In this document: positions 1 through 64,000 of the stretch, piece by piece
How the letters are laid out: every line of letters begins with the position of its first letter
Numbering within the stretch: position 1 is the first letter of the stretch
DNA from: Candidatus Daviesbacteria bacterium
GTDB lineage: Bacteria > Patescibacteriota > Microgenomatia > Daviesbacterales > UBA10151
Length of the DNA stretch: 64,000 bases
Direction of reading: 5' to 3'
Assembly (NCBI GenBank): GCA_016176465.1
Contig: JACOXD010000008.1
Span: 7,680-71,679, forward strand
Program-made: the position numbers and the translations under genes
The notes under the pieces: model-generated
What the model was told of the DNA's origin: nothing
Database searches by the model: none
What the model saw: only the letters and a program-made list of their open reading frames with translations

Positions 1-1587
1 TTGTTTTTACTCCTTACTTTTAAAAATCCATTCTCAAAGCGTACTCTTATCCCTAATTTTGAACCCTATCCAGATACTTTTCATTATATTAATCCAGCTT
101 TAAGTTTTGTAAAGGGAGAGGGTTTTAAAATGGGGAGAGAAGGTAGAGAAATTAAAGTAAATGTACCACCAATGTATTCCCTCAGTTTAATTCCTGCGTT
201 TTTGATTAAGCCTGATCCCAGAATGGCCTATTACGCAAATTTATTTTTAGCTTTTATTTCGCTATTTTTATTTTGGGCAATTCTTAAAAAATTATTTATC
301 AATAAATTAATTTTGTATAGCTTATTAATTTTATATATTAGCAATTACTTTATTTACTTTGTTCCTTCAATCATATTGGCAGAAAATCTAACCCTAACCC
401 TATATCTTACTGTTTTATTTTTTTTCATATCAAAAACAACCGTTTTAAATTCTGTTTTAACTATTGCTTGCGCAGTGGGGCTTTATGCAACAAAATATGC
501 AAATATTCCGCTAACTACTACCGTAATCCTTCTATCTTTTGCAAAAGCGTTTTTTATTAAAATAACCTTAAAGCAAAAGATAAAACTAGCTTTAATTATA
601 TCTGCAACTTTCATTTTAGCTTATCTTACGTTGCAGATTTATGAACAAAATACCAAAGGTCGCTCCACTATCGGACAATTTTATGAACATATTTCTTCAA
701 TTTACAAAAGTTCATCCTATAGCGCTTTGGAGGCAAAAAAAGCAAATATTCCGAAATGGTTTGGAACCCAGTATGTAAACATAAATTTACCAATGTATTT
801 TAGATCCTTACTTGGTTTGCCAAATAGGTTTTTATGGGATAATACGCCGCTTGTTCCAAATTTTATAGCAATAGGTGGAATTATTGGAATTTTAATGAAT
901 ATATTTGTTAGGAAGTTTAGATTTATATCATTTATACTTTTATCCCTTATATCTTCTACAGTGATCTTTATGTCCACTTTTTATTCATTTGATGCTCGCT
1001 ATATCTATATCGCAATCCCCAGTTTGTTAATTGGGTTTGGACTTTTCTTAAGCACCCTTGAAAATAGAATTTTTACTCAAAGAAGGAAACTCTTACATAT
1101 ATTAATTGTTATTTTTATGGGAATTTATCTTCTGACAAGTTTTATCAGAATTAAAAGCCAAATTAGCTTGAATCTAAGATATGCAGAAACGCCTTGGAAT
1201 TATATAGCTGTTTTAAAAATGAATGAATTTTTTACCATGAATAAAATCATAGACGGTAAAAAGCCAGTTCTGATTTCGGCACTGCCACCGTTTCTTATAG
1301 ATTACTATTCAAATGGAAACTATACATTATTGCCACTATCTTATGAGCAAGAATTCAGGGATATAAAGGAAGTAGTATGGGGGCCAAATGATTACTCGGA
1401 TCTGTCAAAGTTATATAGCAAGTATTTAAAGGAGGGATTTAAAGTTTATGTATCTAGAGCGGGTTTGGGTAATGAAAGTTATACAAATAGAGATTTTAAT
1501 GACATAGTATCGAAATTTAAAACGGAGATAGTTATAAAAGGTTGTTACGATCAATGTAATATATACAGCGTGGCTTTAAGAGAATGA
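1..1587 (+). CDS. Polytopic membrane protein with C-terminal soluble domain; putative GT-C-type glycosyltransferase. The 5' end is truncated by the window edge.
   Basis: The ORF is open from base 1. It has multiple hydrophobic helices followed by a ~170-aa soluble tail, the same architecture as the GT39-like paralogs at 4213, 7518 and 14552. Its stop overlaps the next start (ATGA at 1584-1587). Confidence 0.4.
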   Translation: MFLLLTFKNPFSKRTLIPNFEPYPDTFHYINPALSFVKGEGFKMGREGREIKVNVPPMYSLSLIPAFLIKPDPRMAYYANLFLAFISLFLFWAILKKLFINKLILYSLLILYISNYFIYFVPSIILAENLTLTLYLTVLFFFISKTTVLNSVLTIACAVGLYATKYANIPLTTTVILLSFAKAFFIKITLKQKIKLALIISATFILAYLTLQIYEQNTKGRSTIGQFYEHISSIYKSSSYSALEAKKANIPKWFGTQYVNINLPMYFRSLLGLPNRFLWDNTPLVPNFIAIGGIIGILMNIFVRKFRFISFILLSLISSTVIFMSTFYSFDARYIYIAIPSLLIGFGLFLSTLENRIFTQRRKLLHILIVIFMGIYLLTSFIRIKSQISLNLRYAETPWNYIAVLKMNEFFTMNKIIDGKKPVLISALPPFLIDYYSNGNYTLLPLSYEQEFRDIKEVVWGPNDYSDLSKLYSKYLKEGFKVYVSRAGLGNESYTNRDFNDIVSKFKTEIVIKGCYDQCNIYSVALRE

Positions 1588-2744
1588 AGACACTTCTTAA
1601 ATTTCTTGTGCCAACTTTTTTGCTTTGGCGACTTTTTTTATTTCTTCCGATTTTTATTGGATACAATTTTCTCCCCTTTAGAGATGGGTTCCAATTTGCA
1701 ACTATATGGTATCGCACTGCCCTCTACTCCCCAGTTAGCCATTTTCTAATATATCCTTGGGCAAACTTTGATGGGGTACATTATCTTTCTATAGCTGGAA
1801 ACGGATATATTGATGAAGGAAGATTTTTTCCCTTTTTCCCAATCTTAATCAATATAGTCTCTGAAATATTTGGCACAGGAGCCTCCTTTGGTCTGATCCA
1901 ATTTTTTGTAGGGTTCTCTATTGCTAATACTGCATTCTTTTTAAGCCTAATTGTTTTTTACAAGTTAGTAAGAATGGATTATAAGAAAAATATTGCTTTT
2001 TGGGCGATTATATATATAACTCTTTTTCCCACCTCCTTCTTTTTTGCAAGCATCTATTCTGAAAGTCTTTTTTTATTACTTCTTTTATTAACATTTTATT
2101 TTTTAAGATTAAAAAAATGGTTGTGGGCGAGTATCTTTGCCTTGTTCCTTACCATTACAAGATTTATTGGTATCGCAGTTATTCCTATACTTTTTTATGA
2201 ATTTTTTTTGCAGGAAAAACCATTCAATGGAAAAGCTATACTAAAAGCTTGGCCATTTTTTCTTACTCCTTTAGGAATTATTGGTTATTCAATATTTAAT
2301 TATCAAATGTGGGGGGATTACTTTTACTTTATTCATTCCCAAGGTAATCTTTTAAATAATAGAACAGTTGATTCAATAGTTTTTCCTCTACAAACATTAT
2401 TTCGGTACTTCAAAATATTGACTAGTGTTCCTTTAGTCCAATATGAGTGGTGGATTGCACTTCTTGAACTTGGAATCTTTGTTTTTAGCGCAATTATTTT
2501 GTATCTTGGATGGAGAAAGAAAATCAAAACCTCGTATCTTTTATTTTCTATTTTTGGTTTTTTAATACCTTCTTTGACAGGCACATTTAGTGGTTTACCT
2601 AGATATGTAATTATACTTTTTCCTCTTTTTATTACACTTGCTCTGATAGAAAAAAAAATATTTAAAGTCATGTATATTTCGATTTCCACCATAGTTTTAT
2701 TTATTTTATTAATGTTTTTCTCAAGAGGATATTTTGTAGCTTAA
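1584..2744 (+). CDS. Polytopic membrane glycosyltransferase, PIG-V/GT-C mannosyltransferase-like
   Basis: About 10 predicted TM helices. The first extracytoplasmic loop carries the motif WANFDGVHYLSIAGNGY, which resembles the W-x-DG/A-x-HY-x-IA-x-GY signature of PIG-V-type mannosyltransferases. Confidence 0.4.
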   Translation: MKTLLKFLVPTFLLWRLFLFLPIFIGYNFLPFRDGFQFATIWYRTALYSPVSHFLIYPWANFDGVHYLSIAGNGYIDEGRFFPFFPILINIVSEIFGTGASFGLIQFFVGFSIANTAFFLSLIVFYKLVRMDYKKNIAFWAIIYITLFPTSFFFASIYSESLFLLLLLLTFYFLRLKKWLWASIFALFLTITRFIGIAVIPILFYEFFLQEKPFNGKAILKAWPFFLTPLGIIGYSIFNYQMWGDYFYFIHSQGNLLNNRTVDSIVFPLQTLFRYFKILTSVPLVQYEWWIALLELGIFVFSAIILYLGWRKKIKTSYLLFSIFGFLIPSLTGTFSGLPRYVIILFPLFITLALIEKKIFKVMYISISTIVLFILLMFFSRGYFVA

Positions 2745-2751
2745 GTTTTGA

Positions 2752-4172
2752 TTAAATCTCGATTCTTAATTTGATAAGACGATAGAGAAATATATTATCC
2801 TTTAAATCCCAAATTTTATCTATTTTAAATGGTTGAAATGATTGGATCTCCCAAGCCTTAGCATTTAAAATTTGGTTAGTATTATTTGCAAGAACATAAA
2901 TTATTTTAGCTTTAGGATATGCTTGCACGTCCAGAGGCTTTGTATCCAGTAAACTTAACGAGTATCTTAGGGGATAAGTTCTTGTATCACCATCTAGAAG
3001 AGATCTGATTGAATTAATTTGGCAGTTGATTGAATCTTTTGTAAGCTCCACCCTTTGGGCATATCATAGCCATGATTGTTATTTAAGTTTGAGAGGGTGG
3101 ACACTAGATTAATAGCAATTAAAGTAGATATCAAAAAATAACCAAGCCTCTTAAAGTTTATAAACAGTAAAGTGGGAATTAGAATTATTAAAATAATCCA
3201 AAGGGGTAATAAATAATGGTCTTGAAAGGAATTTAATTTTAGGGATGCAACTATAGAGATAAATAGGTAAATAAATGTGAAAGATCTCAGATTTAATAAA
3301 TTAGTATCTTTAAATTTATTAACAGTTAAAATAAAAATCATAGAGAGTAAAAGTAAAATCCCAATGACTTCATTATTCCCAGCTAAAAAATCTGAAGCTC
3401 CTTTAATCCAGGCATCTAAATTGTCTAAGTTAAATTGTTTTGTGCCACTTTGCTTTATGTAGGAAAAATAAGCATTTGTATTAAAGAATTGGTTTCTTAA
3501 TTCAAACGTGATTGTTGGCAAAAACCCAAAAAAGCAACCGAGAATAAAAATTCCGATTTTAAAATAATTTTTAATCTTAAAAATTAAAAAAATAAATAAA
3601 GATAAAGCATATGTTATTGCTAAAAAATGAATTTCTATCGCAAAACCTATCATGAAGCCTAAAGCAAAAAAGTGAATTAACCGATTTGAATTAAGTGATT
3701 TAAATAAAAAAATAAGAGATAGTAATAAGGGTAATGGCAGAAAATTTTGATAAAGAGGAGTATTTCCAAAAACCACAAGTTCAGGAGAGAGTGCGAAAAT
3801 TAAACCACTAAATATTGCCGCCCTTTTACCGATAAAATTTAGACAAAAAAATATAAGTAAAATTAATGAGAGTAGTGAAACAAATACTGCAGTATATGCC
3901 CCAGCGATTGGATGAAGTCCAAAAATAAAAAATGCAGGAACTAACATATAGATATAATTTGGGCCTTGGAAAAATTCACCAATGGAAGTTTTAATACCTA
4001 TTAGAGTTAAGTTATGATTTTCAATAATATCTAAAACAACTAAAAAATCTATCCCTTGATCCCGCCCAAAAGTTGTTAATACATCAATTCGATAGACTCT
4101 TAGTACTAAGGCTAAGAGAAAAATGAGTATAAATATTAAATGAAAGTTTAGTAATTTAAGCAAGGTCGTCAA
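2752..4172 (-). pseudogene. GT39/ArnT/PMT-like glycosyltransferase split by a frameshift. The membrane domain is 4172..2994 and the C-terminal soluble domain is 3051..2752.
   Basis: The 392-aa ORF has a GT39-like N-terminus (LRVYRIDVLTTFGRDQG...GPNYIYMLVP) but no ~100-aa C-terminal domain. The overlapping -strand ORF 3051..2752 in another frame matches the C-terminal domains of paralogs 7518..8972 and 4213..5652 (YPL..SL..PL / IIYVLANNTN / FLYRL). The two frames cross near 3040-3060, where the sequence is ccaccctttggg. Confidence 0.5.
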
Positions 4173-4212
4173 TACCTAAAATATTGTTACTATTATATGA
4201 TAGTGTCTAGCT

Positions 4213-5652
4213 ATGATTATATTAATATTAATCTTTTCTTTGATTATAAGATTAATTAGTATAGACCAGAGTTTATGGTTAGATGAGGCAATCAGTGTTG
4301 TTTATGCAACAAACTCATCTTTTAAATATTTTGTGACTGAGTATCCTATTGGTGATTTTCACCCACCTGGATATTTTGCAATACTTTGGATTTGGATTAA
4401 GACCTTTGGCGACTCGGAGATTTCAGTGAGATTTCCTTCACTAGTATTTGGAGTGCTGACAATTTTACTAACTTTTTTAGTTGGAAAGGAACTATTTAGT
4501 AAAAAAGTTGCATTAGTTGCCTCAATTTTTCTAAGTTTAGCCCCACTACATGTTTATTACTCCCAGGAGGCAAGAATGTATGCTTTTGCAGCATTTGCAG
4601 CGATATTATCCACATACCTTTTAATTAAACTAGTGCAATTTAAAAAATATTTTTTTGTTCTTTACGGACTATCCTTGAGCTTAGTTTTATATTCAGACTA
4701 CCTAGCTTATTTAATTTTGCCAGCACATTTTATATATATCTTCTTTTATCGAAAAAAGGCAATTAAAACGGTTCTTCTTTCTTATTTAATCGCTTTCTTA
4801 CTGTTTATACCCTGGTTATTGATATTACCTACCCAATTAAAGAGTGGATTACAAACAGCGACTAATGTAGAGGGTTGGTCTAATATTGTTGGTGGAGTTA
4901 CTTTAAAACAAATTTTACTTTTACCAATTAAAATTATTTTTGGAAGAGTAGGTATAGATAATTTTTCACTTTATATATTTTTTGGTTTGATATTTTCAGT
5001 ACCTTTTGTTTTTGGTTTATATAATGCAATAGGAAGAAAAAATGAAAAGACTTTTCTGCTATTTATGAGTGTATTTCTTCCGATTATTGGGGCGATACTT
5101 ATTTCTTTTTTTGTCCCAGTTTTTTCCTATTTTAGATTTGTATTTATACTCCCTCTTCTTTATTTACTTTTGGCCCTTGGACTATTTCAATTAAAAGAGA
5201 CTTTAAAAAAAGTCCTTATTGGTTTTATGATTTTAACTGAGGTTTACTTAAGTTTTACATATTTACTAAATCCCCTTTTCCATAGGGAAGATTGGAAAGA
5301 AGCGGTTGATTTTGTAACCAAAAGAGAGTTTAAAAATACGACAGTGGTTTTTGAAAATAATGAAACACTTGCCCCTTTTATTTATTATTTTATGAAAAAG
5401 GGTAGCAATCAAACCTTGCTTGCAGGATTAAAATCAGTACCAGCTTTAAATGTTGATAATGTTTATGATTTTTCTAATCTAGCGCGCCAAGGCAAGGAAA
5501 TTCTACTTTTTGAATATTTAATTGATGTAACTGATCCAAAAAAGCTACTTATGAAACAACTTGAAGCAAATGGCTATAGAAAAATTAATACTTATGATTT
5601 TAGAGGAGTTGGATTTATCTATCAATATAAATACATGGAAGGTTTTCAATGA
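4213..5652 (+). CDS. GT39/GT83 family membrane glycosyltransferase (ArnT/PMT-like, polyprenyl-phosphate-sugar dependent)
   Basis: The N-terminal loop motif SLWLDEAISVVYA is the D-E motif of the ArnT/PMT family. There are about 11 TM helices and a C-terminal soluble domain. Its stop overlaps the next gene. Confidence 0.6.
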   Translation: MIILILIFSLIIRLISIDQSLWLDEAISVVYATNSSFKYFVTEYPIGDFHPPGYFAILWIWIKTFGDSEISVRFPSLVFGVLTILLTFLVGKELFSKKVALVASIFLSLAPLHVYYSQEARMYAFAAFAAILSTYLLIKLVQFKKYFFVLYGLSLSLVLYSDYLAYLILPAHFIYIFFYRKKAIKTVLLSYLIAFLLFIPWLLILPTQLKSGLQTATNVEGWSNIVGGVTLKQILLLPIKIIFGRVGIDNFSLYIFFGLIFSVPFVFGLYNAIGRKNEKTFLLFMSVFLPIIGAILISFFVPVFSYFRFVFILPLLYLLLALGLFQLKETLKKVLIGFMILTEVYLSFTYLLNPLFHREDWKEAVDFVTKREFKNTTVVFENNETLAPFIYYFMKKGSNQTLLAGLKSVPALNVDNVYDFSNLARQGKEILLFEYLIDVTDPKKLLMKQLEANGYRKINTYDFRGVGFIYQYKYMEGFQ

Positions 5653-7514
5653 ATCATGCGAGTAAAATACTCATAGTAATTGCATTTTTCATAACCCCTT
5701 TTATTATTTTTCCTAGAATATCTTATGCGGCGGGGGAAGGATTTTGTTCAGATAGATATGTAACTTTAGTTAACCCTGTTAGAGGTAGAGATTTGTGGAG
5801 AGATAAAACCCCAATCCCTTTAAAAAATCAGTATCAAACCATTAAACAAAAAGATTTTTCTGCAACGTGGCTATTACAATATGATGCTTTAGTTGACAAG
5901 GGTATTTTAGAAGAAATTAAAAAATTTGATGAAAAACAAGAAGTAGGAGTTTTCTTAGAAGTATCTGAAAGATTTGCAACTGATTCAAGAGTTCTTTATC
6001 CAATTAATAAAACTTGGTTTGACCCAGGAGTAGTTTTTCTATCAGCGTATAGTCAATCTGAAAGGAGGAAATTAATTGATAAGCTTTTTGCAAGATATAA
6101 AGAGACATTCGGAAAATATCCTAAGTCCACTGGAGCTTGGTGGATAGATTCTTATTCTCTTGATTATATGAGAGATAAGTATGGAATAAGTAGCGCTTTA
6201 ATAGTAGCCGATCAAAAAACTACTGATAATTATGGCGTTTGGGGGCAGTGGTGGGGAGTTCCCTACTATCCATCATTAGCCAATATTTTAACTCCTGCAA
6301 ATAGTATAGATTCTAAACAAGATGTTTTAATTTTACAGTGGGCACAAAGGGATCCGCTAAGAGCATTTGGAGAAACTTTAAATAAATCAAATTTTTCTCT
6401 CCAAGCAAATGATTATTTACGCCAAAATTTAGATACAAACTATTTTAAGAAGTTAATTGATGTTTATTTAAGTTGTAATCAAAAGATAGGTCAAATTACA
6501 GTTGGTTTAGAAACAGGGATAGAGAGTGTAGGGAATATTACTGAATATGAAAAACAACTAGAAGTTTTGAAAAACTATACAAACTTAAAAACGCTTACAA
6601 TGAGTGATTTTTCAAGTAAATACTCAAAAATTTATCCTCCAATATCTACCGTTGAAGTTAGTTTAGGAGACTCCAAATGGGTAATGAGTGAAAAAGGAAG
6701 GGAAAATAAAAAGTTTGGTGAAAGTATTATCTATAATAATAAGGAAGGTTTCTCTGACTACTTTATAGCTGATAAATCAAGTTTTCTTAACCGGGTTTTA
6801 GAGGAAGAATCAATTAAAGCTGAACTCAAAGAATATTTCCCCTGGTATCTTCTAATAATTTTAGTATTTGGAGTTTATGCACTTTTAAAAAGAAAAGTAA
6901 AACTTTGGATATTTGCACTCGCCTTCCTTTTTGCATCTTTTGGACTGATTTTAAAATCACATTATTTATATGGATGGAAAGTTTTTTATGGACCAACTAT
7001 TGAGTCCCTAGAAATTTGGCAAATAATATTGACCATAGCTGTCTTTATATCTTTTTTTGCAATTTATAATTTAAAAAAGATAGATCAAAAACTAAAAGAT
7101 TTATTTATTGTTATTTTGCCACTTTCTTTTGGTATGGATTTAATAATATATTCTCTAAGATATAGCTATATTTCTGGATTTTATTATTTGGGAATTGCGC
7201 TCGATAGCTTAAGATTTATTGGAGTTATCTTTTCAAAAAATTTAGAGATAAAATTTCTCAATTTGGATCTTCCTGCTTATCAAGCTGCTGCCCTACTTCG
7301 TCTAGATTCTAATAAATTGTATGGTGATTCTATATTTTCCCTAGTAATAAACCCACTGCTACATATCCTAATTGCAGTTTTTATTTTTTTGCTACTTATA
7401 AATCTTCCATCCAAACTAAAAAAAGGGTTTTTTATTATATTAACTATCCTATTTTCTATTTTTATATTAGGATTAATTAATTCTGATCCAAGAGTGGTAA
7501 TACCAAATATTTAA
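5649..7514 (+). CDS. Hypothetical exported protein with C-terminal polytopic membrane domain
   Basis: It has an N-terminal signal peptide (IVIAFFITPFIIFPRISYAAG), a ~380-aa hydrophilic domain, and about 6 C-terminal TM helices. It is embedded in the glycan operon and translationally coupled on both sides. Confidence 0.35.
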   Translation: MNHASKILIVIAFFITPFIIFPRISYAAGEGFCSDRYVTLVNPVRGRDLWRDKTPIPLKNQYQTIKQKDFSATWLLQYDALVDKGILEEIKKFDEKQEVGVFLEVSERFATDSRVLYPINKTWFDPGVVFLSAYSQSERRKLIDKLFARYKETFGKYPKSTGAWWIDSYSLDYMRDKYGISSALIVADQKTTDNYGVWGQWWGVPYYPSLANILTPANSIDSKQDVLILQWAQRDPLRAFGETLNKSNFSLQANDYLRQNLDTNYFKKLIDVYLSCNQKIGQITVGLETGIESVGNITEYEKQLEVLKNYTNLKTLTMSDFSSKYSKIYPPISTVEVSLGDSKWVMSEKGRENKKFGESIIYNNKEGFSDYFIADKSSFLNRVLEEESIKAELKEYFPWYLLIILVFGVYALLKRKVKLWIFALAFLFASFGLILKSHYLYGWKVFYGPTIESLEIWQIILTIAVFISFFAIYNLKKIDQKLKDLFIVILPLSFGMDLIIYSLRYSYISGFYYLGIALDSLRFIGVIFSKNLEIKFLNLDLPAYQAAALLRLDSNKLYGDSIFSLVINPLLHILIAVFIFLLLINLPSKLKKGFFIILTILFSIFILGLINSDPRVVIPNI

Positions 7515-7517
7515 TTT

Positions 7518-8972
7518 ATGAAACTTACAAAAAGTGAGTTACTTTTGGTTGTACTGATTTTTTTATTAACGTTATTCTTACGAACTTATAAAATAGAAGA
7601 TTATTTGTTTTTTGGTTATGAGCAGGGAAGAGATGCAATTATTGTAGAAAATATTATCTCTTTAAAAGACTTTACTCTTGTTGGACCAAGCACAAGCATT
7701 GGGGGAATATTCCATGGACCATACTATTATTATTTATTGGCGATACCTTACTTTTTGGGAAAAGGAGACCCGCTTAGTGCATCCTTTTTTCTGATTTTAC
7801 TTGGATCAATTTCCAGTATATTAATTTATATCTTTTCTAAGCAATTTTTTAGAAGTAAAATTTATGCTCTTCTAACATCTTTACTTTTTGTCTTTAGTTT
7901 TGAATATATATCTTATTCTCGCTGGCTTTCTAATGTTTCACCAAGCGTGCTTTTTATAATACTTTCTTTTTTATTTCTATATAAATATTCAAACTCTTTA
8001 AAACAAATAAATTTTATATTGTTTATCCTTTTTTCTTCCCTAGCTTCGCAATTTGAAATGATAATTTTTCCCATTATTGTATTTATTGTAATTGCGATGC
8101 TTTTATTTAAAGTAATAAAAATACCAAGTCTTAAGGCGTTACATATCTCATTACTAGTATTTATTATAGTTTTTTTCCCTCTAATACTTTTTGATTTTAG
8201 AAATCAACATATCTCGATTAATTCTTTAACTGACTTTATCCTTAATCCAAAAATAGATGAAAATGCAAAGACATTTAATCCAATAGCTAGTTTTATTTTT
8301 CAATCAAAACTACATTTGCAGCGCTCCTTAATAAATATTGAAAATGATTTGATAATTGCAATTTCTTTACTTTTAACTCTAGTAGGTTTTATTTTATTCT
8401 TTACAAAAAATAGAAGTTTTGGGAAATTTATCTTAATCTGGGCAATATCGGGCTTGCCATTAATTTTTATTGGTCCAGGAAATCCCCAAAACTATGTACC
8501 TGTTGGAATTGGTTGGATTTTTTTGATAGTGGCCTCAGTAAAGGGATGGATCGAAAATTCAAGGTTTAAAATAATAGGTTTTATATTAATTTTCACAATT
8601 ATATTTAGCTTCAAAAACACAATTAATAACTTAATTCAAAATAAAAACTTCTTTTTTGTAACTATTCAAGAAGATCTAAATTTAGCTGATCAAAGAAAAG
8701 TATTACATTTTCTCAATTCTGACTCAAATGGTGAGCCTTATAAATTCTTGGCATTTACCATTCCTTCTCTTCATCCAGAAGGATGGGAATACTTACACAA
8801 ATACTACTATCCAAATGAGGCAAAAAAGAAAGGAAAATTTACCTACATTGTGATAGAAAAAAATGTTTATCCCATCTGGGAAAATAAATGGATTGCTGAT
8901 TTAGGCAAAACAAAATTAATAGAAGAGAAGTATTTTGGATTATTAAGAGTTCAAAAAAGAATTGCCGATTAA
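7518..8972 (+). CDS. GT39/ArnT-like membrane glycosyltransferase paralog
   Basis: Its N-terminus (LRTYKIEDYLFFGYEQGRDAIIVENIISLKDFTLVGPSTSIGGIFHGPYYYYLL) is colinear with the 4172..2994 protein. It is polytopic with a C-terminal soluble domain. Confidence 0.55.
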   Translation: MKLTKSELLLVVLIFLLTLFLRTYKIEDYLFFGYEQGRDAIIVENIISLKDFTLVGPSTSIGGIFHGPYYYYLLAIPYFLGKGDPLSASFFLILLGSISSILIYIFSKQFFRSKIYALLTSLLFVFSFEYISYSRWLSNVSPSVLFIILSFLFLYKYSNSLKQINFILFILFSSLASQFEMIIFPIIVFIVIAMLLFKVIKIPSLKALHISLLVFIIVFFPLILFDFRNQHISINSLTDFILNPKIDENAKTFNPIASFIFQSKLHLQRSLINIENDLIIAISLLLTLVGFILFFTKNRSFGKFILIWAISGLPLIFIGPGNPQNYVPVGIGWIFLIVASVKGWIENSRFKIIGFILIFTIIFSFKNTINNLIQNKNFFFVTIQEDLNLADQRKVLHFLNSDSNGEPYKFLAFTIPSLHPEGWEYLHKYYYPNEAKKKGKFTYIVIEKNVYPIWENKWIADLGKTKLIEEKYFGLLRVQKRIAD

Positions 8973-9000
8973 GAAGGCTTAAATTTGTTATCATAAAGTT

Positions 9001-10017
9001 ATGAAAGTTGGATTTGATATTTCCCAAACAGCGCACATCGGTGGAGTTTCAGTATACACTGAAAATCTTACAATGGAACTTTCAAAACTTAAAGATTTGG
9101 ACTTAGTATTTTTTTATTCTTCTTTACGGAAGCCATATCATGGAACTCTTAAAAATGTAAAACAATTTTTTTTGCCACCAACTTTATTTGAAATTTTATT
9201 TAACAGAATAAGAGTTTTGCCTATTGAATCTTTTATAGGAGAGGTTGATATTTTCCATAGCTCTGACTGGATCCAACCACCAACAAGAGCAAAGAAGGTA
9301 ACTACCTATCATGATGTAATACCTCTTAAATACCCACAGTGGTCTCACCCTAAAATAGTTGCTGTACACAAAAAAAGACTAGAAATTGTTGAAAAAGAAA
9401 TTGACATGGTTATTGCTGTTTCAAAGTCTACTAAAAAAGATTTATTAGAGATCTCAAAAATACCTGCTGAGAAAATTGTTGTTATTTATGAGGGAGTTTC
9501 AGAAATTTTTAAACCGCAATCTGATGAAGACATTGAAGACTTTAGGAAAAAAAATAATCTTCCAAAAGAGTTTCTATTAAGTATTGGGGGAGTTGGAAAA
9601 AGAAGAAATTTAGAAAGGATTAAGCAAGCCTCAAAAGATTTTAATTTAGTTATTATGGGAGAGACTATAAAAAACTTAAAGTACTACGAGTTGCCTCTTT
9701 TATATGCATCAGCAAAAGCATTAATCTATCCTTCCTTCTATGAAGGTTTTGGTTTGCCAATTTTAGAAGCTTTTGCTTGTGGCATACCAGTAATTACCTC
9801 AAATATTTCTAGCATGCCTGAGGTAGCAGGAGAAGCAGCTATTTATGTTGATCCTGAAAATACAGAAGAGCTGGCAAAAAAAATTAAATTAATAGTTGAA
9901 GATGATAGTAAAAGGAAAGAGTTAATAAACAGGGGCTTTGAGAGAGTAAAATTATTCTCTTGGCAAAAATGCGCGCAGGAAACAGCTAAAGTTTACTCTA
10001 AACTGATGAATTTATGA
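9001..10017 (+). CDS. Glycosyltransferase family 4 (GT-B, retaining)
   Basis: It carries the C-terminal GT4 signature EGFGLPILEAFACGIPVITSNISSMPEVAGEAAIYVDP. Confidence 0.75.
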   Translation: MKVGFDISQTAHIGGVSVYTENLTMELSKLKDLDLVFFYSSLRKPYHGTLKNVKQFFLPPTLFEILFNRIRVLPIESFIGEVDIFHSSDWIQPPTRAKKVTTYHDVIPLKYPQWSHPKIVAVHKKRLEIVEKEIDMVIAVSKSTKKDLLEISKIPAEKIVVIYEGVSEIFKPQSDEDIEDFRKKNNLPKEFLLSIGGVGKRRNLERIKQASKDFNLVIMGETIKNLKYYELPLLYASAKALIYPSFYEGFGLPILEAFACGIPVITSNISSMPEVAGEAAIYVDPENTEELAKKIKLIVEDDSKRKELINRGFERVKLFSWQKCAQETAKVYSKLMNL

Positions 10018-11132
10018 AAAATATCTGGATTGATGGAATTGAGGCTAATGTTAAAGATAGATTAGGTTCTAATCAAGTTGCTTTTGAGTTGCTAAAAAAT
10101 TTAGCAGAAATTGACAAAAAAAACTCCTATACAATTATTCTTGCCAATGAACCCTTTTCTGACTTACCTAAAGAAAGAGAAGGTTGGCAATATAAAATTT
10201 TAAAAATAAAAAAATTAAAAAATATATTAGGAATTCCGCTTGAGCTTAAACTTACTAAAATAAAACCTGATGTTTATTTTTCCCCTTCTCACTATTTGCC
10301 CAGGTTTTCCAAAGTAAAAAAAGTTGCAACTATTTTTGATTTGGCCTTTTTACATTTTCCTAAACTTTTTACAAAAACTGACCTTATAAAATTAACCACT
10401 TGGACAAAGTACTCAATTCAAAATAGTAACCATCTAATAACCATTTCTAATTTTTCAAAAAAAGATATTATAAAAAATTACAACTTTCCAAAAGAGAAAA
10501 TCACAGTTGCTTATCCTGGGCATAATTTTTCAATTTTTAAAGTTATCAAAGATCAAAATAAAATTTTGCAAATTAAAAATAAATATAAAGTGTCAGGAGA
10601 CTTCATTATTTTTATTGGGACAATTCAACCCCGAAAAAATTTAATTCGTTTAATAGAAAGCTTTAAAAATATTGATAATCTAAAACTTGTGATTGTAGGT
10701 AAAAGTTTTGGGGAAGGAAGAGAAGGGTGGATGTTTGAAGATATTTTAAATAAACCAAGGCAACTTTTAATTGAGGGAAAAATAATTTTTACTGGTTTTA
10801 TCCCTGATGAGGAGTTAGCACTTTTATTAAATGGAGCCAAGGCATTTATTCTGCCTTCGTTATATGAAGGGTTTGGAATTCCAGTTGTTGATGCTATGGC
10901 CTGCGGTATCCCTGTTATTGTTTCTAATGTCTCCTCGCTCCCAGAAATTGTTGGGAATGCTGGGTTATTAGTGGATCCTTACTCAAGCGATCAAATAGAG
11001 CAGGCAATTAGAACACTTGCTTGGGATAAAAAAATAAATCTAAAATTATCTAAGGCAGGAATTAAGCAAGCGCAAAAATTTTCCTGGAAAAAAATGGCAA
11101 AGAAAGTAAAAGAAGTACTAGAAACAGTATAA
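10014..11132 (+). CDS. Glycosyltransferase family 4
   Basis: It carries the signature [38 protein letters not shown]. It shares a 4-nt overlap with the upstream GT4. Confidence 0.75.
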
Positions 11133-11151
11133 TTGTTTAATAATATTAAAT

Positions 11152-11802
11152 ATGCTTTATTTAGAGCACATATCTTTGAACTGGAGTAGTGGCGCTCCTG
11201 TTTTAGGGGTAAAGGATAAAATGGGTCGTCCTCTTTCTCTAAAAGTGGCAATTAAAAAAGCAGTAAATAGGGTTTATAATTATTTTTTAGATATGGAATT
11301 ATTGCTACTGCGAGTTATTGGTTTCATCCCAATTTTTTTTATAAGGAAATTTTTTTTTAAGCTTGCAGGTGTGAAAATAGGAAGTAACTCACATATCCAT
11401 ATGGGAGTTCAATTTTTTAATCCAGCTAATGTGCAGATTGGAAAAGGGACAATAATTGGAGCAAATGCCTTTTTAGATGGAAGAGCTAATCTTAAAATAG
11501 GAGACCATGTAGACATTGCATCAGATGTAATGATCTACAACAGTGAGCATGATATTAACTCAGAAGACTTCAAAGCTAAAGTAGAGGATGTTGAAATTGG
11601 TGACTATGTTTTCATTGGTCCCCGGGCAATCATTTTACCAGGTGTTAAAATAGGGAAAGGCGCAGTAGTAGCAGCGGGTGCAGTGGTTGTAAAAAATGTT
11701 GGAGAATTTTCTATAGTTGGGGGGGTGCCTGCTCATATAATTGGCGAGAGAAAACTTAAAAACCCCCAATATAAATTAGGAAGAGCTAGACTCTTTCAAT
11801 AA
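11152..11802 (+). CDS. Hexapeptide-repeat (left-handed beta-helix) O-acetyltransferase, WcaF/MAT-like
   Basis: It has tandem hexapeptide repeats (IGKGTIIGANAFLDGRANLKIGDHVDIASDVMIY...IGPRAIILPGVKIGKGAVVAAGAVV). Confidence 0.7.
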   Translation: MLYLEHISLNWSSGAPVLGVKDKMGRPLSLKVAIKKAVNRVYNYFLDMELLLLRVIGFIPIFFIRKFFFKLAGVKIGSNSHIHMGVQFFNPANVQIGKGTIIGANAFLDGRANLKIGDHVDIASDVMIYNSEHDINSEDFKAKVEDVEIGDYVFIGPRAIILPGVKIGKGAVVAAGAVVVKNVGEFSIVGGVPAHIIGERKLKNPQYKLGRARLFQ

Positions 11803-11819
11803 ACTATTAAATTTTCAAT

Positions 11820-12377
11820 ATGATTTTAAAGATCACTTTTGCTGTTTTGGCTTATCTTTTTTTAGTTTATCTATTACTACCTGGTCCAGAGAGCATTAAT
11901 GACTTTCCATCCCTGCCCAACTCCTTGAAATCAACCGAAGAAGGGGACACTATCCAAATTCCAAATATAGCTGCTTATTTTTCTTATGAATATAGAGAGA
12001 GTGTAATTCCTTACTATTTGGCTTCATATAAAAAAAACACTCTTTTTCCTTTCTATCCATTTAGACTCAATCATCCACCGGAATTTGCTTACAGCGCGAT
12101 CAAAGACCAAACTCGCAGTACTTATTTGGAAGAACTTTTTTATCCCTTTAGAGACTCCATTTTTATCAATGGGTTCGAACCCTACTATAAAGATGGGACC
12201 CCAAAATTTGAGGGGGCTACCAATATAGTTGTTGAGGATATTTTTTTTAATACTAAGACCACTCTTAGGTTTTATCCTTCAACTATTTGGGCAAGGTTAG
12301 TTGTGTGGTTAGGAATTATCACTTCAATAATTCTTCTTTGGAACATTACTAAAAAAATAGTATTTAACAAAATATGA
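11820..12377 (+). CDS. Hypothetical bitopic membrane protein
   Basis: It has one N-terminal and one C-terminal TM helix flanking a ~130-aa Y/F/P-rich domain. I recognise no motif. Confidence 0.3.
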   Translation: MILKITFAVLAYLFLVYLLLPGPESINDFPSLPNSLKSTEEGDTIQIPNIAAYFSYEYRESVIPYYLASYKKNTLFPFYPFRLNHPPEFAYSAIKDQTRSTYLEELFYPFRDSIFINGFEPYYKDGTPKFEGATNIVVEDIFFNTKTTLRFYPSTIWARLVVWLGIITSIILLWNITKKIVFNKI

Positions 12378-13795
12378 GGAATTTATTGGAGAATATTACC
12401 AAAGCGCAATTTTTACTTTTTTTATTTTTACTTATTTTTATTCCTCTTTATCCTAAATTTCCGCTTTTAAAAGTTACCGGAACGTTTGCAGCAGTAAGAT
12501 TGGAGGATATTTTTATTACCCTTGCTTTGATAATTTTTTCCATGAAAATAATTTTAGGCCACAAAGTAAAGGAATTTTTGGCAGACAAACTCATTCAAGC
12601 CTTTCTGGTTTTTTTCTTTATAGGAATAATCTCTACTTTTTCAGCAATTTTTTTAACCTTTACGGTCATACCTCATCTGGGAATTTTACACCTTCTGCGC
12701 CGGGTCGAGCTTATGCTTTTATTACCCTTGGCTTTTTATTCTATAAACTCAAGAAGTCAGTTATTTATTAGTCTGTTGATATTTTCCGGGGTTATTTTGC
12801 TTATTAATTTATATGCCATCGGCCAGCAATATTTGGGTTGGCCTGTAATTTCTACAACTAATTCTGAATTTGCCAAGGGCCAAATCCTAAGTTTAACAAA
12901 TGATGCAAGAGTTAATTCAACTTTTGCTGGACACTATGATCTGGCAATTTTCCTCTCTGGGGCTTTAGCGATCCTAACAGCTTTATTTTTTTACTTTAAA
13001 AAAATCACCTATCGGATTTGGATTTTCGTAGTTTTCGGATCATCTTTTGCAGTATTAGTGATGACTGCTGCCAGACTTTCATTTGTTGCAGCAATAATTG
13101 GAATCATAGCTTCTTTGTTTTTAATTAAAAAAAGATTATTTATTCTTCTTTTACTTTCTCTAACGCTAGTTGCCTTAGTTTATCCTTCTAAATTAAGGGA
13201 TAGATTTATTTCAACTATAGTTGTAAATATTAATCAAGGAGGTGAAAGATATCAGGGGACTGAGGATGAAAGAAGTAGGGCGAGACTTAATATCTCAACT
13301 TTACCCACCAGAACTTCTACTGATTCCTCTGAAACCGCACAGAGTAAAAGGGAACGAGGAATTCCAACTGATATTGCATTTAATGAGCCAACTGACCCCA
13401 CCCAACTGGGGGTTTTTAGATCCTTTCAAATAAGGCTAAATGCTGAGTGGCCAAAAGCCATAAGAGGATTTCTAAAAAACCCTTTACTGGGTAGTGGTTA
13501 TTCATCACTAGGTCTTGCCAGCGATAATGATTATCTTAGATCTTTAGGGGAGGTTGGCCTTCTTGGTAGTTTTGCCTTGGCGCTCATTTTATTTGAAATT
13601 ATTAAAAGGTTTAAAATACTCTTTACTTATAATGATAGATTTTTTAAATTTCTCTCCGCTGGAATGGTGGCTTTGATTCTTACTTTCTTAATTAATGCTA
13701 TATTTATAGATGTTTTTGAGGCATCGAAAATTGCATCACTTTTTTGGATGTTTTTGGGGATAGGACTTGCCGGATTGAAGCTTATACCAAAATAG
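12374..13795 (+). CDS. O-antigen ligase / Wzy_C-domain membrane protein
   Basis: It is polytopic, with a large hydrophilic loop followed by GSGYSSLGLASDNDYLRSLGEVGLLG, which is typical of the O-antigen ligase family. Confidence 0.5.
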   Translation: MRNLLENITKAQFLLFLFLLIFIPLYPKFPLLKVTGTFAAVRLEDIFITLALIIFSMKIILGHKVKEFLADKLIQAFLVFFFIGIISTFSAIFLTFTVIPHLGILHLLRRVELMLLLPLAFYSINSRSQLFISLLIFSGVILLINLYAIGQQYLGWPVISTTNSEFAKGQILSLTNDARVNSTFAGHYDLAIFLSGALAILTALFFYFKKITYRIWIFVVFGSSFAVLVMTAARLSFVAAIIGIIASLFLIKKRLFILLLLSLTLVALVYPSKLRDRFISTIVVNINQGGERYQGTEDERSRARLNISTLPTRTSTDSSETAQSKRERGIPTDIAFNEPTDPTQLGVFRSFQIRLNAEWPKAIRGFLKNPLLGSGYSSLGLASDNDYLRSLGEVGLLGSFALALILFEIIKRFKILFTYNDRFFKFLSAGMVALILTFLINAIFIDVFEASKIASLFWMFLGIGLAGLKLIPK

Positions 13796-13808
13796 AGTTT
13801 ATACCTTA

Positions 13809-14555
13809 ATGTTTAAAATCAAAAATCCATTTATAGTTTTGAGAAATTTTTTTAAAAGATATATCAACAAAAAATATCCAAGTTGGGATATAACCATTGC
13901 TTTGCGCTACTTTCCTATTGTTTCGGATCTAAAAAAGATCTATCAAGATGGGGAAAAGATTTTGGAAGTAGGTTCTGAGATTTCTGGTATCACGCCCTAT
14001 CTTAAAAAAAAAGTTTATGGAGTTGACATTAATTTTGATTACAGCAAACAAAACAAATACTTAAAACCCATCAAAGCATCTGCTATCAACCTTCCTTTTA
14101 AAAATAACTCAATAGAATATATTTTATCTGTTGATATGTTGGAACATCTAAATCCAAAATTAAGGATTAAGGCAATAAAAGAGATGCTAAGAGTTGCCAA
14201 AAAGAAAATCTTTCTTTCGTTTCCTACTGGATTGCACTCAGAAAAAGTAGATCTTGATCTTTATTTGTATTTTAAAAAAATAGGATTTGATTATCCTTAT
14301 TTAATGGAGCATATAAACTTAGGATTGCCTAACTTTGATGAGATTGTAGACTTTATAAGATTGCATAAAAATATTAAACTTAAGGTAAAAGGAAATACAA
14401 ATATATTTATTTGGAAAAATCTATTGAAATTAGGGATGTCTAATCATCGTTTTAAATCAAGTCTGTATAAAAGATTCCTAATTTTATTTCCCATTTTACG
14501 CCATTTAAACTTTCATCCAACTTATCGTAAACTTTTTATTTTGGAGTTATTGTGA
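13809..14555 (+). CDS. Class I SAM-dependent methyltransferase
   Basis: It has motif I (ILEVGSEISGITPYL) and the post-I/II motifs YGVDIN...VDMLEHL. It is a paralog of the ORF at 54186. Confidence 0.55.
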   Translation: MFKIKNPFIVLRNFFKRYINKKYPSWDITIALRYFPIVSDLKKIYQDGEKILEVGSEISGITPYLKKKVYGVDINFDYSKQNKYLKPIKASAINLPFKNNSIEYILSVDMLEHLNPKLRIKAIKEMLRVAKKKIFLSFPTGLHSEKVDLDLYLYFKKIGFDYPYLMEHINLGLPNFDEIVDFIRLHKNIKLKVKGNTNIFIWKNLLKLGMSNHRFKSSLYKRFLILFPILRHLNFHPTYRKLFILELL

Positions 14556-16009
14556 AATTTTTTAAGCTTGAATTTTTTTTACTTATTCTTATAGTTTTAC
14601 TAGGCTTTTATTTAAGGCTTTATAAAATTGATAATCCTATTGCTGACTGGCACTCTTGGAGACAAGCTGATACAGCAGCTGTAGCTAGAAATTTTTTTAA
14701 GGAGGGTTTTAATCCGTTTTTACCTAAATATGATGATATGTCAGGCGTTGCGGAAAAACCTTACCCTAACCCTAATCGATTTAGATTTGTAGAATTTCCA
14801 ATTTATCCCAGTTTAATTTATTTGGGGTATTTAATTAATGGAGGAGTAGATGAAAAAATTGCTAGATTTGTCTCAATACTTTTTTCTTTGGGTTCAATCG
14901 TTTTTTTGTACTTAATTACCAAAAGGTATTTAGATAAATTTAGTGCTTATCTAGCCGCAATACTTTTTGCCATTACTCCTTTTGTGGTCTTTTTTTCCAG
15001 AGCGATTTTACCTGAATCATCCCTACTATTTTTTTGTTTGGGCATGGTTTATTTTACAGATCGGTGGATTTATGAAGATAAACGCAACCTATTACTTTTA
15101 AGCATTTTTTTTACTTCCGCTGCTTTCTTAACCAAGCCAATGGCCATTTTTTATCTGATACCTTTATTTTTCTTAATCTATAAAAAAGAAGGCAAACTTA
15201 ACTTTAATCCAACTCGTTATTTAGTTTGGATTATTCCTTCCTTGTTGCCACTACTTGCTTGGAGATTGTGGATTAGTCAGCATCCAGAAGGTATACCAGC
15301 CTCCAACTGGTTGCTTAACGGAGCTGATTCAAGCGGAAAAACTATCAGATTTAGACCTGCTTTTTGGAGATGGATTATCTCTGATCGGTTAAGTAGAGAA
15401 ATATTATCTCCCATTGGTTTAGGTGTTTTTCTTTTAGGAATTTTGACTAAATCTTCTTTAAGAAATACTTTTTTATATATTTTAGCTACCTTCAGTTTTT
15501 TATATTTAATTATTTTTGCCAGAGGAAATGTGCAACACGATTATTATCAGTACTTAATTACCCCCGCTTTAATAATCTTTTCTGCAAAAGGTTTTGGTCT
15601 TTTGTTCAAAGGAGCACCTTTTTTAATTCCCCGGTTAATATCAATTCCAATTGGTCTATCCTTGTTTTTCTTGATGATTTATTTAAGTTGGGTAGAAGTA
15701 AAAGGTTTATATCAAATAAACAATCCTGTAATTGTAGAAACTGGAAAATTTGCAGATAAAATATTACCAAAAGAGGCAATTGTGGTAGCCCCCTATAATG
15801 GGGATAGCGCATTTTTATATCAAGTTAACAGACCCGGCTGGCCCAATTTATCTTTCCCAATTGAGGATTTAATTAAAAATTATGGCGTAACTCATTATAT
15901 TTCAACAACCAGAGATGAAAATACTGTTAAGATTATGCAAAAATATAAAGTCTTAGAGGATAATCCTAAGTTTGTAATTGTAGATGTCCGATATGAGGAT
16001 CTTAAATAG
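14552..16009 (+). CDS. GT39/PMT_2-like membrane glycosyltransferase
   Basis: It has a GTG start. Its N-terminal loop (DWHSWRQADTAAVARNF) resembles ArnT/PMT_2. It is polytopic with a C-terminal soluble domain. Confidence 0.55.
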   Translation: MKFFKLEFFLLILIVLLGFYLRLYKIDNPIADWHSWRQADTAAVARNFFKEGFNPFLPKYDDMSGVAEKPYPNPNRFRFVEFPIYPSLIYLGYLINGGVDEKIARFVSILFSLGSIVFLYLITKRYLDKFSAYLAAILFAITPFVVFFSRAILPESSLLFFCLGMVYFTDRWIYEDKRNLLLLSIFFTSAAFLTKPMAIFYLIPLFFLIYKKEGKLNFNPTRYLVWIIPSLLPLLAWRLWISQHPEGIPASNWLLNGADSSGKTIRFRPAFWRWIISDRLSREILSPIGLGVFLLGILTKSSLRNTFLYILATFSFLYLIIFARGNVQHDYYQYLITPALIIFSAKGFGLLFKGAPFLIPRLISIPIGLSLFFLMIYLSWVEVKGLYQINNPVIVETGKFADKILPKEAIVVAPYNGDSAFLYQVNRPGWPNLSFPIEDLIKNYGVTHYISTTRDENTVKIMQKYKVLEDNPKFVIVDVRYEDLK

Positions 16010-17197
16010 ATGAAAATCCTAATGCTTACTCCCTACCTGCCTTTTCCTTTATTAACTGGTGGTCAAACCCGTTCATTCAACTTAATAAAAAGACTTTCCA
16101 GTTTAGGTCACGAAATTACTCTATTTTGTTTGGTAAAAAACGCTGAGGAAAAAAATTATGTAAATGAATTAGAAAAGTACTGCCAAGAAGTTAAAATTTT
16201 CAGAAGACCAGAAAAACCCTGGACTATTGGTAATATTTTAGGAACAGGCCTAAGTTTTTTTCCTTTTTTAGTGATTAGAAATTGGGCTGATGGAGAAAAA
16301 AAAGCAATAGAGGAAAAATTAAAAAAAGAAAAATTTGATTTAATTCATGCCGAAACTTTTTATGTCATGCCTCATATTCCAAAGACTACTATCCCGATTC
16401 TTTTAGTGGAACAAACTATAGAATATCTAGTCTATCGGCATTTTGCTGAAGATTTTAAATATTTTTTCCTTAAACCGCTACTTTTACTTGATGTTTCTAA
16501 AATGAAATATTGGGAATTAAAATATTGGAGTATTGCATCTTTAGTTGCTGCTATGTCTTTGGATGATAAGAAGATAATGTTGTCTCAAAATCCTAATCTC
16601 AAGGTTGATATTGTACCAAATGGAGTAGATAGTAAATACTTTTCAAAAAAAGTTACAGATAGATCAAGTGATCCAATAATTTTATATGTAGGAAATTTTA
16701 CTTGGTTACAAAATAGAGAGGCGGTGCAAGTTTTAGTAAATGATGTCTGGCCTCTTATTAAAGAAAAACTTTCCAAGGCTAAACTTTGGATTGTGGGAAA
16801 ATCAGCCAAAAATTTTTTCCCAAATATAGAAAGTGAAAGTATAAAAGTAGAAGAGGTTAAAGATATTAGAGAGGCTTATCAAAAGGCAACTTTACTCGTG
16901 GCGCCTATTTATGGTGGTGGAGGAACACGATATAAAAATTTTGAGGCCTTTGCCTCAGGGTTACCTGTTGTTACTACCTCAATTGGAATAAGAGGAACAG
17001 ATGCACATGATGGTAAGGAAGTAGTTATTAGAGATTCACCGAAAGATATAGCTAAAGCTGTTGTTGCTTTAATAAATGATAAAAAATTATACGGTCATAT
17101 TGCCCAAAATGCCAGGAGGATGGTTTCGCAAATGTATGATTGGAATCCAATTGCTTTAAGGTTAAGTAATATCTATAAAGAGCTGGGTAGAAGCTAA
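16010..17197 (+). CDS. Glycosyltransferase family 4
   Basis: It has GT-B architecture: an N-terminal MKILMLTPYLPFPLLTGGQTR and a C-terminal Rossmann half. Confidence 0.65.
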   Translation: MKILMLTPYLPFPLLTGGQTRSFNLIKRLSSLGHEITLFCLVKNAEEKNYVNELEKYCQEVKIFRRPEKPWTIGNILGTGLSFFPFLVIRNWADGEKKAIEEKLKKEKFDLIHAETFYVMPHIPKTTIPILLVEQTIEYLVYRHFAEDFKYFFLKPLLLLDVSKMKYWELKYWSIASLVAAMSLDDKKIMLSQNPNLKVDIVPNGVDSKYFSKKVTDRSSDPIILYVGNFTWLQNREAVQVLVNDVWPLIKEKLSKAKLWIVGKSAKNFFPNIESESIKVEEVKDIREAYQKATLLVAPIYGGGGTRYKNFEAFASGLPVVTTSIGIRGTDAHDGKEVVIRDSPKDIAKAVVALINDKKLYGHIAQNARRMVSQMYDWNPIALRLSNIYKELGRS

Positions 17198-17198
17198 A

Positions 17199-18314
17199 AT
17201 GAGAATTGGAATAGATGCCAGGTTGTATTCGCAGTCAGGAGTTGGGCGTTATATCAGAAATTTGTTATCTAATCTACAAAAACTAGATAACAAAAATGAC
17301 TATTTTATTTTCCACTTAATGAAAGATTCTAAAAAATTAGTGTATCATAACAATTTTAAAAAAATTGTTGCAGACTTTAGGTGGTATTCTTTAGTAGAAC
17401 AAATTAAGTTTCCCCCGCTTTTAAATAAATATAATCTGGATTTAGTACATTTTCCTCACTTTAACGTGCCATTTTTTTACAAGGGCAAATTTGTAGTCAC
17501 AATTCATGATTTAATTCATCAGCATTTTGCAATGAAGCGAGCAACTGCCCATGATCCAATAATTTTTAGAATCAAACAATTTGGTTATAAAAAAGTATTT
17601 TCCCACGCAGTTTTAAAAAGTGAAAAAATTATTGCAGTTTCCAATTTTATAAAAAGTCAATTAATAAGTGAATGGAATATTTCAAAAGAAAGGATTGAAG
17701 TAACTCCTGAAGCAGTTGCAGACCAGATCCTCACCGCTATGAAGAAATGGAATTTAAGCAAATCACAAACTGTTTTAAACAGATTTAACATAAGGCCTCC
17801 TTTCATCTTTTATATTGGAAATGCCCATCCTCATAAAAATGTAGAGGGACTTATAAAAGCCTTTCAAGAACTTAAGAAAAAAAATAATAACTTACAACTT
17901 GTTTTATCTGGCAGTGATCACTACTTCTGGCAGAGAATAAAAAAAGAATTTAAAAATAATGGAATAATTTACACTGGGTCTATAAACGATGAAGAGTTGG
18001 TTGCACTTTATAAAAGTGCAAAAACTTTTGTAATGCCATCTTTTGAGGAAGGATTTGGAATTCCAATACTTGAGGCTTTTGCATGCTCTTGTCCAGTAAT
18101 ATCCTCTAATGCTGGATCTCTTACTGAGGTTGGAGGAGATGCTTGTCTTTATTTTGATCCAAAAAATCAGGAAGATATGGTAGATAAGATTAGCCAGCCT
18201 CTACATGATGAGAATCTAGTAAAAAAGTTAATAGAAAAAGGGAAGAAAAGAGTAAAACAATTTAGCTTTGAAAAATTAGCAAAAAAAACTTTAGAGATTT
18301 ATAATTCAGTTTAA
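17199..18314 (+). CDS. Glycosyltransferase family 4
   Basis: It carries the signature EGFGIPILEAFACSCPVISSNAGSLTEVGGDACLYFDP. Confidence 0.75.
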   Translation: MRIGIDARLYSQSGVGRYIRNLLSNLQKLDNKNDYFIFHLMKDSKKLVYHNNFKKIVADFRWYSLVEQIKFPPLLNKYNLDLVHFPHFNVPFFYKGKFVVTIHDLIHQHFAMKRATAHDPIIFRIKQFGYKKVFSHAVLKSEKIIAVSNFIKSQLISEWNISKERIEVTPEAVADQILTAMKKWNLSKSQTVLNRFNIRPPFIFYIGNAHPHKNVEGLIKAFQELKKKNNNLQLVLSGSDHYFWQRIKKEFKNNGIIYTGSINDEELVALYKSAKTFVMPSFEEGFGIPILEAFACSCPVISSNAGSLTEVGGDACLYFDPKNQEDMVDKISQPLHDENLVKKLIEKGKKRVKQFSFEKLAKKTLEIYNSV

Positions 18315-19198
18315 ATTTTTTCTGCTGCTCTTAATTTGCCACTTCTGGAGCGAGGGTTAAGGTCAATCTCTTCAATTTCCGGGGTAAGAGGTTTATCAGT
18401 TAATATTTTTAAATTCCCTCTATCTTCCTCCTCATCAAAAAATTTTTTGACAATTCTATCCTCAAGGGAATGAAAACTGATTACTACCAATCTACCCCTT
18501 TGTTCTAAAACCTCAAGTGCTTGAGGTAAAGTTTCTTTTAAACTGTTTAGTTCATCATTAACAGCAATTCGCAGTGCTTGGAAAACCCTTGTTGCTGGAT
18601 GAGTTCTATCAGTTCTAAGCCTTGGCCGAACAGAAGTAATAATTTGAGCCAATTGATTTGTGTCTTCAATTTTTTTAAATCTTCTTGCCTCAACAATCCT
18701 TTCGGCAATTCTTTTGGCGAATCGCTCCTCCCCTAATTTCCAAAAAAGTTCTAAAAGTTCCGTTTCATTTAACCCGTTTATCAAATCAGCAGCTGTTGCT
18801 TGCTGCGCACTCTGATCCATTCTCATATCCAGCGGCCCATCAGAATTAAAACTAAAACCCCGATTAGGAGTTTCCAGCTGATGGGAAGAAACTCCTAAAT
18901 CAAACAAAATTCCGGAAATTGGTTTTTTATCTAACCTCTTAACAATCTCTTTCAAATGAGAGAAATTATCTTGAATTAAAATGAGTTTTTTAGTATCTAT
19001 GTACTCCTTTAAACTTTTAGATACTTCATTAATTGCATCTTTGTCCAAATCTATCCCCACTACGCTTCCTCCTTTATCTAGTATTCCTTTAGTATGTCCT
19101 CCACCCCCTAAATTACAATCTATATACCAACTTTTCTTTTTAATATCCAAAAGTTGCAAAACCTCATCTACCATTACCGAAATATGAAAGTCGCTCAT
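18311..19198 (-). CDS. rsmH: 16S rRNA (cytosine1402-N4)-methyltransferase RsmH/MraW
   Basis: The protein MSDFHISVMVDEVLQLL...DCNLGGGGH...DLGVSSHQL...RIVVISFHSLEDRIVK is RsmH. The track ORF extends to 19363, but the RsmH-like sequence begins at the ATG at 19198. Confidence 0.85.
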   Translation of the reverse strand: MSDFHISVMVDEVLQLLDIKKKSWYIDCNLGGGGHTKGILDKGGSVVGIDLDKDAINEVSKSLKEYIDTKKLILIQDNFSHLKEIVKRLDKKPISGILFDLGVSSHQLETPNRGFSFNSDGPLDMRMDQSAQQATAADLINGLNETELLELFWKLGEERFAKRIAERIVEARRFKKIEDTNQLAQIITSVRPRLRTDRTHPATRVFQALRIAVNDELNSLKETLPQALEVLEQRGRLVVISFHSLEDRIVKKFFDEEEDRGNLKILTDKPLTPEIEEIDLNPRSRSGKLRAAEKI

Positions 19199-19218
19199 CC
19201 AGTGTATTATATTATATT

Positions 19219-20343
19219 TTGGTAGAATTAGATGAAATGAAAGTTGCGCTAGTTCATGATGACTTAGTTCAATGGGGGGGAGCGGAGAGAGTATTATTGG
19301 GTCTTTGTGAGATATTCGAAGATGCTCCAATTTATACCTCAGTTGTTGATTTTTCTCATCCAATTTTAAACAAAAAATTTAAAAATAAAAAAATACTTAC
19401 TTCCTTTATTCAAAAAATTCCTTATTGGAAAAATTTTTATAAATCCTTTTTGCCACTATATCCAATAGCATTTGAACAGTTTGATTTTTCAAAGTATGAT
19501 TGCGTAATTTCCAACACTACCCGCTTTGCTAAAGTAATAATAAGCAAACCTCAAACTATTCATATAAGTTATTGTCACACCCCTCCTAGATTTTTATGGA
19601 ATTTTTCTGAAGATAAGCAAAGCTTTCTTTCAGATAAGCAAAGCTTCTCTGCGAGTAAAAGCCTTCAATTTTTTCCATCATATCTTCATTTTCTAAAAAA
19701 ATATGATCAAATAAGTGCAAATAGAGTTGATTATTTTGTAGCAGGTTCAAAAAACGCCTCTTTAAGGATTAAAGATATTTATAAAAAGGACTCTGATGTT
19801 ATTGTTCCATTTGTCGATGATAAATTTTTTAATTCTGGGGAAAACTTTGAGGGAGATTATTATTTAATTGTTTCTAGATTAAATAAATATAAAAAAGTTG
19901 ACTTAGCAGTAGATGTATTTAATGATTTGGGTAAAAGATTAATTATTGTTGGCAGTGGACCAATGCTAAGTTTGCTTAAAAACAAAGCAAACTCAAATAT
20001 TGAATTTATTGAAAATATAACTGATGAGTTTTTAATAAAACTCTTATCAGGTACTAAGGCATTACTCATTTTAGGTGAAGAAGATTTTGGACTGAGTTCT
20101 TTGGAATCCCAAGCAATGGGAAAGCCGGTAATAGCTTTCCAAAAAGGAGGAGTATTGGAAACGGTTATAGATTCCCAAACAGGTCTTTTTTTCAGGGAAC
20201 AAACGAAAACTTCCCTAAAAGAAGCTATTCAAAAATTTGAATCTTTAGAGTTTGATAAAGAAAAATGTATAAAGAATGCATCTAAATTTTCTTTTGAAAA
20301 TTTTAAAAGTCAATTTTTAGAAATAGTATTAAAATTGACTTAA
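19219..20343 (+). CDS. Glycosyltransferase family 4-like
   Basis: The N-terminus MKVALVHDDLVQWGGAERV is GT4-like; an alternative start lies at 19237. A C-terminal E-x7-E-like segment (GEEDFGLSSLESQAMGKPVI) is present. The gene is divergent from rsmH. Confidence 0.55.
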   Translation: MVELDEMKVALVHDDLVQWGGAERVLLGLCEIFEDAPIYTSVVDFSHPILNKKFKNKKILTSFIQKIPYWKNFYKSFLPLYPIAFEQFDFSKYDCVISNTTRFAKVIISKPQTIHISYCHTPPRFLWNFSEDKQSFLSDKQSFSASKSLQFFPSYLHFLKKYDQISANRVDYFVAGSKNASLRIKDIYKKDSDVIVPFVDDKFFNSGENFEGDYYLIVSRLNKYKKVDLAVDVFNDLGKRLIIVGSGPMLSLLKNKANSNIEFIENITDEFLIKLLSGTKALLILGEEDFGLSSLESQAMGKPVIAFQKGGVLETVIDSQTGLFFREQTKTSLKEAIQKFESLEFDKEKCIKNASKFSFENFKSQFLEIVLKLT

Positions 20344-20371
20344 ACTTTAAATTTAGCTGATAATAATCATT

Positions 20372-21001
20372 ATGTTTTATGACGCTCTAAAAAGATTAGT
20401 GGATCTTTTCGGCTCAACTTTAGCAATCACAATTTTATCTCCAATTTTTCTAGTTACCGCAATTGCTATAAAGCTTGACTCAAAAGGCCCCATTTTTGCC
20501 GATACTCCAATGAGAGTTGGAAGGAGTGGAGGGCTTTTTAAAATGTATAAATTTAGATCAATGGTAATAAATGCTCAAGATATTTTAATAAAAAACCCAA
20601 AGTTAATGGAGGAGTATAAAAAAAACAGCTATAAAATTCAAAATGATCCAAGAATTACTCAAGTTGGAAAGATTATTAGAAAATACTCAATAGATGAATT
20701 TCCTCAGTTTATTAATATACTAAGGGGAGAGATGAGCATCGTTGGCCCAAGAGCTTATTACCCTTTTGAGCTGGAAGAACAACAAGAAAAATACCCAAAT
20801 TCCAGAGAATTTGTTAAAATAATTTTATCAGCAAAACCAGGTTTAACAGGTATTTGGCAAGTATCCGGTAGATCTAATATAAACTTTGATAAGAGGGTAG
20901 AAATGGATGCCAAATACGTTCGCAAAAGATCTATTTTTTATGATATTTATCTCATTTTTAAAACTATTCCTGCAGTTTTGAGTGGAAGTGGCGCTATATA
21001 G
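20372..21001 (+). CDS. Small monotopic phosphoglycosyltransferase (bacterial sugar transferase, PglC/WbaP C-terminal-domain type)
   Basis: It has the motifs YKFRSM and DEFPQFINILRGEMSIVGPRA, and one N-terminal re-entrant helix. Confidence 0.8.
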   Translation: MFYDALKRLVDLFGSTLAITILSPIFLVTAIAIKLDSKGPIFADTPMRVGRSGGLFKMYKFRSMVINAQDILIKNPKLMEEYKKNSYKIQNDPRITQVGKIIRKYSIDEFPQFINILRGEMSIVGPRAYYPFELEEQQEKYPNSREFVKIILSAKPGLTGIWQVSGRSNINFDKRVEMDAKYVRKRSIFYDIYLIFKTIPAVLSGSGAI

Positions 21002-21092
21002 TTTTGGCATTTTCGCACCAAGCAGGTTCTGAGAGCTGGGTAAGAGTAGCGAAAAGCCAGTGCCACCTTTAAGCTATTATAGGGAGGATTAA

Positions 21093-23012
21093 ATGAAATT
21101 TATGAACTTAAACAAACGAATAGAAATGATGGATTCTAAAGCACGTTATAATAAAAGTAATATTAACATGGGAAGAAAAAGAAGCCGCAAACTTATTTTT
21201 CTAAGGGTTTTCATTATCTTATCTTTTCTTTTTGTGGCTATTTATTTACCCATTCGTGGTGTTTATTCTGGTTCTAGATCAATGGTCGCCTCTGCTAAAG
21301 CTATCCAGGCAGCAGCTAAAAATGAAAATTTAGATGATATCAGGAAAAATTTGGAGGAGATGAAGAAATCAGCAGGTGGGATGAACATGTCTTTGAACTT
21401 TTTATTTTGGTTAAGAATTATTCCCTTTGTGGGAGGTTACTACGCAGATGCTAAACATTTTGCTAAAGCTGCTGAGTATGAGCTAGATGCTGCCAAAGTA
21501 ATAGCTGATTCTCTAGATCCTTATAAAAATGAACTTGGGTTTACGGGACAGCCCACACCTGGACAAGATAGAGTTGCTCAACTTGTTAAAATTTTAGATA
21601 AAGTTTTGCCCCAAATAGATAAAGTTGAACCACAACTTAAAAAAGCTAGGGAAGAAGTAAAAAGTATTGATGTTAATAAATATCCGCAAACTTTAGGTGG
21701 GATTAGGTTAAAATCCAGGATAGATACTGCCAGAAATTTTATAATTGGAGCCCACTATGCAGTTACTGAGGCAAAGCCTGCCTTGGAAATTGCTCCCTCG
21801 GCTTTAGGTGAACCCATCGCTAAAAACTATTTAATAATTTTCCAAAATGATAAGGAACTTAGGGCAACAGGAGGTTTTATGACAGCTTATGCATATCTTA
21901 AGTTAGATAAAGGAAGGGTTTCATCTTCTTCCTCTGATGATATTTATAGATTGGATGAGAAATTACTAAGTGTTTGTTTGAGTAAAATTTGCCCGCTGGA
22001 TCCACCCTTACCTATTGTTAAATATTTGCCTGAAGCTACAGGTAAACAAAGAGAGGCATGGAGTATGAGAGATTCTAACCTTTCACCAGATCTGCCAACC
22101 TCAATGAGAGATTTTGAAAAAATGTACCAGATGCTTGGAGAAGGATTACCTTTTGATGGAATAATAATGATTGATACACATGTTGTTGAGGAATTAATTA
22201 AAATCACAGGCCCTGTTGAAGTTTTTGGTACAACTTATTCTGCAGAGTTAGATAAAAGGTGTAATTGTCCAAATGTAATTTATGAGCTGGAAAATTATGC
22301 CCAAATTGTCCAAAAAGGAGAAAAAGATAGGAAAGCTATCTTAGGAACCTTAATGCAACAAATTCTTGCGCGCTCACTTGGTTCATCCACAGATAAAATG
22401 CCTGAGTTTATTAATTCTGGTGTTAAATTAGCAATTGCTAAAAATGTAATGTTTTACCTTCATGACAGCAAAGCTCAGGATGCTTTCTCTAAGCTAAATT
22501 GGACAGGGGAGATTAAGGGCTTCAAAGGGGATTACTTACACATTAATGATTCTAATTTTGCAGGGGGTAAATCTAATCTTTATGTAACTGAGGAAGTTAG
22601 TTTAGATATTAATCTAGAAAAAGGGAAGGTTAAAAACAAATTAACTATAAACTATAAAAATCCTCAAAAATATAGCACTTGGCTAAATGGGAGAAACAGG
22701 GATTATGTGAGGATTTATGTTCCTCAAGGGGCAAAATTGCTTGATTCCAAGGGTTCTGATGTGCCTGTAACAACTATAGAGAAAGAACTGGGAAAAACTG
22801 TTTTTGAATCCTTTATAGAAATCCGCCCACAAAACTCCAGAGTTTTAAGCTTTGAATATGAGCTACCAAGTACTTTTTCAGATAAAGAATATCCTATTTT
22901 AATTCAAAAACAACCAGGGACTAAAGATTTTAAGTATGAGATTAAAATTAATGGAAAGAGTAAGGAAAAATTTGAGCTAAATGCTGATAAAGAACTAATT
23001 CTCCCAATCTAA
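21093..23012 (+). CDS. DUF4012-like exported protein
   Basis: It has an N-terminal signal anchor. The motif KELRATGGFMTAYAYL resembles the DUF4012 R-x-TGGF signature. The protein is 639 aa. Confidence 0.45.
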   Translation: MKFMNLNKRIEMMDSKARYNKSNINMGRKRSRKLIFLRVFIILSFLFVAIYLPIRGVYSGSRSMVASAKAIQAAAKNENLDDIRKNLEEMKKSAGGMNMSLNFLFWLRIIPFVGGYYADAKHFAKAAEYELDAAKVIADSLDPYKNELGFTGQPTPGQDRVAQLVKILDKVLPQIDKVEPQLKKAREEVKSIDVNKYPQTLGGIRLKSRIDTARNFIIGAHYAVTEAKPALEIAPSALGEPIAKNYLIIFQNDKELRATGGFMTAYAYLKLDKGRVSSSSSDDIYRLDEKLLSVCLSKICPLDPPLPIVKYLPEATGKQREAWSMRDSNLSPDLPTSMRDFEKMYQMLGEGLPFDGIIMIDTHVVEELIKITGPVEVFGTTYSAELDKRCNCPNVIYELENYAQIVQKGEKDRKAILGTLMQQILARSLGSSTDKMPEFINSGVKLAIAKNVMFYLHDSKAQDAFSKLNWTGEIKGFKGDYLHINDSNFAGGKSNLYVTEEVSLDINLEKGKVKNKLTINYKNPQKYSTWLNGRNRDYVRIYVPQGAKLLDSKGSDVPVTTIEKELGKTVFESFIEIRPQNSRVLSFEYELPSTFSDKEYPILIQKQPGTKDFKYEIKINGKSKEKFELNADKELILPI

Positions 23013-23013
23013 T

Positions 23014-23490
23014 TTATCTGGTAGCTGGCTTTGGCCAGTGAGCAACATATTCCCTTACTGGCCGGGAAAGAAATTCAGCTATAGGGCGATGATCATATTG
23101 TGTGAATCCTCCGTCGCTAAAATCATAAACCCTAAGATTCCACATTGGGTGCCTGGAATAATGGGGAGTTTCTATATAAGCTGTCAATAGTTGCATGCCA
23201 ATTTTGGCTTGTTCTACTACAGTTGGGGGATCCAAAGAAAGGTCTGGATTTCTAACATCTATTAATAATCCTCCTCCTTCTCTAAGTGTTACTTCCATGT
23301 AAATATATCCTCTTTCTTCTGGTTGCCCTGATATGGACAGAAGTAGATGCTTTGGTTTTTCAACAACTGATATCCTGCGGAGTTGTCCGTTTTGGTCTGG
23401 AGCGGTTACCATTATATCTCCTATGACAGATCTAGCTGTTGAAATAGTAGGATTTCCAGTTAACATTTGTTCTACGAGTTCATATGCCAT
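23014..23490 (-). CDS. Hypothetical protein (orphan, visibly higher GC than surroundings)
   Basis: The 158-aa ORF has no recognisable motif. It is convergent with the DUF4012 gene and sits immediately left of the duplicated recO 5' fragment. Confidence 0.35.
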   Translation of the reverse strand: MAYELVEQMLTGNPTISTARSVIGDIMVTAPDQNGQLRRISVVEKPKHLLLSISGQPEERGYIYMEVTLREGGGLLIDVRNPDLSLDPPTVVEQAKIGMQLLTAYIETPHYSRHPMWNLRVYDFSDGGFTQYDHRPIAEFLSRPVREYVAHWPKPATR

Positions 23491-23583
23491 ATTCTCAATA
23501 TTTTATCGTATGATCGATTATAATTCAAGTTATAGGTCATTTCCTCTATTGAAGCAAAGATATGCATAAGCTAAACTTACCTC

Positions 23584-23650
23584 ATGCCTGCGATAACTAC
23601 AGAAGGACTTATTTTAAAAAGATCTAATTTTGGGGAAGCGGATAGGGAAA
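23584..23650 (+). pseudogene. Duplicated 5' fragment of recO (first ~21 codons plus ~12 nt upstream)
   Basis: MPAITTEGLILKRSNFGEADR matches MPAVTTEGLILKRSNFGEADR of the full recO at 24757 (20/21 aa). Nucleotide identity is ~83%, with the mismatches mostly at synonymous positions. After codon 21 the reading frame runs into repeat elements. Confidence 0.6.
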
Positions 23651-23654
23651 ACTT

Positions 23655-23685
23655 TAGCTTTCCAATCCGGGATTATAGGTTCATA
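23655..23685 (+). repeat. Family C palindromic repeat, partial copy (tagctttccaatccgggattataggttcata)
   Basis: It matches 35119-35180 (tagctttcca...ttccaatccgggattgtaggttcata). Confidence 0.6.
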
Positions 23686-23742
23686 ATGCATTATAGATTC
23701 ATTATGCAAAAATTTAAACTTTGCTCCAAATTGCAGTTAAAA

Positions 23743-23776
23743 ATCCGCAGGTTACCGCTCAATCAACCCCGGGGGT
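23743..23776 (+). repeat. Family A 34-nt repeat ATCCGCAGGTTACCGCTCAATCAACCCCGGGGGT
   Basis: It is identical over 34 nt to 40514-40547, and a degenerate copy lies at 46223-46244. It is GC-rich with a CCCCGGGGG palindromic core. Confidence 0.8.
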
Positions 23777-23849
23777 GGAAACCTGGAAATCACAAAAATT
23801 TAGTCCCATAGTTTGATCTAATTATCATCTTGGTGTATTATCTACTCCT

Positions 23850-24605
23850 ATGTTTGATAGAGAGATGGCTAGAAGTATTATGCAAGAACTTAAAAAGGCC
23901 TCTATAGCAACTCGTAGAATTGTTGAGGATGGATTTGCAGGAGAAGGCGGGTACTGGGGAGCACGGAGGAGTAGCTTAATTAGCATTCAAGTTTTTTTTA
24001 TGGGTGTATTATCTTTACCCATAAAAACTCATTTAGAAATGTTTAAAGCCCCCGGTGAACAAATATATGGTTTGGATTTAATGGGTGAAGCGGAACATTT
24101 GAGAGATTTAAATGTTAGAGGTTTGGGAGTAACTGTGATTGATGATAGAAGTAGGGCAACAAAACTGGAGGACAATGAAAGAGGTATTACAATAATAGGA
24201 ACAAAATTTGATCCAGAAGCTAAGAAAATTATTGAGCTTTCCGATATTTTCTCCGGAAGAACAAGAAGGAGGATTCGAAGGTATATCAAGGATAATGAGA
24301 TTCCTGGTTTTGATTTAATTACTTGTCGTCCTCTTGGAGCTATAAGTTTGGTTCCAAAAGATGTGAATACAGCTTTTTACTTAGTGCAATTTATGTGGGG
24401 TTTACTAAATCCAGAGTATGGATTACTGTTAACTGAGGTGCCCAAAATTGATCCTGGCTTGGTTAATTCTTGGTCTGAGAGGTTAAATACTGATAGAATT
24501 TGTGCAAAATACAAAGAATTTCAGTTATTGAATCCAGGCATATTACAATTGGTAAAAACTCCATCTTCACCCAAGCATTTATCCTCTATTGAAGTTACTA
24601 GTTAA
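23850..24605 (+). CDS. Hypothetical protein (orphan)
   Basis: The 251-aa ORF lies between the recO fragment and intact recO. It has no recognisable motif. Confidence 0.35.
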   Translation: MFDREMARSIMQELKKASIATRRIVEDGFAGEGGYWGARRSSLISIQVFFMGVLSLPIKTHLEMFKAPGEQIYGLDLMGEAEHLRDLNVRGLGVTVIDDRSRATKLEDNERGITIIGTKFDPEAKKIIELSDIFSGRTRRRIRRYIKDNEIPGFDLITCRPLGAISLVPKDVNTAFYLVQFMWGLLNPEYGLLLTEVPKIDPGLVNSWSERLNTDRICAKYKEFQLLNPGILQLVKTPSSPKHLSSIEVTS

Positions 24606-24675
24606 TCTTGTTCACTTCAGTTAGGCAAATTGGTAAAATTTATCCTGACACCTTAAAAGTGTCATCTTAGACTTT

Positions 24676-24710
24676 TGATACAAAAATAGCTATAGCATAG
24701 TTTTGTATCA
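24676..24710. promoter_or_regulatory. Inverted repeat TGATACAAAA-N15-TTTTGTATCA upstream of recO
   Basis: It has a perfect 10-bp stem. Its half-site GATACAA is shared with the 18-bp palindrome at 29451. A second palindrome, TGACACCTTAAAAGTGTCA, lies at ~24646-24664. Confidence 0.4.
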
Positions 24711-24756
24711 GCTCCAAACTTGAATTAGACTCTAACCATGTTTAAACTTCCAATAT

Positions 24757-25395
24757 ATGCCGGCGGTTACCACAGAGGGGTTAATTTTAAAAAGGTCTAA
24801 TTTTGGAGAGGCGGATAGGGTTTTAACTGTACTTACAGATAGGTATGGCAAAATTTCTGTTATTGCTAAGGGAGTTAGAAGGATTACCTCCCGAAGAGCT
24901 GGGAATGTGGAGTTACTAAATAGAGTTAAGCTACATTTATTTAAAGCTAAAAATTATAACCTAACTGAGGCAGAATCTATAGAAACTTTTCCTAAATTAA
25001 AAGAGAACTTAACTCTATCTACAACAGCTTTCCATATTTTAGAGTTAATAGATAGATTAACAGCAGAAGAGCAAAAAAGTCCAAAGTTATATGAACTTAG
25101 TATCTCAATTTTTAGAATTTTAGAACAAAACCCCAGGCAAATTTTTATTAGAGGTTTTGAGGTTAAAATTTTATCTTTACTTGGGTTTTGGTCTATTAAT
25201 GCTATTAAAGAATTAAATGAGGAGCAGAAAAATATTTTGGAAAAGTTAGAATATCAGAGTTGGGAAAAAATAGGGGAGATAGATATTGGCCCCGAGCAAA
25301 GTGATAATTTAGAAAAAATATTAAGGTTTTACCTAGAAAAAATCCTAGAAAGTTCTCTTAAAAGTGTAAAGGTTTTAAAGGATTTAAAGAAGTAA
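24757..25395 (+). CDS. recO: DNA repair protein RecO (short form, no Zn finger)
   Basis: The N-terminal OB-fold segment TEGLILKRSNFGEADRVLTVLTDRYGKISVIAKG is typical of RecO. Confidence 0.65.
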   Translation: MPAVTTEGLILKRSNFGEADRVLTVLTDRYGKISVIAKGVRRITSRRAGNVELLNRVKLHLFKAKNYNLTEAESIETFPKLKENLTLSTTAFHILELIDRLTAEEQKSPKLYELSISIFRILEQNPRQIFIRGFEVKILSLLGFWSINAIKELNEEQKNILEKLEYQSWEKIGEIDIGPEQSDNLEKILRFYLEKILESSLKSVKVLKDLKK

Positions 25396-25419
25396 CTTTA
25401 TTTTTGATATTATATCTTT

Positions 25420-25677
25420 GTGAAGATAATCTTTACAAAACATGCTGAGTCAAAATTCCAAATTTTTTCATCTGGAAAAGTTGTTATAAATAAAGAGAAT
25501 GTTCTAGAGACTGTAAAAAGTCCTGATTTTAAGGATATTGAATCAGATAAACCAAAGATTATAGTTAGTAAGGAGTTAATTGATAAGCTCATTTTGAGAG
25601 TAGTCTATAAAAAAGAGCGTGGTATAATTACCATAGTTACGTTTTATCCCGCAAGGAAAGGAAGATATGAAAAGTAG
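25420..25677 (+). CDS. DUF4258-like small protein (putative toxin)
   Basis: It is 85 aa with a GTG start. Its pattern (MKIIFTKHAESKF...GIITIVTFYP) and size fit DUF4258. It overlaps the next ORF by 11 nt. Confidence 0.45.
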   Translation: MKIIFTKHAESKFQIFSSGKVVINKENVLETVKSPDFKDIESDKPKIIVSKELIDKLILRVVYKKERGIITIVTFYPARKGRYEK

Positions 25678-25921
25678 TCAAAAAATTAGTTACGAACCAA
25701 AAGATGATGTGTTAAATATTTGGCTGTCAAGGGAGCCTATTGATTACGCTGAGCAAAATGGTGATGTAATTGTCCACTTTAGTAAAGATAATGAAGCAGT
25801 TTATATAGAGATTCTTGATGCCAGTAAGATGTTAAAAGATTTAAGTAAAACTATTCCCAGTAATCTTAAAAAAAGTTGGTTTAGTATACCTACTTCTTCT
25901 ATAGCGCATAGAATTAAATAA
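25667..25921 (+). CDS. DUF2283-like small protein (putative antitoxin partner of DUF4258)
   Basis: MKSSQKISYEPKDDVLNIWLSREPIDYAEQNGDVIVHFSKDNEAVYIEILDASK matches the DUF2283 pattern (K..YD.E.D.LYI.L). Confidence 0.5.
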   Translation: MKSSQKISYEPKDDVLNIWLSREPIDYAEQNGDVIVHFSKDNEAVYIEILDASKMLKDLSKTIPSNLKKSWFSIPTSSIAHRIK

Positions 25922-25925
25922 ATTC

Positions 25926-26156
25926 GTGAAAAACAAAATTCAATATAGCGATGAACCAATTGAGGCAAGAGTAATAACTGATTTTTTACCAAGCCCTGAA
26001 AATTTAGTGCTCAAAGAAAAAAAGAAGAGAGTCACAATAACTTTAACTGATAAAAGTTTAGACTTCTTTAAAAAAGCTGCTAAAAAACATGGTGCTTCTT
26101 ATCAGGCAATGATAAGAAGGTTAATTGATTTCTATGTAGCTAACCAAAGAGTCTGA
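25926..26156 (+). CDS. BrnA/CopG-like ribbon-helix-helix antitoxin
   Basis: KRVTITLTDKSLDFFKKAAKKHGASYQAMIRRLIDFYV is BrnA-like (RHH followed by a helix). Confidence 0.5.
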   Translation: MKNKIQYSDEPIEARVITDFLPSPENLVLKEKKKRVTITLTDKSLDFFKKAAKKHGASYQAMIRRLIDFYVANQRV

Positions 26157-26321
26157 ATCATATTAGAAAAAATGACTTTGTGGTGGGAAAGGAATTGGCA
26201 TCGAGTTGTAAAAATTCTTATTATACTTTTTTTATTTTATCTTTGGTTGAATTAGTCCAAATAATCCCAGATAGCAAGCAGATTAATTGTGTTACAAGTG
26301 TCTTAGTAATAAAATGCAGAT

Positions 26322-29300
26322 ATGTTCAAGAGATATTTAAACGCAGTTTTTGAGAAATATAACACCGGTGAGGCTAGTGAACGGAGTTATTATTCATTAC
26401 TTGAGGAGTTGCTTAAGAGTTTCCAAAAAGATACACAAACAATTGTTGAAGCAAAGAAGTCGAGAGTTGGAATTCCTGACTTTAAAGTGAAGACTGAAAA
26501 AAACCTTTTAGTTGGTTATATTGAAGCTAAAGATTTAAGCAACGATTTAGATAAACTTGACAATGTAGATAAAGAACAAATAGAGAAATATAAGAAAGAA
26601 TACCCAAAACTTATAGTGACTAATTTTATTGAGTTTAAGCTATATGAAAATGGTGAATTAGTTGATTCTGTCTTTATTACTCAACCAATAACTCGTCAAA
26701 TTGGAATTCCAGCATTAGATAACGAAGCTAGGATTAATGGTTTATTTGAAAGATTTTTTTCAACCACAATACAAGAGGTTCATTCTGCAAAAAGATTGTC
26801 TGAGCTCTTAGCGCATAAAACACGAGTGTTGAGGGATTTAACCAGAGAAGAGATTGATCTAACTGATCAAGAAGAAACAGAAACAGAAAAGTTACTAAAG
26901 ACTTTCAAACAGACTCTTAAGCCCGATATGAGTCCAGATGTTTTTGCAGACATGTACGCCCAGACAATTACATTCGGACTGTTTGTAGCCAGAATCAATT
27001 CAGATCACCAAGAGTTTACTCGTCATAGTGCTCATTCATTGATACCTCATACAATTCCCCTTTTGAAAAAAATATTCTGGATTTTATCAGGCCAAGACGT
27101 ACCACAGCACATTGAATGGCAAATTGATGAAATCGCTGAGATTTTAGCAAATACCAAAATCGAAAAAATAACTGAGGAATTTTTCAGTCATGGAAAAGGT
27201 AGGGATCCCATCATACATTTTTACGAAACTTTTCTGTCAGAATATGATTCAAGTCAAAGGGAGCAGTTAGGGGTTTATTACACTCCACAACCAGTAGTTT
27301 CTTACATAACGAGATCACTAAATAAAATTTTAAAAAATAATTTTGGAAAAAGTGAAGGTTTTGCTGACACATCAGTAATATCTCTTGATCCGGCTGCTGG
27401 TACGCTTACTTTCCCTGCAGAAGCTATAGCAATTGCAAAGCAAGAATTTGAAGCCTCTCATGGGAGGGGAGGATGGAATAGCTTGGTGAAAGAACATATT
27501 CTCAAAAACTTTTATGCTTTTGAAATTTTAATGGCCCCGTATGCAATTGGACATCTAAAAATTTCTTTACTTCTTAAGGAGCTAGGTTACGAAATGAGTG
27601 AAGATGAGCGGTTTGAGTTATACCTTACGAATACTCTTGATATGTCCAAATTGAAACTCCAACAGGAAATGTTGGCTGAAGAGATATCAGAGGAATCTGA
27701 GAAGGCATTTGAGATAAAAGATAAAGTACCAGTCCTCATTGTTATGGGTAATCCCCCTTATTCTGGACACTCATCAAATAAAGGTGTGTGGATAGAAAAT
27801 CAAATAGAGGAATATAAAAAAGTTGACGGCAAACCATTAGGAGAAAGAAATCCCAAGTGGTTGAATGATGATTATGTAAAGTTTATACGTTTTGCCCAGT
27901 GGAAAATAGAAAAGACTGGCCAGGGTATTTTGGGATTTATCACCAACCATGCTTGGCTTGATAATCCAACTTTTAGAGGAATGAGAAACTCGTTGATGAA
28001 GTCCTTTGATGAGATATACATTCTAAATCTTCACGGTAGCGCACTGAAAAAAGAAAAAGTTCCAGAAGAGGTACAAGATAAAGAAAAAATTGGTGAGAGA
28101 GATGAGGGGGTTTTTGGTATTCGTCCAGGAACCGCTATTACATTAGCAGTAAAGAGAAATCAATCGAAGGGTAAGTCCAAAGTTTATTATTCTGGACAAT
28201 GGGGACTGAGAAGTAAGAAATTTGAATGGCTTGACAGTCACGACGTTGAACTTACAGATTGGAAACTTATTACTCCAAAGAGTTCAACTTATCTATTTAT
28301 AGAAAGAAATGAAAAGGAGTTTATTACTTATGAGAAGTTTACTTCAATTAGGGATGTTTTTCCTTTGAGTGGAATAGGAATTATAACAGCTCGTGACCAG
28401 TTTGTAATTGATCTTGATAAAAATGCGTTAGTAAATAGGATTAGATTATTTAAATATTCTAAGGAAAATGACGAACAATTGCACCTCCTATTTCAAATTA
28501 GCAAAAAGAAGGGTTGGTCTATCAGGAGAGCTTGGGAAATGTTGCAAAAAGTAAACGATGAGGAAATTAATGATTTAGTCGTTAAAATTCAATATAGACT
28601 CAACGATGAAAGATGGATTTTCTACCACGATTCTTTAGTTTGGAGGACAGTTAAGAGAATTATGTTTCAATTATTGAGACCAAACTTGGCATTGGTTACT
28701 TGTAGACAACTAACTGGTAGTAATTTCCAGCATTCCTTTGCGGTTGATAAATTAGTTGATGATAGTTTTATTTCAAATAAATCTAAGGAAAGAGGTTACG
28801 TCTTCCCATTGTATATTTATAGTGACAAAGGTCAACAAAGCCTTTTACTCGAAGATAGCGATAGAAGGCAGAATATAAACTGGAACTCATTGCCAGAATG
28901 GATGGCAATGATACAGCCTTTTACTTCTCACGCAACAAACAACTTTATTCAAGTTCCAGAAGCCATCTTTTATTATATTTATGCTGTTTTATATTCGAAT
29001 GTTTATCGCAAAAAATATCAGGAATTTCTGAAGTCTGATTTTCCAAGGATTCCTTTTACAAAGGACAATGAACTTTTCCGATCTTTAGCAATTCTGGGAG
29101 AGCAGTTAGTTGAACTTCACTTACTGAAATCAAAGTTACTAGTTAAACCAGTATCCCACTACGAAGGCAAGGGGGATAATAGGATAGGAAAAAGAAACTA
29201 TAATGGGTCATCCCGTGTTTATATAAACGATTCACAATTTTTTGACAAGGTTAGTCCAGAGGTTTGGAACTATTACATTGGTGGATACCAAGTATTGGAT

Positions 29301-29441
29301 AAGTGGTTAAAAGATAGAGTCGGACGAATTTTATCACTTGAAGATCAATTACATTATAGGAAAATGATTACTGCTTTATCTGAGACAATAAATATTCAGA
29401 AGAGAATTGATAAATTTTATCCTGAAGTGGAAAAACTTTAA
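26322..29441 (+). CDS. MmeI-like single-polypeptide type IIL restriction-modification enzyme (PD-ExK nuclease + gamma-class N6-adenine methyltransferase + TRD)
   Basis: The N-terminus has GIPDF...VGYIEAKD, a PD-(D/E)xK-like motif. The centre has DPAAGTLTF (motif I-like) and LIVMGNPPYSGHSS (motif IV NPPY). There is no Walker A or helicase motif. The 1039-aa length and domain order fit the MmeI family. Confidence 0.7.
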   Translation: MFKRYLNAVFEKYNTGEASERSYYSLLEELLKSFQKDTQTIVEAKKSRVGIPDFKVKTEKNLLVGYIEAKDLSNDLDKLDNVDKEQIEKYKKEYPKLIVTNFIEFKLYENGELVDSVFITQPITRQIGIPALDNEARINGLFERFFSTTIQEVHSAKRLSELLAHKTRVLRDLTREEIDLTDQEETETEKLLKTFKQTLKPDMSPDVFADMYAQTITFGLFVARINSDHQEFTRHSAHSLIPHTIPLLKKIFWILSGQDVPQHIEWQIDEIAEILANTKIEKITEEFFSHGKGRDPIIHFYETFLSEYDSSQREQLGVYYTPQPVVSYITRSLNKILKNNFGKSEGFADTSVISLDPAAGTLTFPAEAIAIAKQEFEASHGRGGWNSLVKEHILKNFYAFEILMAPYAIGHLKISLLLKELGYEMSEDERFELYLTNTLDMSKLKLQQEMLAEEISEESEKAFEIKDKVPVLIVMGNPPYSGHSSNKGVWIENQIEEYKKVDGKPLGERNPKWLNDDYVKFIRFAQWKIEKTGQGILGFITNHAWLDNPTFRGMRNSLMKSFDEIYILNLHGSALKKEKVPEEVQDKEKIGERDEGVFGIRPGTAITLAVKRNQSKGKSKVYYSGQWGLRSKKFEWLDSHDVELTDWKLITPKSSTYLFIERNEKEFITYEKFTSIRDVFPLSGIGIITARDQFVIDLDKNALVNRIRLFKYSKENDEQLHLLFQISKKKGWSIRRAWEMLQKVNDEEINDLVVKIQYRLNDERWIFYHDSLVWRTVKRIMFQLLRPNLALVTCRQLTGSNFQHSFAVDKLVDDSFISNKSKERGYVFPLYIYSDKGQQSLLLEDSDRRQNINWNSLPEWMAMIQPFTSHATNNFIQVPEAIFYYIYAVLYSNVYRKKYQEFLKSDFPRIPFTKDNELFRSLAILGEQLVELHLLKSKLLVKPVSHYEGKGDNRIGKRNYNGSSRVYINDSQFFDKVSPEVWNYYIGGYQVLDKWLKDRVGRILSLEDQLHYRKMITALSETINIQKRIDKFYPEVEKL

Positions 29442-29450
29442 TTGATTAAG

Positions 29451-29468
29451 GATACAATATATTGTATC
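29451..29468. promoter_or_regulatory. Perfect 18-bp palindrome GATACAATATATTGTATC abutting a TTGACT -35-like hexamer (29469-29474) upstream of the HNH gene
   Basis: This is a perfect inverted repeat seen directly in the sequence. It may be an operator site. Confidence 0.45.
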
Positions 29469-29505
29469 TTGACTTATTAACGGTGGTATATGTTATGGTG
29501 GAAGT

Positions 29506-29793
29506 ATGAATAGCTTACTAAAATGTCGTTATTGCGGTTGGGTGGGAGGAAAAAGTGATTTTGAATGGGATCATATGGATCCTAAAATTAAAACAGAGTC
29601 ATTTCTGTTAGATTTTCTACAAGGGAAACTTGAACTAATTTGTTCAGGATGTAATAGGCAAAAAAGCGATAAAACTTCACAAGATTATACATTTTGGAGA
29701 TGGTTATTCCCTAGACAGGCAAACTTTGGTCCTATAAGAGCACATACTTTTATGGATACATTGCTCCAAAGAATTCATAGAGAGATTAGATAA
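29506..29793 (+). CDS. HNH endonuclease-fold small protein
   Basis: It shows CRYCGW...EWDHMDP...GKLELICSGCNRQKSD, i.e. CxxC / D-H / N / CxxCN spacing. Confidence 0.55.
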   Translation: MNSLLKCRYCGWVGGKSDFEWDHMDPKIKTESFLLDFLQGKLELICSGCNRQKSDKTSQDYTFWRWLFPRQANFGPIRAHTFMDTLLQRIHREIR

Positions 29794-29832
29794 TTTTCCA
29801 ATATTTTTGATTCTATTTTTAAATAATTTTAT

Positions 29833-29901
29833 GTAACCCCAAATTCCACCTGTGTAACCCCAAATTCCACCTGGGAGGTGGATTAGCTTGACACCTAGGG
29901 A
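29833..29901 (+). repeat. Family B 69-nt composite repeat: tandem 21-mer x2 (GTAACCCCAAATTCCACCTGT), hairpin CCACCTGGGAGGTGG, then TTGACACCTAGGGA
   Basis: It is ~87% identical to 61273-61341. It contains an internal direct repeat plus a perfect 6-bp-stem GC hairpin. Confidence 0.8.
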
Positions 29902-29950
29902 TTTAAGAATTTTTTGAGGCTGTTTTGGATGAGTACATATTATAATACTT

Positions 29951-30150
29951 TTATGGCAATTGATTGGACAAACATTTATAAAAAATATAAGGGCCTTTGG
30001 GTGGCATTAAGAGAAGATGAGATAACTGTAGTTTCCTCTGGGAAAAATGCAAAAGAAGCTTGGGAAAAAGCACAAAAAATGGGCTTTAAAAAACCAATAT
30101 TAATGAATGTGCCTAAAAATTTAACTTATTTTGTCACTGGAACTTATTAA
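29951..30150 (+). CDS. Small DUF5678-like protein
   Basis: MAIDWTNIYKKYKGLWVALREDEITVVSSGKNAKEAWEKAQKMGFKKPILMNVP fits the pattern of small K-G-x-WVAL...VV..G...E...A...G...P proteins. The track ORF starts at a TTG at 29914; the ATG at 29951 is more likely. Confidence 0.4.
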
Positions 30151-30186
30151 TCTTCGACAATATCTCTCATAATTTGTGCTAAAAAA

Positions 30187-30195
30187 TGCTAGAAT
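30187..30195 (+). promoter_or_regulatory. Extended -10 promoter element TGCTAGAAT upstream of glyS, followed by a leader hairpin (aatgtcattctga...tcaggatgacaat)
   Basis: A TGnTAnAAT match lies ~85 nt upstream of the glyS ATG. The leader contains an imperfect 11-bp inverted repeat. Confidence 0.3.
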
Positions 30196-30275
30196 GAAAG
30201 GAATGTCATTCTGACACGTAAGTGAAGAATCTAATTAGATCCTTCGGCCAGAGCCTCAGGATGACAATATAAAAT

Positions 30276-31613
30276 ATGGATGATAACAAGCAAGATTTAA
30301 TGGAAAAAATTGTAGCTTTATGTAAGAGAAGGGGATTTATTTATCCTGGATCTGAAATTTATGGTGGTTTAGCAAATTCTTGGGACTATGGACCTTTAGG
30401 AGTGGAACTAAAAAATAATATTAAAAACCTTTGGTGGAAAAAGTTTGTACAAGGCAGAGATGATATTGTTGGAATTGATGCTTCTTTAATAATGAATCCA
30501 AAAGTTTGGGAAGCGAGTGGACATCTAGAAAATTTTACTGACCCTTTGGTTGAGTGTAAAGTTTGTCATCAACGTTTCAGGGCTGATGAGATAGAAGATG
30601 CTTGCCCGAATTGCGGAGAGAAAAATTCTTTTACAGAGACGAAGGTTTTTAATTTGATGTTCAAAACTTTCGTTGGTCCTGCCCAAGAAACTTCAAATGT
30701 TGCTTATTTTAGACCAGAAACAGCTCAGGCTATGTTTGTGGATTTTAAAAATGTGATTGATTCAACTAGAGTTAGACTTCCCTTTGGGATTGCTCAAATT
30801 GGAAAAGCTTTTAGAAATGAAATAACCCCAGGGAATTTTATTTTTAGGACTAGAGAGTTTGAGCTGATGGAAATTGAATATTTTATAAGAGTTCCAAAAT
30901 CAGATAAGGAATGGCAAAAAGAGTTTGAAAAATGGAAAGAAATGATGTGGAGTTGGATTGTGAATGATCTGGGAATTGATAAAACTAAAGTTCATGAACT
31001 AGAAGTGCCGGATGCAGAGCGTGCCCATTATTCCAAACGCACCATAGATTTTGAATATGATTTTCCTTTTGGTAGAAAAGAACTTTATGGGTTAGCATAT
31101 AGAACTGATTTTGACTTAAAGAATCATCAAGAATTCAGTGGCCAAAATCTAAAGTATAGAGATCCAGAGGCAGGTGAGGAGTTTTGGCCGCATGTAATAG
31201 AACCAGCGTTGGGGGTAGAGAGATCAGTTCTGGTTGTACTGGTCGATTCATATCGAGAAGATGAAGGAAGGGTGTATCTTAAACTTCCGGCCAAATTGGC
31301 TCCCTATAAAGCCGCTATATTTCCACTTTTAGGCAATAAACCAGAACTAATTGAGGTTGCTAGAAAAATTTATCTGGATTTAAGAAAAGAATTTATGGTA
31401 GCCTGGGATGACAGGGGAAATATAGGAAAGCGTTATGCAAGCCAGGATGAAATAGGAACACCCTACTGCATAACTGTTGATTTTGATTCACTAGAAGATG
31501 GCGCAGTAACTGTTAGGGATAGAGATAGCACTAAACAAGAAAGAGTTAAAATCCAAGAATTGAAAAATTACTTACTATCTTTTATAAATACTGAAAAATG
31601 TTTTACTTCGTAA
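30276..31613 (+). CDS. glyQS: Glycine--tRNA ligase (alpha2 type)
   Basis: It is 445 aa. The N-terminal GFIYPGSEIYGGLANSWDYGPLGVELKNNI and class II motifs are present. Confidence 0.85.
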   Translation: MDDNKQDLMEKIVALCKRRGFIYPGSEIYGGLANSWDYGPLGVELKNNIKNLWWKKFVQGRDDIVGIDASLIMNPKVWEASGHLENFTDPLVECKVCHQRFRADEIEDACPNCGEKNSFTETKVFNLMFKTFVGPAQETSNVAYFRPETAQAMFVDFKNVIDSTRVRLPFGIAQIGKAFRNEITPGNFIFRTREFELMEIEYFIRVPKSDKEWQKEFEKWKEMMWSWIVNDLGIDKTKVHELEVPDAERAHYSKRTIDFEYDFPFGRKELYGLAYRTDFDLKNHQEFSGQNLKYRDPEAGEEFWPHVIEPALGVERSVLVVLVDSYREDEGRVYLKLPAKLAPYKAAIFPLLGNKPELIEVARKIYLDLRKEFMVAWDDRGNIGKRYASQDEIGTPYCITVDFDSLEDGAVTVRDRDSTKQERVKIQELKNYLLSFINTEKCFTS

Positions 31614-31746
31614 TAAAATTACTCTTGCATTAGTTTTAGCAATCCTACTTATTTTAAGTGGGGGAGTAGCTGCTTATTTTAAGTTTTTTTACAAAGAAGT
31701 CCCTGAGATAATCCAAGAAGTTCCTTTAACTTTTAACCCAGAAGGT

Positions 31747-32466
31747 GTGTATGCTATTTTAACTCCTCGTAAGGATGGAGTGGCAATTGATCTATCAGCG
31801 AGGCGGATTTCCCAATATAACGCTATCTCTTATAATTTACCTTACTTTGATAAAGGAGGAATTCAAAGAGCTGCAGGTGATTTGGAAACTTGGATAGAAA
31901 TTAAAAAAGGACAGAGTGAATTTAAACAGGAAAATTTACTGGGTAGCTGCTCTCAAGGATTTACCTCAGGTAAAGCACACTGTGTGTTTGATGAAAATGT
32001 AGAAAATGGAACTTTAGTGGTTAGATTTAAAGAGCCAAAAAATAAAGAAAATATTGCTAAAGTTTATAAATATACTACTTTATGGCATCTGCAAGCACCT
32101 GATGTGGCTTTGGGAAAAATAACATCAAATGATGAGAGGTTTATGTATGAGACAGATGTACCAAGAACTGATCTTGTTAATATTGCCTATACTTTAGTTC
32201 ATGAAATCTCAGCAGCTCCTAAATTACCTGAAGGGAAAAAAGTGGTTGGAAAAGTTTATAACTTTGCAATTCCTATTGCCAAAAAATTCCCTGCGGGTGA
32301 TATAACTATTAGTTTGACTGATGATCCTCCTCCTTTAGTAAATATTGCCTTATTTATGGAGGCAAAAAATAATTGGGAGTTACTAGATACAACTGTAAAT
32401 GGTAAAAAACTGACTGCTAAAGCTCCTCAGTCTGGTATATTTAGTGTTTTATCGGATGATAAATAA
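31747..32466 (+). CDS. Hypothetical protein; the reading frame is open upstream and encodes a TM helix, but has no canonical start codon there
   Basis: The track start is the GTG at 31747. The in-frame upstream segment 31621-31746 encodes TLALVLAILLILSGGVAAYFKFF, with no ATG, GTG or TTG after the stop at ~31585. Confidence 0.4.
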   Translation: MYAILTPRKDGVAIDLSARRISQYNAISYNLPYFDKGGIQRAAGDLETWIEIKKGQSEFKQENLLGSCSQGFTSGKAHCVFDENVENGTLVVRFKEPKNKENIAKVYKYTTLWHLQAPDVALGKITSNDERFMYETDVPRTDLVNIAYTLVHEISAAPKLPEGKKVVGKVYNFAIPIAKKFPAGDITISLTDDPPPLVNIALFMEAKNNWELLDTTVNGKKLTAKAPQSGIFSVLSDDK

Positions 32467-32613
32467 TCCCTTTTTAAGATTTTCTTGTATTTATTGATCT
32501 AATTTGATACATTAATAGGATATCTTGGCTGTAAAAACCTAACTGCACTACGTAGAAATTTATTTTCAAGTTCCACACAAAAGTAAAAATAACTCTTGAC
32601 AAGCATTTTCAAT

Positions 32614-32643
32614 TGGCTGAAAATGGATATAGATGGTAAATCT
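32614..32643 (+). promoter_or_regulatory. Three direct TGGnT repeats at 10-bp spacing downstream of a TTGACA at ~32596: putative MraZ operator/promoter of the dcw cluster
   Basis: The sequence TGGCTGAAAA TGGATATAGA TGGTAAATCT sits immediately upstream of the mraZ ATG. MraZ proteins are known to bind arrays of TGGGN-like direct repeats. Confidence 0.4.
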
Positions 32644-32654
32644 GCCCAGAAAAG

Positions 32655-33050
32655 ATGTTTTTGGGCACTTATAAATTATATTTTAGTGGAAAGAACAGGT
32701 TGATTTTGCCTAAAAAATTCAGACAAGAATTAGGTAATGAGAGTGTAATCTATATTGTTTTGGGTCAAGATGGTGAATTATGGGGATTTAATTCAAATCA
32801 ATGGCTAAAAGAGGCTGAGGAAAGGTTGAAAATACGGCTTGGAAAACATTTAGGACGGGTCCAAAGAAGGGAATTCTTTCCACAAGCGCTTCAATGCAAC
32901 TTAGATTCCCAGGGAAGATTTATCCTACCCCAGGAATTTATAGACTATGCAACTTTAAATAATGGAATAGTTTTGGTGGGAGCAGGGGATCATTTCGAAA
33001 TTTGGAACGAAGGAAACTGGCAAAAAATGAAAAGGATTTTAAAAATATGA
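32655..33050 (+). CDS. mraZ: Transcriptional regulator MraZ
   Basis: MFLGTYKLYFSGKNRLILPKKFRQELG shows the duplicated MraZ/SpoVT-AbrB fold pattern. It is the first gene of the dcw cluster. Confidence 0.8.
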   Translation: MFLGTYKLYFSGKNRLILPKKFRQELGNESVIYIVLGQDGELWGFNSNQWLKEAEERLKIRLGKHLGRVQRREFFPQALQCNLDSQGRFILPQEFIDYATLNNGIVLVGAGDHFEIWNEGNWQKMKRILKI

Positions 33051-33358
33051 ACCTTTTATATAAATTTAGAAGTTACCCTTTCCTTAGTAGGAAAATAATT
33101 TTATCTTTAATAGTGGTTACAATTGTAGCAGCCTTAATCCAAATCTGGGTGGTAAACAGATTATCAACTTATGGCGAGCAAATAATCTCTTTAGAAAAAT
33201 CTGCCAATGTTTTGGAGCTGGAAAATAAAGTTTTAAGAAATAAGCTAGATAAAGCCTCATCACTAAAGGAAATTAACATTCTTGCCAGAAATTTAGGGTT
33301 TGAGAGCATCAAAAAGATAGAATATCTTCAAGATATAGGCATTGCCTTAAACAAATAA
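33002..33358 (+). CDS. ftsL: FtsL-like cell-division protein (single TM + coiled coil)
   Basis: It is 118 aa with a TTG start, a basic N-terminus, one TM helix and a periplasmic leucine-zipper-like segment. It sits between mraZ and ftsI. Confidence 0.45.
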   Translation: MERRKLAKNEKDFKNMNLLYKFRSYPFLSRKIILSLIVVTIVAALIQIWVVNRLSTYGEQIISLEKSANVLELENKVLRNKLDKASSLKEINILARNLGFESIKKIEYLQDIGIALNK

Positions 33359-33390
33359 CTTCGATCAAGATATAATTTAGTTGCCTCCTT

Positions 33391-35121
33391 ATGTTGAGAA
33401 TTAAAATTATCAAATACTTTTATTTTTTATTTATCCTGCTAATAATTTTAAGGTTGGGCTATTGGCAAATTATTAGGGCGGATTATTTAACTGCCAAAGG
33501 TGAAAACCAAAGGTTAAATGAAAGAGAAGTATTAGCCTCAAGGGGTTCAATTTTATTTTCCGATCAGTCCACTCTTGCCTCTTCCCAGCCGATGTTTTTA
33601 ATTTATGCCCAACCTAAAGTAGTAAAAGATAAAGAAGGAGCATCAAGCAAACTAGCTGGAGTAATTTTTGATTTAAAATTTAAAGATGAAACTTTGGATG
33701 AAGAGAGTAAATTTAAGGAGCTGGATAAATTAAAAAAAGATTTTCTGGATAAGCTTTCTAAAGATTTGTATTGGGTTAGTTTAGGATACAAAGTTGATGT
33801 TTATATTAAAGATCAGGTTGAAAAGTTTAATATTGAGGGAATTGGTTTTGAAGAATCCTCAGCAAGGTTTTATCCTGAAGGTTCCTCATCTGCACATCTT
33901 CTAGGCTTTGTAGGATCAGATATTTATGGCAGTGACACCGGCTATTTTGGGTTAGAGGGTTATTATAATGGGGAGTTAAAGGGCAAAAGCGGCCTTTTTA
34001 GGACTGAGCGAGATGCTCTGGGATTACCTATTTTAATTGGAAACTTTTTATCCAGGGAACCGAAGGTAGGTAAAACATTATCTTTAAATATAAACAGGAC
34101 AATCCAATTTATTGTTGAGGAAAAACTAAAAAAAGGAGTAGAAAAATATGGGGCCAAAGGTGCATCAGCAATTGTAATGGATCCTAAAACAGGCAATATT
34201 TTAGCAATGGCTTCACTGCCTAGTTACGATCCACAAAATCCATCAGGTTATCCTAGAGAATTTTTTAAAAATCCACCTATAGCTGATAGTTATGAACCTG
34301 GCTCTACCTTTAAAGTTTTAGTAATGGCAGCAGCAATTAACGAGAAAGTAATAAAAGAGGATACTAAATGTGATAACTGCGGCGGTCCAATCCGCTTGGG
34401 AGGATTTGATATAAGAACCTGGAATAATAAATATACTGATGGGATTAATATGACTGAGACCATAATTCATTCAAACAATATTGGGATGGTCTTTGTCTCC
34501 AAAAAATTAGGGAAGGAAAAACTTCTATCCTACATTGAAAGATTTGGGTTTGGCAAATCAACAAATGTAGACTTACAAGATGAGGACTCTCCATCGCTTC
34601 GCTCTAAGAGTGAGTGGAAAGAGATAGACGTAGCAACTGCTTCCTTTGGACAAGGAATTGCTGTTTCTGCTTTGCAAATGGTTAAAGCAGTTGGAGTAAT
34701 TGCTAATGGGGGGAAATTAATGGAGCCGCATGTTGTAAAAGCAATCACTGATGAGGGTAAAAGTATTGATATTAAACCTAAAGAGTTGGGAAAGCCAATA
34801 ACTAAAGAAACAGCTAAAGTCATAACCAATATGATGGTTAGAGCAGTTAATGAAGGTGAGGCTAAATTTGTCAAGCCGGATGGGTACAAAATAGCCGGTA
34901 AAACAGGAACTGCTCAAATTCCGGTATCAGGTCACTACGATCCAAATAAAACGATTGCTTCTTTTATTGGATTTGCACCCGCAGATGATCCTAAATTTAT
35001 TATGCTAGTTAGATACACTGAACCTTCTTCATCTGTTTTTGGTTCAGAAACAGCTGCTCCTACTTTTTTTGATATTGCTAAAGAACTATTTCTCTACTAT
35101 GGCATCCCCCCCCATGAATAG
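33391..35121 (+). CDS. ftsI: Penicillin-binding protein / peptidoglycan D,D-transpeptidase FtsI
   Basis: It has an N-terminal TM anchor and the transpeptidase motifs STFK (SxxK), SNN (SxN) and KTGT. Confidence 0.85.
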   Translation: MLRIKIIKYFYFLFILLIILRLGYWQIIRADYLTAKGENQRLNEREVLASRGSILFSDQSTLASSQPMFLIYAQPKVVKDKEGASSKLAGVIFDLKFKDETLDEESKFKELDKLKKDFLDKLSKDLYWVSLGYKVDVYIKDQVEKFNIEGIGFEESSARFYPEGSSSAHLLGFVGSDIYGSDTGYFGLEGYYNGELKGKSGLFRTERDALGLPILIGNFLSREPKVGKTLSLNINRTIQFIVEEKLKKGVEKYGAKGASAIVMDPKTGNILAMASLPSYDPQNPSGYPREFFKNPPIADSYEPGSTFKVLVMAAAINEKVIKEDTKCDNCGGPIRLGGFDIRTWNNKYTDGINMTETIIHSNNIGMVFVSKKLGKEKLLSYIERFGFGKSTNVDLQDEDSPSLRSKSEWKEIDVATASFGQGIAVSALQMVKAVGVIANGGKLMEPHVVKAITDEGKSIDIKPKELGKPITKETAKVITNMMVRAVNEGEAKFVKPDGYKIAGKTGTAQIPVSGHYDPNKTIASFIGFAPADDPKFIMLVRYTEPSSSVFGSETAAPTFFDIAKELFLYYGIPPHE

Positions 35122-35180
35122 CTTTCCAGCCTTCCAATCCCGGTTTGTAAACCTACTTCCAATCCGGGATTGTAGGTTCA
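35119..35180. repeat. Family C palindromic repeat, full copy (tagctttccagccttccaatcccggtttgtaaacctacttccaatccgggattgtaggttcat)
   Basis: It has nested inverted repeats (CCAATCCGGGATTG; GTAAACCTAC/GTAGGTT). An inverted copy lies at 45982-46030 and a partial copy at 23655-23685. It is followed at ~35204-35238 by CCTTAGGTGTC and the hairpin CCCACACCGGGTGTGGG. Confidence 0.7.
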
Positions 35181-35328
35181 TATCCCTTGAAATTAAAATA
35201 ATTCCTTAGGTGTCTAGCTAACCCACACCGGGTGTGGGAGGGGGTTAAACCTACCCTATAGTCAAAGGTCTGAAAATTAAATAAGCTTACTTTAGTTTAG
35301 AGCTTCTACAAGCTATAATAAGCTCAAA

Positions 35329-36537
35329 ATGAAAAGATTGCTAAGAAAATTCTTATCTCAAAAAATTATTAATATTTTTTGGCACCTACCAATGGCTTTT
35401 TTAGCAAATTTAAAGTATGGATTTCCATCCCGCAAGTTAAAAGTGATTGGTGTAACTGGAACTGATGGCAAAACCACTACTTCTAATATGATTTATCAAA
35501 TTTTAAAGATGGATGGGAAAAAAGTTTCACTAATATCAACAATTAATGCCATTATTGGAAACAAAAAATATGAAACCGGATTTCACACTACCAGCCCCAG
35601 TTCATTTGCCGTTCAAAAATTTCTAAAGGAAGGAGTAGAGATGAGAAGTGAATATATGGTATTGGAAGTTACCTCTCATGCCCTAGATCAATATCGTTTT
35701 TGGGGGATTAACTTTTTAGTGGGTGTTATTACAAATATTACTCATGAACATCTAGATTATCATAAGAGTTTTGAAAATTACCTAAATTCAAAAGCCAAGC
35801 TTATTAAAAACACCAAGTTTGCAATTTTAAATCACGATGAAGATCACTTTGAAAGGTTATCTAAGTTAACAAAGGGTAAAGTTATTTCATTTGGGAGTAG
35901 CAAAAATTCCGACTTTAATCCTATTAAATTTGCGCTATATTTAAAAGTCCCTGGAGAATTTAACTACTTAAATGCTCTTGGCGCATCTGCAGTAGCTCAT
36001 AATTTAGGAGTTAGTTCCTCAAATATTAAGAAAGCCTTAGCAAATTTCTTATCATTGAAAGGAAGGATGGAAGAGATAAAAAATGATTTGGGAATTAAAA
36101 TTGTAGTTGATTTTGCTCATACCCCAAATGGTTTGGAACAAGTTTTAAAGACTTTAAGAAAAAAAACCAAAGGAAAACTGATTAGTGTTTTTGGTAGTGC
36201 CAGCGAAAGGGATTTTAAAAAACGTCCTATTATGGGTGAAATCTCAGGGCGTTTGGCCGATATTACAGTTTTAACAACTGAAGATCCAAGAAGGGAAGAT
36301 CCTCAAAAGATTATGGATGAAATTGCATCAGGTGTGGAAGATGCAAAAATGGGAGAAACTCTGTTTGAAGAAACGGATAGGCAAAAAGCAATTGAACTTG
36401 CTCTAAGCTTAGCAAAAAGAGGTGACACCATTGGAATTTTTGGCAAGGGGCATGAGTTATCAATGAATATAGGAGGGGTAGAATTACCCTGGTCGGATCA
36501 AAAAGCTGTTTTAAATGCAATTAAAGATAATGGATGA
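35329..36537 (+). CDS. murE: Mur ligase, assigned MurE by position (UDP-MurNAc-tripeptide synthetase)
   Basis: It has the Mur ligase P-loop VIGVTGTDGKTTT. It is short (402 aa). It is the first Mur ligase after ftsI. Confidence 0.6.
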   Translation: MKRLLRKFLSQKIINIFWHLPMAFLANLKYGFPSRKLKVIGVTGTDGKTTTSNMIYQILKMDGKKVSLISTINAIIGNKKYETGFHTTSPSSFAVQKFLKEGVEMRSEYMVLEVTSHALDQYRFWGINFLVGVITNITHEHLDYHKSFENYLNSKAKLIKNTKFAILNHDEDHFERLSKLTKGKVISFGSSKNSDFNPIKFALYLKVPGEFNYLNALGASAVAHNLGVSSSNIKKALANFLSLKGRMEEIKNDLGIKIVVDFAHTPNGLEQVLKTLRKKTKGKLISVFGSASERDFKKRPIMGEISGRLADITVLTTEDPRREDPQKIMDEIASGVEDAKMGETLFEETDRQKAIELALSLAKRGDTIGIFGKGHELSMNIGGVELPWSDQKAVLNAIKDNG

Positions 36538-37114
36538 AAAAATTAAGCTTTTAAGAGCTAGTTTTGGAGAGGAAAGAGTAAAAATTAACGAAGATTTAAG
36601 TAATCATACCTACTTTGGGCAAGGTGGAATCGCTTTTGGGTTCTATATAGCAACTTCAACTCGTGAACTTACTAATATATTAGATTTAGCAATCCAACTT
36701 AAAATTCCTTTCTTTGTCTTTGGATCAGGGACAAAACTGGTTGTTTCAAGTAGAGGATTTAAAGGATTGGCAATTAAAAACAGAAGCGCTTATATAAAAG
36801 TAGCAGCTGTTAAAGGTAAAGTGACAACTTCTGGAATTGGAGTTGAAGAGGCGTTAGTTGAAGCTAATTCAGGAGTCAGTATAAAAAAACTTAATGATTT
36901 TTTAAAGATGCAGGGTTTAACGGCATTTATTGGAGAAAGTTCAATACAAGCAACGATCGGGGGCGCGATTTTTGTGGATTCAAGCTTGCGTGATATTACT
37001 CAAAAAGTTAAAGTTTGGGATGATACACAACTTTTAGATATTGACATTTCTAAACTTAAAATTTCTACACATGTTGTTTTATCAGTAACATTAAAAATTA
37101 AAGCAAAGAGTTAA
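36515..37114 (+). CDS. murB: MurB-like protein (UDP-N-acetylenolpyruvoylglucosamine reductase FAD-binding domain only; C-terminal domain largely missing)
   Basis: YFGQGGIAFGF...FFVFGSGTKLVVSSRGFKGLAIK...GESSIQATIGGAIF matches the MurB FAD-binding domain. The protein is only 199 aa, whereas MurB is ~300 aa. Confidence 0.45.
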   Translation: MQLKIMDEKIKLLRASFGEERVKINEDLSNHTYFGQGGIAFGFYIATSTRELTNILDLAIQLKIPFFVFGSGTKLVVSSRGFKGLAIKNRSAYIKVAAVKGKVTTSGIGVEEALVEANSGVSIKKLNDFLKMQGLTAFIGESSIQATIGGAIFVDSSLRDITQKVKVWDDTQLLDIDISKLKISTHVVLSVTLKIKAKS

Positions 37115-37129
37115 TAGTATAATGAGGTT

Positions 37130-38326
37130 ATGATAGACATAGGTAGACACCCAATTTGGAAGGGAAGCCCCATTTGGGGACAAATTACTCCCATAAAAAA
37201 AAGAGGACACCTGCTTAGAATTTTTTTAGCCAAACAATATACTAAATTATTGCCTAAAGATCTTTTTGTGGGGGTAACTGGGACAGTTGGAAAAACAACT
37301 ACAGTAGCTGCATCTTTGGCTGTTTTATCGGAAAAGTTCAAGGCTATTTCTACATCTTCTGATTTAGATCCGGTTTTAAATATTCCTATTACAATTTTGA
37401 AAATAAGACCCAATATTAAAAAAGTAATTTTAGAAATGGGAATTGAATACCCACAAGATATGGATTTTTATTTAAGTTTAGTTCATCCATCAATTGGAAT
37501 TATTACTGGTGTTAGCTTGCAACATAGCGAATTTTTAGGAGGGGTAGAAGAGATTGCAAAGGAAAAAGCTTTGCTTATTGAACAGCTTCCAATCAAAGGT
37601 TTTGCTATTTTAAATTATGATGATCCTATTGTAAGAAAAATGGCAGATAAAACTAAAGCTCAAGTGATTTTTTTTGGATCGGATCCTAAAAATTGTCACA
37701 TTTGGGCAGGAAACATAAAGATAGAAAATTTCCAAACTGTTTTTGAGCTAAATTATGGAGTGGAGCGAATCCAAATTCACTCCAAGCTTTTAGGGATTCA
37801 TCAAATTTATCCACTTTTAGCAGCAGCGGCTTTAGGAATTTCTCAAGAGATACAACTAACATCTATTAAAAGGGCTTTAGAAAAAATAGAATCTCCTACT
37901 CATAGGATGCAAATACATAGTGGGTACAATGGATCACTTATTATTGATGATACCTATAACGCTGCTCCCATCTCTGTTGAGGAAGCTATTAATACCTTAA
38001 ATATTTTACCTGCCAGAAGGAGAGTTGTAATTTTAGGGGAGATGAGAGAACTGGGGCAATACTCTGAAAAAATGCATCGATCAATAGCTCAAAAGATTTA
38101 CAATGATAAGATTGACTTAGTTTTTCTATTAGGTGGAGATACCAAATATATTCAGGATGAGTTACAAAAGCAAGGATTTATTCCAGAGCGGTTGCAAACT
38201 TTTGTCAATAATTCCCAAATAGTAAACCAAGTTCTAAAGATGTTGGCAAAAGGTGATGTAGTATTAGTCAAAGGCGCCAGAGCCAATAAGCTTGATGAAG
38301 TAGTAAGCAGAATTTCAAAGAAATGA
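37130..38326 (+). CDS. murF: Mur ligase, assigned MurF by position
   Basis: It has the P-loop VGVTGTVGKTTT. It lies immediately upstream of mraY with a 4-nt overlap. Confidence 0.6.
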   Translation: MIDIGRHPIWKGSPIWGQITPIKKRGHLLRIFLAKQYTKLLPKDLFVGVTGTVGKTTTVAASLAVLSEKFKAISTSSDLDPVLNIPITILKIRPNIKKVILEMGIEYPQDMDFYLSLVHPSIGIITGVSLQHSEFLGGVEEIAKEKALLIEQLPIKGFAILNYDDPIVRKMADKTKAQVIFFGSDPKNCHIWAGNIKIENFQTVFELNYGVERIQIHSKLLGIHQIYPLLAAAALGISQEIQLTSIKRALEKIESPTHRMQIHSGYNGSLIIDDTYNAAPISVEEAINTLNILPARRRVVILGEMRELGQYSEKMHRSIAQKIYNDKIDLVFLLGGDTKYIQDELQKQGFIPERLQTFVNNSQIVNQVLKMLAKGDVVLVKGARANKLDEVVSRISKK

Positions 38327-39327
38327 TTCAACTTTTAGGACTTGTCTTAATCTCATTTTTAATAACCAGTTTATCTTTAGTTCCATTTATAGACTTTCTT
38401 TACTTTTTAAGGAGAAAGTATCAAAAAAGTGTCGCGGTCGATTTAAACACTCCACTTCACAACAAACTTCTACAAGGAAAGGATCTTGCCACCCCTGTTG
38501 GTGGGGGTTTACTTTTAATCCCCCTAATTATTTTAATGAGTTTATTTTTTGTTTTATGGACAGATTACAGCTTAAATAGCCAACTATATCTTTTATTTTT
38601 TACCTTAATTTCTTTTGGACTGATTGGTCTCCTAGATGATTCACATAAAATATTCAAGCATTTTAGCGGCAAGTATGCGGGGCTTCGGGCACGCTATATT
38701 TTTTTACTCCAACTAATTTTTGCAACTGTAATAGCTTTTATTTTATACTTCCATCTTGGTTTTAATAATCTTTTTATTCCTTTTTTTGGAAATATAGTTT
38801 TAGGTTATTTATATATTCCACTTGCTTTAATCCCTATTGTCTCTTTTGCCAATGCTTTTAATATTTCAGATGGGTTGGATGGTTTATCTTCAGGACTTCT
38901 TTTAATTTGTTTGTTTGCATTTTTAGTTTTAGCAAGTGCAGTTTTTAATCAGACTTTAAGTATTTTTGTAGGAATTTGGATAGGAGCTTTAATTGCTTAT
39001 CTTTACTTCAATGTTTTTCCAGCCAGAGTTTATTTAGGGGACGGTGGAGCATATGGATTTGGAGCCACCTTGGCTGTTGTAGGATTACTTACGGGGAAAA
39101 TTATTGGTTTAGGTGTAATTGGTGGAGTGTTTATTATCATTGTTGCCTCATCTTTTTTACAAATTGTTTCCAAAAGATATTTTAAAAGAAAACTCTTTCC
39201 GATTGCCCCGGTCCATATGTATTTTAAATATGCCGGGTGGGAAGAACCAAAAATTGTGATGAGGTTTTGGCTAGCTGGAGTGATTTTTGCTATCTTAGGA
39301 CTTTGGCTGGCTCTTCTTTCAAACTAA
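38323..39327 (+). CDS. mraY: Phospho-N-acetylmuramoyl-pentapeptide transferase MraY
   Basis: It has the motif NAFNISDGLDGLSSG and 10 TM helices. Confidence 0.85.
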   Translation: MIQLLGLVLISFLITSLSLVPFIDFLYFLRRKYQKSVAVDLNTPLHNKLLQGKDLATPVGGGLLLIPLIILMSLFFVLWTDYSLNSQLYLLFFTLISFGLIGLLDDSHKIFKHFSGKYAGLRARYIFLLQLIFATVIAFILYFHLGFNNLFIPFFGNIVLGYLYIPLALIPIVSFANAFNISDGLDGLSSGLLLICLFAFLVLASAVFNQTLSIFVGIWIGALIAYLYFNVFPARVYLGDGGAYGFGATLAVVGLLTGKIIGLGVIGGVFIIIVASSFLQIVSKRYFKRKLFPIAPVHMYFKYAGWEEPKIVMRFWLAGVIFAILGLWLALLSN

Positions 39328-39334
39328 ATTTGTA

Positions 39335-40501
39335 ATGAAATCTGCCAAGGTTAAAATTTATTCGAAGAAAAGCTCTGCTTATCTGAAAGAAAGCTCTGCT
39401 TATTCTAAAAAAAACTACAAAATTTTTAAGCATTTTAGTGGATTAGATTACTCAATCGTTGTACCGCTTTTTTTACTGGTAGGGTTTGGTTTAATCATGG
39501 TTTATGATGCCTCTGTTGTTCAAGCTTACAAGGATTTTGGAGATAAATATTATTATATTAAACAACAGCTTTTGTGGGCATTGCTTGGTTTTTCGGGTTT
39601 AGTTTTTTGCAGTATTTTTCCTTATCAAAATTATAAGAAAGTTGCACTGCCACTGTTTATCTTTTCTTTTTTATTACTGATTTTAGTTTTGATTCCGGGT
39701 TTGGGAATTGCTGCAGGGGGGGCGCATCGGTGGTTAAAATTAGGTCCCATCACTGTTCAACCAGCAGAAATAATTAAACTCTCCATGATTGTTTTTTTGG
39801 CCGCGTTGTTTGAGAAAAGAGTAAGAACAGTCCCCTTTATACTTTCTCTGATTGCTGTTAGTTTAATCCTGGGGGTATTTCAGCGGGATTTAGGATCAAC
39901 TATAGTTTTTTTTGTAATCGCTTTAGCAATCTATGTAGCATCCGGTGCTTCTTTAATGTATTTTCTTTTTTTAGCTCCTTTTGCTCTAGCGGGTTTAGTA
40001 TACTTTATTTTATCTTCTCACTATAGAAGGCAGCGAGTAATTGCTTTCTTAGACCCATTTTATGATCCCCAAGGATATTCTTATCACATCTCTCAAATAT
40101 TAATTGCTTTAGGTTCAGGTTCTTTGTTTGGGTTGGGCCTTGGTCAATCCAGACAAAAATTTGAATATATTCCAGAGGTAACAACAGACTCTATTTTTGC
40201 CATAGTCGGGGAGGAATTTGGATTTTTAGGTGCCCTAGTTTTAATTTTAATTTTTTGCTATTTAATTTATCGGGCTTTCAAAATATCGGAAAATATTGAA
40301 GACCGCTTTGGAAAACTTTTAGCATTTGGTTTAACTTGCTGGCTTGGGGTTCAGTTGGCAATTAACTTAGCAGCAATGGTTTCATTAATTCCTCTAACTG
40401 GAGTTCCACTCCCTTTTATCTCCTATGGGGGGTCAGCCCTTTTAACAAACCTGGTAGCAGTAGGTATACTTTTAAATATCTCCAGATCCTCTAAAGCTTA
40501 A
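39335..40501 (+). CDS. ftsW: SEDS-family peptidoglycan glycosyltransferase FtsW
   Basis: It has the motif IPLTGVPLPFISYGGSALL. It sits in the dcw cluster. Confidence 0.8.
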   Translation: MKSAKVKIYSKKSSAYLKESSAYSKKNYKIFKHFSGLDYSIVVPLFLLVGFGLIMVYDASVVQAYKDFGDKYYYIKQQLLWALLGFSGLVFCSIFPYQNYKKVALPLFIFSFLLLILVLIPGLGIAAGGAHRWLKLGPITVQPAEIIKLSMIVFLAALFEKRVRTVPFILSLIAVSLILGVFQRDLGSTIVFFVIALAIYVASGASLMYFLFLAPFALAGLVYFILSSHYRRQRVIAFLDPFYDPQGYSYHISQILIALGSGSLFGLGLGQSRQKFEYIPEVTTDSIFAIVGEEFGFLGALVLILIFCYLIYRAFKISENIEDRFGKLLAFGLTCWLGVQLAINLAAMVSLIPLTGVPLPFISYGGSALLTNLVAVGILLNISRSSKA

Positions 40502-40513
40502 CATTTAATTAGT

Positions 40514-40547
40514 ATCCGCAGGTTACCGCTCAATCAACCCCGGGGGT
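40514..40547 (+). repeat. Family A 34-nt repeat (second exact copy)
   Basis: It is identical to 23743-23776. It lies 13 nt after the ftsW stop and is followed by TTTCCGTATTTCC, which is roughly the inverse of GGAAACCTGGAAAT that follows copy 1. Confidence 0.8.
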
Positions 40548-40597
40548 TTCCGTATTTCCATATCTCCAAATATACACACAAGGTATAATAAATTTTA

Positions 40598-40918
40598 ATG
40601 GATGAAATAGTTTTTCCGGAATATGATGGAAGATCACTGCTTAATATACCTTCAACAATCTTTAAGCTTTTTGGTGTAACCCCACTAAAAAAGGCCCTTC
40701 CAAAGTATTATTATCAAAGCATAAGGGAGTGTGAAAAAATAGTTCTACTTTTGCTAGATAGATTTGGAGATAATGTTTTTATCAAACACTTATCTAAAAT
40801 ACCTTTTTTAAAAAAACTTAAGGACAGAGGAATTTATCATCTAGGTATGCATGGAGGTTTAAGTAAAGATGAGATGAAAATTCCATACATTACTGTTAAA
40901 ATTTCTGATCTAAAATAA
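40598..40918 (+). pseudogene. Remnant of an alkaline-phosphatase-superfamily (phosphodiesterase/phosphopentomutase-like) gene
   Basis: The 106-aa ORF has an N-terminal-like segment (KIVLLLLDRFGDNVF) fused to a C-terminal-like segment (GMHGGLSKDEMKIPYI). AP-family proteins are normally ~270 aa. It occupies the slot where murD would be expected. Confidence 0.35.
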
Positions 40919-40920
40919 AG

Positions 40921-42057
40921 ATGAAAATTTTACTAACTGGTGCTCACTTTACTCCTGCCCAAGCAGTAATTGAAGAATTAAGTAGTTTCTCTGATGTAGA
41001 GATAGTTTATGTTGGAAGAAGTAAAACTCGTGAGGGCGATCAAGTAAGATCAGTTGAGTCAGTGGTGTTTCCACAAAAAGGAGTTAAATTTTACTCAATC
41101 ATTGCTGGTAGATTCCAAACAACAAATTCAGCCTATTTTTTCACTTCCACTCTTAAGATACCCATAGGTTTTATTCATGCTTTTTATATTCTTTTAAAAG
41201 AAAAGCCCGATATTATTTTATCCTTTGGAGGATACGTAGGATTACCAATGGTTATTGCTGGGTGGTTTTTATCCATTCCTATAATAATTCATGAGCAAAC
41301 TTTAGTTTCTGGTCTAGCAAACTCCATTAGTAGTTTATTTGCCAGTAAAATCGCACTTGCCTTTACCGAAACTGCTAAAAATTTTCCTGAAAAAAAGGTA
41401 GTAATTACTGGCAATCCTTTAAGAACTGAAATCTTAACTCCCTCTTTAAGTCCTCCAAAAGCTTTAAAGATTTTTTTTCAAAATGCAAAGATCGAAAACT
41501 TACCCATACTTTTAATAGTTGGAGGAAACCAAGGATCTCACTTATTAAATAAGACGATTGAGGAAATTTTAGATAAACTTTTAGGAAATTTCTATATTGT
41601 TCACCAAACAGGAGAGTCAAAGTTTAGGGATTTTGAAACTCTACTAGATATAAAATCTAAACTAAATTACTCTAAGAGATATTTTGTATCTAAATGGTTT
41701 GATGATAAAGTTTACTCCCATATTTTAAAAAATACTGATATAGCGCTATCTCGAGGAGGAATTAATACTTTATGTGAGTTTGCTTATTTTGGTATACCAA
41801 CACTTGTAGTTCCCATACCATTTCTTTATAAAAATGAGCAATTAAAAAATGCAGTGTTTTTTGCCAAATTTCACTTTGTAAAAATAATTGAACAAAAATT
41901 CCTGCACTCTTCAAAATTAATGCAGGAGCTATCTTTAATGAAAAAGAATTTAAATAAAATTAAAAAAGATGCAAAAGATGCAAAAAGATTCATCGCTAAA
42001 GATGGTGCAAAAAAATTAGCTTTGGAAGTTATGATTTTGTTGAAAAATAGTGTATAA
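40921..42057 (+). CDS. murG: Lipid II synthase MurG (GT28)
   Basis: The motif VGGNQGSHLLNK matches the MurG GGSQGA motif. It has GT-B architecture and lies between ftsW and ftsQ. Confidence 0.65.
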   Translation: MKILLTGAHFTPAQAVIEELSSFSDVEIVYVGRSKTREGDQVRSVESVVFPQKGVKFYSIIAGRFQTTNSAYFFTSTLKIPIGFIHAFYILLKEKPDIILSFGGYVGLPMVIAGWFLSIPIIIHEQTLVSGLANSISSLFASKIALAFTETAKNFPEKKVVITGNPLRTEILTPSLSPPKALKIFFQNAKIENLPILLIVGGNQGSHLLNKTIEEILDKLLGNFYIVHQTGESKFRDFETLLDIKSKLNYSKRYFVSKWFDDKVYSHILKNTDIALSRGGINTLCEFAYFGIPTLVVPIPFLYKNEQLKNAVFFAKFHFVKIIEQKFLHSSKLMQELSLMKKNLNKIKKDAKDAKRFIAKDGAKKLALEVMILLKNSV

Positions 42058-42063
42058 CTTAAA

Positions 42064-42900
42064 ATGGCCGAGACATACAAAAAAAGAACCGAGTTTAGAA
42101 ATAAATCTTTTTTTAATAAAAAAACATTTATTTTAATAAGTTTAAGTATACTTTCCCTTTTTCTTTTTGTGCTGGGATATAAATTCTTAATTGTTAAAAA
42201 TATCAATATTTCCTCATCAAATACAAATTGTTTAAAACAAACTCAAATAAAAGGGGAAATTAACCTGATGGGAGTTAATTTGCTTTTAATAAATAAAAAT
42301 TCAATTTTAAATACTTTACAAAAAAAATATTTATGCATCAAAGATATTGAATTTAAAAAAAATTTCCCTAATAATTTGGCAATTCATATTAGTGGAAGAA
42401 TACCTGTTGCAATTTTAGAATTGTATCCTCCCAGGCAAAATAAAATTTACTTAAACGATTTAGAAGCAACCCCTTCATCTCAAGCGGCACTACTTAATTA
42501 CTCTTTCACTAATATTAATGGTAAAGATAAACTCTTAATAGATGAAGAGGGATATATTTTTGCAAAATTAGCAAACCAAAATCTACCCATTATCAAAACT
42601 GATGGTAATTTAAAATTAGGTCAAAAAGCGCCAATTGAAGTAATAAATGCTACTTCAATAATTCAAAAAATAAAATCAGAAAATTTAAATTTGAAAAACA
42701 TAAAGATAGTTGGTGGAAAAAATTTAATTATTGAGATGGAAGAAAAAATAATCTTTGATTTAAAAAAAGATTACGAGGCGCAACTAGCCTCTTTACAATT
42801 AATCTTGCAAAAAAGTAGAATTAATTTTAGGAAGATGGATATAGTTGATCTAAGATTTGAAAATCCAATCGTTACTTACTCCCCCATTAATAAAAAATGA
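42064..42900 (+). CDS. ftsQ: FtsQ/DivIB-like cell-division protein
   Basis: It has one N-terminal TM helix followed by a POTRA-like region. It is immediately upstream of ftsA with a 4-nt overlap. Confidence 0.45.
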   Translation: MAETYKKRTEFRNKSFFNKKTFILISLSILSLFLFVLGYKFLIVKNINISSSNTNCLKQTQIKGEINLMGVNLLLINKNSILNTLQKKYLCIKDIEFKKNFPNNLAIHISGRIPVAILELYPPRQNKIYLNDLEATPSSQAALLNYSFTNINGKDKLLIDEEGYIFAKLANQNLPIIKTDGNLKLGQKAPIEVINATSIIQKIKSENLNLKNIKIVGGKNLIIEMEEKIIFDLKKDYEAQLASLQLILQKSRINFRKMDIVDLRFENPIVTYSPINKK

Positions 42901-44225
42901 AAGATAAAATAGTTTGCGGAATAGATGTTGGTTCATCAAAAATAGCAACTCTGATTGCCTCGGTTGGTGATGATGAGCGAATTAATCTAATTGGCGTATC
43001 TGCGACTAATTCCCGGGGGGTAAAAAAAGGACAAGTAGTTGATATTGAAGAAGCAGTTACTGCAATTACAGAAAGTGTTGAATCCTCAGAACGAATGGCT
43101 GGTTATTCCATTTCCTCCGCTTTTGTTTCTTTAGGTGGACCCCAAATTGAGAGTATTAACTCCCATGCGGTTGTAGCTGTTGCCCAGCCGGAAGGAGAAA
43201 TTAGAGAAAGTGATATTTTAAGAGTTAATGATGCTGCAAGGGCAATAGCGTTACCCTCATCAAGAGAAATCTTGCATGTAATTCCTCGTACCTTTACTGT
43301 TGACGGCCAAGAAGGAATTAGAGATCCTATTGGCATGACAGGGGTAAGACTAGAAACAGATACTCACATTATTACTGGTGCTACAACAGCTATGAGAAAT
43401 CTGGCAAAGTGTATTGGAATGGTCAGAGTTGAGGTAGAGGAGTTGGTTTTTTCAGGATTAGCCGCCGCTTCAGCAGTTTTAACAGAAACGGAAAAAGAAT
43501 TAGGTGTAATTTTAGTTGATATTGGTGGTGAGACTACTGATGTAGTAATTTTTGTTGATGGTGCAATTGCTTACTCCGCAGTAATTCCTTTGGGAGGAAG
43601 ACATATTACATCTGATATTGCTGTGGGTTTACGAATTTCCCTTGAGTCAGCCGAAAAAATTAAACAATATTTGGGAAAAACTCCGCGCGTACCAGTTATG
43701 CCAGAAATAGAAAAGTTGCAAAAAATTACTGATAAAGTGACCCCACTAAATGAACGAAGTTCCTCTTTGAGTAAAAAGAAAGAAGAAGATACTTTGGATA
43801 TTAAAGCTATTGGGATTAGTGATGATATTGAAAAAGTGTCTCAAAAAGCTGTTAAGGATGGAATAATTAAACCAAGATTGCAGGAAATATTTAAATATGT
43901 GGGTAAAGAGATAAAAAAGAGTGGATTTGGTGCCCAAATTCCATCGGGTTTAGTACTCTGTGGTGGAGGAGCGCTAACAATTGGGTTACTTGATCAAGCT
44001 AAATATGTATTAGGCTATCCTGCTAGAGTGGGGAAAATAGAAGGTTTTACTGGTTTAACTGATGAAATAGATTCTCCATCCTTTGCCACAGTTGCGGGAT
44101 TAGTTCTTTATGGAGCTAGGCAATCAATTGGTAGTGAGATTAATCTTCCAGTATTGGGTAAGGGTTTGCCTTTTAAAGCATTTACCCAAAAATTAACAGA
44201 TTTGGTTAAATCCTTTCTTCCTTAA
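42897..44225 (+). CDS. ftsA: Cell-division protein FtsA
   Basis: It has the actin-fold motifs (GIDVGSSKIATLIA; VDIGGETTDVVIF; CGGGA). Confidence 0.85.
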   Translation: MKDKIVCGIDVGSSKIATLIASVGDDERINLIGVSATNSRGVKKGQVVDIEEAVTAITESVESSERMAGYSISSAFVSLGGPQIESINSHAVVAVAQPEGEIRESDILRVNDAARAIALPSSREILHVIPRTFTVDGQEGIRDPIGMTGVRLETDTHIITGATTAMRNLAKCIGMVRVEVEELVFSGLAAASAVLTETEKELGVILVDIGGETTDVVIFVDGAIAYSAVIPLGGRHITSDIAVGLRISLESAEKIKQYLGKTPRVPVMPEIEKLQKITDKVTPLNERSSSLSKKKEEDTLDIKAIGISDDIEKVSQKAVKDGIIKPRLQEIFKYVGKEIKKSGFGAQIPSGLVLCGGGALTIGLLDQAKYVLGYPARVGKIEGFTGLTDEIDSPSFATVAGLVLYGARQSIGSEINLPVLGKGLPFKAFTQKLTDLVKSFLP

Positions 44226-44295
44226 TTTTCCTTTACAAAAAATACTCGACAAAACGGAGTAATGTTGTTACAATCAGCCCAAAAGAAAGAGTATC

Positions 44296-45465
44296 ATGTT
44301 AATCAAACCTGATGTAGAGCGTTTTGCAAAGATTAAAGTTGTAGGTATTGGTGGTGCCGGCAATAATGCCTTAACTTCAATGATTAGTCTCCAACAAATC
44401 CAAGGTGTGGAATTTGTAGCAGTTAATACAGATGCCCAAGCCTTACTTGGCAATCAAGCTCCTACCAAAGTCCAAATTGGTGAGGCTTTGACTAAAGGCT
44501 TGGGAAGTGGAGGAAGTTGGGAGATTGGTCAAGCCGCAGCTGAAGAATCAGTCCAAAAAATAGAAGATGTAATGGGAGATGCAGATATGGTTTTTTTAAC
44601 AGCTGGAATGGGTGGGGGAACTGGGACAGGAGCAATACCCACAGCTGCAGGAGTTGCTAAACAGATGGGAGCTTTAACTGTGGCTGTTGTCACTAAACCT
44701 TTTATATTTGAGGGGAGTAGGAGAATGCAGGTTGCGGAAGAGGGGATTGAAAGATTGAAAGATAAAGTTGATGCATTAATTGTTATTCCAAATCAAAGGT
44801 TGCTTGAGGTTGTTGAAAAAAATATGAGCTTGCAAGATGCGTTTAAATTAGCAGATTCTGTTTTGGGTCAAGGAGTCCAGGGGATTTCAGATTTAATAAC
44901 TATGCCTGGTTTAATTAATGTAGATTTTGCAGATGTTAGAGCGATCATGAGTAGTGCTGGATCAGCTTTAATGGGAATTGGACAGGCAGGTGGAGAAAAT
45001 CGTGCTTCAACTGCAGCCAGAATGGCTGTTGCATCCCCATTACTTGAGGTTTCAATTGAGGGTGCTAAGGGAGTACTCTTTAACATTGTTGGAGGCCCTG
45101 ATCTTTCTATGAATGAAGTAAATGAGGCAGCCCAAATTATCTCTCAAGCTGCAGAGCCTGATGCAAACATAATTTTTGGAGCAACAATCAAAGAAGATTT
45201 GGTAGATATGGTCAAAATTTCAGTAATTGCCACAGGTTTTGATGAAACAAGAGGTAGATTAAGGGAATATGCAGGGATGGGCATTCCAACTCCTGTTAGT
45301 GCCTTTTCTCAAGTATCTAGTATGCAAAAAAGTGCAGCAGATGATACATCAACTACCACAACCACAACTTCCTCTCAGCCTGATGGTGCGGTTGAGGAGC
45401 CTGAAACAGAAAGACCTGAAGATGATGAGCTAGAAATCCCCGCATTTTTAAGACAAAATAGGTAA
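44296..45465 (+). CDS. ftsZ: Cell-division GTPase FtsZ
   Basis: It has GIGGAGNNA and the tubulin signature GMGGGTGTGA. Confidence 0.95.
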   Translation: MLIKPDVERFAKIKVVGIGGAGNNALTSMISLQQIQGVEFVAVNTDAQALLGNQAPTKVQIGEALTKGLGSGGSWEIGQAAAEESVQKIEDVMGDADMVFLTAGMGGGTGTGAIPTAAGVAKQMGALTVAVVTKPFIFEGSRRMQVAEEGIERLKDKVDALIVIPNQRLLEVVEKNMSLQDAFKLADSVLGQGVQGISDLITMPGLINVDFADVRAIMSSAGSALMGIGQAGGENRASTAARMAVASPLLEVSIEGAKGVLFNIVGGPDLSMNEVNEAAQIISQAAEPDANIIFGATIKEDLVDMVKISVIATGFDETRGRLREYAGMGIPTPVSAFSQVSSMQKSAADDTSTTTTTTSSQPDGAVEEPETERPEDDELEIPAFLRQNR

Positions 45466-45478
45466 AATAAAGTAATAT

Positions 45479-45898
45479 TTAAGGGGAGTAAGGGAATACT
45501 CGTCTTATTTCCTCAAAATGTTTGGGTCCAATATTTCGAATACTTGTTAATTCATTATCAGCTACATGCACTAAATCACTTATAGTCCGAATGGGTGGAA
45601 AGTTATTTTGAACTATACTTCTTGCAAGAGAAAGTGCCGGTTTAACTGAAAGGCCTTGTGCAAAAAACAATCCGCTAACAAACACTAATGCTTTGTTATA
45701 TCTATCGTGATCATAAGTAGGAGCATAAGTGTCATAATATATAGAAGGATCAAATAATGGTATTTCCCTTGGAGGTAATTCCATTAGTGGGTTATTAGAA
45801 TTAAATGATCTTTTAATTCTCGGTTTTTGGAGCTTCTTTCTTTGGCGAATGCTTTTGTAAAATTCTAGTCGCTGTACCCTAACAGACTTATTTTCCAT
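45479..45898 (-). CDS. Hypothetical small basic protein with a C-terminal region resembling the RNA polymerase alpha-subunit CTD helix-hairpin-helix
   Basis: TISDLVHVADNELTSIRNIGPKHFEEIRRVF resembles the alphaCTD pattern (IxDLv..se.eLl.i.N.G.KSl.EI). The N-terminus is K/R-rich. Confidence 0.3.
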   Translation of the reverse strand: MENKSVRVQRLEFYKSIRQRKKLQKPRIKRSFNSNNPLMELPPREIPLFDPSIYYDTYAPTYDHDRYNKALVFVSGLFFAQGLSVKPALSLARSIVQNNFPPIRTISDLVHVADNELTSIRNIGPKHFEEIRRVFPYSP

Positions 45899-45981
45899 AG
45901 CTTATAGTATAATCAATATAGGTAGGGTTGTCAACAATGAAACTCATAGAGCAAACTTGACTCTCCAACTTAGCTGTTGAT

Positions 45982-46030
45982 TGAACCTACAATCCCGGAT
46001 TGTAAATTCATTTCCAAACCCGGATTGGAA
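45982..46030. repeat. Family C palindromic repeat, inverted copy (tgaacctacaatcccggattgtaaattcatttccaaacccggattggaa)
   Basis: It is the reverse-complement orientation of 35119-35180. It lies in the 565-bp ileS upstream region. Confidence 0.65.
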
Positions 46031-46222
46031 ATTAAAGTAAGATTTTTTCCATAAGGTGATACATTAACAAGCTAAGCATATAAGTGTATTCATAGTCATA
46101 GCTTTAATTTTCCTTTCAAAATAAGTGAGTTTAGCTTCCCACCTTTCAGGTGTACGCACGCTAAATTCTATCCTATAATTATTTGTAGTATAATTGCTGA
46201 ATGCTAGAGGTTGTTATTACAG

Positions 46223-46244
46223 ATCCACAGGTTAACCCTGAATC
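46223..46244 (+). repeat. Family A repeat, degenerate copy (ATCCACAGGTTAACCCTGAATC)
   Basis: It matches the 5' 22 nt of the 34-mer with ~4 mismatches. It lies ~190 nt after a family C copy, the same C-then-A order as at 23655/23743. Confidence 0.45.
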
Positions 46245-46463
46245 TAGAACTAGGAGAGCGTTTTCCTATGGACCAGCAGGGGAATATCTTTTTTTTGGTT
46301 CGCAAAGGTGGTTTTACACTCAGCTAGTAATACTAAAACTGCTCCTTAACCTATTGGAAGAGGATTGGTAATAAAGTTAAGCTATAGCACGAAACTGTCA
46401 TCTGAAATTTTTCTCTAATCATATTGTTGCAGTCAAACTATCAAGTTAGTTACAATACTAAGC

Positions 46464-49394
46464 ATGTTTAAGCCAGTTTCCTCTACTGTTGATTTTCCAG
46501 ATCTTGAGCGAGAGTGGCTAAAGATATGGTATAAGCAAAGCTTGCCTTCTGGCGAAGGTAAAGAGGGGATTGTGGAGAAATATTTACACAGGAATGATAA
46601 ATCTGATGAGCAAAGCTCCTCTTTTATGCAGAGTAAAAAATTCTCCTTTTTGGATGGACCAATTACTGCTAATGGTCCTATGGGAGTTCATCATGGATGG
46701 GGAAGGACTTATAAAGATTTATGGCAAAGATTCTATAACATGAGGGGTTTTAGACAAAGATTTCAAAATGGATTTGATGAACAAGGTTTGTGGGTCGAAG
46801 TAGAAGTAGAGAAAGAGCTAGGCTTAAAAAGTAAAAAAGATATTTTAAATCTAGTTCCTGGAGATGAAGTAGCTTCTTTAGAAAAATTTGTTAATTTATG
46901 CAAAGAAAGAGTAAAAAAATACTCGGGTATTCAGACCGAACAATCCAAACGCTTAGGTTATTTCATGGATTGGGATAACTCTTATCACACTTCATCAGAT
47001 GAAAATAACTATGCAATCTGGAATTTTTTAAAGGTTGTTAATGAGAAAGGTTGGTTATATAAGGGTCATGACAGCGTCCCTTGGTGTCCCCGCTGTGGAA
47101 CCGCAATTTCCCAGCATGAAATATTAACTGAAGATTATAAAGAGTTAGAACATGAATCTGTCTACTTAAAGCTACCTATTGTAGGCAAAGATAGTGAATA
47201 TTTAGTGGTTTGGACCACCACTCCTTGGACAATTCCGGCTAATGTGGCTGTGGCCGTTGATCCAGAAAAAACCTACCTGAAAATTAAATTGAATAATGAA
47301 TATATTTATCTAGTTGAAGCAAGAGCTAAAGCCATGGGCTATGAAAAAGGAGAAAAAGTATTAGGAAGCCAGTTAATTGGACTAAACTATGAAGCCCCTT
47401 TTGATGATTTAGACAGAGTTAAGAAAGCTCTGGGTGATTATAGACATCGCGTTTTTGAGACAGATCCACTAATTTTACCTATCAGTGAAGAAGAAGGCAC
47501 AGGTCTGGTTCATGTTGCTACAGGAGCTGGGACGGAAGACTTTAAGATAGGCAAAAAATTAGGTTTTCCAGTAATAGAAGCAATAGATGAATCTGCTTTC
47601 TATTTAGATGGAATGGGAAAATTTAGTGCACAGAATGCTAAATTACAGCCTGAGTTAATAATTAATTTCTTAAGAGAAAAAGATGGAGGTAAATTTTTAC
47701 TCAAAACAGAAGTTATTAAACATCGTTACCCCCGTTGTTGGAGATGTAAGACTGAACTGGTTTGGAGAGTAGTAGATGAATGGTATATAGGCATGGATAT
47801 AGAAGATAAGTCAAAAGTCAAAAGTCAAAAATCAAAAGGGAAAACTTATCGAGAAATGATGATAGAGATCGCAAAGAAAATAAACTGGATGCCCAGCTGG
47901 GGAATAGATCGGGAGCTTGACTGGCTTAAAAATATGCATGATTGGTTAATTTCTAAAAAAAGATTTTGGGGACTGACTCTTCCAATTTGGGAATGTAAAA
48001 ATTGTGGAAATTTTGAAGTAATTGGGGGCAAAGAAGAATTAAAAGAAAAAGCAATAACGGGTTGGGAAAGATTTGAAGGGCATTCTCCCCACCGTCCTTG
48101 GATTGATCAGGTGAAAATTAAATGTTTGAAGTGTAATGAACTGACATCCAGAGTTCCTGATGTTGGTAATCCCTGGTTGGATGCTGGCATTGTTCCATTT
48201 TCAACTATGCCTCCCGAGTGGTTCCCGGCTGATTTTGTAACAGAGGGATTCCCGGGACAGTTTAAAAATTGGTTTTATTCTTTAATTGCTATGAGTACTG
48301 CTTTGAAAAATACTAATCCTTTTGAAAATTTGCTCGGGTTTGCAAATGTAGTGGATGAGAAAGGGGAAGAGATGCATAAATCAAAGGGAAACGCCATTGA
48401 GTTTAATGAAGCGGCCGATAAAGCAGGGGTAGATGTAATGCGCTGGTTATATGTAACTGCCAACCCAGAAGAAAATCTGAAATTTGGTTATAACGTAATT
48501 GATGAAATTAGGAGAAGATTTTATTTAATACTTTGGAATGTCTATAAGTTTTTTGTAGATAAAGCCAACTTAGTCAATTGGAGCTGTGAAATTAAAAGAG
48601 GGGAATTAAAAGTTTTAGATAAATGGATTCTTGCAAGGTTAACAGAAGTAGTTATAAAGGTAAATCAATCATTAGAAAAATATGACTCTTCCAGCGCCTC
48701 AAGAACAATAGAGGAATATGTAATAAATGATTTATCCACTTGGTATGTTAGAAGGATAAGGGATAGAGTTGGTCCAAATGCAAGTGAGGAAGATAGAAAT
48801 ACTGTTTTATCCATTCTTTATGGAAATCTAGTCATATTATCAAAACTATTAGCTCCTTTCATGCCTTTTATTAGTGAGGAAATCTTTAAAAATTTAGTTG
48901 ATGAAGAGTCAGTTCATTTAAGTAATTACCCACAGGGAGATAAAAGTTTGCTCAACGATCAATTAATTGCTGAGATGAAAAATGTTAGGTTGATTGTTGA
49001 ACTGGGGCACGCCAAGAGAAAAGAAGCAAACATCAAGCTGCGCCAACCTTTGGCGAAAACAGCGTATACTGCAAATATTCCATTTGATAAAGAGCTGGAG
49101 CAAATTATCGCTGATGAATTAAATGTTAAAGAAGTTGAATACATTAAATCCTCATCTGGCATTTACAAACTAGATTTGGATACAAATATTACTCCAGAGC
49201 TAAAAAAAGAAGGGGAGGCTAGAGAACTCATCAGATCTATACAGCAGTTGCGCAAAGAAGGCAACCTTACATTGGCAGATAAGATTAAAGTACATTCTCC
49301 GGATTGGCCAAAGGAATTTGAAGAGCTTATTTTAAAATCCACTGCTGCAGAAAAAATTGAAAAATCAGATTCTTTAAGAATAGAAAAAATTTAA
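46464..49394 (+). CDS. ileS: Isoleucine--tRNA ligase
   Basis: It is a 976-aa class I aaRS with the HIGH-region PITANGPMGVHHGWG, the KMSKS-like MHKSKGN, and the IleRS-type segment ISKKRFWGLTLPIWEC. Confidence 0.85.
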   Translation: MFKPVSSTVDFPDLEREWLKIWYKQSLPSGEGKEGIVEKYLHRNDKSDEQSSSFMQSKKFSFLDGPITANGPMGVHHGWGRTYKDLWQRFYNMRGFRQRFQNGFDEQGLWVEVEVEKELGLKSKKDILNLVPGDEVASLEKFVNLCKERVKKYSGIQTEQSKRLGYFMDWDNSYHTSSDENNYAIWNFLKVVNEKGWLYKGHDSVPWCPRCGTAISQHEILTEDYKELEHESVYLKLPIVGKDSEYLVVWTTTPWTIPANVAVAVDPEKTYLKIKLNNEYIYLVEARAKAMGYEKGEKVLGSQLIGLNYEAPFDDLDRVKKALGDYRHRVFETDPLILPISEEEGTGLVHVATGAGTEDFKIGKKLGFPVIEAIDESAFYLDGMGKFSAQNAKLQPELIINFLREKDGGKFLLKTEVIKHRYPRCWRCKTELVWRVVDEWYIGMDIEDKSKVKSQKSKGKTYREMMIEIAKKINWMPSWGIDRELDWLKNMHDWLISKKRFWGLTLPIWECKNCGNFEVIGGKEELKEKAITGWERFEGHSPHRPWIDQVKIKCLKCNELTSRVPDVGNPWLDAGIVPFSTMPPEWFPADFVTEGFPGQFKNWFYSLIAMSTALKNTNPFENLLGFANVVDEKGEEMHKSKGNAIEFNEAADKAGVDVMRWLYVTANPEENLKFGYNVIDEIRRRFYLILWNVYKFFVDKANLVNWSCEIKRGELKVLDKWILARLTEVVIKVNQSLEKYDSSSASRTIEEYVINDLSTWYVRRIRDRVGPNASEEDRNTVLSILYGNLVILSKLLAPFMPFISEEIFKNLVDEESVHLSNYPQGDKSLLNDQLIAEMKNVRLIVELGHAKRKEANIKLRQPLAKTAYTANIPFDKELEQIIADELNVKEVEYIKSSSGIYKLDLDTNITPELKKEGEARELIRSIQQLRKEGNLTLADKIKVHSPDWPKEFEELILKSTAAEKIEKSDSLRIEKI

Positions 49395-49404
49395 TTTAAG
49401 CTTA

Positions 49405-50448
49405 ATGATAATTCCACTGGTCCTCCTGCTTATTCTTAGCATAGCGGTAATATATACATCTAGTGCGGTTTTAGCTATTCAACAAGGAATTTTTGCTCTG
49501 ATTGGAATCACATCTTATTTTTCGATTCGTTCGCTTGATTATAGATCTTTAAAACCTCTAATTATATATTTTTATGTAGTTGTTTTGGTGTTACTTCTTA
49601 TTACGCTACTTATTGGTATTGAAACCCGAGGTTCAACCAGGTGGATCAGCTTTGGACCAATTAACATGCAACCATCCGAATTTGCTAAAATCTCTTTAAT
49701 ACTCAGTTTAGCTTTATTTTGGTCATCTAATTTCCCAACTTGGAAAAATACTTGTAAGAGTCTGCTTATTACATTACCTTTTGCATTAATTGTTTTTATA
49801 CAGCCTGACTTAGGAACGGCTTTAACCATAATTTTTATTTGGTTAGTAACACTTTTTGCTGCAAATATAGATTGGCTAAAAATTGCTGTTATCTCATTGA
49901 TAGGATTTATTATTATTCCCCTAACTTGGATTTTCTTAAGAGATTACCAAAAACAAAGAATTTTAAGTTTTATTTTCCCAGCTCAAGATCCATTGGGAAG
50001 TGGCTATAATGTAATTCAGTCAACCATAGCTGTTGGATCAGGAATGTTTTGGGGTAAAGGAATTGGAGGGGGAACTCAGTCCCATTTACAATTTTTGCCT
50101 GAATTTAGAACTGATTTTATTTTTGCATTTATGGCTGAAGAATTAGGGTTTCTGGGTTCTTTAATTTTATTGGGTTTGTTTGCAGTCATTTTTTTCTTTT
50201 TGTTTAGAATGTTACAAAAATCCAAAGATAGATTTGGAGAACTAATTATTGTAGGAGTTTTAGGAATGATTCTTTTTCAATTTCTAATCAATATAGGTAT
50301 GAACATTGGGATTTTACCAATTACAGGGATCACCTTACCTTTGCTTTCCTATGGCGGAAGTTCGATTCTTACAACTATGATTGCATTAGGTTTGGTATCA
50401 TCGGTTGGAAAATTCGGAACCAAAAGTAAATCTTTTGATATGGATTGA
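49405..50448 (+). CDS. rodA: SEDS-family protein RodA/FtsW paralog
   Basis: It has the motif ILPITGITLPLLSYGGSSIL. It is the second SEDS gene in the window. Confidence 0.7.
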   Translation: MIIPLVLLLILSIAVIYTSSAVLAIQQGIFALIGITSYFSIRSLDYRSLKPLIIYFYVVVLVLLLITLLIGIETRGSTRWISFGPINMQPSEFAKISLILSLALFWSSNFPTWKNTCKSLLITLPFALIVFIQPDLGTALTIIFIWLVTLFAANIDWLKIAVISLIGFIIIPLTWIFLRDYQKQRILSFIFPAQDPLGSGYNVIQSTIAVGSGMFWGKGIGGGTQSHLQFLPEFRTDFIFAFMAEELGFLGSLILLGLFAVIFFFLFRMLQKSKDRFGELIIVGVLGMILFQFLINIGMNIGILPITGITLPLLSYGGSSILTTMIALGLVSSVGKFGTKSKSFDMD

Positions 50449-50532
50449 TACATTCGACATCGCTCAGTATCAACCTTGAGCGCTGCTCAAATAGGTTGAC
50501 ACTCTAATCTCAAGAAGTTAAAATTACTAGCT

Positions 50533-50862
50533 ATGTTAAATTATGCAGTTGTAGAAATATCAGGTAAACAATATTTAGTTAAGGAAAATCAAGTTCTAAG
50601 GGTTAACTTTTTAGGCAATGTTGAAAAATTTATTTGTGATAAAGTTTTGGCTAAATCAATAGATGGTGAATTGAAGTTAGGAAGTCCTTACTTAAAAGAT
50701 TCTATCGAATTTGAGGTTTTAGGGACAAATAAAGAGAAAATTCGAGTAGCTACTTACAAAGCTAAGTCAAATACCAGAAGGGTTAAAGGAGCAAAAGTTT
50801 TATCTTCCAAAATAGGGATAAAAATAGAGAAAAAGGCCAAAAACAAAGAAAACTCTAACTAA
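50533..50862 (+). CDS. rplU: 50S ribosomal protein L21
   Basis: MLNYAVVEISGKQYLVKENQVLRV is the L21 N-terminus. Confidence 0.85.
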   Translation: MLNYAVVEISGKQYLVKENQVLRVNFLGNVEKFICDKVLAKSIDGELKLGSPYLKDSIEFEVLGTNKEKIRVATYKAKSNTRRVKGAKVLSSKIGIKIEKKAKNKENSN

Positions 50863-50926
50863 AAAAACCGTGAAAATATAAACAAATTTTGTCCTACTTT
50901 GAGCTAGAATGAGTAGGAGTGTAGTG

Positions 50927-50955
50927 TTGACATTATTTTTCACAAAGGGTAATAT
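50927..50955 (+). promoter_or_regulatory. Consensus sigma70-type promoter TTGACA-17-TAATAT in the rplU-rpmA spacer
   Basis: The -35 TTGACA is at 50927-50932 and the -10 TAATAT at 50950-50955, with exact 17-bp spacing. It is preceded by the hairpin CCTACT...AGTAGG at ~50893-50917. Confidence 0.5.
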
Positions 50956-51077
50956 TTTGAGTTAGGAATTTACAATATTTAGAAAGGATGGATTTATAAA
51001 AAGGTCGTAATCGATAATTTGGCAGTAAAGAATTAATTGAAAACGCCAAGTTATGACCAAATTGATCGAAAAAAATT

Positions 51078-51326
51078 ATGGCACATAAGAAAGCAGGCGC
51101 TACAGCTAAGACAAATAGAGATTCAATCTCCAAGAGATTGGGGATAAAAATTTATGGTGGACAAAAGGTTTTTAAAGGTAATATTATTGTTCGCCAAAAA
51201 GGAAATAAATTTTACGCAGGTGAAAATACTAAAGCAGGAAACGATTACACTATTTTTGCAATGGAGGATGGAGTTGTTAAATTTAAGGACAAATTAGGTA
51301 AAAAAATAGTTAGTGTAACAAATTAA
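51078..51326 (+). CDS. rpmA: 50S ribosomal protein L27
   Basis: MAHKKAGATAKTNRDSISKRLGIKIYGGQ...GNIIVRQKG is L27. Confidence 0.9.
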   Translation: MAHKKAGATAKTNRDSISKRLGIKIYGGQKVFKGNIIVRQKGNKFYAGENTKAGNDYTIFAMEDGVVKFKDKLGKKIVSVTN

Positions 51327-52204
51327 TGGATAATCAGCCGATTTTGGAAGATCGTATATTTGAACTGGAAATAAATCTTTTACAAGCTAATCCTCTTCAA
51401 CCCCGTGGATTAATTACACCTGAATCTTTAGCAGAACTAGCAGAATCGATTAGAGAGCATGGAATTTTAGAGCCTATTGTAGTTGCAAAAACTCCCGCTG
51501 GGTATCAAATTATTGCTGGCGAGAGAAGATGGAGAGCAGCAAGGCTAGTAGGAATGAGCAAAGTTCCTGTTGTTATTAAAGAAACTTCTCCTCAAGGTAT
51601 GTTAGAAATGGCAATTGTTGAAAATGTCCAAAGGATTGACCTTAATCCGCTGGAGCGTGCACAAGCTTATAAAAGATTAATGGATGAATTTAACTTAACC
51701 AATTCAGAGATCGCCCAAAGAGTCGCTAAAAGCCCCTCTTATATTTCCAATACTATCCGATTGTTAACTTTACCGGATGCCCTAAAAGATGCTTTAATGT
51801 CCGGAGCAACAACAGAAGGTCATGCCAGAGCACTTTCTGGGCTTGATGATCCTCATTTAATAATTGAAGGCTATAAAGAGGTTTTAAGGAGAAACCTCTC
51901 TGTGCGAGGAGTAGAAGAATTAGTTAGGAGAATGCGCGCTAAACACAATATTATACCCAAAAAGGGAACTGTCCAACAAAATATGAGAATAATAAATGAG
52001 GAAATTGATCGGATTGAAGAAGGTTTAACTCAAGCACTCTCAACGTCAGTAGGTAATGGCAAAACGCCCAGAATTAAATATATTTTAACTGGAACGAATG
52101 CCAGGTTGGAAATCCGTTTAGAGGGAGCGCCTGATATAACAAATGAAACGATAGAAAAAGTTTACCGAGCAATTAGGGAATTTTTTAATACTCCGCAGCC
52201 TTAA
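51326..52204 (+). CDS. parB: ParB/Spo0J-family partition protein (no adjacent parA)
   Basis: The ParB box GERRWRAARLVGMSKVPVVI and an HTH are present. Its start overlaps the rpmA stop by 1 nt. Confidence 0.75.
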   Translation: MDNQPILEDRIFELEINLLQANPLQPRGLITPESLAELAESIREHGILEPIVVAKTPAGYQIIAGERRWRAARLVGMSKVPVVIKETSPQGMLEMAIVENVQRIDLNPLERAQAYKRLMDEFNLTNSEIAQRVAKSPSYISNTIRLLTLPDALKDALMSGATTEGHARALSGLDDPHLIIEGYKEVLRRNLSVRGVEELVRRMRAKHNIIPKKGTVQQNMRIINEEIDRIEEGLTQALSTSVGNGKTPRIKYILTGTNARLEIRLEGAPDITNETIEKVYRAIREFFNTPQP

Positions 52205-52772
52205 TCAACCCCACATAGTTTATCGGCCAATATCTTATCAAAGCTTTTCCTATAATCTCGTCGCGGCCTATAAATCCCCATTGCCTTGAATCAGATGAGG
52301 CAATCCTATTATCCCCGAGTACAAAAAAATGATTCTGCGGAACTATGACCTCTTGGTCTTCAGCTAAAAAAGCTCCTGGTTCGCTGTAAGCATCGCGTCC
52401 TAAATAAGGCTCTCTGATAGCCTCTCCATTGACAAATACCTTACCAGTGCTTAGTTTAACTACATCACCTTCTTTGCCAATAATTCTTTTTATATAATCT
52501 TCATCTGAATTTCCTGGATCTTTAAAAACAATTATTTCCCCTTTTTTTGGTTCACTAAAACGATAACTTATTTTATTGGTGATTATATAGTCACCATCAT
52601 GTAAGGTTTGAAACATTGAACTTCCAGAAACTTTATGAGGTTGAGCTATAAAAAGATAAACCGCTGTACCAATAGCTAAAAAAACCACTAATGTTTGGAT
52701 AAACTCAATAATTTTGGAACGAATTGACTGGTCGGGATGTCCTGAATAATCTTTAAAAGTGATAGGGTCCAT
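52185..52772 (-). CDS. lepB: Signal peptidase I (S26)
   Basis: The Ser box GSSMFQTL, the Lys box YIKRIIG and the motif GDNRIASSDSRQWGFI are present. Confidence 0.85.
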   Translation of the reverse strand: MDPITFKDYSGHPDQSIRSKIIEFIQTLVVFLAIGTAVYLFIAQPHKVSGSSMFQTLHDGDYIITNKISYRFSEPKKGEIIVFKDPGNSDEDYIKRIIGKEGDVVKLSTGKVFVNGEAIREPYLGRDAYSEPGAFLAEDQEVIVPQNHFFVLGDNRIASSDSRQWGFIGRDEIIGKALIRYWPINYVGLIKAAEY

Positions 52773-52834
52773 AATGTTTATTTTAATTTAGTAGACTCAA
52801 AAGGTCTAGTGATAATATAATTATCCATATTTAT

Positions 52835-52906
52835 GGACACTTAGCTCAGCGGTAGAGCGCTTGCATCACACGCAAGAAGTCGTAGGTTCAAATCCTACAG
52901 TGTCCA
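52835..52906 (+). tRNA. tRNA-Val (anticodon CAC)
   Basis: The sequence folds as a cloverleaf: acceptor GGACACT/AGTGTCC, anticodon stem CTTGC/GCAAG with loop ATCACAC, and T-arm GTAGG-TTCAAAT-CCTAC. No CCA is encoded. Confidence 0.8.
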
Positions 52907-52932
52907 CTCATACATTTTGTTAAAATTTACCT

Positions 52933-54189
52933 GTGATCACTAATATTTTAAAAAGTGTTTCTTTTTTATTAATTGCCCAGGTTTTAACCAAAATTATTTC
53001 CTTTTTTTATAGTATTTTTTTGGCCATTAACTTGGGAGTTGAAAATTTTGGACTTTACACTATTGCTCTTTCCTATTTTTCTTTGACTTCGAGTGTGGCC
53101 GATTTTGGAATAAGTCAATATTTAATTAGAGAACTCTCAGTAAATAAGGTAAGGGTAAAAGATTTACTCTTTAATGCTGTCTTTATAAGAGTTGTTTTTG
53201 CTTTAATACTTTTTAGTTTAATTTCTATATCTATGTTAATTTTTGATCCAAATATTTCAAGGAAGACCCTTTCGATTTTAGCAATCTTAGCTATTATTCC
53301 CCAAACAGTCGCACTAGTAATAGACACTATATTTGTAGCATTTAAAAAATTATCCTTTTCTGCTTTTGGACTATTAGTATTAAGTCTTTTGACAACAGGA
53401 ATTGGCACAGTGCTAATTATACTTGGATTTTCAGTTAAGGGAATTATTTTCAGCTTGATCTTGGGCCAAATTGGTTATTTAATATTAAACGTGATCTTTT
53501 TGAAAAAATTAAAGATACACTTTTCCTTTTCGATAAATTTAGGTGAGGTAGCAAATATTATAAGAAACTCACTCCCATATGGATTTTTGATAATTTTAGG
53601 GCTAGTATATTTTAAAAATGATATCTTTCTTTTAGGTTATATTAAGGGTTCGTATGATACGGGTTTATATGGAGCCTCTTATAAGTTCTTAGAAGTCGTA
53701 GTATTTATTCCTTCAGCAATTAACGCTTGGATGTTTCCTTTTTTTTCAAAACTATCTATCAAAAATCCCCAAAAAGTTTATGAGTTTTATATTAAGGCTA
53801 CAATATTTATGCTCGCCCTATCTTTGGTTATTAGCGGTTTTTATCTAACAATACTCCCAATATTGATTAAAGACATATTGCCAAGTTACTTGCCTCAAGT
53901 TAAACAATATATACCGGCAATCGCAACGATAAAAATATTAGCGTTAACAATTCCTTTTTTATTTATGATTTCTCCTCAATCAATAGTTTTACTTTCACAA
54001 AAAAGATTTCTAACTCCCTTAATAAAGATATCAATATTTAATCTATTTTTTAATTTAAGTTTAAATTTGATTTTAATCCCGAGGTATAGTTATTTAGGTG
54101 CTGCTTGGGTGACTTTAATTTCAGACGTTGTTGGTTTTTGCATCTTTTTTGTTTATATTAGAAATAAATTTACCACATCTTCCATATGA
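52933..54189 (+). CDS. Polysaccharide/oligosaccharide flippase (Wzx-like, MOP superfamily)
   Basis: It has a GTG start and about 12 TM helices, with the typical N-terminal KIISFFYSIFLAINLGVENFGLYTIALSY. Confidence 0.55.
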   Translation: MITNILKSVSFLLIAQVLTKIISFFYSIFLAINLGVENFGLYTIALSYFSLTSSVADFGISQYLIRELSVNKVRVKDLLFNAVFIRVVFALILFSLISISMLIFDPNISRKTLSILAILAIIPQTVALVIDTIFVAFKKLSFSAFGLLVLSLLTTGIGTVLIILGFSVKGIIFSLILGQIGYLILNVIFLKKLKIHFSFSINLGEVANIIRNSLPYGFLIILGLVYFKNDIFLLGYIKGSYDTGLYGASYKFLEVVVFIPSAINAWMFPFFSKLSIKNPQKVYEFYIKATIFMLALSLVISGFYLTILPILIKDILPSYLPQVKQYIPAIATIKILALTIPFLFMISPQSIVLLSQKRFLTPLIKISIFNLFFNLSLNLILIPRYSYLGAAWVTLISDVVGFCIFFVYIRNKFTTSSI

Positions 54190-54878
54190 ATATTGACGCA
54201 GCTTTAAGGTATTTACCTATAGCGGATGCAATAATGAAAAACAAAATAAAAGAACCAATATTGGAGGTGGGCTCAGGCACCAATGGAATTAGTGATTACT
54301 ACGACGGTTACGTTTATGGAGTAGACAATGATTTTTCTAAAACTAACACCTGTAAAAATCCTAATATTATTCATAAAAAAGGAACGATATTTAAAATTCC
54401 TTTTAAAAAAGAATCTTTTTTAAAAGTAGTTTGTTTGGATACGCTCGAGCATATAAATAAGGAAAATCGCCAAAATGCACTTAATGAGCTACTGCGGGTT
54501 ACTAAAAAAGATGGGACACTATATTTGGGATTTCCCAGTGGCTTTCTAAGCCAACAATTTGAAACGATTATCAATAAATTGTTTAAAATTAGACATAACA
54601 AAAAAGACAATCCTTGGTTATTGGAACATAAGATGTATGGTCTTCCAGGAAGAGAGGAAGTTTCAAATTATTTAAAAGTTTCAAAAGTTTCTAGCTTTAA
54701 AATAGTAAATAATTTAAATATTTTCATATGGTTTTTAATCCATTTATTTTTTACGGTTTTAGATGAAGATAGAAGGATATTAAAAATTACCTCGGTTTTT
54801 AAAAAACCAATATTTTTATTTGGAAAATTTTTAAATATTCCCCCCTTTTATCGTTACATATTTATAATTAAAAAATGA
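54186..54878 (+). CDS. Class I SAM-dependent methyltransferase (paralog of 13809)
   Basis: ILEVGSGTNGISDYY...YGVDNDFS...CLDTLEHI shows the same motif order as the ORF at 13809. Confidence 0.5.
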   Translation: MNIDAALRYLPIADAIMKNKIKEPILEVGSGTNGISDYYDGYVYGVDNDFSKTNTCKNPNIIHKKGTIFKIPFKKESFLKVVCLDTLEHINKENRQNALNELLRVTKKDGTLYLGFPSGFLSQQFETIINKLFKIRHNKKDNPWLLEHKMYGLPGREEVSNYLKVSKVSSFKIVNNLNIFIWFLIHLFFTVLDEDRRILKITSVFKKPIFLFGKFLNIPPFYRYIFIIKK

Positions 54879-55864
54879 CTAAACAAGATGCTTCAGTGAT
54901 TATCCCTAATTGGAACGGTTTAGAATTTATTAAAAATTGCTTGAATTCGCTCAAAACTCAAACCTTTAAAACATTTGAAATAATAGTTGTTGATAATGGG
55001 TCAACAGATGGGTCGGTTGATTTTATCAAAAAAAATTATCCTTATATAATAATTATTGAGCTAAAAAAAAATACAGGGTTTGCTTTTGCAGTTAATCGAG
55101 GAATTGAGAAATCTCGGGGAGAGTATGTTATTTTGCTAAATAATGATACTGAAGTTGACAAATTTTGTATTGGAAAGTTAGTTGAAATTGCAAAAAAGTA
55201 TCCCCAGGTAAGTTTTATCGCTGCCAAAATTTTAAATTACTACAAGAGAAATATTTTGGATTCAACAGGAGATTATATTGATGAAGTAGGACATGCTGAT
55301 AATATTGGGAGGGGAGAAAAGGATAGTAAAAAATACTCAATTGCTGGCCCTATTTTTTTGGCCACCGCTGGGGGGTGTTTGATAAAAAAAGAGGCTTTCA
55401 AAAAAGTGGGTCTACTTGATGAGGATTATTTTATGTATTTTGAAGATGTTGATTGGTGCTTTCGGGCTCAGCTTTTGGGTTTAAAAGGTTGGTATGAGCC
55501 AAAAGCTATAATTTATCATATAAATAAAGCCTCTGCTAACAGGATTAAGCCCTTTGTTGAATATCTTCAATTTAGAAATATGACCATGACAATTTTAAAA
55601 GATTTTCCTAAAGGATTAATCTTACAAAGAATGAATTGGTTAAGAATTTTTTGGGTAAATATCAACACTGTTAGATATTTCGCAACTCAAAGTTATCTAT
55701 GGGAGGCAATAAAAGCTGAATATTACATATTAACTAATTTAAGAAAAATTTTAAAAAAACGATCCATTATTCAAAAAAGTAAAGTTGTTTCTGATAAATA
55801 TATCATCGAAAATATAAGAAGAAGAAAGTTGACTCTTTTTGGAATCTTTAAAAAAGGGATTTAA
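54875..55864 (+). CDS. Glycosyltransferase family 2
   Basis: SVIIPNWNGLEFIKNCLNSLKTQTF...IIVVDNGSTDGS and the DxD-like NNDTEV are present. Confidence 0.75.
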   Translation: MTKQDASVIIPNWNGLEFIKNCLNSLKTQTFKTFEIIVVDNGSTDGSVDFIKKNYPYIIIIELKKNTGFAFAVNRGIEKSRGEYVILLNNDTEVDKFCIGKLVEIAKKYPQVSFIAAKILNYYKRNILDSTGDYIDEVGHADNIGRGEKDSKKYSIAGPIFLATAGGCLIKKEAFKKVGLLDEDYFMYFEDVDWCFRAQLLGLKGWYEPKAIIYHINKASANRIKPFVEYLQFRNMTMTILKDFPKGLILQRMNWLRIFWVNINTVRYFATQSYLWEAIKAEYYILTNLRKILKKRSIIQKSKVVSDKYIIENIRRRKLTLFGIFKKGI

Positions 55865-55866
55865 AA

Positions 55867-57033
55867 ATGAACATAGTATGGTTGCTACTGATGATTACTT
55901 TTTTTGCTAGTTTCTTAGGAGAGTTTGGTCAATTTCCATTTGCTTCTAATTTGTCTATTAGTCTAGCTGATCTTTTCTTATCCATAACTATAATCTTTTT
56001 TTTATTTATGATTTTAAAGCGTAGAAAATATTATGAGGAATTACCAAGATCCTTTATTTTGGTAATAGCTTTTTGGGTGGTAGGAGTATTTTCACTTATT
56101 TTTTCTTTGAATTTAGGGGGAGGATTATACCTGTTAAGATTTATATCGTACAGCTTTGCTTTTTTTATTGGTTATCAATTGGTAAAAACAAAAACTATTG
56201 ATATTATTAGAATTTTTTATTTAGTGATTTTAACCGGATTTATTTTTACTTTGGGAGGTTTTCTACAATTAATTTTCTACCCTGATTTTAAGTACTTGGA
56301 ATACTTAGGATATGATCCGCATAAAAACAGATTAGCTTCAACGTTTTTGGATCCTAATTTTGCCGGCATATATATAGCTATTTCTTTATTTTTGACTTTT
56401 TTCCTCTTTAAACTTAAAAAAAAGATAATCTATCTATTTTTAATCATTTTTTTTTCAGTTGGGATATTCCTTACTTTTTCTCGTTCAGCGTACCTTATGA
56501 CATTCTTAGGGTTAGCGATCTACTCTTTTTTCAAAGAAAAAGTTATATTTTTTTTCTTAATCTTAGTATTACTAATTGGTGCTTTACTAATCCCCAGGGT
56601 TCTTGATAGGCTACAGGGTGCCATAAATTTAGATGAAACCGCAAAGAAAAGAATTCAGTCTTGGGAAAATGGAGTTTTTATTTTTAATAATAATCCTTAC
56701 TTAGGAGTAGGTTTTAATAATTTGAGGTTTAATTTGGAAAAATACAATCTATTTGATAAATATTTAGAAGATGGAGGAAACTCGGGAGCTGGGATTGATT
56801 CAAGTTTTATTTTTGTATTGGCGACAACAGGAATTTTGGGATTTTTTATTTACCTTGGTTTTTGGATAAGCATAATTTTTGTCTTAATAAGGGAAAAAAG
56901 TGAATATTTAATTTTCTTATTTTTAGTCTTGGGATTATTAATTAGCTCTCAATTTATTAATAGTCTTTTTTATCCACCAATTATGCTAACTCTTTACGTA
57001 TTGCTCGGTTCTATTTTGGCAAAAGATGACTAG
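55867..57033 (+). CDS. O-antigen polymerase/ligase-like (Wzy_C) membrane protein
   Basis: It is polytopic, with a large loop containing FSRSAYLMTFLGL and RIQSWENGVFIFNNNPYLGVGFNNL. Confidence 0.5.
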   Translation: MNIVWLLLMITFFASFLGEFGQFPFASNLSISLADLFLSITIIFFLFMILKRRKYYEELPRSFILVIAFWVVGVFSLIFSLNLGGGLYLLRFISYSFAFFIGYQLVKTKTIDIIRIFYLVILTGFIFTLGGFLQLIFYPDFKYLEYLGYDPHKNRLASTFLDPNFAGIYIAISLFLTFFLFKLKKKIIYLFLIIFFSVGIFLTFSRSAYLMTFLGLAIYSFFKEKVIFFFLILVLLIGALLIPRVLDRLQGAINLDETAKKRIQSWENGVFIFNNNPYLGVGFNNLRFNLEKYNLFDKYLEDGGNSGAGIDSSFIFVLATTGILGFFIYLGFWISIIFVLIREKSEYLIFLFLVLGLLISSQFINSLFYPPIMLTLYVLLGSILAKDD

Positions 57034-57040
57034 AAAAGTT

Positions 57041-57769
57041 TTAAGGGGTATAAGTAACTTTTCTTTGGATTTGAGTGGAATTACCGAAACCATTCGTCGC
57101 ATTGATAATAATAGTATTTTCTCCATCGTTTAGGTTAATATCAAGACTAAAGTTGCCTGCAAAATTGATAATTACTTTATTTCCATTAATAGTTAGTTCA
57201 TTATCTAAATCTGTTACCCCACTTACTTTTACTTTTTTCCCCTCACCCTCAATCTCAATCCCATCAGCGGGCTCCAAAACTTCTAATTTTGGTTTCTCAT
57301 CTTGATAAATAACTTGAATTGTTTTTGAAGGAAGGCTTTCTTGACCTTCTTCATTAACGGTTTTTCCGATAATATTGTTTGTTCCAAGGGATAGTTCAAT
57401 AAATCCTGTTTCAAATCTTCCATCAAGATTGGCTACTACAGTTTCCACTTTTTTATCATCCAAATAAATATTAACCTTGCCCTCAGGTTGAGTAAAACCG
57501 CTAAATTTAATATTGGCTGAATTTGTTGCATCAAAGGGAATATTTAAGACTGGAGGAGCAAGGGCAACATCTACCTCATTTAAGGCTTCTGTTTTAGGTT
57601 TTAGTATGTTAAAAACAGATAAACCGCTGATAAGTGTAGGAAGCCCCCATAAAACTACCAGTGAGAATAGAAAAAAAGCAAAAACAGTTGTAAAAATAAA
57701 CTTTTTCTTAACTTTGCCCTCTCTTTTTCTAATTGAACGGGGAGTATAAGATCTGGAATATCTTCTCAT
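57041..57769 (-). CDS. Hypothetical exported or membrane-anchored protein
   Basis: The track ORF extends to 57847 and would overlap tRNA-Thr. The ATG at 57769 gives a basic N-terminus and one TM helix (FIFTTVFAFFLFSLVVLWGL) followed by a ~190-aa beta-rich domain. Confidence 0.4.
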   Translation of the reverse strand: MRRYSRSYTPRSIRKREGKVKKKFIFTTVFAFFLFSLVVLWGLPTLISGLSVFNILKPKTEALNEVDVALAPPVLNIPFDATNSANIKFSGFTQPEGKVNIYLDDKKVETVVANLDGRFETGFIELSLGTNNIIGKTVNEEGQESLPSKTIQVIYQDEKPKLEVLEPADGIEIEGEGKKVKVSGVTDLDNELTINGNKVIINFAGNFSLDINLNDGENTIIINATNGFGNSTQIQRKVTYTP

Positions 57770-57787
57770 ATAAAATATTTTACACCT

Positions 57788-57861
57788 TGGAGCCGAAGAT
57801 GGGAATCGAACCCATATCCTTACTTTACGAAAGTAGCGTTCTACCATTAAACTACATCGGC
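57788..57861 (-). tRNA. tRNA-Thr (anticodon CGT), CCA encoded
   Basis: The reverse complement is GCCGATGTAGTTTAATGGTAGAACGCTACTTTCGTAAAGTAGGATATGGGTTCGATTCCCATCTTCGGCTCCA. The anticodon loop is TTCGTAA. There is one acceptor-stem mismatch. Confidence 0.7.
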
Positions 57862-58085
57862 TTTTTAAACTTTATCTTTTTTTCTGGCAGAGATAATCAA
57901 CATCTTTTCAAGCGTTTTCCACTTATCTGCGCCCGCAAGACCTTTAATGGACCTATTCATCTTGCCGTATTTTTCAAAAAATTTTTTATTATTGTAAATA
58001 TTTTGTTTCATAGTGTTTGGAGCAGGATACGAGAATCGAATACTACGCTTCGCTTTAGTACCGTGGCTCGCACCTCTAATTTATG

Positions 58086-58157
58086 AGCGGTGGACCGGAT
58101 TTGAACCGGCGACCTTCTCCTTGGGAAGGAGACATTCTACCACTGAACTACCACCGC
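58086..58157 (-). tRNA. tRNA-Gly (anticodon CCC)
   Basis: The reverse complement is GCGGTGGTAGTTCAGTGGTAGAATGTCTCCTTCCCAAGGAGAAGGTCGCCGGTTCAAATCCGGTCCACCGCT. The anticodon loop is TTCCCAA. Confidence 0.75.
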
Positions 58158-58202
58158 GCTGGTTTAAAATTATATCATCAAAATGATATACTCCAAGGCT
58201 AA

Positions 58203-59666
58203 TTGATAATGAAATCTAAATTAATTGAGTTTTTTTTGGAAGCCTTTCCTTTTCTGATAATTTTTTATGGATCTTTGTTTTTTCCAACGGATAAAGACTT
58301 GGGTTGGCACTTAAAATATGGAGAGTATTTTTTCAGAAATGGAACTATTTTAAGGGATAATATTTTTTCAAAGCTTATGGCTGATTATAAGTGGGCAAAT
58401 CCTTCAGTGGGTGTGGATTTAATATCCTTTATTATTTTTAATAATTTTGGCTTTCTTGGCTTAATGGTTTTATCCGCTTTAATTGTGACAGCTACTTTTT
58501 TCTTTTTTGCTAAAGCCGCAAACTTAAATTTTTGGGATAAGGCTTTTATTTTTCCTATTGTTTTTTACTTGGAGCATCCAATTAATGGAGTATCTTTTAG
58601 AGGTCAACAGCTAAGCTTACTTTTTATCTCTATTTTATTTTTTTTAGTGCAAAAATATGGAGAAAATAAATCAAAAAAGCTCCTGTTAATCTTACCATTA
58701 TTTATTCTCTGGCCGAATATCCATGGTCAATTTATTTTTGGTCTATCCATTTTTTCTTTATGGATTTTCTCAAAATCAATAATTGATTTTATAAAAACTA
58801 AATTAGATGTTTTTTTAACACTAAAAAACAACCTATACTATTTTTTTCTTTTCGCCTTTTCAGTTTTGCTAACTTTGCTAAACCCTTTTGGAATATTTAT
58901 TTACAGCGAACCACTAGGACATTTGGGTGATCCAAAATTGAAGTATGTGGTTGAGTGGCTTCCTTTTGATCCCCAAACTACATTGTGGTGGAATAATATG
59001 ATAATTTTTGTAGTAGTAACGTCTCTCCTTACCTATCTTTATCTATCTAAAAAATTACTCGAGTACTTTTTTCCATCAATAACTATATCTTTACTTCTTA
59101 TAATGTCTTTTCAAATTAGACGCTACGCTTGGTCAGCATATTATTTTTTAATTCCTATATTAAAAACTATAACTGATTTAATTAGGTCTACAAGTACTAA
59201 GGTAAATTACATCTATGCCTTTTTTATCCTGGTTATTTTCTCTCTTCAAATATTGATTTATAAAAACCCATTAAATTTTTTTAATAATTTAACCTGGGAT
59301 CGCTACTGCATGGATAGTGGTTGTTCAAGCAAGGCTTTAGAATATGTTTTAACAAATAAATTAACTGATAATTTATTCACTATTTATGATTGGGGAGGCT
59401 TTATTATTTGGAATTTTCCACAAATAAAACCTACTATTGATGGAAGAATGCATCTTTGGACAGATAAATCAGGATATAGTGGGTTTGAAGATTACTATGG
59501 ATATGAGCAAAATAATAAAGATATTAATGAATCAAAATATGATGTGGCTTTGGTTTCACCGGAAAAAAATATTTACAATAGGTTGACTAAGCTTACAGAT
59601 GAGAGAAAATGGCGGCTTGCCTATAAAGATAAGTTTGCAGCGGTTTTTGTAAGGATAAAAAGATAA
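58203..59666 (+). CDS. Polytopic membrane protein, possible GT-C-fold glycosyltransferase
   Basis: It has a TTG start and about 11 TM helices. The first loop contains PTDKDLGWHLKYGE, a D-x-D-like motif. This is a weak call. Confidence 0.3.
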   Translation: MIMKSKLIEFFLEAFPFLIIFYGSLFFPTDKDLGWHLKYGEYFFRNGTILRDNIFSKLMADYKWANPSVGVDLISFIIFNNFGFLGLMVLSALIVTATFFFFAKAANLNFWDKAFIFPIVFYLEHPINGVSFRGQQLSLLFISILFFLVQKYGENKSKKLLLILPLFILWPNIHGQFIFGLSIFSLWIFSKSIIDFIKTKLDVFLTLKNNLYYFFLFAFSVLLTLLNPFGIFIYSEPLGHLGDPKLKYVVEWLPFDPQTTLWWNNMIIFVVVTSLLTYLYLSKKLLEYFFPSITISLLLIMSFQIRRYAWSAYYFLIPILKTITDLIRSTSTKVNYIYAFFILVIFSLQILIYKNPLNFFNNLTWDRYCMDSGCSSKALEYVLTNKLTDNLFTIYDWGGFIIWNFPQIKPTIDGRMHLWTDKSGYSGFEDYYGYEQNNKDINESKYDVALVSPEKNIYNRLTKLTDERKWRLAYKDKFAAVFVRIKR

Positions 59667-59667
59667 T

Positions 59668-60303
59668 TTATCTTGGTATTTTTAAAACCACCCCAACTTC
59701 TATAAAATTTGGATCAATAATATTATTGGCTTTGGCGATTCGATCATAAGCGTTAATGTCGCCGTAGGCCCTGCCTGCAATTTTAGATAGCCAATCATCA
59801 GCTTTAACAATGTAAGATTCATCTCTAATAGCTTCTCCCCATCCAGTCACTTGAGTAGTTTCATCAGGAAGAGGTAAACTTCCTTCAAAGCTGGTCTGTT
59901 TAAGCTTAGGAATAGTTAAAACCTGTCCAAGTTCAATTAAATTTTCATTTTGGATATTATTTACCTTTATAATCTCAGGATATTTCAATCCTTCATCGTA
60001 GTATTTTTGTGCAATCAAAAAGAGTGTATCCCCTTCCTTTACAGTATATTTCCCTGGTAAGTTTTCTTTCTTTACATCTTGAGATACTTGTTGACCATCC
60101 AAAGTATCGGTTTGTTCTCCGGGAAGTAAATCGCCATCTGGTCTTTTAAAATAGTTAAACAGTAAATAGCCAACAATAACTACAATAAAAATTCCTAAAA
60201 TTAAACTTAAGTAAGATTGTTTATTTTCAAAATCTGCCTGGATTTTTTGAAAGAAGTTTAATCTTTTAGCTTTTCTTGCCATCTGTCCACTCCTTAATTT
60301 CAA
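59668..60303 (-). CDS. Membrane-anchored protein with two LysM domains
   Basis: It has an N-terminal TM helix and two LysM repeats (YTVKEGDTLFLIAQKYY...LTIP; YIVKADDWLSKIAGRAYG...LKIP). Confidence 0.7.
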   Translation of the reverse strand: MKLRSGQMARKAKRLNFFQKIQADFENKQSYLSLILGIFIVVIVGYLLFNYFKRPDGDLLPGEQTDTLDGQQVSQDVKKENLPGKYTVKEGDTLFLIAQKYYDEGLKYPEIIKVNNIQNENLIELGQVLTIPKLKQTSFEGSLPLPDETTQVTGWGEAIRDESYIVKADDWLSKIAGRAYGDINAYDRIAKANNIIDPNFIEVGVVLKIPR

Positions 60304-60373
60304 GTATGGGCAGCTAATAGCCTTTTTAACTTATTTTAAAGTTAAAGTCAAGAGCTCTTAATAAGTATCAAAT

Positions 60374-61192
60374 CTACTCGTTTAGTCTCACTAGATCTTT
60401 TCCCATATACCCTCTATATAGAACTAGATTATGTCTTTCTGCAATTCCCATTTGGACCCTTCTACTATCTGCGGTTGATGTAATAGGAATGGCTCTAAAT
60501 CCACCGAGTGCTTCAATCTTTCCTAGATACAAAAACCCATGCTGTTCGTACCAGTATTTTTCAAAAGCGTCCTGGGTTAAATATGCTGAAATACCTTCCA
60601 AAACTGAAGTCTCTCTTGTTCTAAAGGCGAAAACATTTTCTTCACCCTCAACTACACCCATAACAGGCATATAACTTTCCTTGCGTAACATACAATATAA
60701 ATCTCCAGCAGAGAGACCGGCCTTAAATAATCTAAATAATCGATGAAGCTCACCGAACCTTCTTTTATTCAATACTTTAGGGTGTGAGTGAAGATCACCT
60801 AAAGCGTTAATGCCAGCATCTCTTGCTCTTTCTATAGAGTTAATAATTACCTCTGCGGGAACATAACCAACTCTACCCCTGGAAGAAATAGCCGATAAAT
60901 AGAGCCCTCTTTGTGAACCATTGGCTCCAATAATCCGGTGTCTTTCTATACCATCTTGAGACTCTGTTCTCATTTTATCGAGTACCTCATGCCATTCCTG
61001 ACTGAGTCTAATTCGTAATGGGTAATCAGTTTTGGGAGGTAAAAATAGTTTACCTCTTCCAATCGCTGCCAAATATTCTTTAAAAGTTTCATACCCCCAG
61101 ATTTTGTCTGGACCGCAATGAATTGCTCGTAAGGGAACTCTAACCTGCATTCCGAAAAAAGCGTTAGTGATAGCCTCAATAGCTTCAAGCAT
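60374..61192 (-). CDS. Hypothetical protein, visibly higher GC; weak JAB/RadC-like H-S-H-P ... S-x-x-D motif
   Basis: The track ORF extends to 61303, into repeat B. The ATG at 61192 is preceded by TTGCAA-17-TAAAAT. GDLHSHPKV...LSAGD loosely resembles a JAMM/RadC metal site, but the spacing is atypical. Confidence 0.35.
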   Translation of the reverse strand: MLEAIEAITNAFFGMQVRVPLRAIHCGPDKIWGYETFKEYLAAIGRGKLFLPPKTDYPLRIRLSQEWHEVLDKMRTESQDGIERHRIIGANGSQRGLYLSAISSRGRVGYVPAEVIINSIERARDAGINALGDLHSHPKVLNKRRFGELHRLFRLFKAGLSAGDLYCMLRKESYMPVMGVVEGEENVFAFRTRETSVLEGISAYLTQDAFEKYWYEQHGFLYLGKIEALGGFRAIPITSTADSRRVQMGIAERHNLVLYRGYMGKDLVRLNE

Positions 61193-61272
61193 AGAGCTAA
61201 TTTTAACAGTTTGGGGACCTTTTTGCAAACTATAGGTTGGAAGAATATTTATAATTCTGCGAAAAAACAGAC

Positions 61273-61341
61273 GTAATCCCAAATCCCACCTGCGTAATCC
61301 CAAATCCCACCTGGGAGGTGGATTCCTATTGACACCTAGGG
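61273..61341 (+). repeat. Family B 69-nt composite repeat (second copy), located between tRNA-Asp and the orphan ORF
   Basis: GTAATCCCAAATCCCACCTGCGTAATCCCAAATCCCACCTGGGAGGTGGATTCCTATTGACACCTAGGGA is ~60/69 identical to 29833-29901. Confidence 0.8.
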
Positions 61342-61359
61342 AGTTGGTTTACATGAATG

Positions 61360-61435
61360 TGGCGGGCCCGACCGGATTCGAACCGGCGATCTCCTCCGTG
61401 ACAGGGAGGCGTGATAACCGCTACACTACGAGCCC
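61360..61435 (-). tRNA. tRNA-Asp (anticodon GTC), CCA encoded
   Basis: The reverse complement is GGGCTCGTAGTGTAGCGGTTATCACGCCTCCCTGTCACGGAGGAGATCGCCGGTTCGAATCCGGTCGGGCCCGCCA. The anticodon loop is CTGTCAC. Confidence 0.8.
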
Positions 61436-61603
61436 TCGTCGGGTCAAGGCTTCAACTGCCACAATTTCACAGTTGCTTCAGTTTACGCCTGCCCCTCCTC
61501 TTAAAATCTTTACAAGATTTTGGAAAAAGGAATCTTAAGAAACCTCAAAATTGTAGCAAAGCTAGTATTAAGAATCAATCCTACCTGTGTTATATTACTA
61601 ACT

Positions 61604-63361
61604 ATGACGAATTTGGAGGTAGCTAAACTTTTACGTTCTGTTGCAGCTGCACTAACTTTAAAAAAAGCTAATTTATTGGACGGCAACAAGGTTTCCTTAT
61701 TCCAAGTTAGGGCATATGAAAATGCAGCCACCAGCATAGAAAATTTAACCTCAGAGATAGAAGATTTATGGGAAGAAGATAAATTAGGGGATATTCCAGG
61801 TGTAGGGGAGAGCTTAAAAAAATATTTAAATGAACTCTTTAAAAATGGCAAAGTAGAACATTTTGAAAAGATAATGAAAGCTTTTGATCCCATTATTTTT
61901 GAATTTTTGGAAATCCCAGGAGTTGGTCCAAAAACTGCAGAGGAATTAGCAAAATATAAAATTAAAAGCTTAGGTGATTTAAAAAAAAGACTTAAAAATG
62001 GGGAGCTTGTGAGGGAAGGTTTTTCAGTGAAGGTAGCTGAAAAAATTCTTTCAGGTTTGGAAGAATTATCAAGTAGAACAGGTAGGATGTTGTTACCTTA
62101 TGCTAGCTCTTATGCAGACAAAATACTAGAATACCTCAAAAACAATCCCAAAGTCCTGGCAGCAGATGCGTTAGGAAGTTTAAGGAGACAAGTTTCAACG
62201 GTTGGTGATTTGGATTTTGCAGCGTCAGCCAAAGATCCTACTGATGTAATTAATCATTTTGTAAAGATGCCTGGAATTACCCAAATTGTAGATCAAGGAA
62301 AAAGTAGTGCGACTGTTGTCTTGGCCTCAGGATTACATGTAGACTTACTGGTTGGCAAACCCGAAAGCTATGGAGCACTATTGCAACACTTTACAGGCTC
62401 TAAAAACCACAATATTAGGCTTAGAAACATCGCAAATGAGCAAGGACTATCTTTGAGTGAATATGGCGTAAAAAATACCAAATCTGGACACATAATTCCC
62501 ACAAAAACGGAAGAAGAACTTTATAAAATACTCAAAATGGATACCCCGGCTCCTGAAATTAGAGAAGATACTGGCGAGATTGAGGCAGCGCTGGCCCACC
62601 GCCTTCCCAAATTAGTTGAGTTTAAAGATATTAAAGGAGATTTACATCTTCACTCTAATTTTCAATTGGAACCTTCGCATGGCTCGGGAGCAAATACCAT
62701 CCAAGATCTCATTAATAAGGCTAAAGGGTTGGGATATGAATACGTAGGCATTTCGGATCATCCCCCGGCCTTTACTACTCATACTCGATCCGAAATAATT
62801 AAACTAATAGAAAAGAGGACAAAATTTATCCACTCTTTAAAAAAGAGTACAAAAAATATTCAAATTCTAAATGGATTAGAAATTGATATCGTAGGTGATG
62901 GCAGCTTAAGCGTTCCTGATGAAGCTTTGAAAACCTTGGACTTTTGCATTGCCGGAATTCACTCTGGCCACCGTAGCCATAAAGATATTTTAACTAAAAG
63001 AATTATTAAAGCATTGATGAGCCCTTATGTTGATATTATTTCTCATCCTAGTGGAAGGTTGTTAAATGAACGGGACTCATTTGAAGCAGATTGGGAAGAA
63101 ATTTTCAGAGTAGCTGCAAAAAATAACAAGGTTTTAGAAATTAATGGTTATCCTAACAGAATGGATTTAAGAGATGATTTAGTAAGGCAAGCTAAAGAAT
63201 TTGAAGTAAAATTTGTTATTGATACTGATGCCCACGAGGTTTCTCAAATGGAAAATATGAAATTTGGAGTTGCAGTTGCTAGAAGGGGTTGGGCGCAAAG
63301 TAGCGATATAATAAATACTTGGGACTGGAAAAAAATAGCGCAATGGTTTAATATAAATTAA
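61604..63361 (+). CDS. polX: DNA polymerase X family protein with C-terminal PHP phosphoesterase domain
   Basis: The N-terminal HhH motifs ([12 protein letters not shown]; [12 protein letters not shown]), a Pol beta-like palm and a PHP domain (DLHLHSNF...GISDHPPA) are present. The track start at 61520 overlaps tRNA-Asp; the ATG at 61604 is preferred. Confidence 0.7.
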
Positions 63362-63366
63362 ATAAA

Positions 63367-63918
63367 ATGAGTCCACTACTTTTATTTGGAATCATTATTG
63401 GTGTAATCCTACTTTGGCTGCTCTTTACTTATAATAGCCTAATTACTTTAAGAAATAGAGTTAAAGAAGCTTGGTCTCAAATTGATGTTCAATTAAAGAG
63501 ACGTTCCTCTTTGATTCCTAACCTGGTTGAAGCAGTTAAAGGTTACGCTAAACACGAAAAACAAGTTTTTGAAAATGTAACTAAGGCGAGATCTGCTCTA
63601 ATGGGTGCAAGCAATCCTCATCAGGCAGCAGCTGCAAATGATATTTTAACAGGAGCCTTAAAATCTCTTTTTGCAATTGCGGAAAACTATCCTAATTTAA
63701 GAGCTTCTGAAAATTTCAAACAGCTTCAAGATGAGTTATCCGATACGGAAACTAAAGTGGCAGCATCCAGGCAGTTTTATAATGCTAATGTGTTGGATTT
63801 AAATAATTCTTTAGAAACTGTACCTTCAGCCTGGATAGGCTCAATGTTTGGGTTTAAAAAAGAAGATTTCTTCAAAGCAACTGAAGATGAGAAAAGAGAT
63901 ATTGAGGTTAAGTTCTGA
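63367..63918 (+). CDS. lemA: LemA family protein
   Basis: It has an N-terminal TM helix and the LemA signature [34 protein letters not shown]...RQFYNANV. Confidence 0.8.
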
Positions 63919-64000
63919 GTAAGTGTTATCTCCATCCAACAAAATTTATTTAGCCAAATCTACTGCTGCTGGAAGAGGGGTTTTTGCAAAAGAAGATATA

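What the first reader, a model, noticed from the sequence alone, without database searches (positions are those of the whole stretch)
23570..24756. Diverged duplicate of the recO 5' end brackets a ~1.2-kb insertion carrying orphan ORFs and two repeat families
A ~80-nt segment (about 12 nt upstream plus the first 21 codons of recO) occurs twice: at 23572-23650 and again at the intact recO start at 24745-24822. The copies are only ~83% identical at nucleotide level (about 11 mismatches over 64 nt by eye), but 20/21 codons are conserved and almost all changes are synonymous. This suggests the upstream copy was not a recent local duplication. A more likely source is a related recO imported with an element that integrates at the recO 5' end, which then supplies a replacement 5' end. 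Between the copies lie a family C repeat, a family A 34-mer, a 251-aa orphan ORF (23850..24605) and two palindromes, but no integrase. Immediately to the left is a higher-GC 158-aa orphan on the opposite strand. Together this looks like a decayed or non-autonomous integrated element, or a novel small cargo cassette targeting recO.
Basis: partly seen in the sequence, partly recalled or inferred. Interest (0 to 1): 0.7.

Follow-up and report, generated by a model that had tools for sequence, protein, structure and literature searches.

The report
Imported cassette displaced recO's start
In an uncultivated groundwater bacterium (Candidatus Daviesbacteria), about 1.2 kb of DNA carrying a methyltransferase-like gene sits inside the start of the DNA-repair gene recO together with a replacement gene start from another lineage, the old 21-codon start is stranded upstream, and two related genomes show the same arrangement with different cargo.

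Summary
A 64-nt copy of the recO start (23584-23647) lies 1173 nt upstream of the intact recO (24757-25395). The copies are 83% identical, 20 of 21 residues match, and 9 of 11 differences are at third codon positions.

Relatives normally have DUF4012 followed by recO, with a variable slot between them. One relative (L061) has an ORF158 homologue divergently next to a full recO. ORF158 plus the stub therefore looks like the resident arrangement.

Across 28 relatives, the stub shares the similarity profile of recO codons 22-60. The functional gene's own codons 1-21 do not, and their GC3 is 0.48 against 0.23. The working recO is therefore a chimera with an imported start.

Two further Daviesbacteria loci (L074, L111) carry independent stubs ending at nt 55-64, each with different cargo. 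No integrase, conserved element ends or viral relative was found.

ORF251 is not an orphan. It belongs to an uncharacterised family with a methyltransferase fold.

Best reading: recurrent "5'-end displacement" during import of slot cargo, by recombination anchored in recO. A site-specific cassette without its own integrase remains a serious rival.

The parts
23014..23490 (-). ORF158, a conserved hypothetical protein. It is the resident divergent neighbour of recO and not part of the insertion.
   Evidence: Its only homologue, P0004 (57-58% identical), lies divergently 97 nt from a full-length recO in L061. In the window it lies 93 nt from the stub. GC3 is 0.266, typical for the genome. No Pfam or PADLOC hit. 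The AF2 model is weak (pLDDT 67) and has no fold match.
23549..23583 (+). Resident-type recO promoter: TTGAAG (23549-23554), 17-nt spacer, TAAACT (23572-23577), then 6 nt to the ATG. This geometry suggests a leaderless transcript.
   Evidence: TAAACT (or a one-base variant) followed by 6 or 9 nt and the ATG recurs upstream of recO in most relatives. The string TAAACTTACCTC is identical in L004 and in the L111 stub. L061 has CTATTGAAGC, 17 nt, then TAAACT. Function is inferred from sigma-70 promoter geometry and was not measured.
23584..23647 (+). Displaced recO 5' stub (codons 1-21 plus one base). It opens a 75-aa chimeric ORF (23584-23811) that is probably meaningless.
   Evidence: 53/64 identical to 24757-24820. 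nhmmer E=2e-15, covering profile positions 1-64. 55/64 identical to L061 recO, against 47/64 for the functional copy. Its similarity profile across 28 relatives tracks that of recO codons 22-60 (rho 0.50-0.52, p about 0.005).
23648..23849 (+). Left part of the inserted block. It holds a one-arm remnant of a REP-like hairpin element (23655-23685), an 18-nt near-tandem (23671-23713), a 34-mer (23743-23776) and a promoter-like site for ORF251 (23813-23841).
   Evidence: The REP-like unit is 96% identical to 35157-35182, and 45982-46002 also matches on the minus strand. The 34-mer is 100% identical to 40514-40547. Both families are absent from about 1 Mb of relatives' loci. The two-unit copy at 35118-35190 folds strongly (z=-4.5), whereas the copy here does not. 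The string CCCATAGTTTGAT upstream of ORF251 is shared with its homologue's locus L060. Promoter scan.
23850..24605 (+). ORF251, the cargo gene. It belongs to an uncharacterised family of about 240-260 aa with a class I SAM-methyltransferase (Rossmann) fold.
   Evidence: 138 representative homologues, no Pfam family. The family profile hits RlmE/FtsJ structure 3dou at E=2e-4. AF2 pLDDT is 92.7. Foldseek against PDB finds MtmC, Spb1, MnmM, YtqB and FtsJ with probability about 1 and TM 0.35-0.47. Homologues in L060, L065 and L066 are not next to recO. GC3 is 0.259.
24606..24719 (+). Spacer after ORF251 containing hairpins. The clearest has 13-nt arms at 24676-24688 and 24698-24710.
   Evidence: Inverted repeat I6, 92% complementary. 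The fold of 24603-24720 shows that stem, but the overall z-score is only -1.4 and there is no T-run terminator. A role as terminator is inferred only.
24720..24756 (+). Promoter-like site in front of the functional recO: TTGAAT (24720-24725), 17-nt spacer, TAAACT (24743-24748), then 8 nt to the ATG. This spacing is atypical.
   Evidence: Read directly from the sequence. Most relatives have 6 or 9 nt between the box and the ATG.
24757..24820 (+). Imported 5' end of the functional recO (codons 1-21).
   Evidence: GC3 is 10/21 = 0.48 against 0.23 for codons 22-212. That is the highest of all 192 windows in recO, is reached by 1.8% of 17,543 windows in other genes, and by none of 51 other gene starts. 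Codon identity to L061 at identical residues is 6/18, against 87/143 for the rest of the gene and 13/17 for the stub. Its similarity profile does not follow that of codons 22-60 (rho 0.06-0.17; third positions -0.41 to -0.48).
24757..25395 (+). Functional recO (212 aa), a mosaic gene.
   Evidence: Pfam RecO_N and RecO_C. Segment-wise identities change their nearest relative along the gene. Codons 22-60 are closest to L067 and L061, and codons 141-212 to L004, with a 78-nt identical run at 25195-25272.

Best explanation
This is a '5'-end displacement' of recO.

In Daviesbacteria, recO is a conserved gene that sits next to a hypervariable slot between DUF4012 and recO. Different lineages keep different accessory genes in that slot.

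In this genome the resident arrangement was DUF4012, then ORF158 on the reverse strand, then the promoter, then recO. DNA from another Daviesbacteria lineage then recombined with it. That DNA carried slot cargo (the methyltransferase-like ORF251 with its own promoter and trailing hairpins) followed by the donor's recO promoter and first codons.

The right-hand crossover was homologous and fell inside recO at about codons 18-21. The left-hand joint was illegitimate and fell at nt 64 of the resident recO.

The result is a working chimeric recO made of a foreign promoter and codons 1-21 joined to the resident body. The resident promoter and codons 1-21 remain as a dead stub upstream of the cargo.

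The same type of event happened independently in at least two other lineages with other cargo.

Shown: the xenologous origin of the two copies, the breakpoint at about codon 21/22, the resident status of ORF158 plus the stub, recurrence, and the absence of a recombinase gene.

Inferred: the recombination pathway (homology-facilitated illegitimate recombination after DNA uptake, or an equivalent one-ended repair), leaderless expression, and the direction of transfer of the cargo.
For: 1. Differences between stub and gene start are concentrated at third positions: 9/11 in the window, 10/14 in L074 and 6/7 in L111 (p=0.0014, 0.004 and 0.007). Both copies therefore evolved as working gene starts in separate lineages.

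2. Synteny. About 30 distinct relatives have sugar transferase, DUF4012, then recO. The gap before recO is 5-70 nt, or is filled with unrelated genes. L061 has ORF158hom, a 97-nt spacer, then a full recO, and its spacer aligns with the window's 93-nt spacer. ORF158 divergence (57%) is about equal to aaRS divergence (59%) between the two genomes.

3. Breakpoint. Across 28 relatives, similarity to recO codons 22-60 correlates with similarity to the stub (rho 0.50-0.52, p about 0.005). It does not correlate with the gene's own codons 1-21 (0.06-0.17; third positions -0.41 to -0.48). Fifteen single-copy control loci mostly give 0.3-0.7. There is also a GC3 anomaly in codons 1-21 and a codon-identity contrast with L061 (6/18 vs 87/143 vs 13/17).

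4. recO is visibly mosaic elsewhere. It shares a 78-nt identical run and about 90% identity with L004 over 25185-25395, against 70-78% upstream. Homologous exchange inside recO between lineages therefore does occur.

5. Recurrence with unrelated cargo. L074 carries DUF5678 plus a retropepsin-like protease, and L111 carries a 115-aa coiled-coil ORF.

6. No sign of a dedicated recombinase. There is no integrase or transposase in about 45 ORFs of the window, nor in the three loci. Cargo ends are not conserved. The identical stretch before the joint is only 10, 4-5 and 3 nt, which is the size of the microhomologies reported for homology-facilitated illegitimate recombination. That size range comes from my own recall of de Vries and Wackernagel 2002, which is cited in PMC5361080.

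7. The same logic, mirrored, is published for rhs, cdiA and T6SS loci. There, incoming modules displace old gene ends that persist as orphans with a piece of the conserved core (PMC5361080).
Against: 1. The supposedly imported block begins with two repeat families that are specific to this genome and 96-100% identical to copies elsewhere in the window. Either they invaded later, or the donor was a very close relative, or the right-hand side is resident (rival 2).

2. ORF251 has genome-typical GC3. There is therefore no compositional sign of import, although donors from the same clade would look the same.

3. Three independent stubs end within a 10-nt span, at profile positions 55, 61 and 64. 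Random illegitimate joints would not cluster like this unless the GC-rich patch GGNGARGCNGATAGGG is a microhomology hotspot, or longer stubs are selected against. The clustering fits a site-specific process better.

4. The statistics rest on 63 nt and on relatives that are not independent. Versus the relative with the highest overall RecO identity (L004, 84%), the two copies are equally distant, 50 against 51 of 64.

5. L074 gives no signal and L111 only a weak one in the same direction.

6. No donor and no empty-site genome were found. The closest RecO in the databases is 84% identical.
Confidence: 0.5

Rival explanations
1. Site-specific, non-autonomous cassette. Small circular cassettes carry an attP-like copy of the recO start, with or without a promoter. 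A recombinase encoded elsewhere (for example a Xer-like or phage/ICE integrase) integrates them at a site around codons 15-21 of recO. [quoted passage not shown]
For: Three independent insertions with different cargo all duplicate the same segment, from the ATG to nt 55-64. The string ATTTTGG (nt 44-50) is identical in all six copies, and the window has a 10-nt identical stretch at the joint. The cassettes are small (517-1173 nt) and hold 1-2 genes. The imported start restores the gene, a known strategy of integrative elements (PMC2791158).
Against: No integrase lies in the cassettes, in the three loci or in about 45 ORFs of the window. The three cassettes share no end sequences or inverted repeats. 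Homology ends at different nucleotides, and only 3-5 identical nt precede the joint in L111 and L074. No recO-5'-like sequence occurs in 2.9 million viral contigs. Most filled slots in relatives have no stub at all.
Confidence: 0.22
2. Reverse polarity. The resident arrangement was REP, 34-mer, ORF251, promoter, recO. What was imported is the left block: the end of DUF4012, ORF158, the promoter and a donor recO truncated at nt 64. It was anchored by homology in DUF4012 and joined illegitimately upstream of ORF251. recO was never interrupted, and the stub is just the ragged end of a foreign fragment.
For: The DNA immediately right of the joint carries repeat families specific to this genome, at 96-100% identity to other copies. 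No disruption and rescue of a repair gene is needed. L004, the relative with the highest overall RecO identity, is nearer to the functional copy in the first 30 nt, with 4 against 8 differences. ORF158 occurs in only one other known genome.
Against: The stub, not the functional start, shares the similarity profile of recO codons 22-60. The functional start has anomalous GC3 and an atypical distance between the -10 box and the ATG. ORF158's divergence from its L061 homologue equals that of a housekeeping aaRS, as expected for vertical descent. DUF4012 shows no 3'-terminal shift in similarity. The clustering of stub ends remains unexplained under this model too.
Confidence: 0.15
3. Local duplication followed by divergence, with the upstream copy retained because it is useful. 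It might serve as a promoter plus leader peptide driving the cargo.
For: The stub keeps an intact promoter-like site and, in the window and L111, an ATG. In L074 the cargo and recO have no other obvious promoter.
Against: Divergence of 12-26% that is almost purely synonymous, including AGT against TCA for serine in L074, cannot accumulate in a 21-codon peptide whose downstream reading frame differs in every case (75, 32 and 22 aa). The start codon is lost in L074. The stub and the gene start have different nearest relatives.
Confidence: 0.04
4. Assembly artefact. The contig is a chimera of two strains or species joined at a repeat.
For: The window comes from a metagenome bin. A 34-nt exact repeat lies inside the insertion, and k=31 Logan contigs break there.
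Against: Independent assemblies of several runs reproduce DUF4012, ORF158, stub, REP up to the 34-mer (L062-L064), and the 34-mer, ORF251, recO (L001-L003). The stub-to-REP joint lies inside those contigs. The two 34-mer copies are direct repeats on one contig, so no alternative linear path exists. Two other assemblies from other projects show the same architecture.
Confidence: 0.03

Closest known systems
SXT/R391 integrative conjugative elements in the 5' end of prfC (Hochhut & Waldor 1999; PMC2791158)
   Same: The insertion is in the 5' end of a conserved housekeeping gene. The incoming DNA brings a substitute start, so the gene stays functional, and the old start is left at the other junction.
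   Different: SXT is about 100 kb, encodes its own tyrosine integrase and Xis, and recombines nearly identical attP and attB cores at one fixed position. Here the inserts are 0.5-1.2 kb, have no recombinase and no conserved ends, and the joints differ by up to 9 nt.
e14 and phage 21 in the 3' end of icd in E. coli (recalled from the literature, not checked here)
   Same: A duplicated gene end differs from the displaced one mostly by synonymous changes, because the element carries a foreign version of the gene end.
   Different: The 3' end is involved rather than the 5' end. These are integrase-encoding prophage elements with no promoter replacement.
C-terminal displacement in rhs, cdiA and T6SS effector loci, leaving orphan modules (PMC5361080 and references therein)
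   Same: An incoming module recombines through a conserved part of a resident gene. The old variable end is displaced but kept, often with a short piece of the conserved core. The process recurs and is additive, needs no dedicated recombinase, and has been attributed to homology-facilitated illegitimate recombination.
   Different: Those cases concern 3' ends of toxin genes and are driven by toxin/immunity selection. Here it is the 5' end and promoter of a DNA-repair gene, and the cargo lies outside the gene.
Homology-facilitated illegitimate recombination during natural transformation (de Vries & Wackernagel 2002; Prudhomme et al. 2002; cited in PMC5361080 and PMC3240628)
   Same: One homologous anchor plus one illegitimate joint at a short microhomology adds foreign DNA next to the anchor.
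   Different: This mechanism was shown experimentally in Acinetobacter, Streptococcus and Pseudomonas. It is not shown in Patescibacteria, the donor sequence is unknown here, and the clustering of joints is not a known feature.
Integron gene cassettes and cis-mobilisable integrase-less elements (CIMEs)
   Same: Small units of 1-2 genes are inserted at a recurrent site. In L074 they are expressed from a resident promoter.
   Different: No IntI, attI or attC-like structure is shared by the three cassettes. The flanking repeats are gene-start copies from different lineages, not recombination sites of a known type.

Membership tests
Site-specific integrative element (attL/attR created by a tyrosine or serine integrase) | Integrase or recombinase gene in or next to the element | tested here: not met
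   Pfam scans of every ORF from 20372 to 31613, of about 45 ORFs across the window, and of the L074 and L111 cargo found no recombinase.
Site-specific integrative element (attL/attR created by a tyrosine or serine integrase) | Identical core sequence at both junctions and the same crossover position in independent insertions | tested here: inconclusive
   The identical stretch before the joint is 10 nt in the window, 4-5 nt in L074 and 3 nt in L111. Homology ends at nt 64, 55 and 61. ATTTTGG (nt 44-50) is shared by all six copies.
Site-specific integrative element (attL/attR created by a tyrosine or serine integrase) | Conserved element ends or arm sites among family members | tested here: not met
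   The sequences right of the three left joints, and those left of the three gene starts, share nothing recognisable.
Site-specific integrative element (attL/attR created by a tyrosine or serine integrase) | Excised circular form and precise empty site | not testable with these tools
   This needs the raw reads of SRR12113383, SRR12113384, SRR12113420, SRR12113424 and SRR12113430. No genome closer than 84% RecO identity is available.
Gene-end displacement by homology-anchored (HFIR-like) import | The two repeat copies come from different lineages (xenologous) | tested here: met
   Third-position excess in all three loci. The two copies have different nearest relatives.
Gene-end displacement by homology-anchored (HFIR-like) import | Recombination breakpoint inside the anchor gene at the edge of the repeat | tested here: met
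   Affinity-profile test and GC3 step at codon 21/22. The statistics are moderate because the segment is only 63 nt.
Gene-end displacement by homology-anchored (HFIR-like) import | Microhomology between donor and recipient at the illegitimate joint | not testable with these tools
   The donor sequence left of the cargo is unknown.
Gene-end displacement by homology-anchored (HFIR-like) import | Host able to take up and recombine foreign DNA | tested here: inconclusive
   A second mosaic tract in recO (25185-25395, about 90% identity to L004 with a 78-nt identical run) shows that homologous exchange between lineages happens. Competence genes were not searched for.
Integron gene cassette | attC recombination site at the cassette end and an IntI/attI platform | tested here: not met
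   No IntI was found. Hairpins follow ORF251 in the window only. L074 has 2 nt between the cargo stop codon and the recO ATG.
Class I SAM-dependent methyltransferase (ORF251) | Rossmann-like seven-stranded methyltransferase fold | tested here: met
   AF2 pLDDT 92.7. The top Foldseek PDB hits are almost all methyltransferases (probability about 1, TM 0.35-0.47). The family profile hits 3dou at E=2e-4.
Class I SAM-dependent methyltransferase (ORF251) | Membership of a curated methyltransferase family, and an intact glycine-rich SAM-binding motif I | tested here: inconclusive
   ORF251 has no Pfam hit, and only 1 of 74 homologues hits Methyltransf_31 (E=8e-4). The family consensus is LDLMGxG, and ORF251 has LDLMGEA. 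Catalytic activity is unproven.
RecO (24757-25395) | RecO_N and RecO_C domains over the full length | tested here: met
   PF11967 at 4.8e-18 and PF02565 at 3.8e-17. 58-84% identical to Daviesbacteria RecO proteins.
REP/RAYT-type repetitive extragenic palindromes (family C repeat) | Hairpin-forming intergenic repeat associated with a RAYT (IS200/IS605-like) transposase | tested here: not met
   The hairpin is strong for the two-unit copy (z=-4.5). The 139-aa ORF beside the 45982 copy hits only an RNA polymerase alpha CTD-like domain. No transposase was found in the window.

The most novel reading that the evidence does not exclude
Daviesbacteria, and perhaps other Patescibacteria, may host a previously undescribed class of minimal mobile cassettes. 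Each would carry only cargo plus a portable copy of the start of a leaderless housekeeping gene (recO). The cassette would insert at a defined spot around codons 18-21, using either a host or in-trans recombinase or the host's own recombination machinery. In this way it would hijack the resident promoter and hand the gene a new start. The gene start itself would act as the attachment or homology site.
Probability: 0.2. Interest if true: 0.8.

Novelty: new variant of a known kind. Interest (0 to 1): 0.6.

Why it matters
Candidate Phyla Radiation bacteria have tiny genomes, few recognisable mobile elements and almost no genetics. How they acquire accessory genes is therefore largely unknown.

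This locus gives a concrete and repeatable footprint of gene gain: a stranded, foreign-looking copy of a gene start. It shows that a core DNA-repair gene serves as the conserved anchor between two hypervariable slots, and that recO is itself a patchwork of alleles from different lineages.

If the footprint proves to be site-specific, it would define a new minimal type of integrative cassette and a natural landing site usable for engineering these organisms. If it comes from homology-anchored illegitimate recombination, it extends the 'displacement with orphan remnants' model from the 3' ends of toxin genes to the 5' end and promoter of a housekeeping gene.

It also offers a simple search image for tracing horizontal transfer in metagenome bins: diverged, mostly synonymous copies of gene ends.

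Tried and rejected
- Looked for the empty site or a closer strain. The exact-protein look-up for RecO found nothing. The nearest RecO in GTDB genomes, JGI metagenomes and the 5.8-billion-protein set is 84% identical.
- Looked for other copies of the cassette. ORF251 has only two homologues above 37% identity, on short contigs and not next to recO. It has no relatives in viral contigs.
- Looked for a phage or element carrying a recO-start attP. A degenerate pattern for codons 7-20 found nothing in IMG/VR.
- Tested whether the 139-aa ORF beside REP-like repeats is a RAYT transposase. It is not.
- Tested compositional foreignness of ORF158 and ORF251. Both have normal GC3.
- Tried to assign a function to ORF158. 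There is no family hit, the model is poor and there is no fold match.
- PADLOC gave only weak, partial hits for the cargo genes.
- Repeated the chimera test on L074. It was uninformative because no close relatives exist.
- Looked in DUF4012 for a recombination breakpoint that would support reverse polarity. None was evident.
- Rfam found only four tRNAs in the window.
- The first literature search for recO as an integration site was useless, because the term matched 'recombination'.
- Considered a tandem or local duplication, a functional leader peptide and misassembly. These were rejected as set out under the rivals.
Full report
**Source and setting.** The window is chromosomal DNA of a Candidatus Daviesbacteria metagenome bin. 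ORF251 and RecO carry NCBI names from a 96-kb contig with HYS91 locus tags. GC content is 33%. The gene content is core: a glycosyltransferase cluster, rsmH, DUF4012, recO, a class II aaRS, mraZ, a PBP, mur ligases, ftsW, ileS, parB and a PolX. No integrase or transposase was found in about 45 ORFs.

**The observation.** A 64-nt direct repeat joins 23584-23647 to 24757-24820, with 53/64 identical bases. It runs exactly from the ATG to the first base of codon 22. Nine codons differ. Eight are synonymous and one is I4V, and 9 of the 11 changed bases are third positions (p=0.0014). A profile of 31 Daviesbacteria recO starts detects the upstream copy at E=2e-15.

Upstream of the two ATGs nothing aligns except a TAAACT box.
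- ORF251 has 138 representative homologues and a confident methyltransferase fold.
- ORF158's extra GC lies in codon positions 1 and 2, while its GC3 is normal.
- The 'family C' copy inside the insertion is a one-arm remnant of a hairpin element whose full form is at 35118-35190.

**What relatives show.** In about 30 distinct Daviesbacteria loci the order is sugar transferase, DUF4012, recO. The DUF4012-recO gap is 5-70 nt in many. In others it holds unrelated genes:
- a PsbP-like 360-aa protein (L005);
- a 662-aa membrane protein (L010);
- a 931-aa reverse-strand membrane protein (L079);
- a response-regulator pair (L087, L076);
- a 187-aa reverse-strand gene (L108, L109).

This is a hypervariable slot. 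The only homologue of ORF158 (P0004, 57%) lies in L061 on the reverse strand between the DUF4012 end and a full-length recO, 97 nt from its ATG. In the window ORF158 lies 93 nt from the stub, and the two spacers align, including CTATTGAAGC, 17 nt, then TAAACT.

Between the window and L061, ORF158 is 57% identical, the aaRS 59% and RecO 77%. ORF158 therefore looks vertically inherited. The left half of the region (ORF158, promoter, 21 codons) is what an uninterrupted locus looks like. The inserted piece is 23648-24820 (1173 nt), or equivalently 23584-24756.

**Which recO start is the original?** Several measures point the same way.

| Measure | Functional gene, codons 1-21 | Stub | recO codons 22-212 |
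|---|---|---|---|
| GC3 | 10/21 (0.48) | 0.24 | 0.23 |
| Codon identity with L061 at identical residues | 6/18 | 13/17 | 87/143 |

- The GC3 of 0.48 is the highest of 192 windows in recO. Only 1.8% of 17,543 windows in other genes reach it, and none of 51 other gene starts do.
- The codon-identity contrasts with L061 give Fisher p=0.04 and 0.02. The trend is the same but not significant with L004, L005 and L006.
- The clearest test uses 28 relatives. Their similarity to recO codons 22-60 correlates with their similarity to the stub (Spearman 0.50-0.52, p about 0.005; third positions 0.40-0.45). It does not correlate with their similarity to the gene's own first 21 codons (0.06-0.17; third positions -0.41 to -0.48). 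Fifteen single-copy loci used as controls mostly give 0.3-0.7.
- The stub also has the canonical TAAACT-N6-ATG geometry, and its leader is identical to that of L004 and of the L111 stub. The functional gene has N8.

I conclude, with moderate confidence, that the working recO is a chimera: a foreign promoter and codons 1-21 on a resident body.

recO is mosaic at its other end as well. Positions 25185-25395 are about 90% identical to L004, with a 78-nt perfect run, against 70-78% upstream.

**Recurrence.** A tblastn scan, a motif scan, the nucleotide profile and a self-search of 109 recO loci found exactly two more stubs.

- **L074** (JGI contig). The order is DUF4012, a reverse-strand HTH gene, TAAACT-N6, a stub (ATA start, codons 1-18/19, 74% identical to its gene), DUF5678, a retropepsin-like protease, then recO starting 2 nt after the cargo stop with no promoter box.
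- **L111** (Logan contig). The order is TAAACTTACCTC, a stub (codons 1-20, 88% identical), a 115-aa coiled-coil ORF, TAAACT-N6, then recO.

In both, the differences are again mostly at third positions (10/14 and 6/7). They include AGT against TCA for one serine. The stubs end at profile positions 64, 55 and 61. The three cargos are unrelated. Homologues of ORF251 elsewhere are not next to recO.

**Mechanism.** Three facts have to be explained:
1. One copy is foreign.
2. The gene is restored and the old start is retained.
3. The event recurs, with joints clustered at nt 55-64.

*Homology-anchored import.* Donor DNA of the form 'cargo, promoter, recO...' pairs with the resident recO. The non-homologous end is joined illegitimately inside the resident gene start. 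This accounts for the first two facts, for the missing recombinase, for the unrelated cassette ends, for the short and unequal identical stretches at the joints (10, 4-5 and 3 nt), and for the mosaic nature of recO.

It is the mirror image of the published displacement model for rhs, cdiA and T6SS loci (PMC5361080). The clustering then needs a secondary explanation. GGNGARGCNGATAGGG is the GC-richest patch in an AT-rich region, so it may be a microhomology hotspot. Longer stubs would encode part of the RecO OB fold and may be counter-selected. Joints in the spacer would leave no detectable coding stub.

*Site-specific cassette with a recombinase in trans.* This is analogous to SXT in prfC (PMC2791158). 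It explains the clustering directly but has no other positive evidence.

*Reverse polarity.* Here the ORF158 block is the import. This is favoured by the genome-specific repeats sitting just right of the joint. It is disfavoured by the affinity test, the GC3 step and ORF158's level of divergence.

*Local duplication and misassembly.* The synonymous divergence pattern and the independent assemblies argue against these.

**Consequences, all inferred.**
- The resident promoter now reads into the stub, giving a 75-aa chimeric ORF, and into the REP remnant.
- ORF251 has its own promoter-like site, conserved with its homologue in L060.
- recO is expressed from the imported promoter.
- In L074 the resident promoter appears to drive cargo and recO as one operon.

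**Verdict.** It is best described as a new variant of a known kind of event: a gene end replaced and displaced by incoming DNA. It is seen here at the 5' end of a housekeeping gene in CPR bacteria, three times independently. The pathway is unresolved.

Noticed in passing
window 25185-25395: The 3' third of recO is about 90% identical to the recO of L004, with a 78-nt perfect run at 25195-25272. The first 430 nt are only 70-78% identical. This looks like a second, recent recombination tract, which makes recO a three-part mosaic.
   Followed up: partly
window 25396-30275: A second insertion lies on the other side of recO. It holds three small toxin-antitoxin-like genes (weak PBECR3-like, DUF2283, RHH/BrnA-like) and a 1039-aa Type ISP/MmeI-like restriction-modification enzyme, between recO and the class II aaRS. 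In L061 and L112 the aaRS follows recO directly. L109 shares the R-M enzyme (86% identity in the first 593 aa) but has it split into two ORFs.
   Followed up: partly
window 23572-23586 and 24743-24759; L004-L019, L108-L111 upstream of recO: A TAAACT box (or a one-base variant) sits 6 nt, less often 9 nt, before the recO ATG in most Daviesbacteria, with no room for a Shine-Dalgarno sequence. This is the geometry expected for a leaderless mRNA starting at the A of the ATG.
   Followed up: partly
window 23542-23554 and 24582-24594: The exact 13-mer TCCTCTATTGAAG covers the -35 region of the stub's promoter and recurs in the last codons of ORF251 (...HLSSIEVTS*). With flanks the match is about 18 of 20 nt, allowing a 2-nt indel. 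The duplicated block may once have extended further upstream, or this may be chance.
   Followed up: no
window 23557-23572 and 21884-21899: A 16-nt exact inverted match (AAGATATGCATAAGCT) links the spacer of the stub's promoter to the inside of the DUF4012 gene. Extended to 32 nt it is 81% complementary. E is about 0.016, so its significance is unclear.
   Followed up: no
window 23655-23685, 35118-35190, 45982-46030; 23743-23776, 40514-40547, 46223-46256: There are two genome-specific intergenic repeat families. One is a REP-like hairpin element with units around CAATCCSGGATTG (the two-unit copy folds with z=-4.5). The other is a 34-mer ending in the palindrome CCCCGGGG, with two identical copies. 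Neither occurs in about 1 Mb of related loci, and no RAYT-like transposase is nearby.
   Followed up: partly
window 29833-29884 and 61273-61324: A 52-nt repeat at 90% identity has an internal tandem (GTAAYCCCAAATYCCACCTG x2) and a CCACCTGGGAGGTGG hairpin. One copy follows the R-M gene and the other lies just beyond the 3' end of tRNA-Asp.
   Followed up: no
window 23850-24605; P0002, P0005-P0140: ORF251 defines a sizeable uncharacterised protein family with no Pfam model: 138 clusters at 50% identity, about 230-260 aa, consensus LDLMGxG...GFDLIxCRPxGG. It has a confident methyltransferase-like fold and an N-terminal helical extension.
   Followed up: partly
L074 9902-10264: A small GIY-YIG nuclease gene directly follows recO in the second locus that carries a stub. 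No link to the insertion was established.
   Followed up: no
window 61520-63361: A PolX-family polymerase (pol beta-like thumb, HHH and PHP domains) is encoded in the window. An enzyme of this type could take part in gap filling during end joining. This is mentioned only as context for illegitimate joining.
   Followed up: no
L005, L010, L079, L087/L076, L108/L109, between DUF4012 and recO: The DUF4012-recO gap is a hypervariable slot filled with unrelated genes in different lineages (PsbP-like, large membrane proteins, a response regulator, 187-aa and 97-aa reverse-strand genes). In most cases no recO stub is present.
   Followed up: partly

Follow-up and report, generated by a model that had tools for sequence, protein, structure and literature searches.

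The 34-mer ATCCGCAGGTTACCGCTCAATCAACCCCGGGGGT, which occurs twice without a mismatch in a 64-kb stretch of DNA (the window), is the most recently copied pair, subfamily A, in a family of hairpin-forming intergenic repeats of about 40 nt. The window comes from a Candidatus Daviesbacteria metagenome-assembled genome (MAG; CPR, Microgenomates; NCBI locus tags HYS91_). Eight definite members are recognized, namely A1, A2, A3, B1, B2, and B3 in the window, and one copy each in the corresponding loci of two relatives, L013 and L014. A probable further relative, D, is excluded from this count, and the total is 8-9 in about 190 kb of window and relatives' loci. The hairpin motif is kept at junctions of the dcw operon across deep Daviesbacteria lineages, and it continues to multiply in one genome. 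Small hairpin repeats are common in bacteria and the object is not of a surprising kind. CPR genomes are small and gene-dense, and to our knowledge little non-coding function has been described in them; our full-text literature searches found no published account of intergenic repeats of this sort in CPR or Daviesbacteria. In these unculturable organisms, the motif is a candidate cis-element that may control expression within operons or the formation of mRNA ends, and it can serve as a marker of recent genome plasticity that borders inserted orphan and defence genes. A covariance model is ready for a phylum-wide survey.

The exact pair and the wider family

Both copies of the 34-mer, A1 (23743-23776) and A2 (40514-40547), lie on the plus strand and are 16.8 kb apart. 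The initial annotation had described them as 34/34 identical, and the exact match was recovered at both sites; none of 100 dinucleotide-preserving shuffles contained such a match, and the window holds no further site with three or fewer mismatches. The GC content of the element is 62%, against 26-39% across the window. Identity between the copies stops abruptly on either side of the 34-mer, and the flanks are unrelated. The gene contexts first given for the copies hold as well, as A1 lies 94-95 nt past a 64-nt recO 5' fragment (23584-23647) and A2 lies 12-13 nt past the ftsW stop codon according to the Pfam gene calls. An identity of this extent is beyond chance; besides functional constraint, it points to a recent event of copying or conversion.

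The source is a MAG, which would favor an assembly artefact. Logan contigs (k = 31) of five other runs (SRR12113383, -384, -420, -424, and -430) start or end within the 34-mer. Their ends fall at position 1 or 5 of the repeat on one side and at 26, 30, or 34 on the other, and such contigs flank copy 1 to the left and right and copy 2 to the right. Breaks at positions 5 and 30 are expected of a repeat slightly longer than k = 31 that is present in at least two contexts. A further Logan contig, L021, spans ftsW, the 34-mer, the 106-aa open reading frame (ORF) behind it, and murG without interruption at 100% identity. These independent assemblies reproduce both contexts of the repeat, and the pair is therefore not an assembly artefact. 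Solitary CRISPR-like repeats were also considered because the length (34-36 nt) and the 3'-terminal hairpin resemble some CRISPR repeats, but no array, no cas gene or domain, and no Rfam CRISPR-DR match on the element was found. Copies are, moreover, conserved at syntenic operon junctions. Artefact, chance match, and solitary CRISPR-like repeat together carry very little probability, and the first two are effectively refuted.

The common layout of the family has (A)TYC-NN-AGGT-N8-9-AAYC as its 5' box and, behind it, a stem of 6-7 bp that encloses a loop of 3 nt. In the 64-kb window, a covariance model made from the aligned members returns A1, A2, B1, B2, and B3 at 44-51 bits, A3 next, and then noise. 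The full motif covers 23741-23781 in A1 (51 bits; alignments A4 and A5) and 40512-40552 in A2 (46.3 bits). Alignment of the copies for their true boundaries placed the 34-mer within this wider motif instead of delimiting it; the conserved hairpin extends past the 34-mer, with 2 nt of the stem's 3' strand lying outside, so that the identical block is not the whole element. Simple copying models fail to explain why the 34-nt identity ends 2 nt inside a conserved stem.

The degenerate copy that had been noticed at 46223 is real but weak. This decayed A-type member, A3 (46221-46256, plus strand), lies in the ftsZ-ileS gap, has 65% identity, and scores 14.3 bits (E = 0.02); 18/22 bases match in its 5' part, and it has retained the 5' box and lost the hairpin. 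Three members, likewise GC-rich sequences in spacers, are of B type. B1 (29864-29904, minus strand; 51 bits) has the hairpin TCCACCT-CCC-AGGTGGA, with two 21-nt units in tandem behind it on that strand (within 29833-29884), and lies at the right edge of a 4.9-kb defence-gene island. B2 (61304-61345, minus strand; 44.1 bits) lies 15 nt downstream of a tRNA-Asp gene on the same strand and carries the same tandem 21-nt units as B1 (within 61273-61324). B3 (35200-35240, plus strand; 48.7 bits), with the hairpin CCCACAC-CGG-GTGTGGG, occupies the ftsI-murE spacer, 79 nt past ftsI. D, at about 50455-50495 on the plus strand in the rodA-rplU spacer and about 10 nt past rodA, goes undetected by the covariance model and is probably a diverged, seventh member in the window. 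The pattern CGCTCA(GT)ATCAACC, common to A and D, occurs three times against 0.01 expected.

The hairpin and its possible readings

The stem is kept by compensatory substitutions. In alignments A4 and A5, 92-94% of the cells of the stem-loop are paired, and changes on both sides are seen in 3/6 (A4) and 4/7 (A5) of the stem pairs. The stem covariation score was reached by none of 500 shuffles, and sliding the pairing partners by 1-3 columns abolishes the signal. Folding energies around the elements are unexceptional in the window regions (z from -2.0 to +1.0). A-type copies taken alone form a longer hairpin with G-U pairs that folds better on the opposite strand, so that either strand may be the functional one; on its reverse strand, the L013 copy folds at -14.4 kcal/mol (z = -3.8). 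As a separate observation, the flank of A1 pairs with the AGGTT box (CAGGTT/AACCTG), a pairing that is not conserved in A2 or the L013 copy.

The stem's 3' strand has a direct repeat in the 5' AGGTK box, which gives an X..X'..X layout. This layout is exact in B1, B2, the L013 copy, and D, where it reads CGCTCA / TGAGCG / GCTCAA and includes a hairpin with a 3-nt loop. It occurs three times in the window, and among 20 shuffles 19 contain none and one contains one. The layout makes an alternative helix possible, the support for which is weaker than that for the main stem; 75% of its cells are paired and one pair covaries (13-26, T-A in A types and G-C in B types). The elements could accordingly be read as a cis-regulatory RNA switch or attenuator, in which the AGGTK box and the 3' strand compete for the middle strand and the two hairpins tune read-through or translation of the next cistron. 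The exact layouts, their rarity in shuffles, the partly paired alternative helix, and the location of elements between cistrons of the dcw operon are consistent with such a switch. Against it, the alternative helix is weak in the A copies of the window (4 bp with two A-C mismatches), the register is shifted in B3, most copies have no U-tract, no start codon is consistently placed after the Shine-Dalgarno (SD)-like 3' strand, and the genes on either side of the L013 copy are convergent. The covariation is, in addition, equally explicable as a direct DNA repeat. We consider a switch quite unlikely.

A palindromic hairpin could also serve at the DNA level as a dimer binding site. The element would then be operator or promoter DNA, for example a minus-strand promoter with TTGAGC/TTGTGC as the -35 and, immediately beyond the element, a TAATWA-like -10; alternatively, it could bind a transcription factor that acts on the downstream orphan genes. 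In A2, A3, and the L013 copy, a -10-like hexamer on the minus strand follows the element after 2-3 nt, and A1 (158 aa) and A3 (139 aa) each have a minus-strand ORF downstream. Such hexamers are cheap, however, as the flanks are AT-rich by default in a genome of 33% GC, and promoter-like matches in the region (85) are barely above those in shuffled sequence (67 +/- 8). A minus-strand transcript at A2 or the L013 copy would be only antisense to ftsW or to the 87-aa ORF, and covariation of the stem is unexpected for an operator. This makes a promoter or operator improbable.

A coding remnant or small peptide is a very remote prospect. In A1, A2, and the L013 copy, the 34-mer has an open frame 1 (IRRLPLNQPRG) in register with the upstream ORF. 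Every frame of the reverse strand contains a stop, and of the seven positions at which the window and L013 differ, four are third codon positions in frame 1. A share of 4/7 in one of three frames arises by chance in about 40% of cases, though, and there is no significant codon periodicity. A usable start codon is lacking, stops intervene between the element and ftsW (one) or the L013 ORF (two), and the peptide is not common to the B-type members. A likeness between the 5' box and the reverse-complemented 3' end of 16S rRNA, and between the stem and anti-SD/SD sequences, needs indels and a permuted order and was set aside as coincidence.

Synteny, inserted DNA, and the recO fragment

Six relatives were compared with the window (L011, L013, L014, L016, L018, and L019; FtsW 65-68% identical). 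Gene order is kept from DUF4012 through recO, a class II tRNA synthetase gene, mraZ, ftsL, ftsI, and murE, and onward through an FAD-binding (murB-like) gene, murF, mraY, ftsW, murG, ftsQ, ftsA, ftsZ, ileS, rodA, and rplU. Two of these distant Daviesbacteria (FtsW 67-68% identical) carry diverged syntenic copies of the motif. A mismatch-tolerant scan of the relatives' loci located the L013 copy, ATTCCAAGGTTGCCGCACAATCAACCTCGGAGGT, at L013:15931-15964, where it is 27/34 identical to the 34-mer and lies 67 nt past an 87-aa ORF, in the same ftsZ-ileS gap that holds the decayed A3 in the window. FtsW is 68% identical between the window and L013, aligned coding DNA likewise averages 68% identity, and alignment of the intergenic regions gave no stretch at E <= 1e-3. 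A 27/34-identical copy kept against this background indicates that the motif is under selection, which bears out functional constraint, one of the explanations first offered for the exact pair.

The second copy, L014:5781-5821, was found at E = 8.5e-6 before it joined the seed alignment. It has the exact stem of B3, CCCACAC/GTGTGGG, lies in the same ftsI-murE spacer 41 nt past ftsI, and is followed by UACUUUUG. The covariance model found no motif members in the other four of the six relatives (L011, L016, L018, and L019). Weak matches of the model inside ftsW of all relatives (e.g., L016:10813) were rejected as a conserved coding motif at chance level.

Gaps that are short or absent in the relatives place both perfect copies in lineage-specific DNA. 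The ftsW-murG gap is 20-35 nt or an overlap in five relatives and 419 nt in the window, where the insert comprises A2 at its left edge and an orphan 106-aa ORF (40598-40918, plus strand) downstream; in L018, a different gene is inserted at this junction. DUF4012 and recO are adjacent in L016 and L019 and separated in the window by a 1.7-kb insert, which contains a minus-strand 158-aa orphan ORF, the recO 5' fragment, a family C palindrome, A1, and, downstream of A1, an orphan 251-aa gene (23850-24605, plus strand). The ftsI-murE gap measures 22-122 nt in the relatives against 208 nt in the window. The 251-aa gene has a single homologue at 37% identity and no Pfam, PHROG, or NCBIfam match, and its AlphaFold model (pLDDT 32) is unusable. 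The 106-aa ORF has no homologue among 5.8 billion proteins. Searches of Pfam, PHROGs, NCBIfam, PDB sequences, and homologues yielded nothing on the function of the neighboring orphan genes.

The recO fragment (23584-23647, plus strand) holds 21 codons of the recO 5' end and marks the left junction of the insert that bears A1. It differs from the resident recO at 11/64 bases. Eight of its nine changed codons are synonymous and the ninth replaces Ile by Val (neutral P about 3e-6). Its identity to the resident gene (53/64) is comparable to that of recO from other genera (45-56/64), and it is closest to L013 (56/64). Mostly synonymous change and a distance like that of another genus mark the fragment as a foreign allele with a history of selection and not as a duplicate in decay. 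Judged from its sequence, the fragment was probably left by recombination with DNA of another Daviesbacterium. The initial annotation had set the perfect 34/34 identity against a drift of duplicated coding sequence to about 83%; this contrast falls away, as a foreign, selected allele gives no clock.

The edges of such inserts suggest a reading at the DNA level, in which the palindrome (with a CCSGG-like core) and the asymmetric box would be the target or scar of a site-specific recombinase, or a cassette-like insertion site. This would explain why copies lie at the edges of lineage-specific inserts. A2 is at the extreme left edge of the ftsW-murG insert, the recO' breakpoint is 13 nt from family C and about 95 nt from A1, the defence island has B1 at its right edge, and B2 abuts tRNA-Asp. 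The inserted genes are orphans, and L018 bears another gene at the same ftsW-murG junction. The 64 kb contain no integrase, recombinase, or transposase, however, and a second matching site that would close any insert is absent. No inserted gene adjoins B3, its L014 orthologue, or the L013 copy in their spacers, and the stem covaries instead of being conserved, which is unusual for a core recognized by a protein. The co-location may reflect only that few spacers tolerate extra DNA. A recombination or insertion site is, on balance, unlikely. A bolder version, in which the A, B, C, and D modules would be recognition sites of an uncharacterized CPR system that inserts orphan and defence genes into operon spacers, appears improbable. 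With no integrase nearby, insertion would possibly proceed by homology-facilitated or hairpin-directed recombination. Such a system, if true, would explain the borders of at least three lineage-specific inserts and the foreign recO 5' allele at one junction.

Relation to known repeats and a possible role

All members are intergenic. The genome is compact; only 4,038 bases of the 64 kb are intergenic, and the largest gaps are those that hold the elements. For six of the eight definite members (the exceptions are A3 and B1), the distance from the preceding same-strand gene, gene fragment, or tRNA is 13-94 nt, and seven of the eight, all except B1, are co-oriented with local transcription (one-sided P about 0.035). 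Intrinsic terminators likewise have a GC-rich stem-loop soon after a stop codon or tRNA. Here, however, a short stem of 6-7 bp carries a 3-nt loop, a U-tract is missing from most copies, with UUUU found only at the L014 copy, and the conserved 5' box is not a terminator feature. A terminator scan of 23000-42000 left A1, A2, B1, and B3 unflagged and returned 12 terminators in total against 12.7 in shuffled sequence.

The closest parallel is found in the REP/BIME elements of Enterobacteria and Pseudomonas, which are mobilized by RAYT. Units of about 35-40 nt that are GC-rich relative to their surroundings, form hairpins, and are strictly extragenic are common to both, as are a typical location just downstream of genes or between operon cistrons, and several subfamilies per genome with near-identical copies in unrelated flanks. 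Like REPs, the present elements contain a short extragenic hairpin palindrome (intergenic, with a 6-7-bp stem, a 3-nt loop, and covariation). They differ in that the palindrome makes up only 15-17 nt of the unit and is preceded by an asymmetric conserved box of 22 nt. The GT(A/G)G that REPs have at the foot of the stem is absent; in alignment A5, AAYC precedes the stem and the AGGT box lies 12-13 nt upstream. REPs occur in tens to hundreds of copies per genome, often as inverted pairs. The 64 kb, a part of the genome, contain 6-7 copies of the present element and no inverted pairs or REPINs. A cognate RAYT (Y1 HUH transposase) gene is also absent from the window.

BOX, RUP, and Correia-type repeats and MITEs of Streptococcus pneumoniae and Neisseria are likewise short, modular intergenic repeats in varied combinations (the modules here are A, B, C, D, and the tandem 21-mers), with hairpins at operon junctions where expression can be altered. 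Their units are 100-200 nt long, in contrast to about 40 nt here. A1 and A2 lack the terminal inverted repeats of MITEs (the ends are ATCC... and ...GGGT) and show no target-site duplication (the flanks are AA|GG at A1 and GT|TT at A2). Like integron attC sites, the elements contain an imperfect palindrome that can separate an operon gene from an inserted orphan ORF, and they occur where lineage-specific DNA begins or ends. They have neither R''/L''-L'/R' arms nor a GTTRRRY core, are about 40 nt long against 57-141 nt, also occur where no cassette is present, and have no integrase in the window. The family is best regarded as new, though of a kind already familiar among small bacterial repeats; membership in the REP/RAYT group is not established.

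An Rfam search of the 34-mer, proposed at the outset, gave no family, and at gathering thresholds only the four tRNAs of the window were reported. Scans of the A1, A3, L013, B1, and B3 regions against Rfam 15 in E-value mode returned only chance-level matches to unrelated families. A preQ1-I aptamer, which the loop of B-type members (UCUAGCUAA) resembles, was not borne out by Rfam, and a T-box leader for ileS at A3 obtained no support there. BLAST against phages and plasmids gave no match to the element. Scans of ATCCRCAGGTTANCNCTNAATC against genome, metagenome, and viral contig collections and of AGGTTRCCGCWCAATCAACC against viral contigs gave chance matches only, to otherwise dissimilar high-GC Chloroflexi and metagenome contigs, and none to a viral contig. 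Pfam identified no transposase, integrase, recombinase, RAYT (Y1_Tnp), or Cas domain in the 51 ORFs of the window that were scanned. An origin of the 34-mer in an IS end, a tRNA-derived SINE, or some other known element is not supported, given the lack of an Rfam, phage, or plasmid match and of a transposase in the window.

Our preferred reading, which we hold tentatively and rate somewhat short of probable, is that the elements are REP/BIME-like transcribed hairpins at cistron ends, which spread by occasional copying or conversion, or together with imported DNA. Going by their orientation and position, they would be transcribed within operon mRNAs. In REPs, the transcribed hairpin stabilizes the upstream mRNA. 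RNA hairpins at cistron ends may similarly act here as 3'-end, processing, stability, or weak termination signals, as REP/BIME elements do in enterobacteria, and a sequence-specific protein possibly binds the 5' box. New copies would arise through occasional copying or conversion into permissive spacers, or would arrive with imported DNA, and either route would explain 34/34 identity within unrelated flanks.

The initial annotation had further suggested a composite of the element with a second repeat, family C. The association is present but weak, as family C lies upstream of A1, A3, and B3, whereas A2, B1, B2, and the L013 copy lack it and its orientation varies. One family C unit, a palindrome around CCGGG, is found at 23660-23685 (plus strand), 57 nt upstream of A1 and starting 13 nt past the recO' breakpoint. 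Two tandem units (35132-35180, plus strand) lie 20 nt upstream of B3, and two units in inverted orientation (45982-46030, minus strand) lie 193 nt from A3. With few permissive spacers available, co-occurrence is weak evidence for a composite element. A larger structured RNA made up of family C and an A or B element was also rejected, with fold z-scores of only -0.9 to -2.0 and an architecture that differs between sites.

The downstream flanks of the exact pair had been quoted correctly as GGAAACCTGGAAAT (copy 1) and (T)TTCCGTATTTCC (copy 2). Their interpretation as an adjacent segment in opposite orientations did not hold; the reverse-complement match is 9/12, which is near chance (P about 0.05; 4.8% of random 20-mer pairs from the window reach it), and it is absent from the L013 homologue. 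The family C palindromes are hairpins too, with a CSG loop, and in the pair at 45982-46030 the inner unit has a tail (GTAGGTTCAATCAAC) similar to an A motif from which 7 nt have been deleted.

Probable import of recO sequence and the surroundings of A1

The first copy of the 34-mer, A1 (23743-23776), lies downstream of a recO 5' fragment (23584-23647), which was compared with the corresponding part of the resident recO (24757-24820). The two differ at 11 bases, and eight of the nine changed codons are synonymous. The fragment matches the recO of L013, a Daviesbacteria locus from another genus, at 56 of 64 positions, versus 53 of 64 for the resident gene. Judged by its sequence, the fragment is a foreign allele, and its differences from the resident gene together with its closeness to L013 suggest that DNA was imported from another Daviesbacterium, with a single crossover falling within recO.

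Frame 1 of the element is open in A1, in the second copy A2 (40514-40547), and in the L013 copy (L013:15931-15964), with the peptides IRRLPLNQPRG and IPRLPHNQPRR, and in all three cases it matches the frame of the upstream ORF. A1 lies within a 75-aa ORF that begins at the ATG of the recO fragment. One stop codon separates ftsW from A2, and two stops lie between an 87-aa ORF and the L013 copy. This sharing of frame is probably a coincidence.

A 13-nt block, CCCATAGTTTGAT, is identical at 23805-23817 and at L010:43-55, upstream of a 251-aa orphan gene and of its sole homologue, respectively. The two proteins share 37% identity and their neighbouring genes differ. The block overlaps a -35-like TTGAT and is likely to be a promoter or operator belonging to the orphan gene itself. 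An A- or B-type hairpin would be expected at approximately the point where the L010 contig begins.

Further hairpins and possible repeat modules

B1 and B2, two B-type members that share an AGGT-containing 5' box with A, each have a tandem pair of 21-nt units (AGGTGGAATTTGGGGTTACAC and a variant) on their 3' side. These loci, at 29833-29884 after B1 (29864-29904, minus strand) and at 61273-61324 after B2 (61304-61345, minus strand), are 90% identical, and in the predicted folds the units base-pair with the motif's 5' box. The family C units (23660-23685, 35132-35180, and 45982-46030) are themselves short hairpins, whose loop is CGG or CCG, such as TTACAATC-CGG-GATTGTAG. Their terminal TAGGTTCA is similar to the AGGT box seen in A and B, and one unit (45976-45990, minus strand), GTAGGTTCAATCAAC, equals the A motif with 7 nt deleted. 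The families may be modules of a single system.

The rodA-rplU spacer, the site of a probable diverged member, is 84 nt long in the window but only 32-36 nt in relatives. Within 50455-50525 lies a hairpin with an X..X'..X arrangement of segment, reverse complement, and segment (CGCTCA / TGAGCG / GCTCAA), and CGCTCA..ATCAACC is common to this hairpin and the 34-mer. A consensus-like promoter (TTGACA, 17 nt, TAAAAT; 50496-50524) lies 3' of the hairpin.

Variable junctions

In relatives, recO and a class II tRNA synthetase gene adjoin each other, whereas in the window they are separated by a 4.9-kb island (25420-29793) with B1 at its right edge. The island encodes small toxin/antitoxin-like ORFs (PBECR3-like, DUF2283, and RHH/BrnA), a 1039-aa Type ISP/MmeI-like restriction-modification enzyme, and a 95-aa HNH endonuclease.

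Insertions seem to recur at the ftsW-murG junction. At this junction in another Daviesbacterium (L018:11046-12703), a GNAT acetyltransferase gene is inserted, and murG is represented among the called genes by a C-terminal fragment only. The variable ftsZ-ileS gap holds a 139-aa ORF (45479-45898, minus strand), the C-terminal part of which matches the RNA polymerase alpha C-terminal (helix-hairpin-helix) domain; in relatives the gap is occupied by other genes (a PaaX-like regulator or a phosphoesterase) or by none. Finally, rsmH (mraW; 18311-19363, minus strand) lies within a large glycosyltransferase/PMT cluster (1-21000), approximately 13 kb from mraZ and the dcw cluster and on the opposite strand.

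Follow-up and report, generated by a model that had tools for sequence, protein, structure and literature searches.

[quoted passage not shown]

We analysed a 64-kb stretch of DNA (the window) in which a large ORF is followed, on the same strand and 64 nt downstream, by a small HNH gene. Our results make it very likely that the large ORF encodes an intact DrdV-like Type IIL (Type IIG) restriction-modification (RM) enzyme that stands as a lone gene, and that its HNH neighbour is a separate cassette. An earlier note on this DNA gave exact ORF coordinates, and it described a single polypeptide combining a nuclease, a gamma-class methyltransferase and a target recognition domain (TRD), with no motor; motifs, Pfam and regex searches agreed on this description. 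The features of the locus are listed in Table 1.

Table 1. Features of the RM gene, its junction with the HNH gene and the surrounding islet (positions in the window)
Feature	Positions	Strand	Basis or remark
Three small TA-like genes, separate islet cassette	25420..26156	+	Absent from the sister genome L112
DrdV-like single-chain Type IIL/IIG restriction-modification enzyme (very likely)	26322..29441	+	1039 aa
Predicted N-terminal PD-ExK nuclease domain, aa 1-125	26322..26696	+	HMMER alignment to 7lo5, invariance, model
Predicted helical connector, aa about 126-294; equivalent of the DrdV dimerisation region	26697..27203	+	Model, DrdV alignment
Gamma-class N6-adenine methyltransferase domain, aa about 295-640	27204..28241	+	Pfam N6_Mtase and Eco57I, motifs
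TRD, Type_ISP_C family, aa about 641-1039	28242..29438	+	Pfam
Perfect 18-bp palindrome GATACAATATATTGTATC, junction of RM module and HNH cassette	29451..29468	.	Sequence scan
TTGACT, -35-like	29469..29474	+	Hexamer type also found ahead of HNH homologues elsewhere
Stand-alone minimal HNH (beta-beta-alpha-metal) nuclease, 95 aa	29506..29793	+	Pfam HNH, alignment
DUF5678 small protein, further islet gene	29914..30150	+	Conserved promoter-like element precedes

Domains and family of the large ORF

The large ORF carries PDF..IEAK at aa 52-70, and a regex check located methyltransferase motif I (DPAAGTLTF) at aa 356-364 and motif IV (NPPY) at aa 477-480; motif I precedes motif IV, the order of the gamma class. 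In Pfam, N6_Mtase and Eco57I both scored above their cut-offs, and Type_ISP_C was matched over aa 678-1025 (245 bits, E 1.6e-72). PADLOC returned REase_MTase_IIG at 833 bits, together with a mad2 match at 2e-7. Neither a Walker A motif nor a DEAD/DExH motif was found by regex, no helicase was matched in Pfam, and NCBIfam held no family for the protein.

We then compared the large ORF with known structures. By sequence, the top full-length match in the PDB was DrdV (7lo5; aa 52-710 and 864-936, E 3e-40), and the alignments to LlaGI and LlaBIII covered the methyltransferase-TRD part only. The fold search also placed DrdV first over the full length (E 6e-31), followed by LlaBIII and LlaGI (E 1e-24 to 1e-25), with PglX/BrxX (E about 1e-7) and MmeI (E 2.5e-5, rank 43) as distant matches. 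In the HMMER alignment to 7lo5, residues D53, E68 and K70 aligned to D64, E79 and K81, the catalytic residues given in the DrdV paper. This triad was invariant across 21 homologues of 50-74% identity, as were DPAAGTLTF and NPPY. A nuclease, a methyltransferase and a TRD, the features of single-chain Type IIL/IIG enzymes of the DrdV-like lineage, were all found on the same chain.

A structure model of moderate quality was obtained (mean pLDDT 72, with the TRD core poorly predicted). Its nuclease domain showed an alpha-beta-beta-beta-alpha-beta order at pLDDT 80-91, consistent with a nuclease fold, and its connector region was all-helical. These data bear on the reading that the large ORF is a methyltransferase only (an orphan, BREX PglX-like or HsdM-like) or a degenerate Type ISP enzyme. 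The annotation names of the source database records point that way, as do the distant PglX/BrxX fold matches and the mad2 match, but we consider this reading very unlikely. The invariant PD-ExK triad corresponds to the catalytic residues of DrdV, modelling of the N-terminal domain is confident and gives a secondary-structure order that fits a nuclease, and no helicase domain or motif is present. The earlier note had named placement in the PglX or HsdM families, with no nuclease domain, as evidence that would speak against it; the triad was present and no PglX model in PADLOC was matched. In the window, the neighbours of the large ORF are TA-like genes, recO and glyS rather than a brx/pglZ cluster, and among the homologues no neighbour of any kind recurred (BREX genes were not searched by name).

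The homologue survey covered about 85 loci from many phyla, and the absence of a conserved neighbour indicates that there is no separate S or M subunit and that the gene is solitary. The large ORF is intact and belongs, as an unremarkable member, to a known and very widespread one-protein RM family, which comprises at least 7978 proteins from at least 599 species. In databases these proteins are named 'N-6 DNA methylase', 'predicted helicase' or 'type ISP restriction/modification enzyme', and thousands of DrdV-like single-chain enzymes, the window enzyme among them, carry such labels; the main practical use of our result is therefore for annotation. The invariance of the PD-ExK nuclease points to complete restriction systems, which is relevant to estimates of the defence repertoire in small-genome Candidate Phyla Radiation (CPR) bacteria.

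Across the family, conservation was lowest in the TRD core. Between the window enzyme and that of a sister Daviesbacteria genome (L112), the core was 30-46% identical, compared with 68-96% for the remaining protein. Specificity is probably set by this variable core (aa 642-841), and the family is a source of new specificities, since the core differs even between sister genomes.

Judged from its motifs, the enzyme should both cut and methylate. By analogy with DrdV, the enzyme would hold a short asymmetric site in its methyltransferase-TRD clamp and, with S-adenosylmethionine (SAM), would methylate one adenine on one strand, so that the host is protected. On unmodified DNA with several sites, enzyme molecules would assemble via their connectors and swap nuclease domains, each cleaving the partner-bound duplex at a fixed distance from the recognition site. 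The RM gene would act alone, without a partner gene. The oligomerisation and the cleavage geometry in this scheme are extrapolated from DrdV at about 20% identity.

The recO-glyS islet and the junction

The genes recO (24757-25395) and glyS, encoding class II GlyRS (30276-31613), were confirmed as the flanking genes. Related genomes have recO next to glyS, directly adjoining in one (L113) and with one small gene between in another (L111), which bears out the islet proposed in the earlier note. In the sister genome L112, the same RM gene occupies the same recO-glyS site, and the islet there has DUF5647 and DUF7718 in the place of the TA trio and the HNH gene. The islet inserted here is variable, with the RM gene as one of its cassettes, and the locus is a clear-cut case of a hot spot for cassette swapping between two core genes of Daviesbacteria. 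The L112 copy of the enzyme is frameshifted, showing that genes of this kind can decay, and the window copy is intact.

By blastn, homology to L112 begins at 26273, in the flank upstream of the RM gene (26273..26321, plus strand), and ends near the centre of the 18-bp palindrome, before the HNH module. The upstream flank is likely to contain the RM-gene promoter, for which a putative TTGTGT-17 nt-TAAAAT was read by eye. The 5' end of recO is duplicated, and an integrative element bounded by this duplication was considered; no integrase was found in the 1.1-kb interval linked to it.

The upstream trio had been described as DUF4258/DUF2283/BrnA-like. The DUF2283 assignment held for the 84-aa protein (43.8 bits in Pfam), and the BrnA-like one held in part, as the 76-aa protein matched RHH_1 above the cut-off (23.8 bits) with BrnA below its own. 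DUF4258 was not detected at E up to 5; the 85-aa protein gave a sub-threshold match to PBECR3 (17.2 bits), a Barnase-EndoU-ColicinE5/D-RelE-like nuclease family.

We also examined the junction between the two modules. A perfect 18-bp palindrome ahead of the HNH gene, as claimed earlier, was found, and TTGACT abuts it rather than overlapping it as had been stated. The palindrome has no second exact copy in the window, and with up to 3 mismatches allowed only one other match was obtained, at 14111 with 3 mismatches. In the AT-rich window, 7 palindromes are perfect over arms of 9 nt or longer, and this one is therefore not extraordinary by itself. In the consensus promoter scan the TTGACT site was not called, and no -10 hexamer lay at a spacing of 16-18 nt from it; the best candidate by eye was TATGGT at a spacing of 19 nt. 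Overall, the promoter and terminator scans gave counts at background level. Palindromes behind other RM homologues and in front of HNH homologues had other sequences; what recurred was only the general theme of an operator inside a promoter.

A structured RNA or a strong terminator was considered and found unsupported: Rfam returned nothing in 22.5-31 kb, and the fold of the palindrome region was no better than that of shuffled sequences (z -1.0), as was that of the repeat region.

The HNH gene and its contexts

The HNH protein matched Pfam HNH at 27.8 bits (cut-off 21.4). In the alignment, the four-cysteine zinc site (C7, C10, C46, C49), D22-H23 and N50 were all invariant, and the predicted catalytic residues are intact. 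Its structure model (pLDDT 65) was too poor for a confident fold assignment. No match was obtained in viral contigs or in the GenBank phage collection, and a phage origin of the gene therefore could not be shown.

We next assessed whether the HNH gene accompanies the RM gene, as the earlier note had suggested. No HNH homologue was found beside RM homologues at any of 80 genome loci, when all ORFs were searched with phmmer and the regex CxxC..DH..CxxC[HN], nor beside any of the four close homologues of 70-74% identity. The proposed link thus failed by the earlier note's own criterion, conservation of the HNH ORF next to homologues. Since the gene is missing beside about 85 RM homologues, including the same-site copy in L112, and its own homologues lie in other contexts elsewhere, it is a separately acquired cassette and not a component of the RM system. 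The alternative that the earlier note had offered, a regulator-controlled selfish element or a separate mini-system, fits it best.

The same evidence weighs on the reading of an MmeI-family Type IIL enzyme that forms, with the HNH protein as accessory cutter, a two-gene unit under control of the palindrome. The domain order is as in MmeI, MmeI_N was weakly matched in Pfam (20.7 bits, E 5.5e-4), and the two genes are closely spaced on the same strand. However, MmeI_N did not reach its cut-off of 27, and MmeI_hel, MmeI_Mtase, MmeI_TRD and MmeI_C had no match in the large ORF at E up to 0.01. With the low rank of MmeI in the fold search, the absence of the HNH gene from the surveyed loci and the end of L112 homology before the HNH module, this reading is highly improbable and already largely refuted. 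MmeI-family membership was rejected on the sub-threshold or absent MmeI models, the Type_ISP_C TRD and DrdV as the top match. Of the MmeI/NmeAIII architecture claimed earlier, the domain order stands, and the family is instead DrdV-like with a Type_ISP_C TRD.

For the HNH gene as a separate cassette, homologues elsewhere are informative. The family is rare and consists of 70-100 aa proteins in various defence and mobile contexts, usually with their own TTGAC[AT] promoter and palindrome and often divergent from a repressor gene. The HNH protein could act as nuclease or toxin within a small regulated module that tends to lodge in RM and defence loci, and the window copy would be an orphan that has lost its repressor. 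Such a module could be toxin-antitoxin-like, or an SOS- or repressor-controlled nuclease; this reading concerns the HNH gene only and is compatible with our preferred explanation of the locus. It draws on divergent LexA/S24 repressor genes in three loci (L107, L109 and L110), XRE-type repressor genes in two (L095 and L102), operator-like palindromes within promoters and the intact catalytic residues. In most other sufficiently flanked loci, a co-oriented ORF, often small, comes within about 100 nt downstream. In L095 the HNH gene is embedded between hsdM and hsdS; its neighbour is a type II-like pair in L001 and a C5 methyltransferase in both L107 and L110, and L108 has a CBASS-like pair in the vicinity. 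Against this, only about 9 contexts are informative and their neighbours are heterogeneous, and the window has neither a repressor gene nor a tightly coupled downstream gene. We hold this reading tentatively, as a possibility somewhat below an even chance.

In 4 independent contexts, HNH homologues are found within or beside RM loci of other types, and a loose functional tie may exist between the HNH family and RM systems in general. A more specific proposal, which we consider doubtful, is that the family is a repressor-controlled cassette that specifically colonises, or cooperates with, RM loci of unrelated types: Type IIL in the window, Type I hsdM/hsdS, the Type II-like pair and the C5-methyltransferase loci. 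If so, the cassette would be a selfish element with RM loci as safe havens or, alternatively, the HNH protein would be a backup or abortive nuclease freed on loss of the repressor; the homology break at the centre of the palindrome would mark a cassette-exchange site. We regard this side-observation as a lead, not a result.

Comparison with known systems

The best fold match of the HNH protein was the Gme HNH nicking endonuclease of Geobacter metallireducens (PDB 4H9D; probability 0.90, TM-score about 0.42, weak E 0.15), likewise an HNH protein that stands alone, at about 90-100 aa; the PDB sequence search detected no relationship between the two.

The large ORF shares with the MmeI family (Type IIL; PDB 5HR4) its general architecture and the logic of single-strand modification, but the MmeI fold match is distant, at 9% identity. 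[quoted passage not shown] Type ISP enzymes have an SF2 helicase-like ATPase between nuclease and methyltransferase, which is absent from the large ORF, and the translocation-collision mechanism of Type ISP is therefore impossible for it. The deposited chains of LlaGI and LlaBIII have 1406-1578 aa, about 400-500 aa more than the large ORF. The nuclease of the large ORF aligns with the PD-ExK domain of DrdV, whereas an Mrr-type nuclease is described for Type ISP.

The closest known system is DrdV of Deinococcus wulumuqiensis (Type IIL; PDB 7LO5/7LVV), in which, according to the DrdV paper, the methyltransferase and TRD closely resemble those of LlaGI and LlaBIII. The host of the large ORF, unlike that of DrdV, is a CPR bacterium, and the TRD cores of the two enzymes are unrelated in detail, so the DrdV site CATGNAC cannot be transferred to the large ORF. 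Despite low overall identity, DrdV is of nearly the same length (1029 aa) and has an identical domain order, with a PD-ExK nuclease, a helical connector, a gamma-class methyltransferase and a Type ISP-like TRD.

The large ORF and its enzyme class

The source contig belongs to Candidatus Daviesbacteria of the Candidate Phyla Radiation (CPR). The earlier note had located the large ORF, a restriction-modification (RM) gene, and the small HNH ORF exactly (table below). Public records with 100% identity name the products 'N-6 DNA methylase' and 'HNH endonuclease', respectively. The nuclease and methyltransferase motifs cited in the note were present in the large ORF (PDF...IEAK at aa 52-70, DPAAGTL at 356 and NPPY at 477), and the motif search revealed no Walker A or DEAD/DExH motif, as had been claimed. 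P52-D53, E68-A69-K70, DPAAGTLTF and NPPY did not vary across 21 aligned homologues of 50-74% identity.

The large ORF protein is a DrdV-like Type IIL/IIG enzyme. Pfam matched Type_ISP_C (aa 678-1025, 245 bits), Eco57I and N6_Mtase, and PADLOC assigned the protein to its REase_MTase_IIG models (best 833 bits). A sequence search of the PDB aligned DrdV (7LO5, 1029 aa, Type IIL) from the nuclease motif on (aa 52-710 and 864-936, E 3e-40), pairing D53, E68 and K70 with DrdV D64, E79 and K81. According to the DrdV paper, D64 and E79 are metal ligands, and K81 is the PD-ExK lysine, whose mutation abolished catalysis. The AlphaFold model had a mean pLDDT of 72 (80-91 in the N-terminal 120 residues) and an alpha-beta-beta-beta-alpha-beta nuclease domain. 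In Foldseek searches with this model, DrdV chains were the best matches and spanned the full length (E 6e-31); LlaBIII and LlaGI came next (about 1e-24 to 1e-25), ahead of BREX PglX (about 1e-7).

The earlier note had proposed an MmeI-like single-chain enzyme. The class stood, and the MmeI architecture holds in a broad sense, but membership of the MmeI family does not: MmeI_N scored 20.7 bits against a cut-off of 27, no other MmeI-specific domain was matched by Pfam, and MmeI ranked 43rd in Foldseek (E 2.5e-5). A Type ISP or BREX identity was also rejected. [quoted passage not shown]

The family is very large, with at least 7978 relatives at E <= 1e-20 among 8000 scored candidates, nearly all about 1040 aa long and encoded in at least 599 species genomes from many bacterial phyla and some archaea. 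Conservation was lowest in the TRD core (aa 641-850; mean identity to the window protein 0.40 vs 0.53-0.69 elsewhere). When every ORF lying up to 2.5 kb from the RM gene was clustered across about 85 loci, no neighbour recurred, near-duplicate loci aside, indicating that the RM gene works alone. In Gottesmanbacteria/Woesebacteria loci L088-L092 (two related lineages), a conserved 212-aa protein without a Pfam match was encoded 8 nt after the RM homologue, which was itself preceded by a 63-72 aa ORF and a gene with an NYN domain; these genes, absent from the window, may form a lineage-specific accessory set.

Features of the window and contexts of HNH homologues in other genomes or contigs (L handles)
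Feature	Position	Strand	Description
Large ORF (RM gene)	26322-29441	+	1039 aa
Small HNH ORF	29506-29793	+	95 aa
18-bp palindrome	29451-29468		GATACAATATATTGTATC
TTGACT hexamer	29469-29474
~75-bp element, first copy	29832-29901
~75-bp element, second copy	61272-61341		beside tRNA-Asp
Start of intact recO	24757-24820		first 64 bp
Duplicate of recO start	23584-23647		1173 bp upstream, 83% identity
ORF near duplicate	23850-24605		251 aa
ORF near duplicate	23014-23490	-	158 aa
HNH context	L095 1042-7864		between hsdM and hsdS, Type I system
HNH context	L001		adjoins N6_N4 methyltransferase (type II-like) with weak, sub-threshold PD-(D/E)XK-like neighbour
HNH context	L107, L110		adjoins C5 methyltransferase, LexA-like repressor gene
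HNH context	L108		CBASS-like NTP_transf_2/Cap15 pair nearby
HNH context	other loci		adjoins SNase, NUDIX, HD and other genes

The islet between recO and glyS

Pfam identified the flanking genes as recO and class II GlyRS, in agreement with the flanks named earlier. We compared the region with relatives found via their RecO proteins. In L113 (RecO 78% identical) glyS directly followed recO, in L111 (84%) a single 82-aa gene lay between them, and the sister Daviesbacteria contig L112 (82%) carried the same RM gene there. Homology between the window and L112 by blastn was limited to 26273-29459; L112 lacks both the three toxin-antitoxin (TA)-like genes (25396-26272) and the window's HNH/DUF5678 segment (29460-30265), and carries DUF5647 and DUF7718 instead, on the opposite strand. 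These differences demonstrate that the proposed defence islet is real and made of exchangeable cassettes. For the upstream TA trio, Pfam supported DUF2283 and, more weakly, an RHH/BrnA-like protein, but DUF4258 was not matched in the 85-aa ORF, whose sole match was a sub-threshold PBECR3.

Within the shared RM gene, the TRD core (aa 642-841, window 28245-28844) was 30-46% identical to the L112 enzyme vs 68-96% for the remainder, and 28301-28850 did not align at the DNA level. This divergence in otherwise similar enzymes at the same chromosomal site suggests, from sequence, that the recognition module was replaced and the specificity changed, so that the two enzymes may recognise different sites. 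In L112 a GAGAGA tract 2 nt shorter than its window counterpart (28083-28103) breaks the gene into ORFs of 593 and 461 aa (L112 4690-4760), reflecting either real decay or inactivation or an assembly error.

The beginning of recO was found duplicated, and the two nearby ORFs had no Pfam match. In L111 DUF4012 is directly followed by recO, so the 5' side of recO in the window represents a second insertion or rearrangement.

The HNH gene and its upstream region

The product of the small ORF is a minimal HNH protein, matched by the Pfam HNH model at 27.8 bits. C7, C10, D22-H23, C46, C49 and N50 were invariant among its relatives, a C-terminal W-R...A-N-x-G-P motif was conserved, and the window copy was longer than its relatives by about 14-17 aa at the C terminus. 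The family is rare: a word-based search found 3 further proteins, a metagenome scan 17 loci, and just 16 representatives among 1.84 billion reached E <= 1e-10, beyond which the family merges with the HNH superfamily at large. It was absent from the phage collections searched. The structure model was poor (pLDDT 65), and its best fold match, a weak likeness, was the small Gme HNH nicking endonuclease 4H9D (probability 0.90, E 0.15).

A partnership between the HNH protein and the enzyme, raised in the earlier note, is refuted by the criterion that the note itself had set, as the HNH gene was absent beside all RM homologues examined, L112 included. HNH homologues elsewhere were preceded by a promoter-like TTGAC[AT] site of their own, in most cases accompanied by a palindrome that differed in sequence, and usually lay divergent from a repressor gene, of LexA/S24 type in L107, L109 and L110 and of XRE type in L095 and L102. 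The HNH gene is a cassette of its own, probably regulated and mobile, and its copy in the window is an orphan that lacks a repressor gene. The family occurred inside or beside RM loci of different types in 4 of about 9 informative contexts; this recurrence is a lead and does not tie the HNH gene to the window enzyme.

The 18-bp palindrome described in the note is perfect and has no second exact copy in the window. Since 7 perfect palindromes whose arms reach 9 nt or more occur there, its presence is unremarkable in itself. The right end of the window-L112 homology lay near its centre, and L112 kept the left arm alone. The TTGACT hexamer was present as described, abutting the palindrome rather than overlapping it, and a consensus scan called no promoter there.

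A conserved ~75-bp element occurred twice in the window, comprising a 21-bp direct repeat x2 (TGTAACCCCAAATTCCACCTG), the hairpin TCCACCT-GGG-AGGTGGA and TTGACACCTAGGGA. The second copy precedes a 613-aa ORF, putatively a PolX-type polymerase. The core also follows recO in L111 (5739-5785), where another repeat, 13 bp long and in three copies, stands in front of it. Rfam had no match; the element looks like a candidate promoter or operator.

Proposed mechanism and comparison with known systems

The analysis established the domain composition, intact invariant catalytic motifs, lack of a motor domain and solitary gene organisation of the enzyme, and showed that it is homologous to DrdV and, in its methyltransferase-TRD unit, to the Type ISP enzymes. 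By analogy with DrdV, the methyltransferase-TRD clamp would recognise an asymmetric site, and one adenine on one strand would be flipped and methylated. Cleavage would require that several molecules, each bound to a site, come together and exchange their nuclease domains, and the cut would fall at a fixed distance downstream; the site and distance of this enzyme cannot be predicted.

The DrdV authors described its methyltransferase and TRD as highly similar to those of LlaGI/LlaBIII, with a common origin and different cleavage mechanisms. The large ORF shares this homologous methyltransferase-TRD unit with LlaGI/LlaBIII but differs from them in having no motor domain, and it resembles DrdV from the nuclease motif onward, with the D/E/K residues aligned.

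Follow-up and report, generated by a model that had tools for sequence, protein, structure and literature searches.

Solitary GC-rich hairpin repeats in a Microgenomates genome are probably orphan REP/TIR-type elements of a RAYT/TIRYT-like Y1 HUH lineage

The 64-kb window (the whole stretch of DNA that we analysed) contains three copies of a repeat, all of them intergenic. Copy 1 (29832-29908, plus strand, ca. 77 nt) and copy 2 (61272-61355, plus strand) are GC-rich direct copies of the same repeat, while copy 3 (35196-35246, minus strand) is divergent, inverted and devoid of the tandem duplication that characterizes the other two. The GC content of the copies is 47-50%, versus 32.9% for the window. 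DUF5678 and glyS lie downstream of copy 1 and PolX downstream of copy 2; the interval between these copies contains glyS and the dcw cluster, with the inverted copy 3 within the latter. An initial annotation of this DNA had recognized two GC-rich copies on the plus strand, at 29833-29901 and 61273-61341, and both are indeed there.

Copies 1 and 2 share the same order of parts, namely a tandem duplication, GGAGGTGG closing a hairpin, a linker of 6-7 nt and the box TTGACACCTAGGGA. In copy 1, the first tandem unit (TGTAACCCCAAATTCCACCTG, 29832-29852) is identical at 21 of 21 positions to the second (29853-29873), which includes the left hairpin arm and, at 29862-29868, the 5′ strand (AAATTCC) of a short outer stem. 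The hairpin itself (CCACCT-GGG-AGGTGG, 29867-29881) has 6 bp and a 3-nt loop, and is followed by the linker ATTAGC and the box (together 29882-29908), TTGACA occupying positions 29888-29893 and GGGATTT, as the 3′ half of the outer stem, positions 29898-29904; all these parts read on the plus strand. Copy 2, also read on the plus strand, contains a perfect 21-nt duplication of CGTAATCCCAAATCCCACCTG (61272-61292 and 61293-61313), the same hairpin (CCACCT-GGG-AGGTGG, 61307-61321) and, at 61322-61355, the linker ATTCCTA and the box TTGACACCTAGGGA (TTGACA at 61329-61334). The two 21-nt units reported previously are thus present, although their register was off by one base, and the match becomes perfect once they are shifted. 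Likewise, copy 2 had been located correctly but continues further than described, with GGGAGTTGGTTTAC (61339-61352, plus strand) forming an imperfect inverted repeat of GTAATCCCAAATCCC.

We counted exactly four occurrences of the 20-mer GTAAYCCCAAATYCCACCTG in the window, with two in each of copies 1 and 2, when shuffled sequences lead one to expect 0.02, and these copies are 90% identical over a 52-nt direct repeat. A covariance model built from 16 copies found exactly three matches in the window: copy 1 (29858-29908, 69.9 bits), copy 2 (61298-61349, 66.9 bits) and copy 3 (52.2 bits), the next best scoring 12.6 bits. The hairpin of copy 3 (CCCACAC-CCG-GTGTGGG, 35222-35238, minus strand), which is accompanied by the box GACACCTAAGGA, represents a compensatory change relative to copies 1 and 2. 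The reverse-orientation core that had been noticed around position 35204 is, therefore, a genuine third copy; the other two recurrences that had been proposed, around 24646 and 30211, are not within one mismatch of GACACCTARGG and do not match the covariance model. The palindrome CAATCCNGGATTG, assigned to another repeat family (family A), was missing from all 69 loci checked and was rejected as a member of this one.

Scanning one genome per species for the exact pattern, we found the repeat core in nine low-GC contigs with unrelated flanks, from Daviesbacteria, Levybacteria, Blackburnbacteria and other Patescibacteria, as well as two high-GC chance matches (L008 and L009). A scan of metagenomes with a degenerate pattern yielded 49 loci, of which ca. 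39 were high-GC chance matches; few of the true ones were additional, and they largely duplicated the loci from the genome scan. Considering the scan together with the loci described below, the core occurs in contigs of Daviesbacteria, Levybacteria, Roizmanbacteria and Blackburnbacteria, and some core-bearing contigs carry only the record label 'uncultured Gammaproteobacteria'. Copies beyond the two first recognized thus exist both in the window and in contigs of other Patescibacteria. Two scans of viral contigs gave zero matches to the core, and a link to phages was rejected for this reason. The neighbouring genes are unrelated across at least 16 contexts, and in one case (L063) a copy lies in frame inside uvrB, echoing the published intragenic REPs that occur in repair genes (PMC3733652). 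Copy number is low: three per 64 kb in the window, up to 3-4 per locus of 4-13 kb near the genes described below, and a single exact match to the core in each of two longer contigs (512 and 686 kb).

The conserved unit spans ca. 45 nt and can be written AAATCCC-ACCT-GGG-AGGTGG-ATTAGCTTGA-CACCTAGGGATTT. Across the 16 aligned copies, the hairpin is paired in 99% of the cells, with a stem of 6-7 bp that shows compensatory variants, and the outer stem AAATCC/GGATTT in 76%; the complementarity AAATCCC...GGGATTT extends to ca. 14 nt in copy 2 and in L001. A nested structure, with an outer stem of 7 bp and an inner AGGTG/CACCT stem, was considered and rejected because its covariation support is weaker than that of the simple hairpin. 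Separately, the linker of L011 holds a self-complementary insertion of ca. 40 nt.

Such a conserved hairpin might in principle form part of a structured small RNA, as had been suggested for this repeat, or act in cis within a transcript, for instance as terminator, stabiliser or riboswitch-like structure with alternative CCACCT/AGGTGG pairings. In favour of this, the hairpin is maintained through compensatory changes and G.U-compatible variants, the linker insertion of L011 is self-complementary, copy 2 scores as a weak terminator-like site, and classical REPs act as RNA hairpins when they are co-transcribed (PMC3733652). However, no Rfam family covers the element in the window or in five further loci at gathering thresholds, where the only matches are tRNAs, nor around copy 1 at E values of up to 10. 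In folding energy, the element does not surpass shuffled sequences (z-scores of -0.45 to -1.0 for both strands of both copies). In addition, the orientation with respect to flanking genes varies, there is no U-tract, and the covariation, seen nowhere but in the 6-bp hairpin, would be accounted for just as well by a hairpin of DNA. We thus consider an RNA element very unlikely.

In four contexts (L007/L039, L032/L040, L033 and L054), the element is located 14-21 nt upstream of an ORF whose product starts with MPGR..YHVFNRG and matches the Pfam family Y1_Tnp (IS200-like transposase) with 35.4 bits, versus a gathering score of 23. Its best NCBIfam match is REP_Tyr_transpos (REP-associated tyrosine transposase; E = 4.8e-14), although the 52.5 bits fall under the equivalog cut-off of 80. 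The protein has 222 amino acids, including a C-terminal helical extension, and its HUH motif (PNHFHF) and tyrosine motif (RYIHLNP) are invariant in 16-20 homologs. We retrieved 7,126 homologs at E ≤1e-5, and the top matches all come from Microgenomates-type MAGs. Searches of PDB sequences with the protein or its profile found nothing significant. Its AlphaFold model (pLDDT 85, pTM 0.85) retrieved as top Foldseek match 4er8_A, the E. coli TnpA_REP bound to a REP hairpin (E = 9.6e-8, TM 0.72); the matches to the TnpA folds of IS608 and ISDra2 were weaker (ca. 2e-4).

We then examined eight complete Y1 loci (L007, L032, L061, L063, L065, L073, L074 and L075), of which those numbered L061 to L065 and L073 to L075 had been reached via the protein and not via the repeat. 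In all eight, the Y1 gene is immediately preceded by one copy of the repeat, and its stop codon is immediately followed by another. L061, L063, L065, L073, L074 and L075 have the downstream copy inverted, so that the gene is flanked there by inverted hairpin-linker-box units of ca. 36-50 nt; this copy is direct in L032 and forms a palindromic doublet in L007. The hairpin variants follow the Y1 clade, and the solitary copies of a locus show the same variant as its gene-flanking copies. For instance, GGGGGGTGG is found in both flanking and solitary copies of two Daviesbacteria loci (L061 and L063), TCACCT/AGGTGA in a Roizmanbacteria locus (L065), CCAACCT/AGGTTGG, with one more bp, in L075, and CACCC/GGGTG in L010, with a compensatory change at L010:4767. 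The core is ca. 92% identical (ca. 33 of 36 nt) between L007 and L063, versus 62% for their Y1 proteins; to judge from these sequences, a conservation of the core exceeding that of the enzyme hints at an additional constraint.

In the window, no Y1 gene was detected in a profile search of the six-frame translation (best E value of 0.6), and the same search revealed no gene remnant beside any of the copies. From the association described above, the window copies are probably orphan, non-autonomous REP/TIR-type DNA repeats of a RAYT/TIRYT-like Y1 HUH lineage of Microgenomates, and we assume that the source genome contains a cognate Y1 enzyme. A dispersed REP/MITE-like element was the first of three options offered in the initial annotation, and it is the one that agrees with the core bracketing a Y1 gene in relatives.

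The repeats could alternatively be the ends of an autonomous IS200/IS605-type insertion sequence, so that the window copies would be solo left ends of decayed or excised elements instead of REP-like repeats that were mobilised in trans. The protein does belong to the Y1_Tnp family, the flanking hairpins are direct in L032 and partly in L007, as are the ends of IS200/IS605 elements, and the window copies resemble the upstream, promoter-bearing end in having a TTGACA. Nevertheless, the flanks are inverted in six of the eight loci, no tnpB is present, the predicted fold is nearer to TnpA_REP than to the TnpA of IS608 or ISDra2, and no window copy has a gene remnant beside it. The Y1 gene also occupies conserved chromosomal positions in genomes showing 79-83% protein identity: it adjoins uvrB in three Daviesbacteria-type loci (L061, L063 and L073), with the proteins from two of these uvrB-side loci (P0067 and P0095) being 79% identical, and ppa/gyrA in two Levybacteria loci (L007 and L032). 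Judging from gene order, these fixed neighbours are the pattern expected of a single-copy, vertically inherited RAYT and not of an active insertion sequence. Altogether, an origin of the window copies as IS ends appears unlikely.

The TTGACA of the box deserves attention of its own. In every gene-proximal copy, TTGACA precedes a -10-like hexamer (TAAAAT, AAGAAT, TAATAT, TATTCT, TATGTT or AATAAT) by 16-18 nt, and another 6-9 nt separate this hexamer from the ATG, with the spacing in L061 and L065 having been read by eye. Based on this arrangement, the TTGACA beside the Y1 gene is the putative -35 of a leaderless promoter. The hairpin would then be upstream of the transcription start of the Y1 genes, and hence outside that transcript, which speaks against an RNA element and in favour of one that functions as DNA. 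The window copies have no -10-like hexamer at 16-18 nt from TTGACA, and most other solitary copies likewise lack a matching -10; a working promoter at the TTGACA of the window copies was rejected on these grounds. A promoter scan placed the promoter of DUF5678 at 29914-29943, outside the element, and found none starting in copy 2.

These data also bear on the idea that the repeats are a host regulatory DNA site, either a promoter with operator repeats or a transcription factor cassette, acting on DUF5678/glyS and PolX. This idea draws on the consensus TTGACA, correctly spaced from a -10 and a leaderless ATG beside the Y1 genes, and on the tandem 21-mers and palindromes, which are typical of operators. 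Yet neither copy 1 nor copy 2 has a -10-like hexamer at 16-18 nt from TTGACA, the DUF5678 promoter lies downstream of the element, copy 2 points into tRNA-Asp in antisense and copy 3 is inverted inside the dcw cluster. Furthermore, most copies have no tandem unit, the length of which ranges between 10 and 21 nt where it occurs, and the neighbouring genes are unrelated in at least 16 contexts. The cassette with three CACCTRGG half-sites, as it had been envisaged, does not hold, since the first half-site is a product of the secondary duplication and is missing in most copies. A regulatory role is, in our opinion, quite unlikely; as orphan REP/TIR-type repeats, the window copies are most likely passive relics or substrates rather than promoters or RNAs.

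Copy 2 neighbours a tRNA-Asp(GTC) gene (61360-61435, minus strand), which lies outside the element. The distance of 18 nt to the 3′ end of the tRNA, previously measured from the shorter extent of the copy, is correct, but the tRNA is on the minus strand and convergent with copy 2, whose full sequence ends 4-8 nt short of that 3′ end. On its other side, copy 2 adjoins an orphan ORF without Pfam match (60374-61192, minus strand), which we consider as context only. The overlap formerly seen between the repeat and a 5′ extension of this gene is an artefact of ORF calling, in which a TTG at 61303 served as the start; the first ATG occurs at 61192, and a promoter-like TTGCAA-17-TAAAAT is found outside the element, at 61228-61200 on the minus strand. 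Contigs from Logan end beside copy 2.

Two relatives keep the gene order LysM - tRNA-Asp - PolX - LemA, with the tRNA-Asp in the opposite orientation to that in the window. The repeat is absent at tRNA-Asp/PolX in both (best match to the model of 13 bits in 56 kb), and the orphan ORF is missing from their syntenic region, so that a placement beside tRNA-Asp, the conservation of which had been proposed as a check, is not shared by them. As deduced from synteny, copy 2 is lineage-specific, because the syntenic regions of the two relatives are without the element, and it lies within an insertion or inversion peculiar to this lineage; with the closest PolX sharing no more than 67% identity, the empty-site comparison is limited to these more distant relatives. 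Elsewhere, in the pairs L001/L010 and L003/L006, the homology has its precise start at the element and is restricted to the 3′ side of the latter. We saw no target-site duplications at the repeat copies. Mobility of the repeats and rearrangement beside them are what we infer from these patterns.

The location of copy 2 brings up a further possibility, that the repeats are att-type borders or integration scars of an island targeting tRNA-Asp, given that they are direct repeats 31 kb apart and that one of them abuts the 3′ end of a tRNA next to an orphan ORF missing in relatives. However, the interval holds glyS, the dcw cluster and an inverted third copy, the repeat contains no tRNA-derived sequence, and there is no integrase among the ORFs flanking copies 1 and 2. 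Moreover, many sites without relation to one another have the same core, which elsewhere is found on both sides of a Y1 gene of 0.7 kb. Adjacency to tRNAs was seen in three cases, two of which (L003 and L006) are orthologous, and its enrichment is therefore not significant. In agreement with the initial annotation, which had already argued against island att sites, we regard this possibility as extremely unlikely.

The tandem duplications are not a constant part of the repeat. They are found in seven of the 34 copies surveyed, with periods of 10 to 21 nt: 21 nt in both window copies, 17 in the downstream copy of L073, 16 in L003 and in the downstream copy of L074, 15 in L010, and 10, as read by eye, in the downstream copy of L061. 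One end of the duplication always falls within or beside the loop (CCACCTG^G) of the hairpin; the position of the opposite end is variable. In the orthologous pairs L001/L010 and L003/L006, one member contains a duplication and the other does not, which indicates that the duplication is generated in situ and does not belong to the unit that is transposed. Applied to the window, a duplication of each copy, or its homogenisation by slippage, after copies 1 and 2 had diverged would account for the concerted differences between the two.

The fixed boundary at the loop allows the speculation, which we ourselves find rather doubtful, that the tandem duplications are in vivo footprints of a Y1 enzyme cutting inside the hairpin loop. 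A nick made by the enzyme in the loop of the bottom strand (CC^CAGGTGG) would leave a free 3′-OH, to which a polymerase would add 10-21 nt by short strand-displacement synthesis, and the 5′-linked HUH enzyme would then reseal the strand, leaving one fixed and one variable end. Rep proteins and relaxases cut within a hairpin loop, and the TnpA of IS608 and E. coli TnpA_REP beside the hairpin. If loop cutting were true, this clade would resemble the former and be unlike the latter; the repeats would mark ongoing enzyme activity and rearrangement, such as the inverted tRNA-Asp and the synteny breaks located precisely at the element, in ultra-small CPR genomes, and the near-invariance that the 45-nt core shows from order to order would suggest domestication for a host function rather than a purely selfish repeat.

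Comparison with known systems places the repeats closest to those associated with RAYT and TIRYT proteins. REPtrons and TIRtrons are defined by repeats on both sides of a Y1 gene (PMC3333891, PMC3733652, PMC3337134). As in the REP/RAYT systems of E. coli (yafM) and Pseudomonas (PMC3333891, PMC3337134, PMC3479197), our repeats are short, GC-rich, extragenic hairpins; they bracket a Y1 HUH gene, mostly in inverted orientation, and the position of this gene is conserved; and the repeat variants are specific to the enzyme lineage, with a predicted fold closest to that of TnpA_REP. They differ, however, in several respects. The GTAG/GTGG tag is absent from the foot of the hairpin, where the preceding bases are AAAT(C/T) in most copies and variable beside the Y1 genes. 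The stem is perfect in many copies, including copies 1 and 2, whereas E. coli TnpA_REP needs a mismatch in the stem (PMC3333891). The unit is bipartite, made up of a hairpin, a linker and a 12-nt box that add up to ca. 45 nt, and copy number is low in the contigs examined, as against the tens to hundreds per genome of REPs. The core is near-invariant across order-level lineages, unlike the species-specific classical REPs, and the 222-aa protein falls under the NCBIfam equivalog cut-off.

The TIRtrons, with their TIRYT proteins (Di Nocera et al. 2013, PMC3733652), correspond to subclass 2.1 of Quentin et al. 2018 (PMC6006769). They similarly have a RAYT-like Y1 gene between longer terminal inverted repeats instead of GTAG REPs. 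Some of the latter repeats can pair with themselves in part and make up moderately abundant families, with copies that are solitary, dimeric or clustered. The proteins here are also longer than classical RAYTs, as are TIRYTs. In contrast, the motif GGGGWSAS, found in the TIRs of many but not all TIRYTs, is clear only in L065 (GGGGACAG), with most copies reading GGGATTT or GGGAGTT in its place, and Patescibacteria were not among the published examples that we found.

Resemblances to the IS200/IS605 family, and to its non-autonomous derivatives (PATEs), include a Y1 transposase, presumed here to recognise subterminal hairpins in single-stranded DNA, no expectation of a target duplication, and the two direct hairpins of two Levybacteria loci (L032 and, in part, L007). 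Set against these are the inverted flanks and the lack of tnpB mentioned above, a gene that appears position-fixed and not multi-copy, and a fold and profile closer to TnpA_REP. With REPINs and MITEs, the repeats share a small non-autonomous unit with terminal complementarity, and the doublet of L007 is REPIN-like; most solitary copies, though, are single units and not REP doublets.

By analogy with E. coli TnpA_REP and the TnpA of IS200/IS605 elements, we propose that the functional unit is DNA, consisting of the hairpin CCACCT-GGG-AGGTGG, a linker of roughly 10 nt and the box (TT)GACACCTAGGGA. The Y1 enzyme would bind the hairpin in single-stranded DNA, nick nearby and rejoin strands. This activity may seed solitary copies at intergenic and, occasionally, intragenic sites and may also cause local rearrangements beside the copies, the 21-nt tandem duplication being presumably a secondary event that takes place in situ at the hairpin.

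We found no published description of a REP/TIR-Y1 system in Patescibacteria, where it is apparently undescribed. Its recognition would account for a repeat that is conspicuously GC-rich for a streamlined, AT-rich CPR genome, with no need to postulate a novel RNA or regulator, and removes the false reading of an island border around the essential dcw region. In practical terms, the repeats break short-read assemblies and mark points of rearrangement. Public data contain over 7,000 homologs of the Y1 family under no annotation other than 'transposase', and the system could be of interest for the study of RAYTs and HUH nucleases: the repeat carries what would be the enzyme's own -35, it is far more conserved than the enzyme, and its loop-anchored duplications suggest a testable cleavage site.

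Copies of the GC-rich hairpin-linker-box element coincide with synteny breakpoints in two pairs of related contigs lying outside the window, L001/L010 and L003/L006. In both comparisons, the 5' edge of the element is the exact start of homology, which is found only 3' of the element. The same flanks are separated by 1.3 kb in L001 versus 4.3 kb in L010, and weak copies of the element lie near the other junction.

Within the window, the region from 60374 to 61435 was compared with L071 and L072, two relatives with a syntenic LysM-tRNA-Asp-PolX region that does not contain the element. Relative to them, the window has an additional orphan ORF and an inverted tRNA-Asp, both beside copy 2 of the element (61272-61355, plus strand). 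The orphan ORF (60374-61192, minus strand) retrieved no match in Pfam, and its product contains an HSHP...SAGD motif. Short-read Logan contigs from the same organism break off at this tRNA-Asp, ending inside the tRNA.

One copy of the element lies in frame within uvrB (L063:5766-5813, equivalent to L064:3748-3795), where it codes for approximately 15-25 additional residues located within ...LANSSHLGGGLDRTPRGTDGLYSHDG... In the Blackburnbacteria copy (L011:5060-5153), the linker between hairpin and box is split by a self-complementary insertion of ca. 40 nt. Additionally, the ORF at L033:1288-2043 is a decayed or chimeric version of the REP-associated-type tyrosine transposase (Y1) gene, which is cut off after the HUH region, continues in the same frame into a PGA_cap (capsule synthesis) domain (E value 5e-35) and retains the element upstream.

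A second repeat family, GC-rich and intergenic, is also present in the window (35132-35182, 23660-23685 and 45982-46030); designated Family A in the initial annotation, it is made up of tandem units of around 25 nt, each containing the palindrome CAATCC-N-GGATTG. One of these arrays adjoins copy 3 of the element (35196-35246, minus strand). Family A looks like a lineage-specific repeat family, because its palindrome was absent from all 69 loci fetched by that point of the analysis. The 34-mer ATCCGCAGGTTACCGCTCAATCAACCCCGGGGGT, present as two identical intergenic copies (23743-23776 and 40514-40547), may constitute a third REP-like family; it ends in the palindrome ACCCC-G-GGGGT, and a weak third copy occurs at 46223.

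The ORF starting at 24757 has its initial 64 nt (24757-24820) duplicated 1.17 kb upstream, at 23584-23647, with 83% identity; this arrangement (23584-24820) appears to be a gene whose 5' end was interrupted by an insertion long ago. The duplicates flank an insert with Family A and 34-mer repeats plus an ORF (approximately 23852-24606).

Finally, a -10-like hexamer was found only 6-9 nt before the ATG of several genes, including DUF5678, the gene downstream of copy 1 (29914-29955), the orphan ORF (61228-61190) and all the Y1 genes, which suggests that these organisms commonly use leaderless mRNAs.
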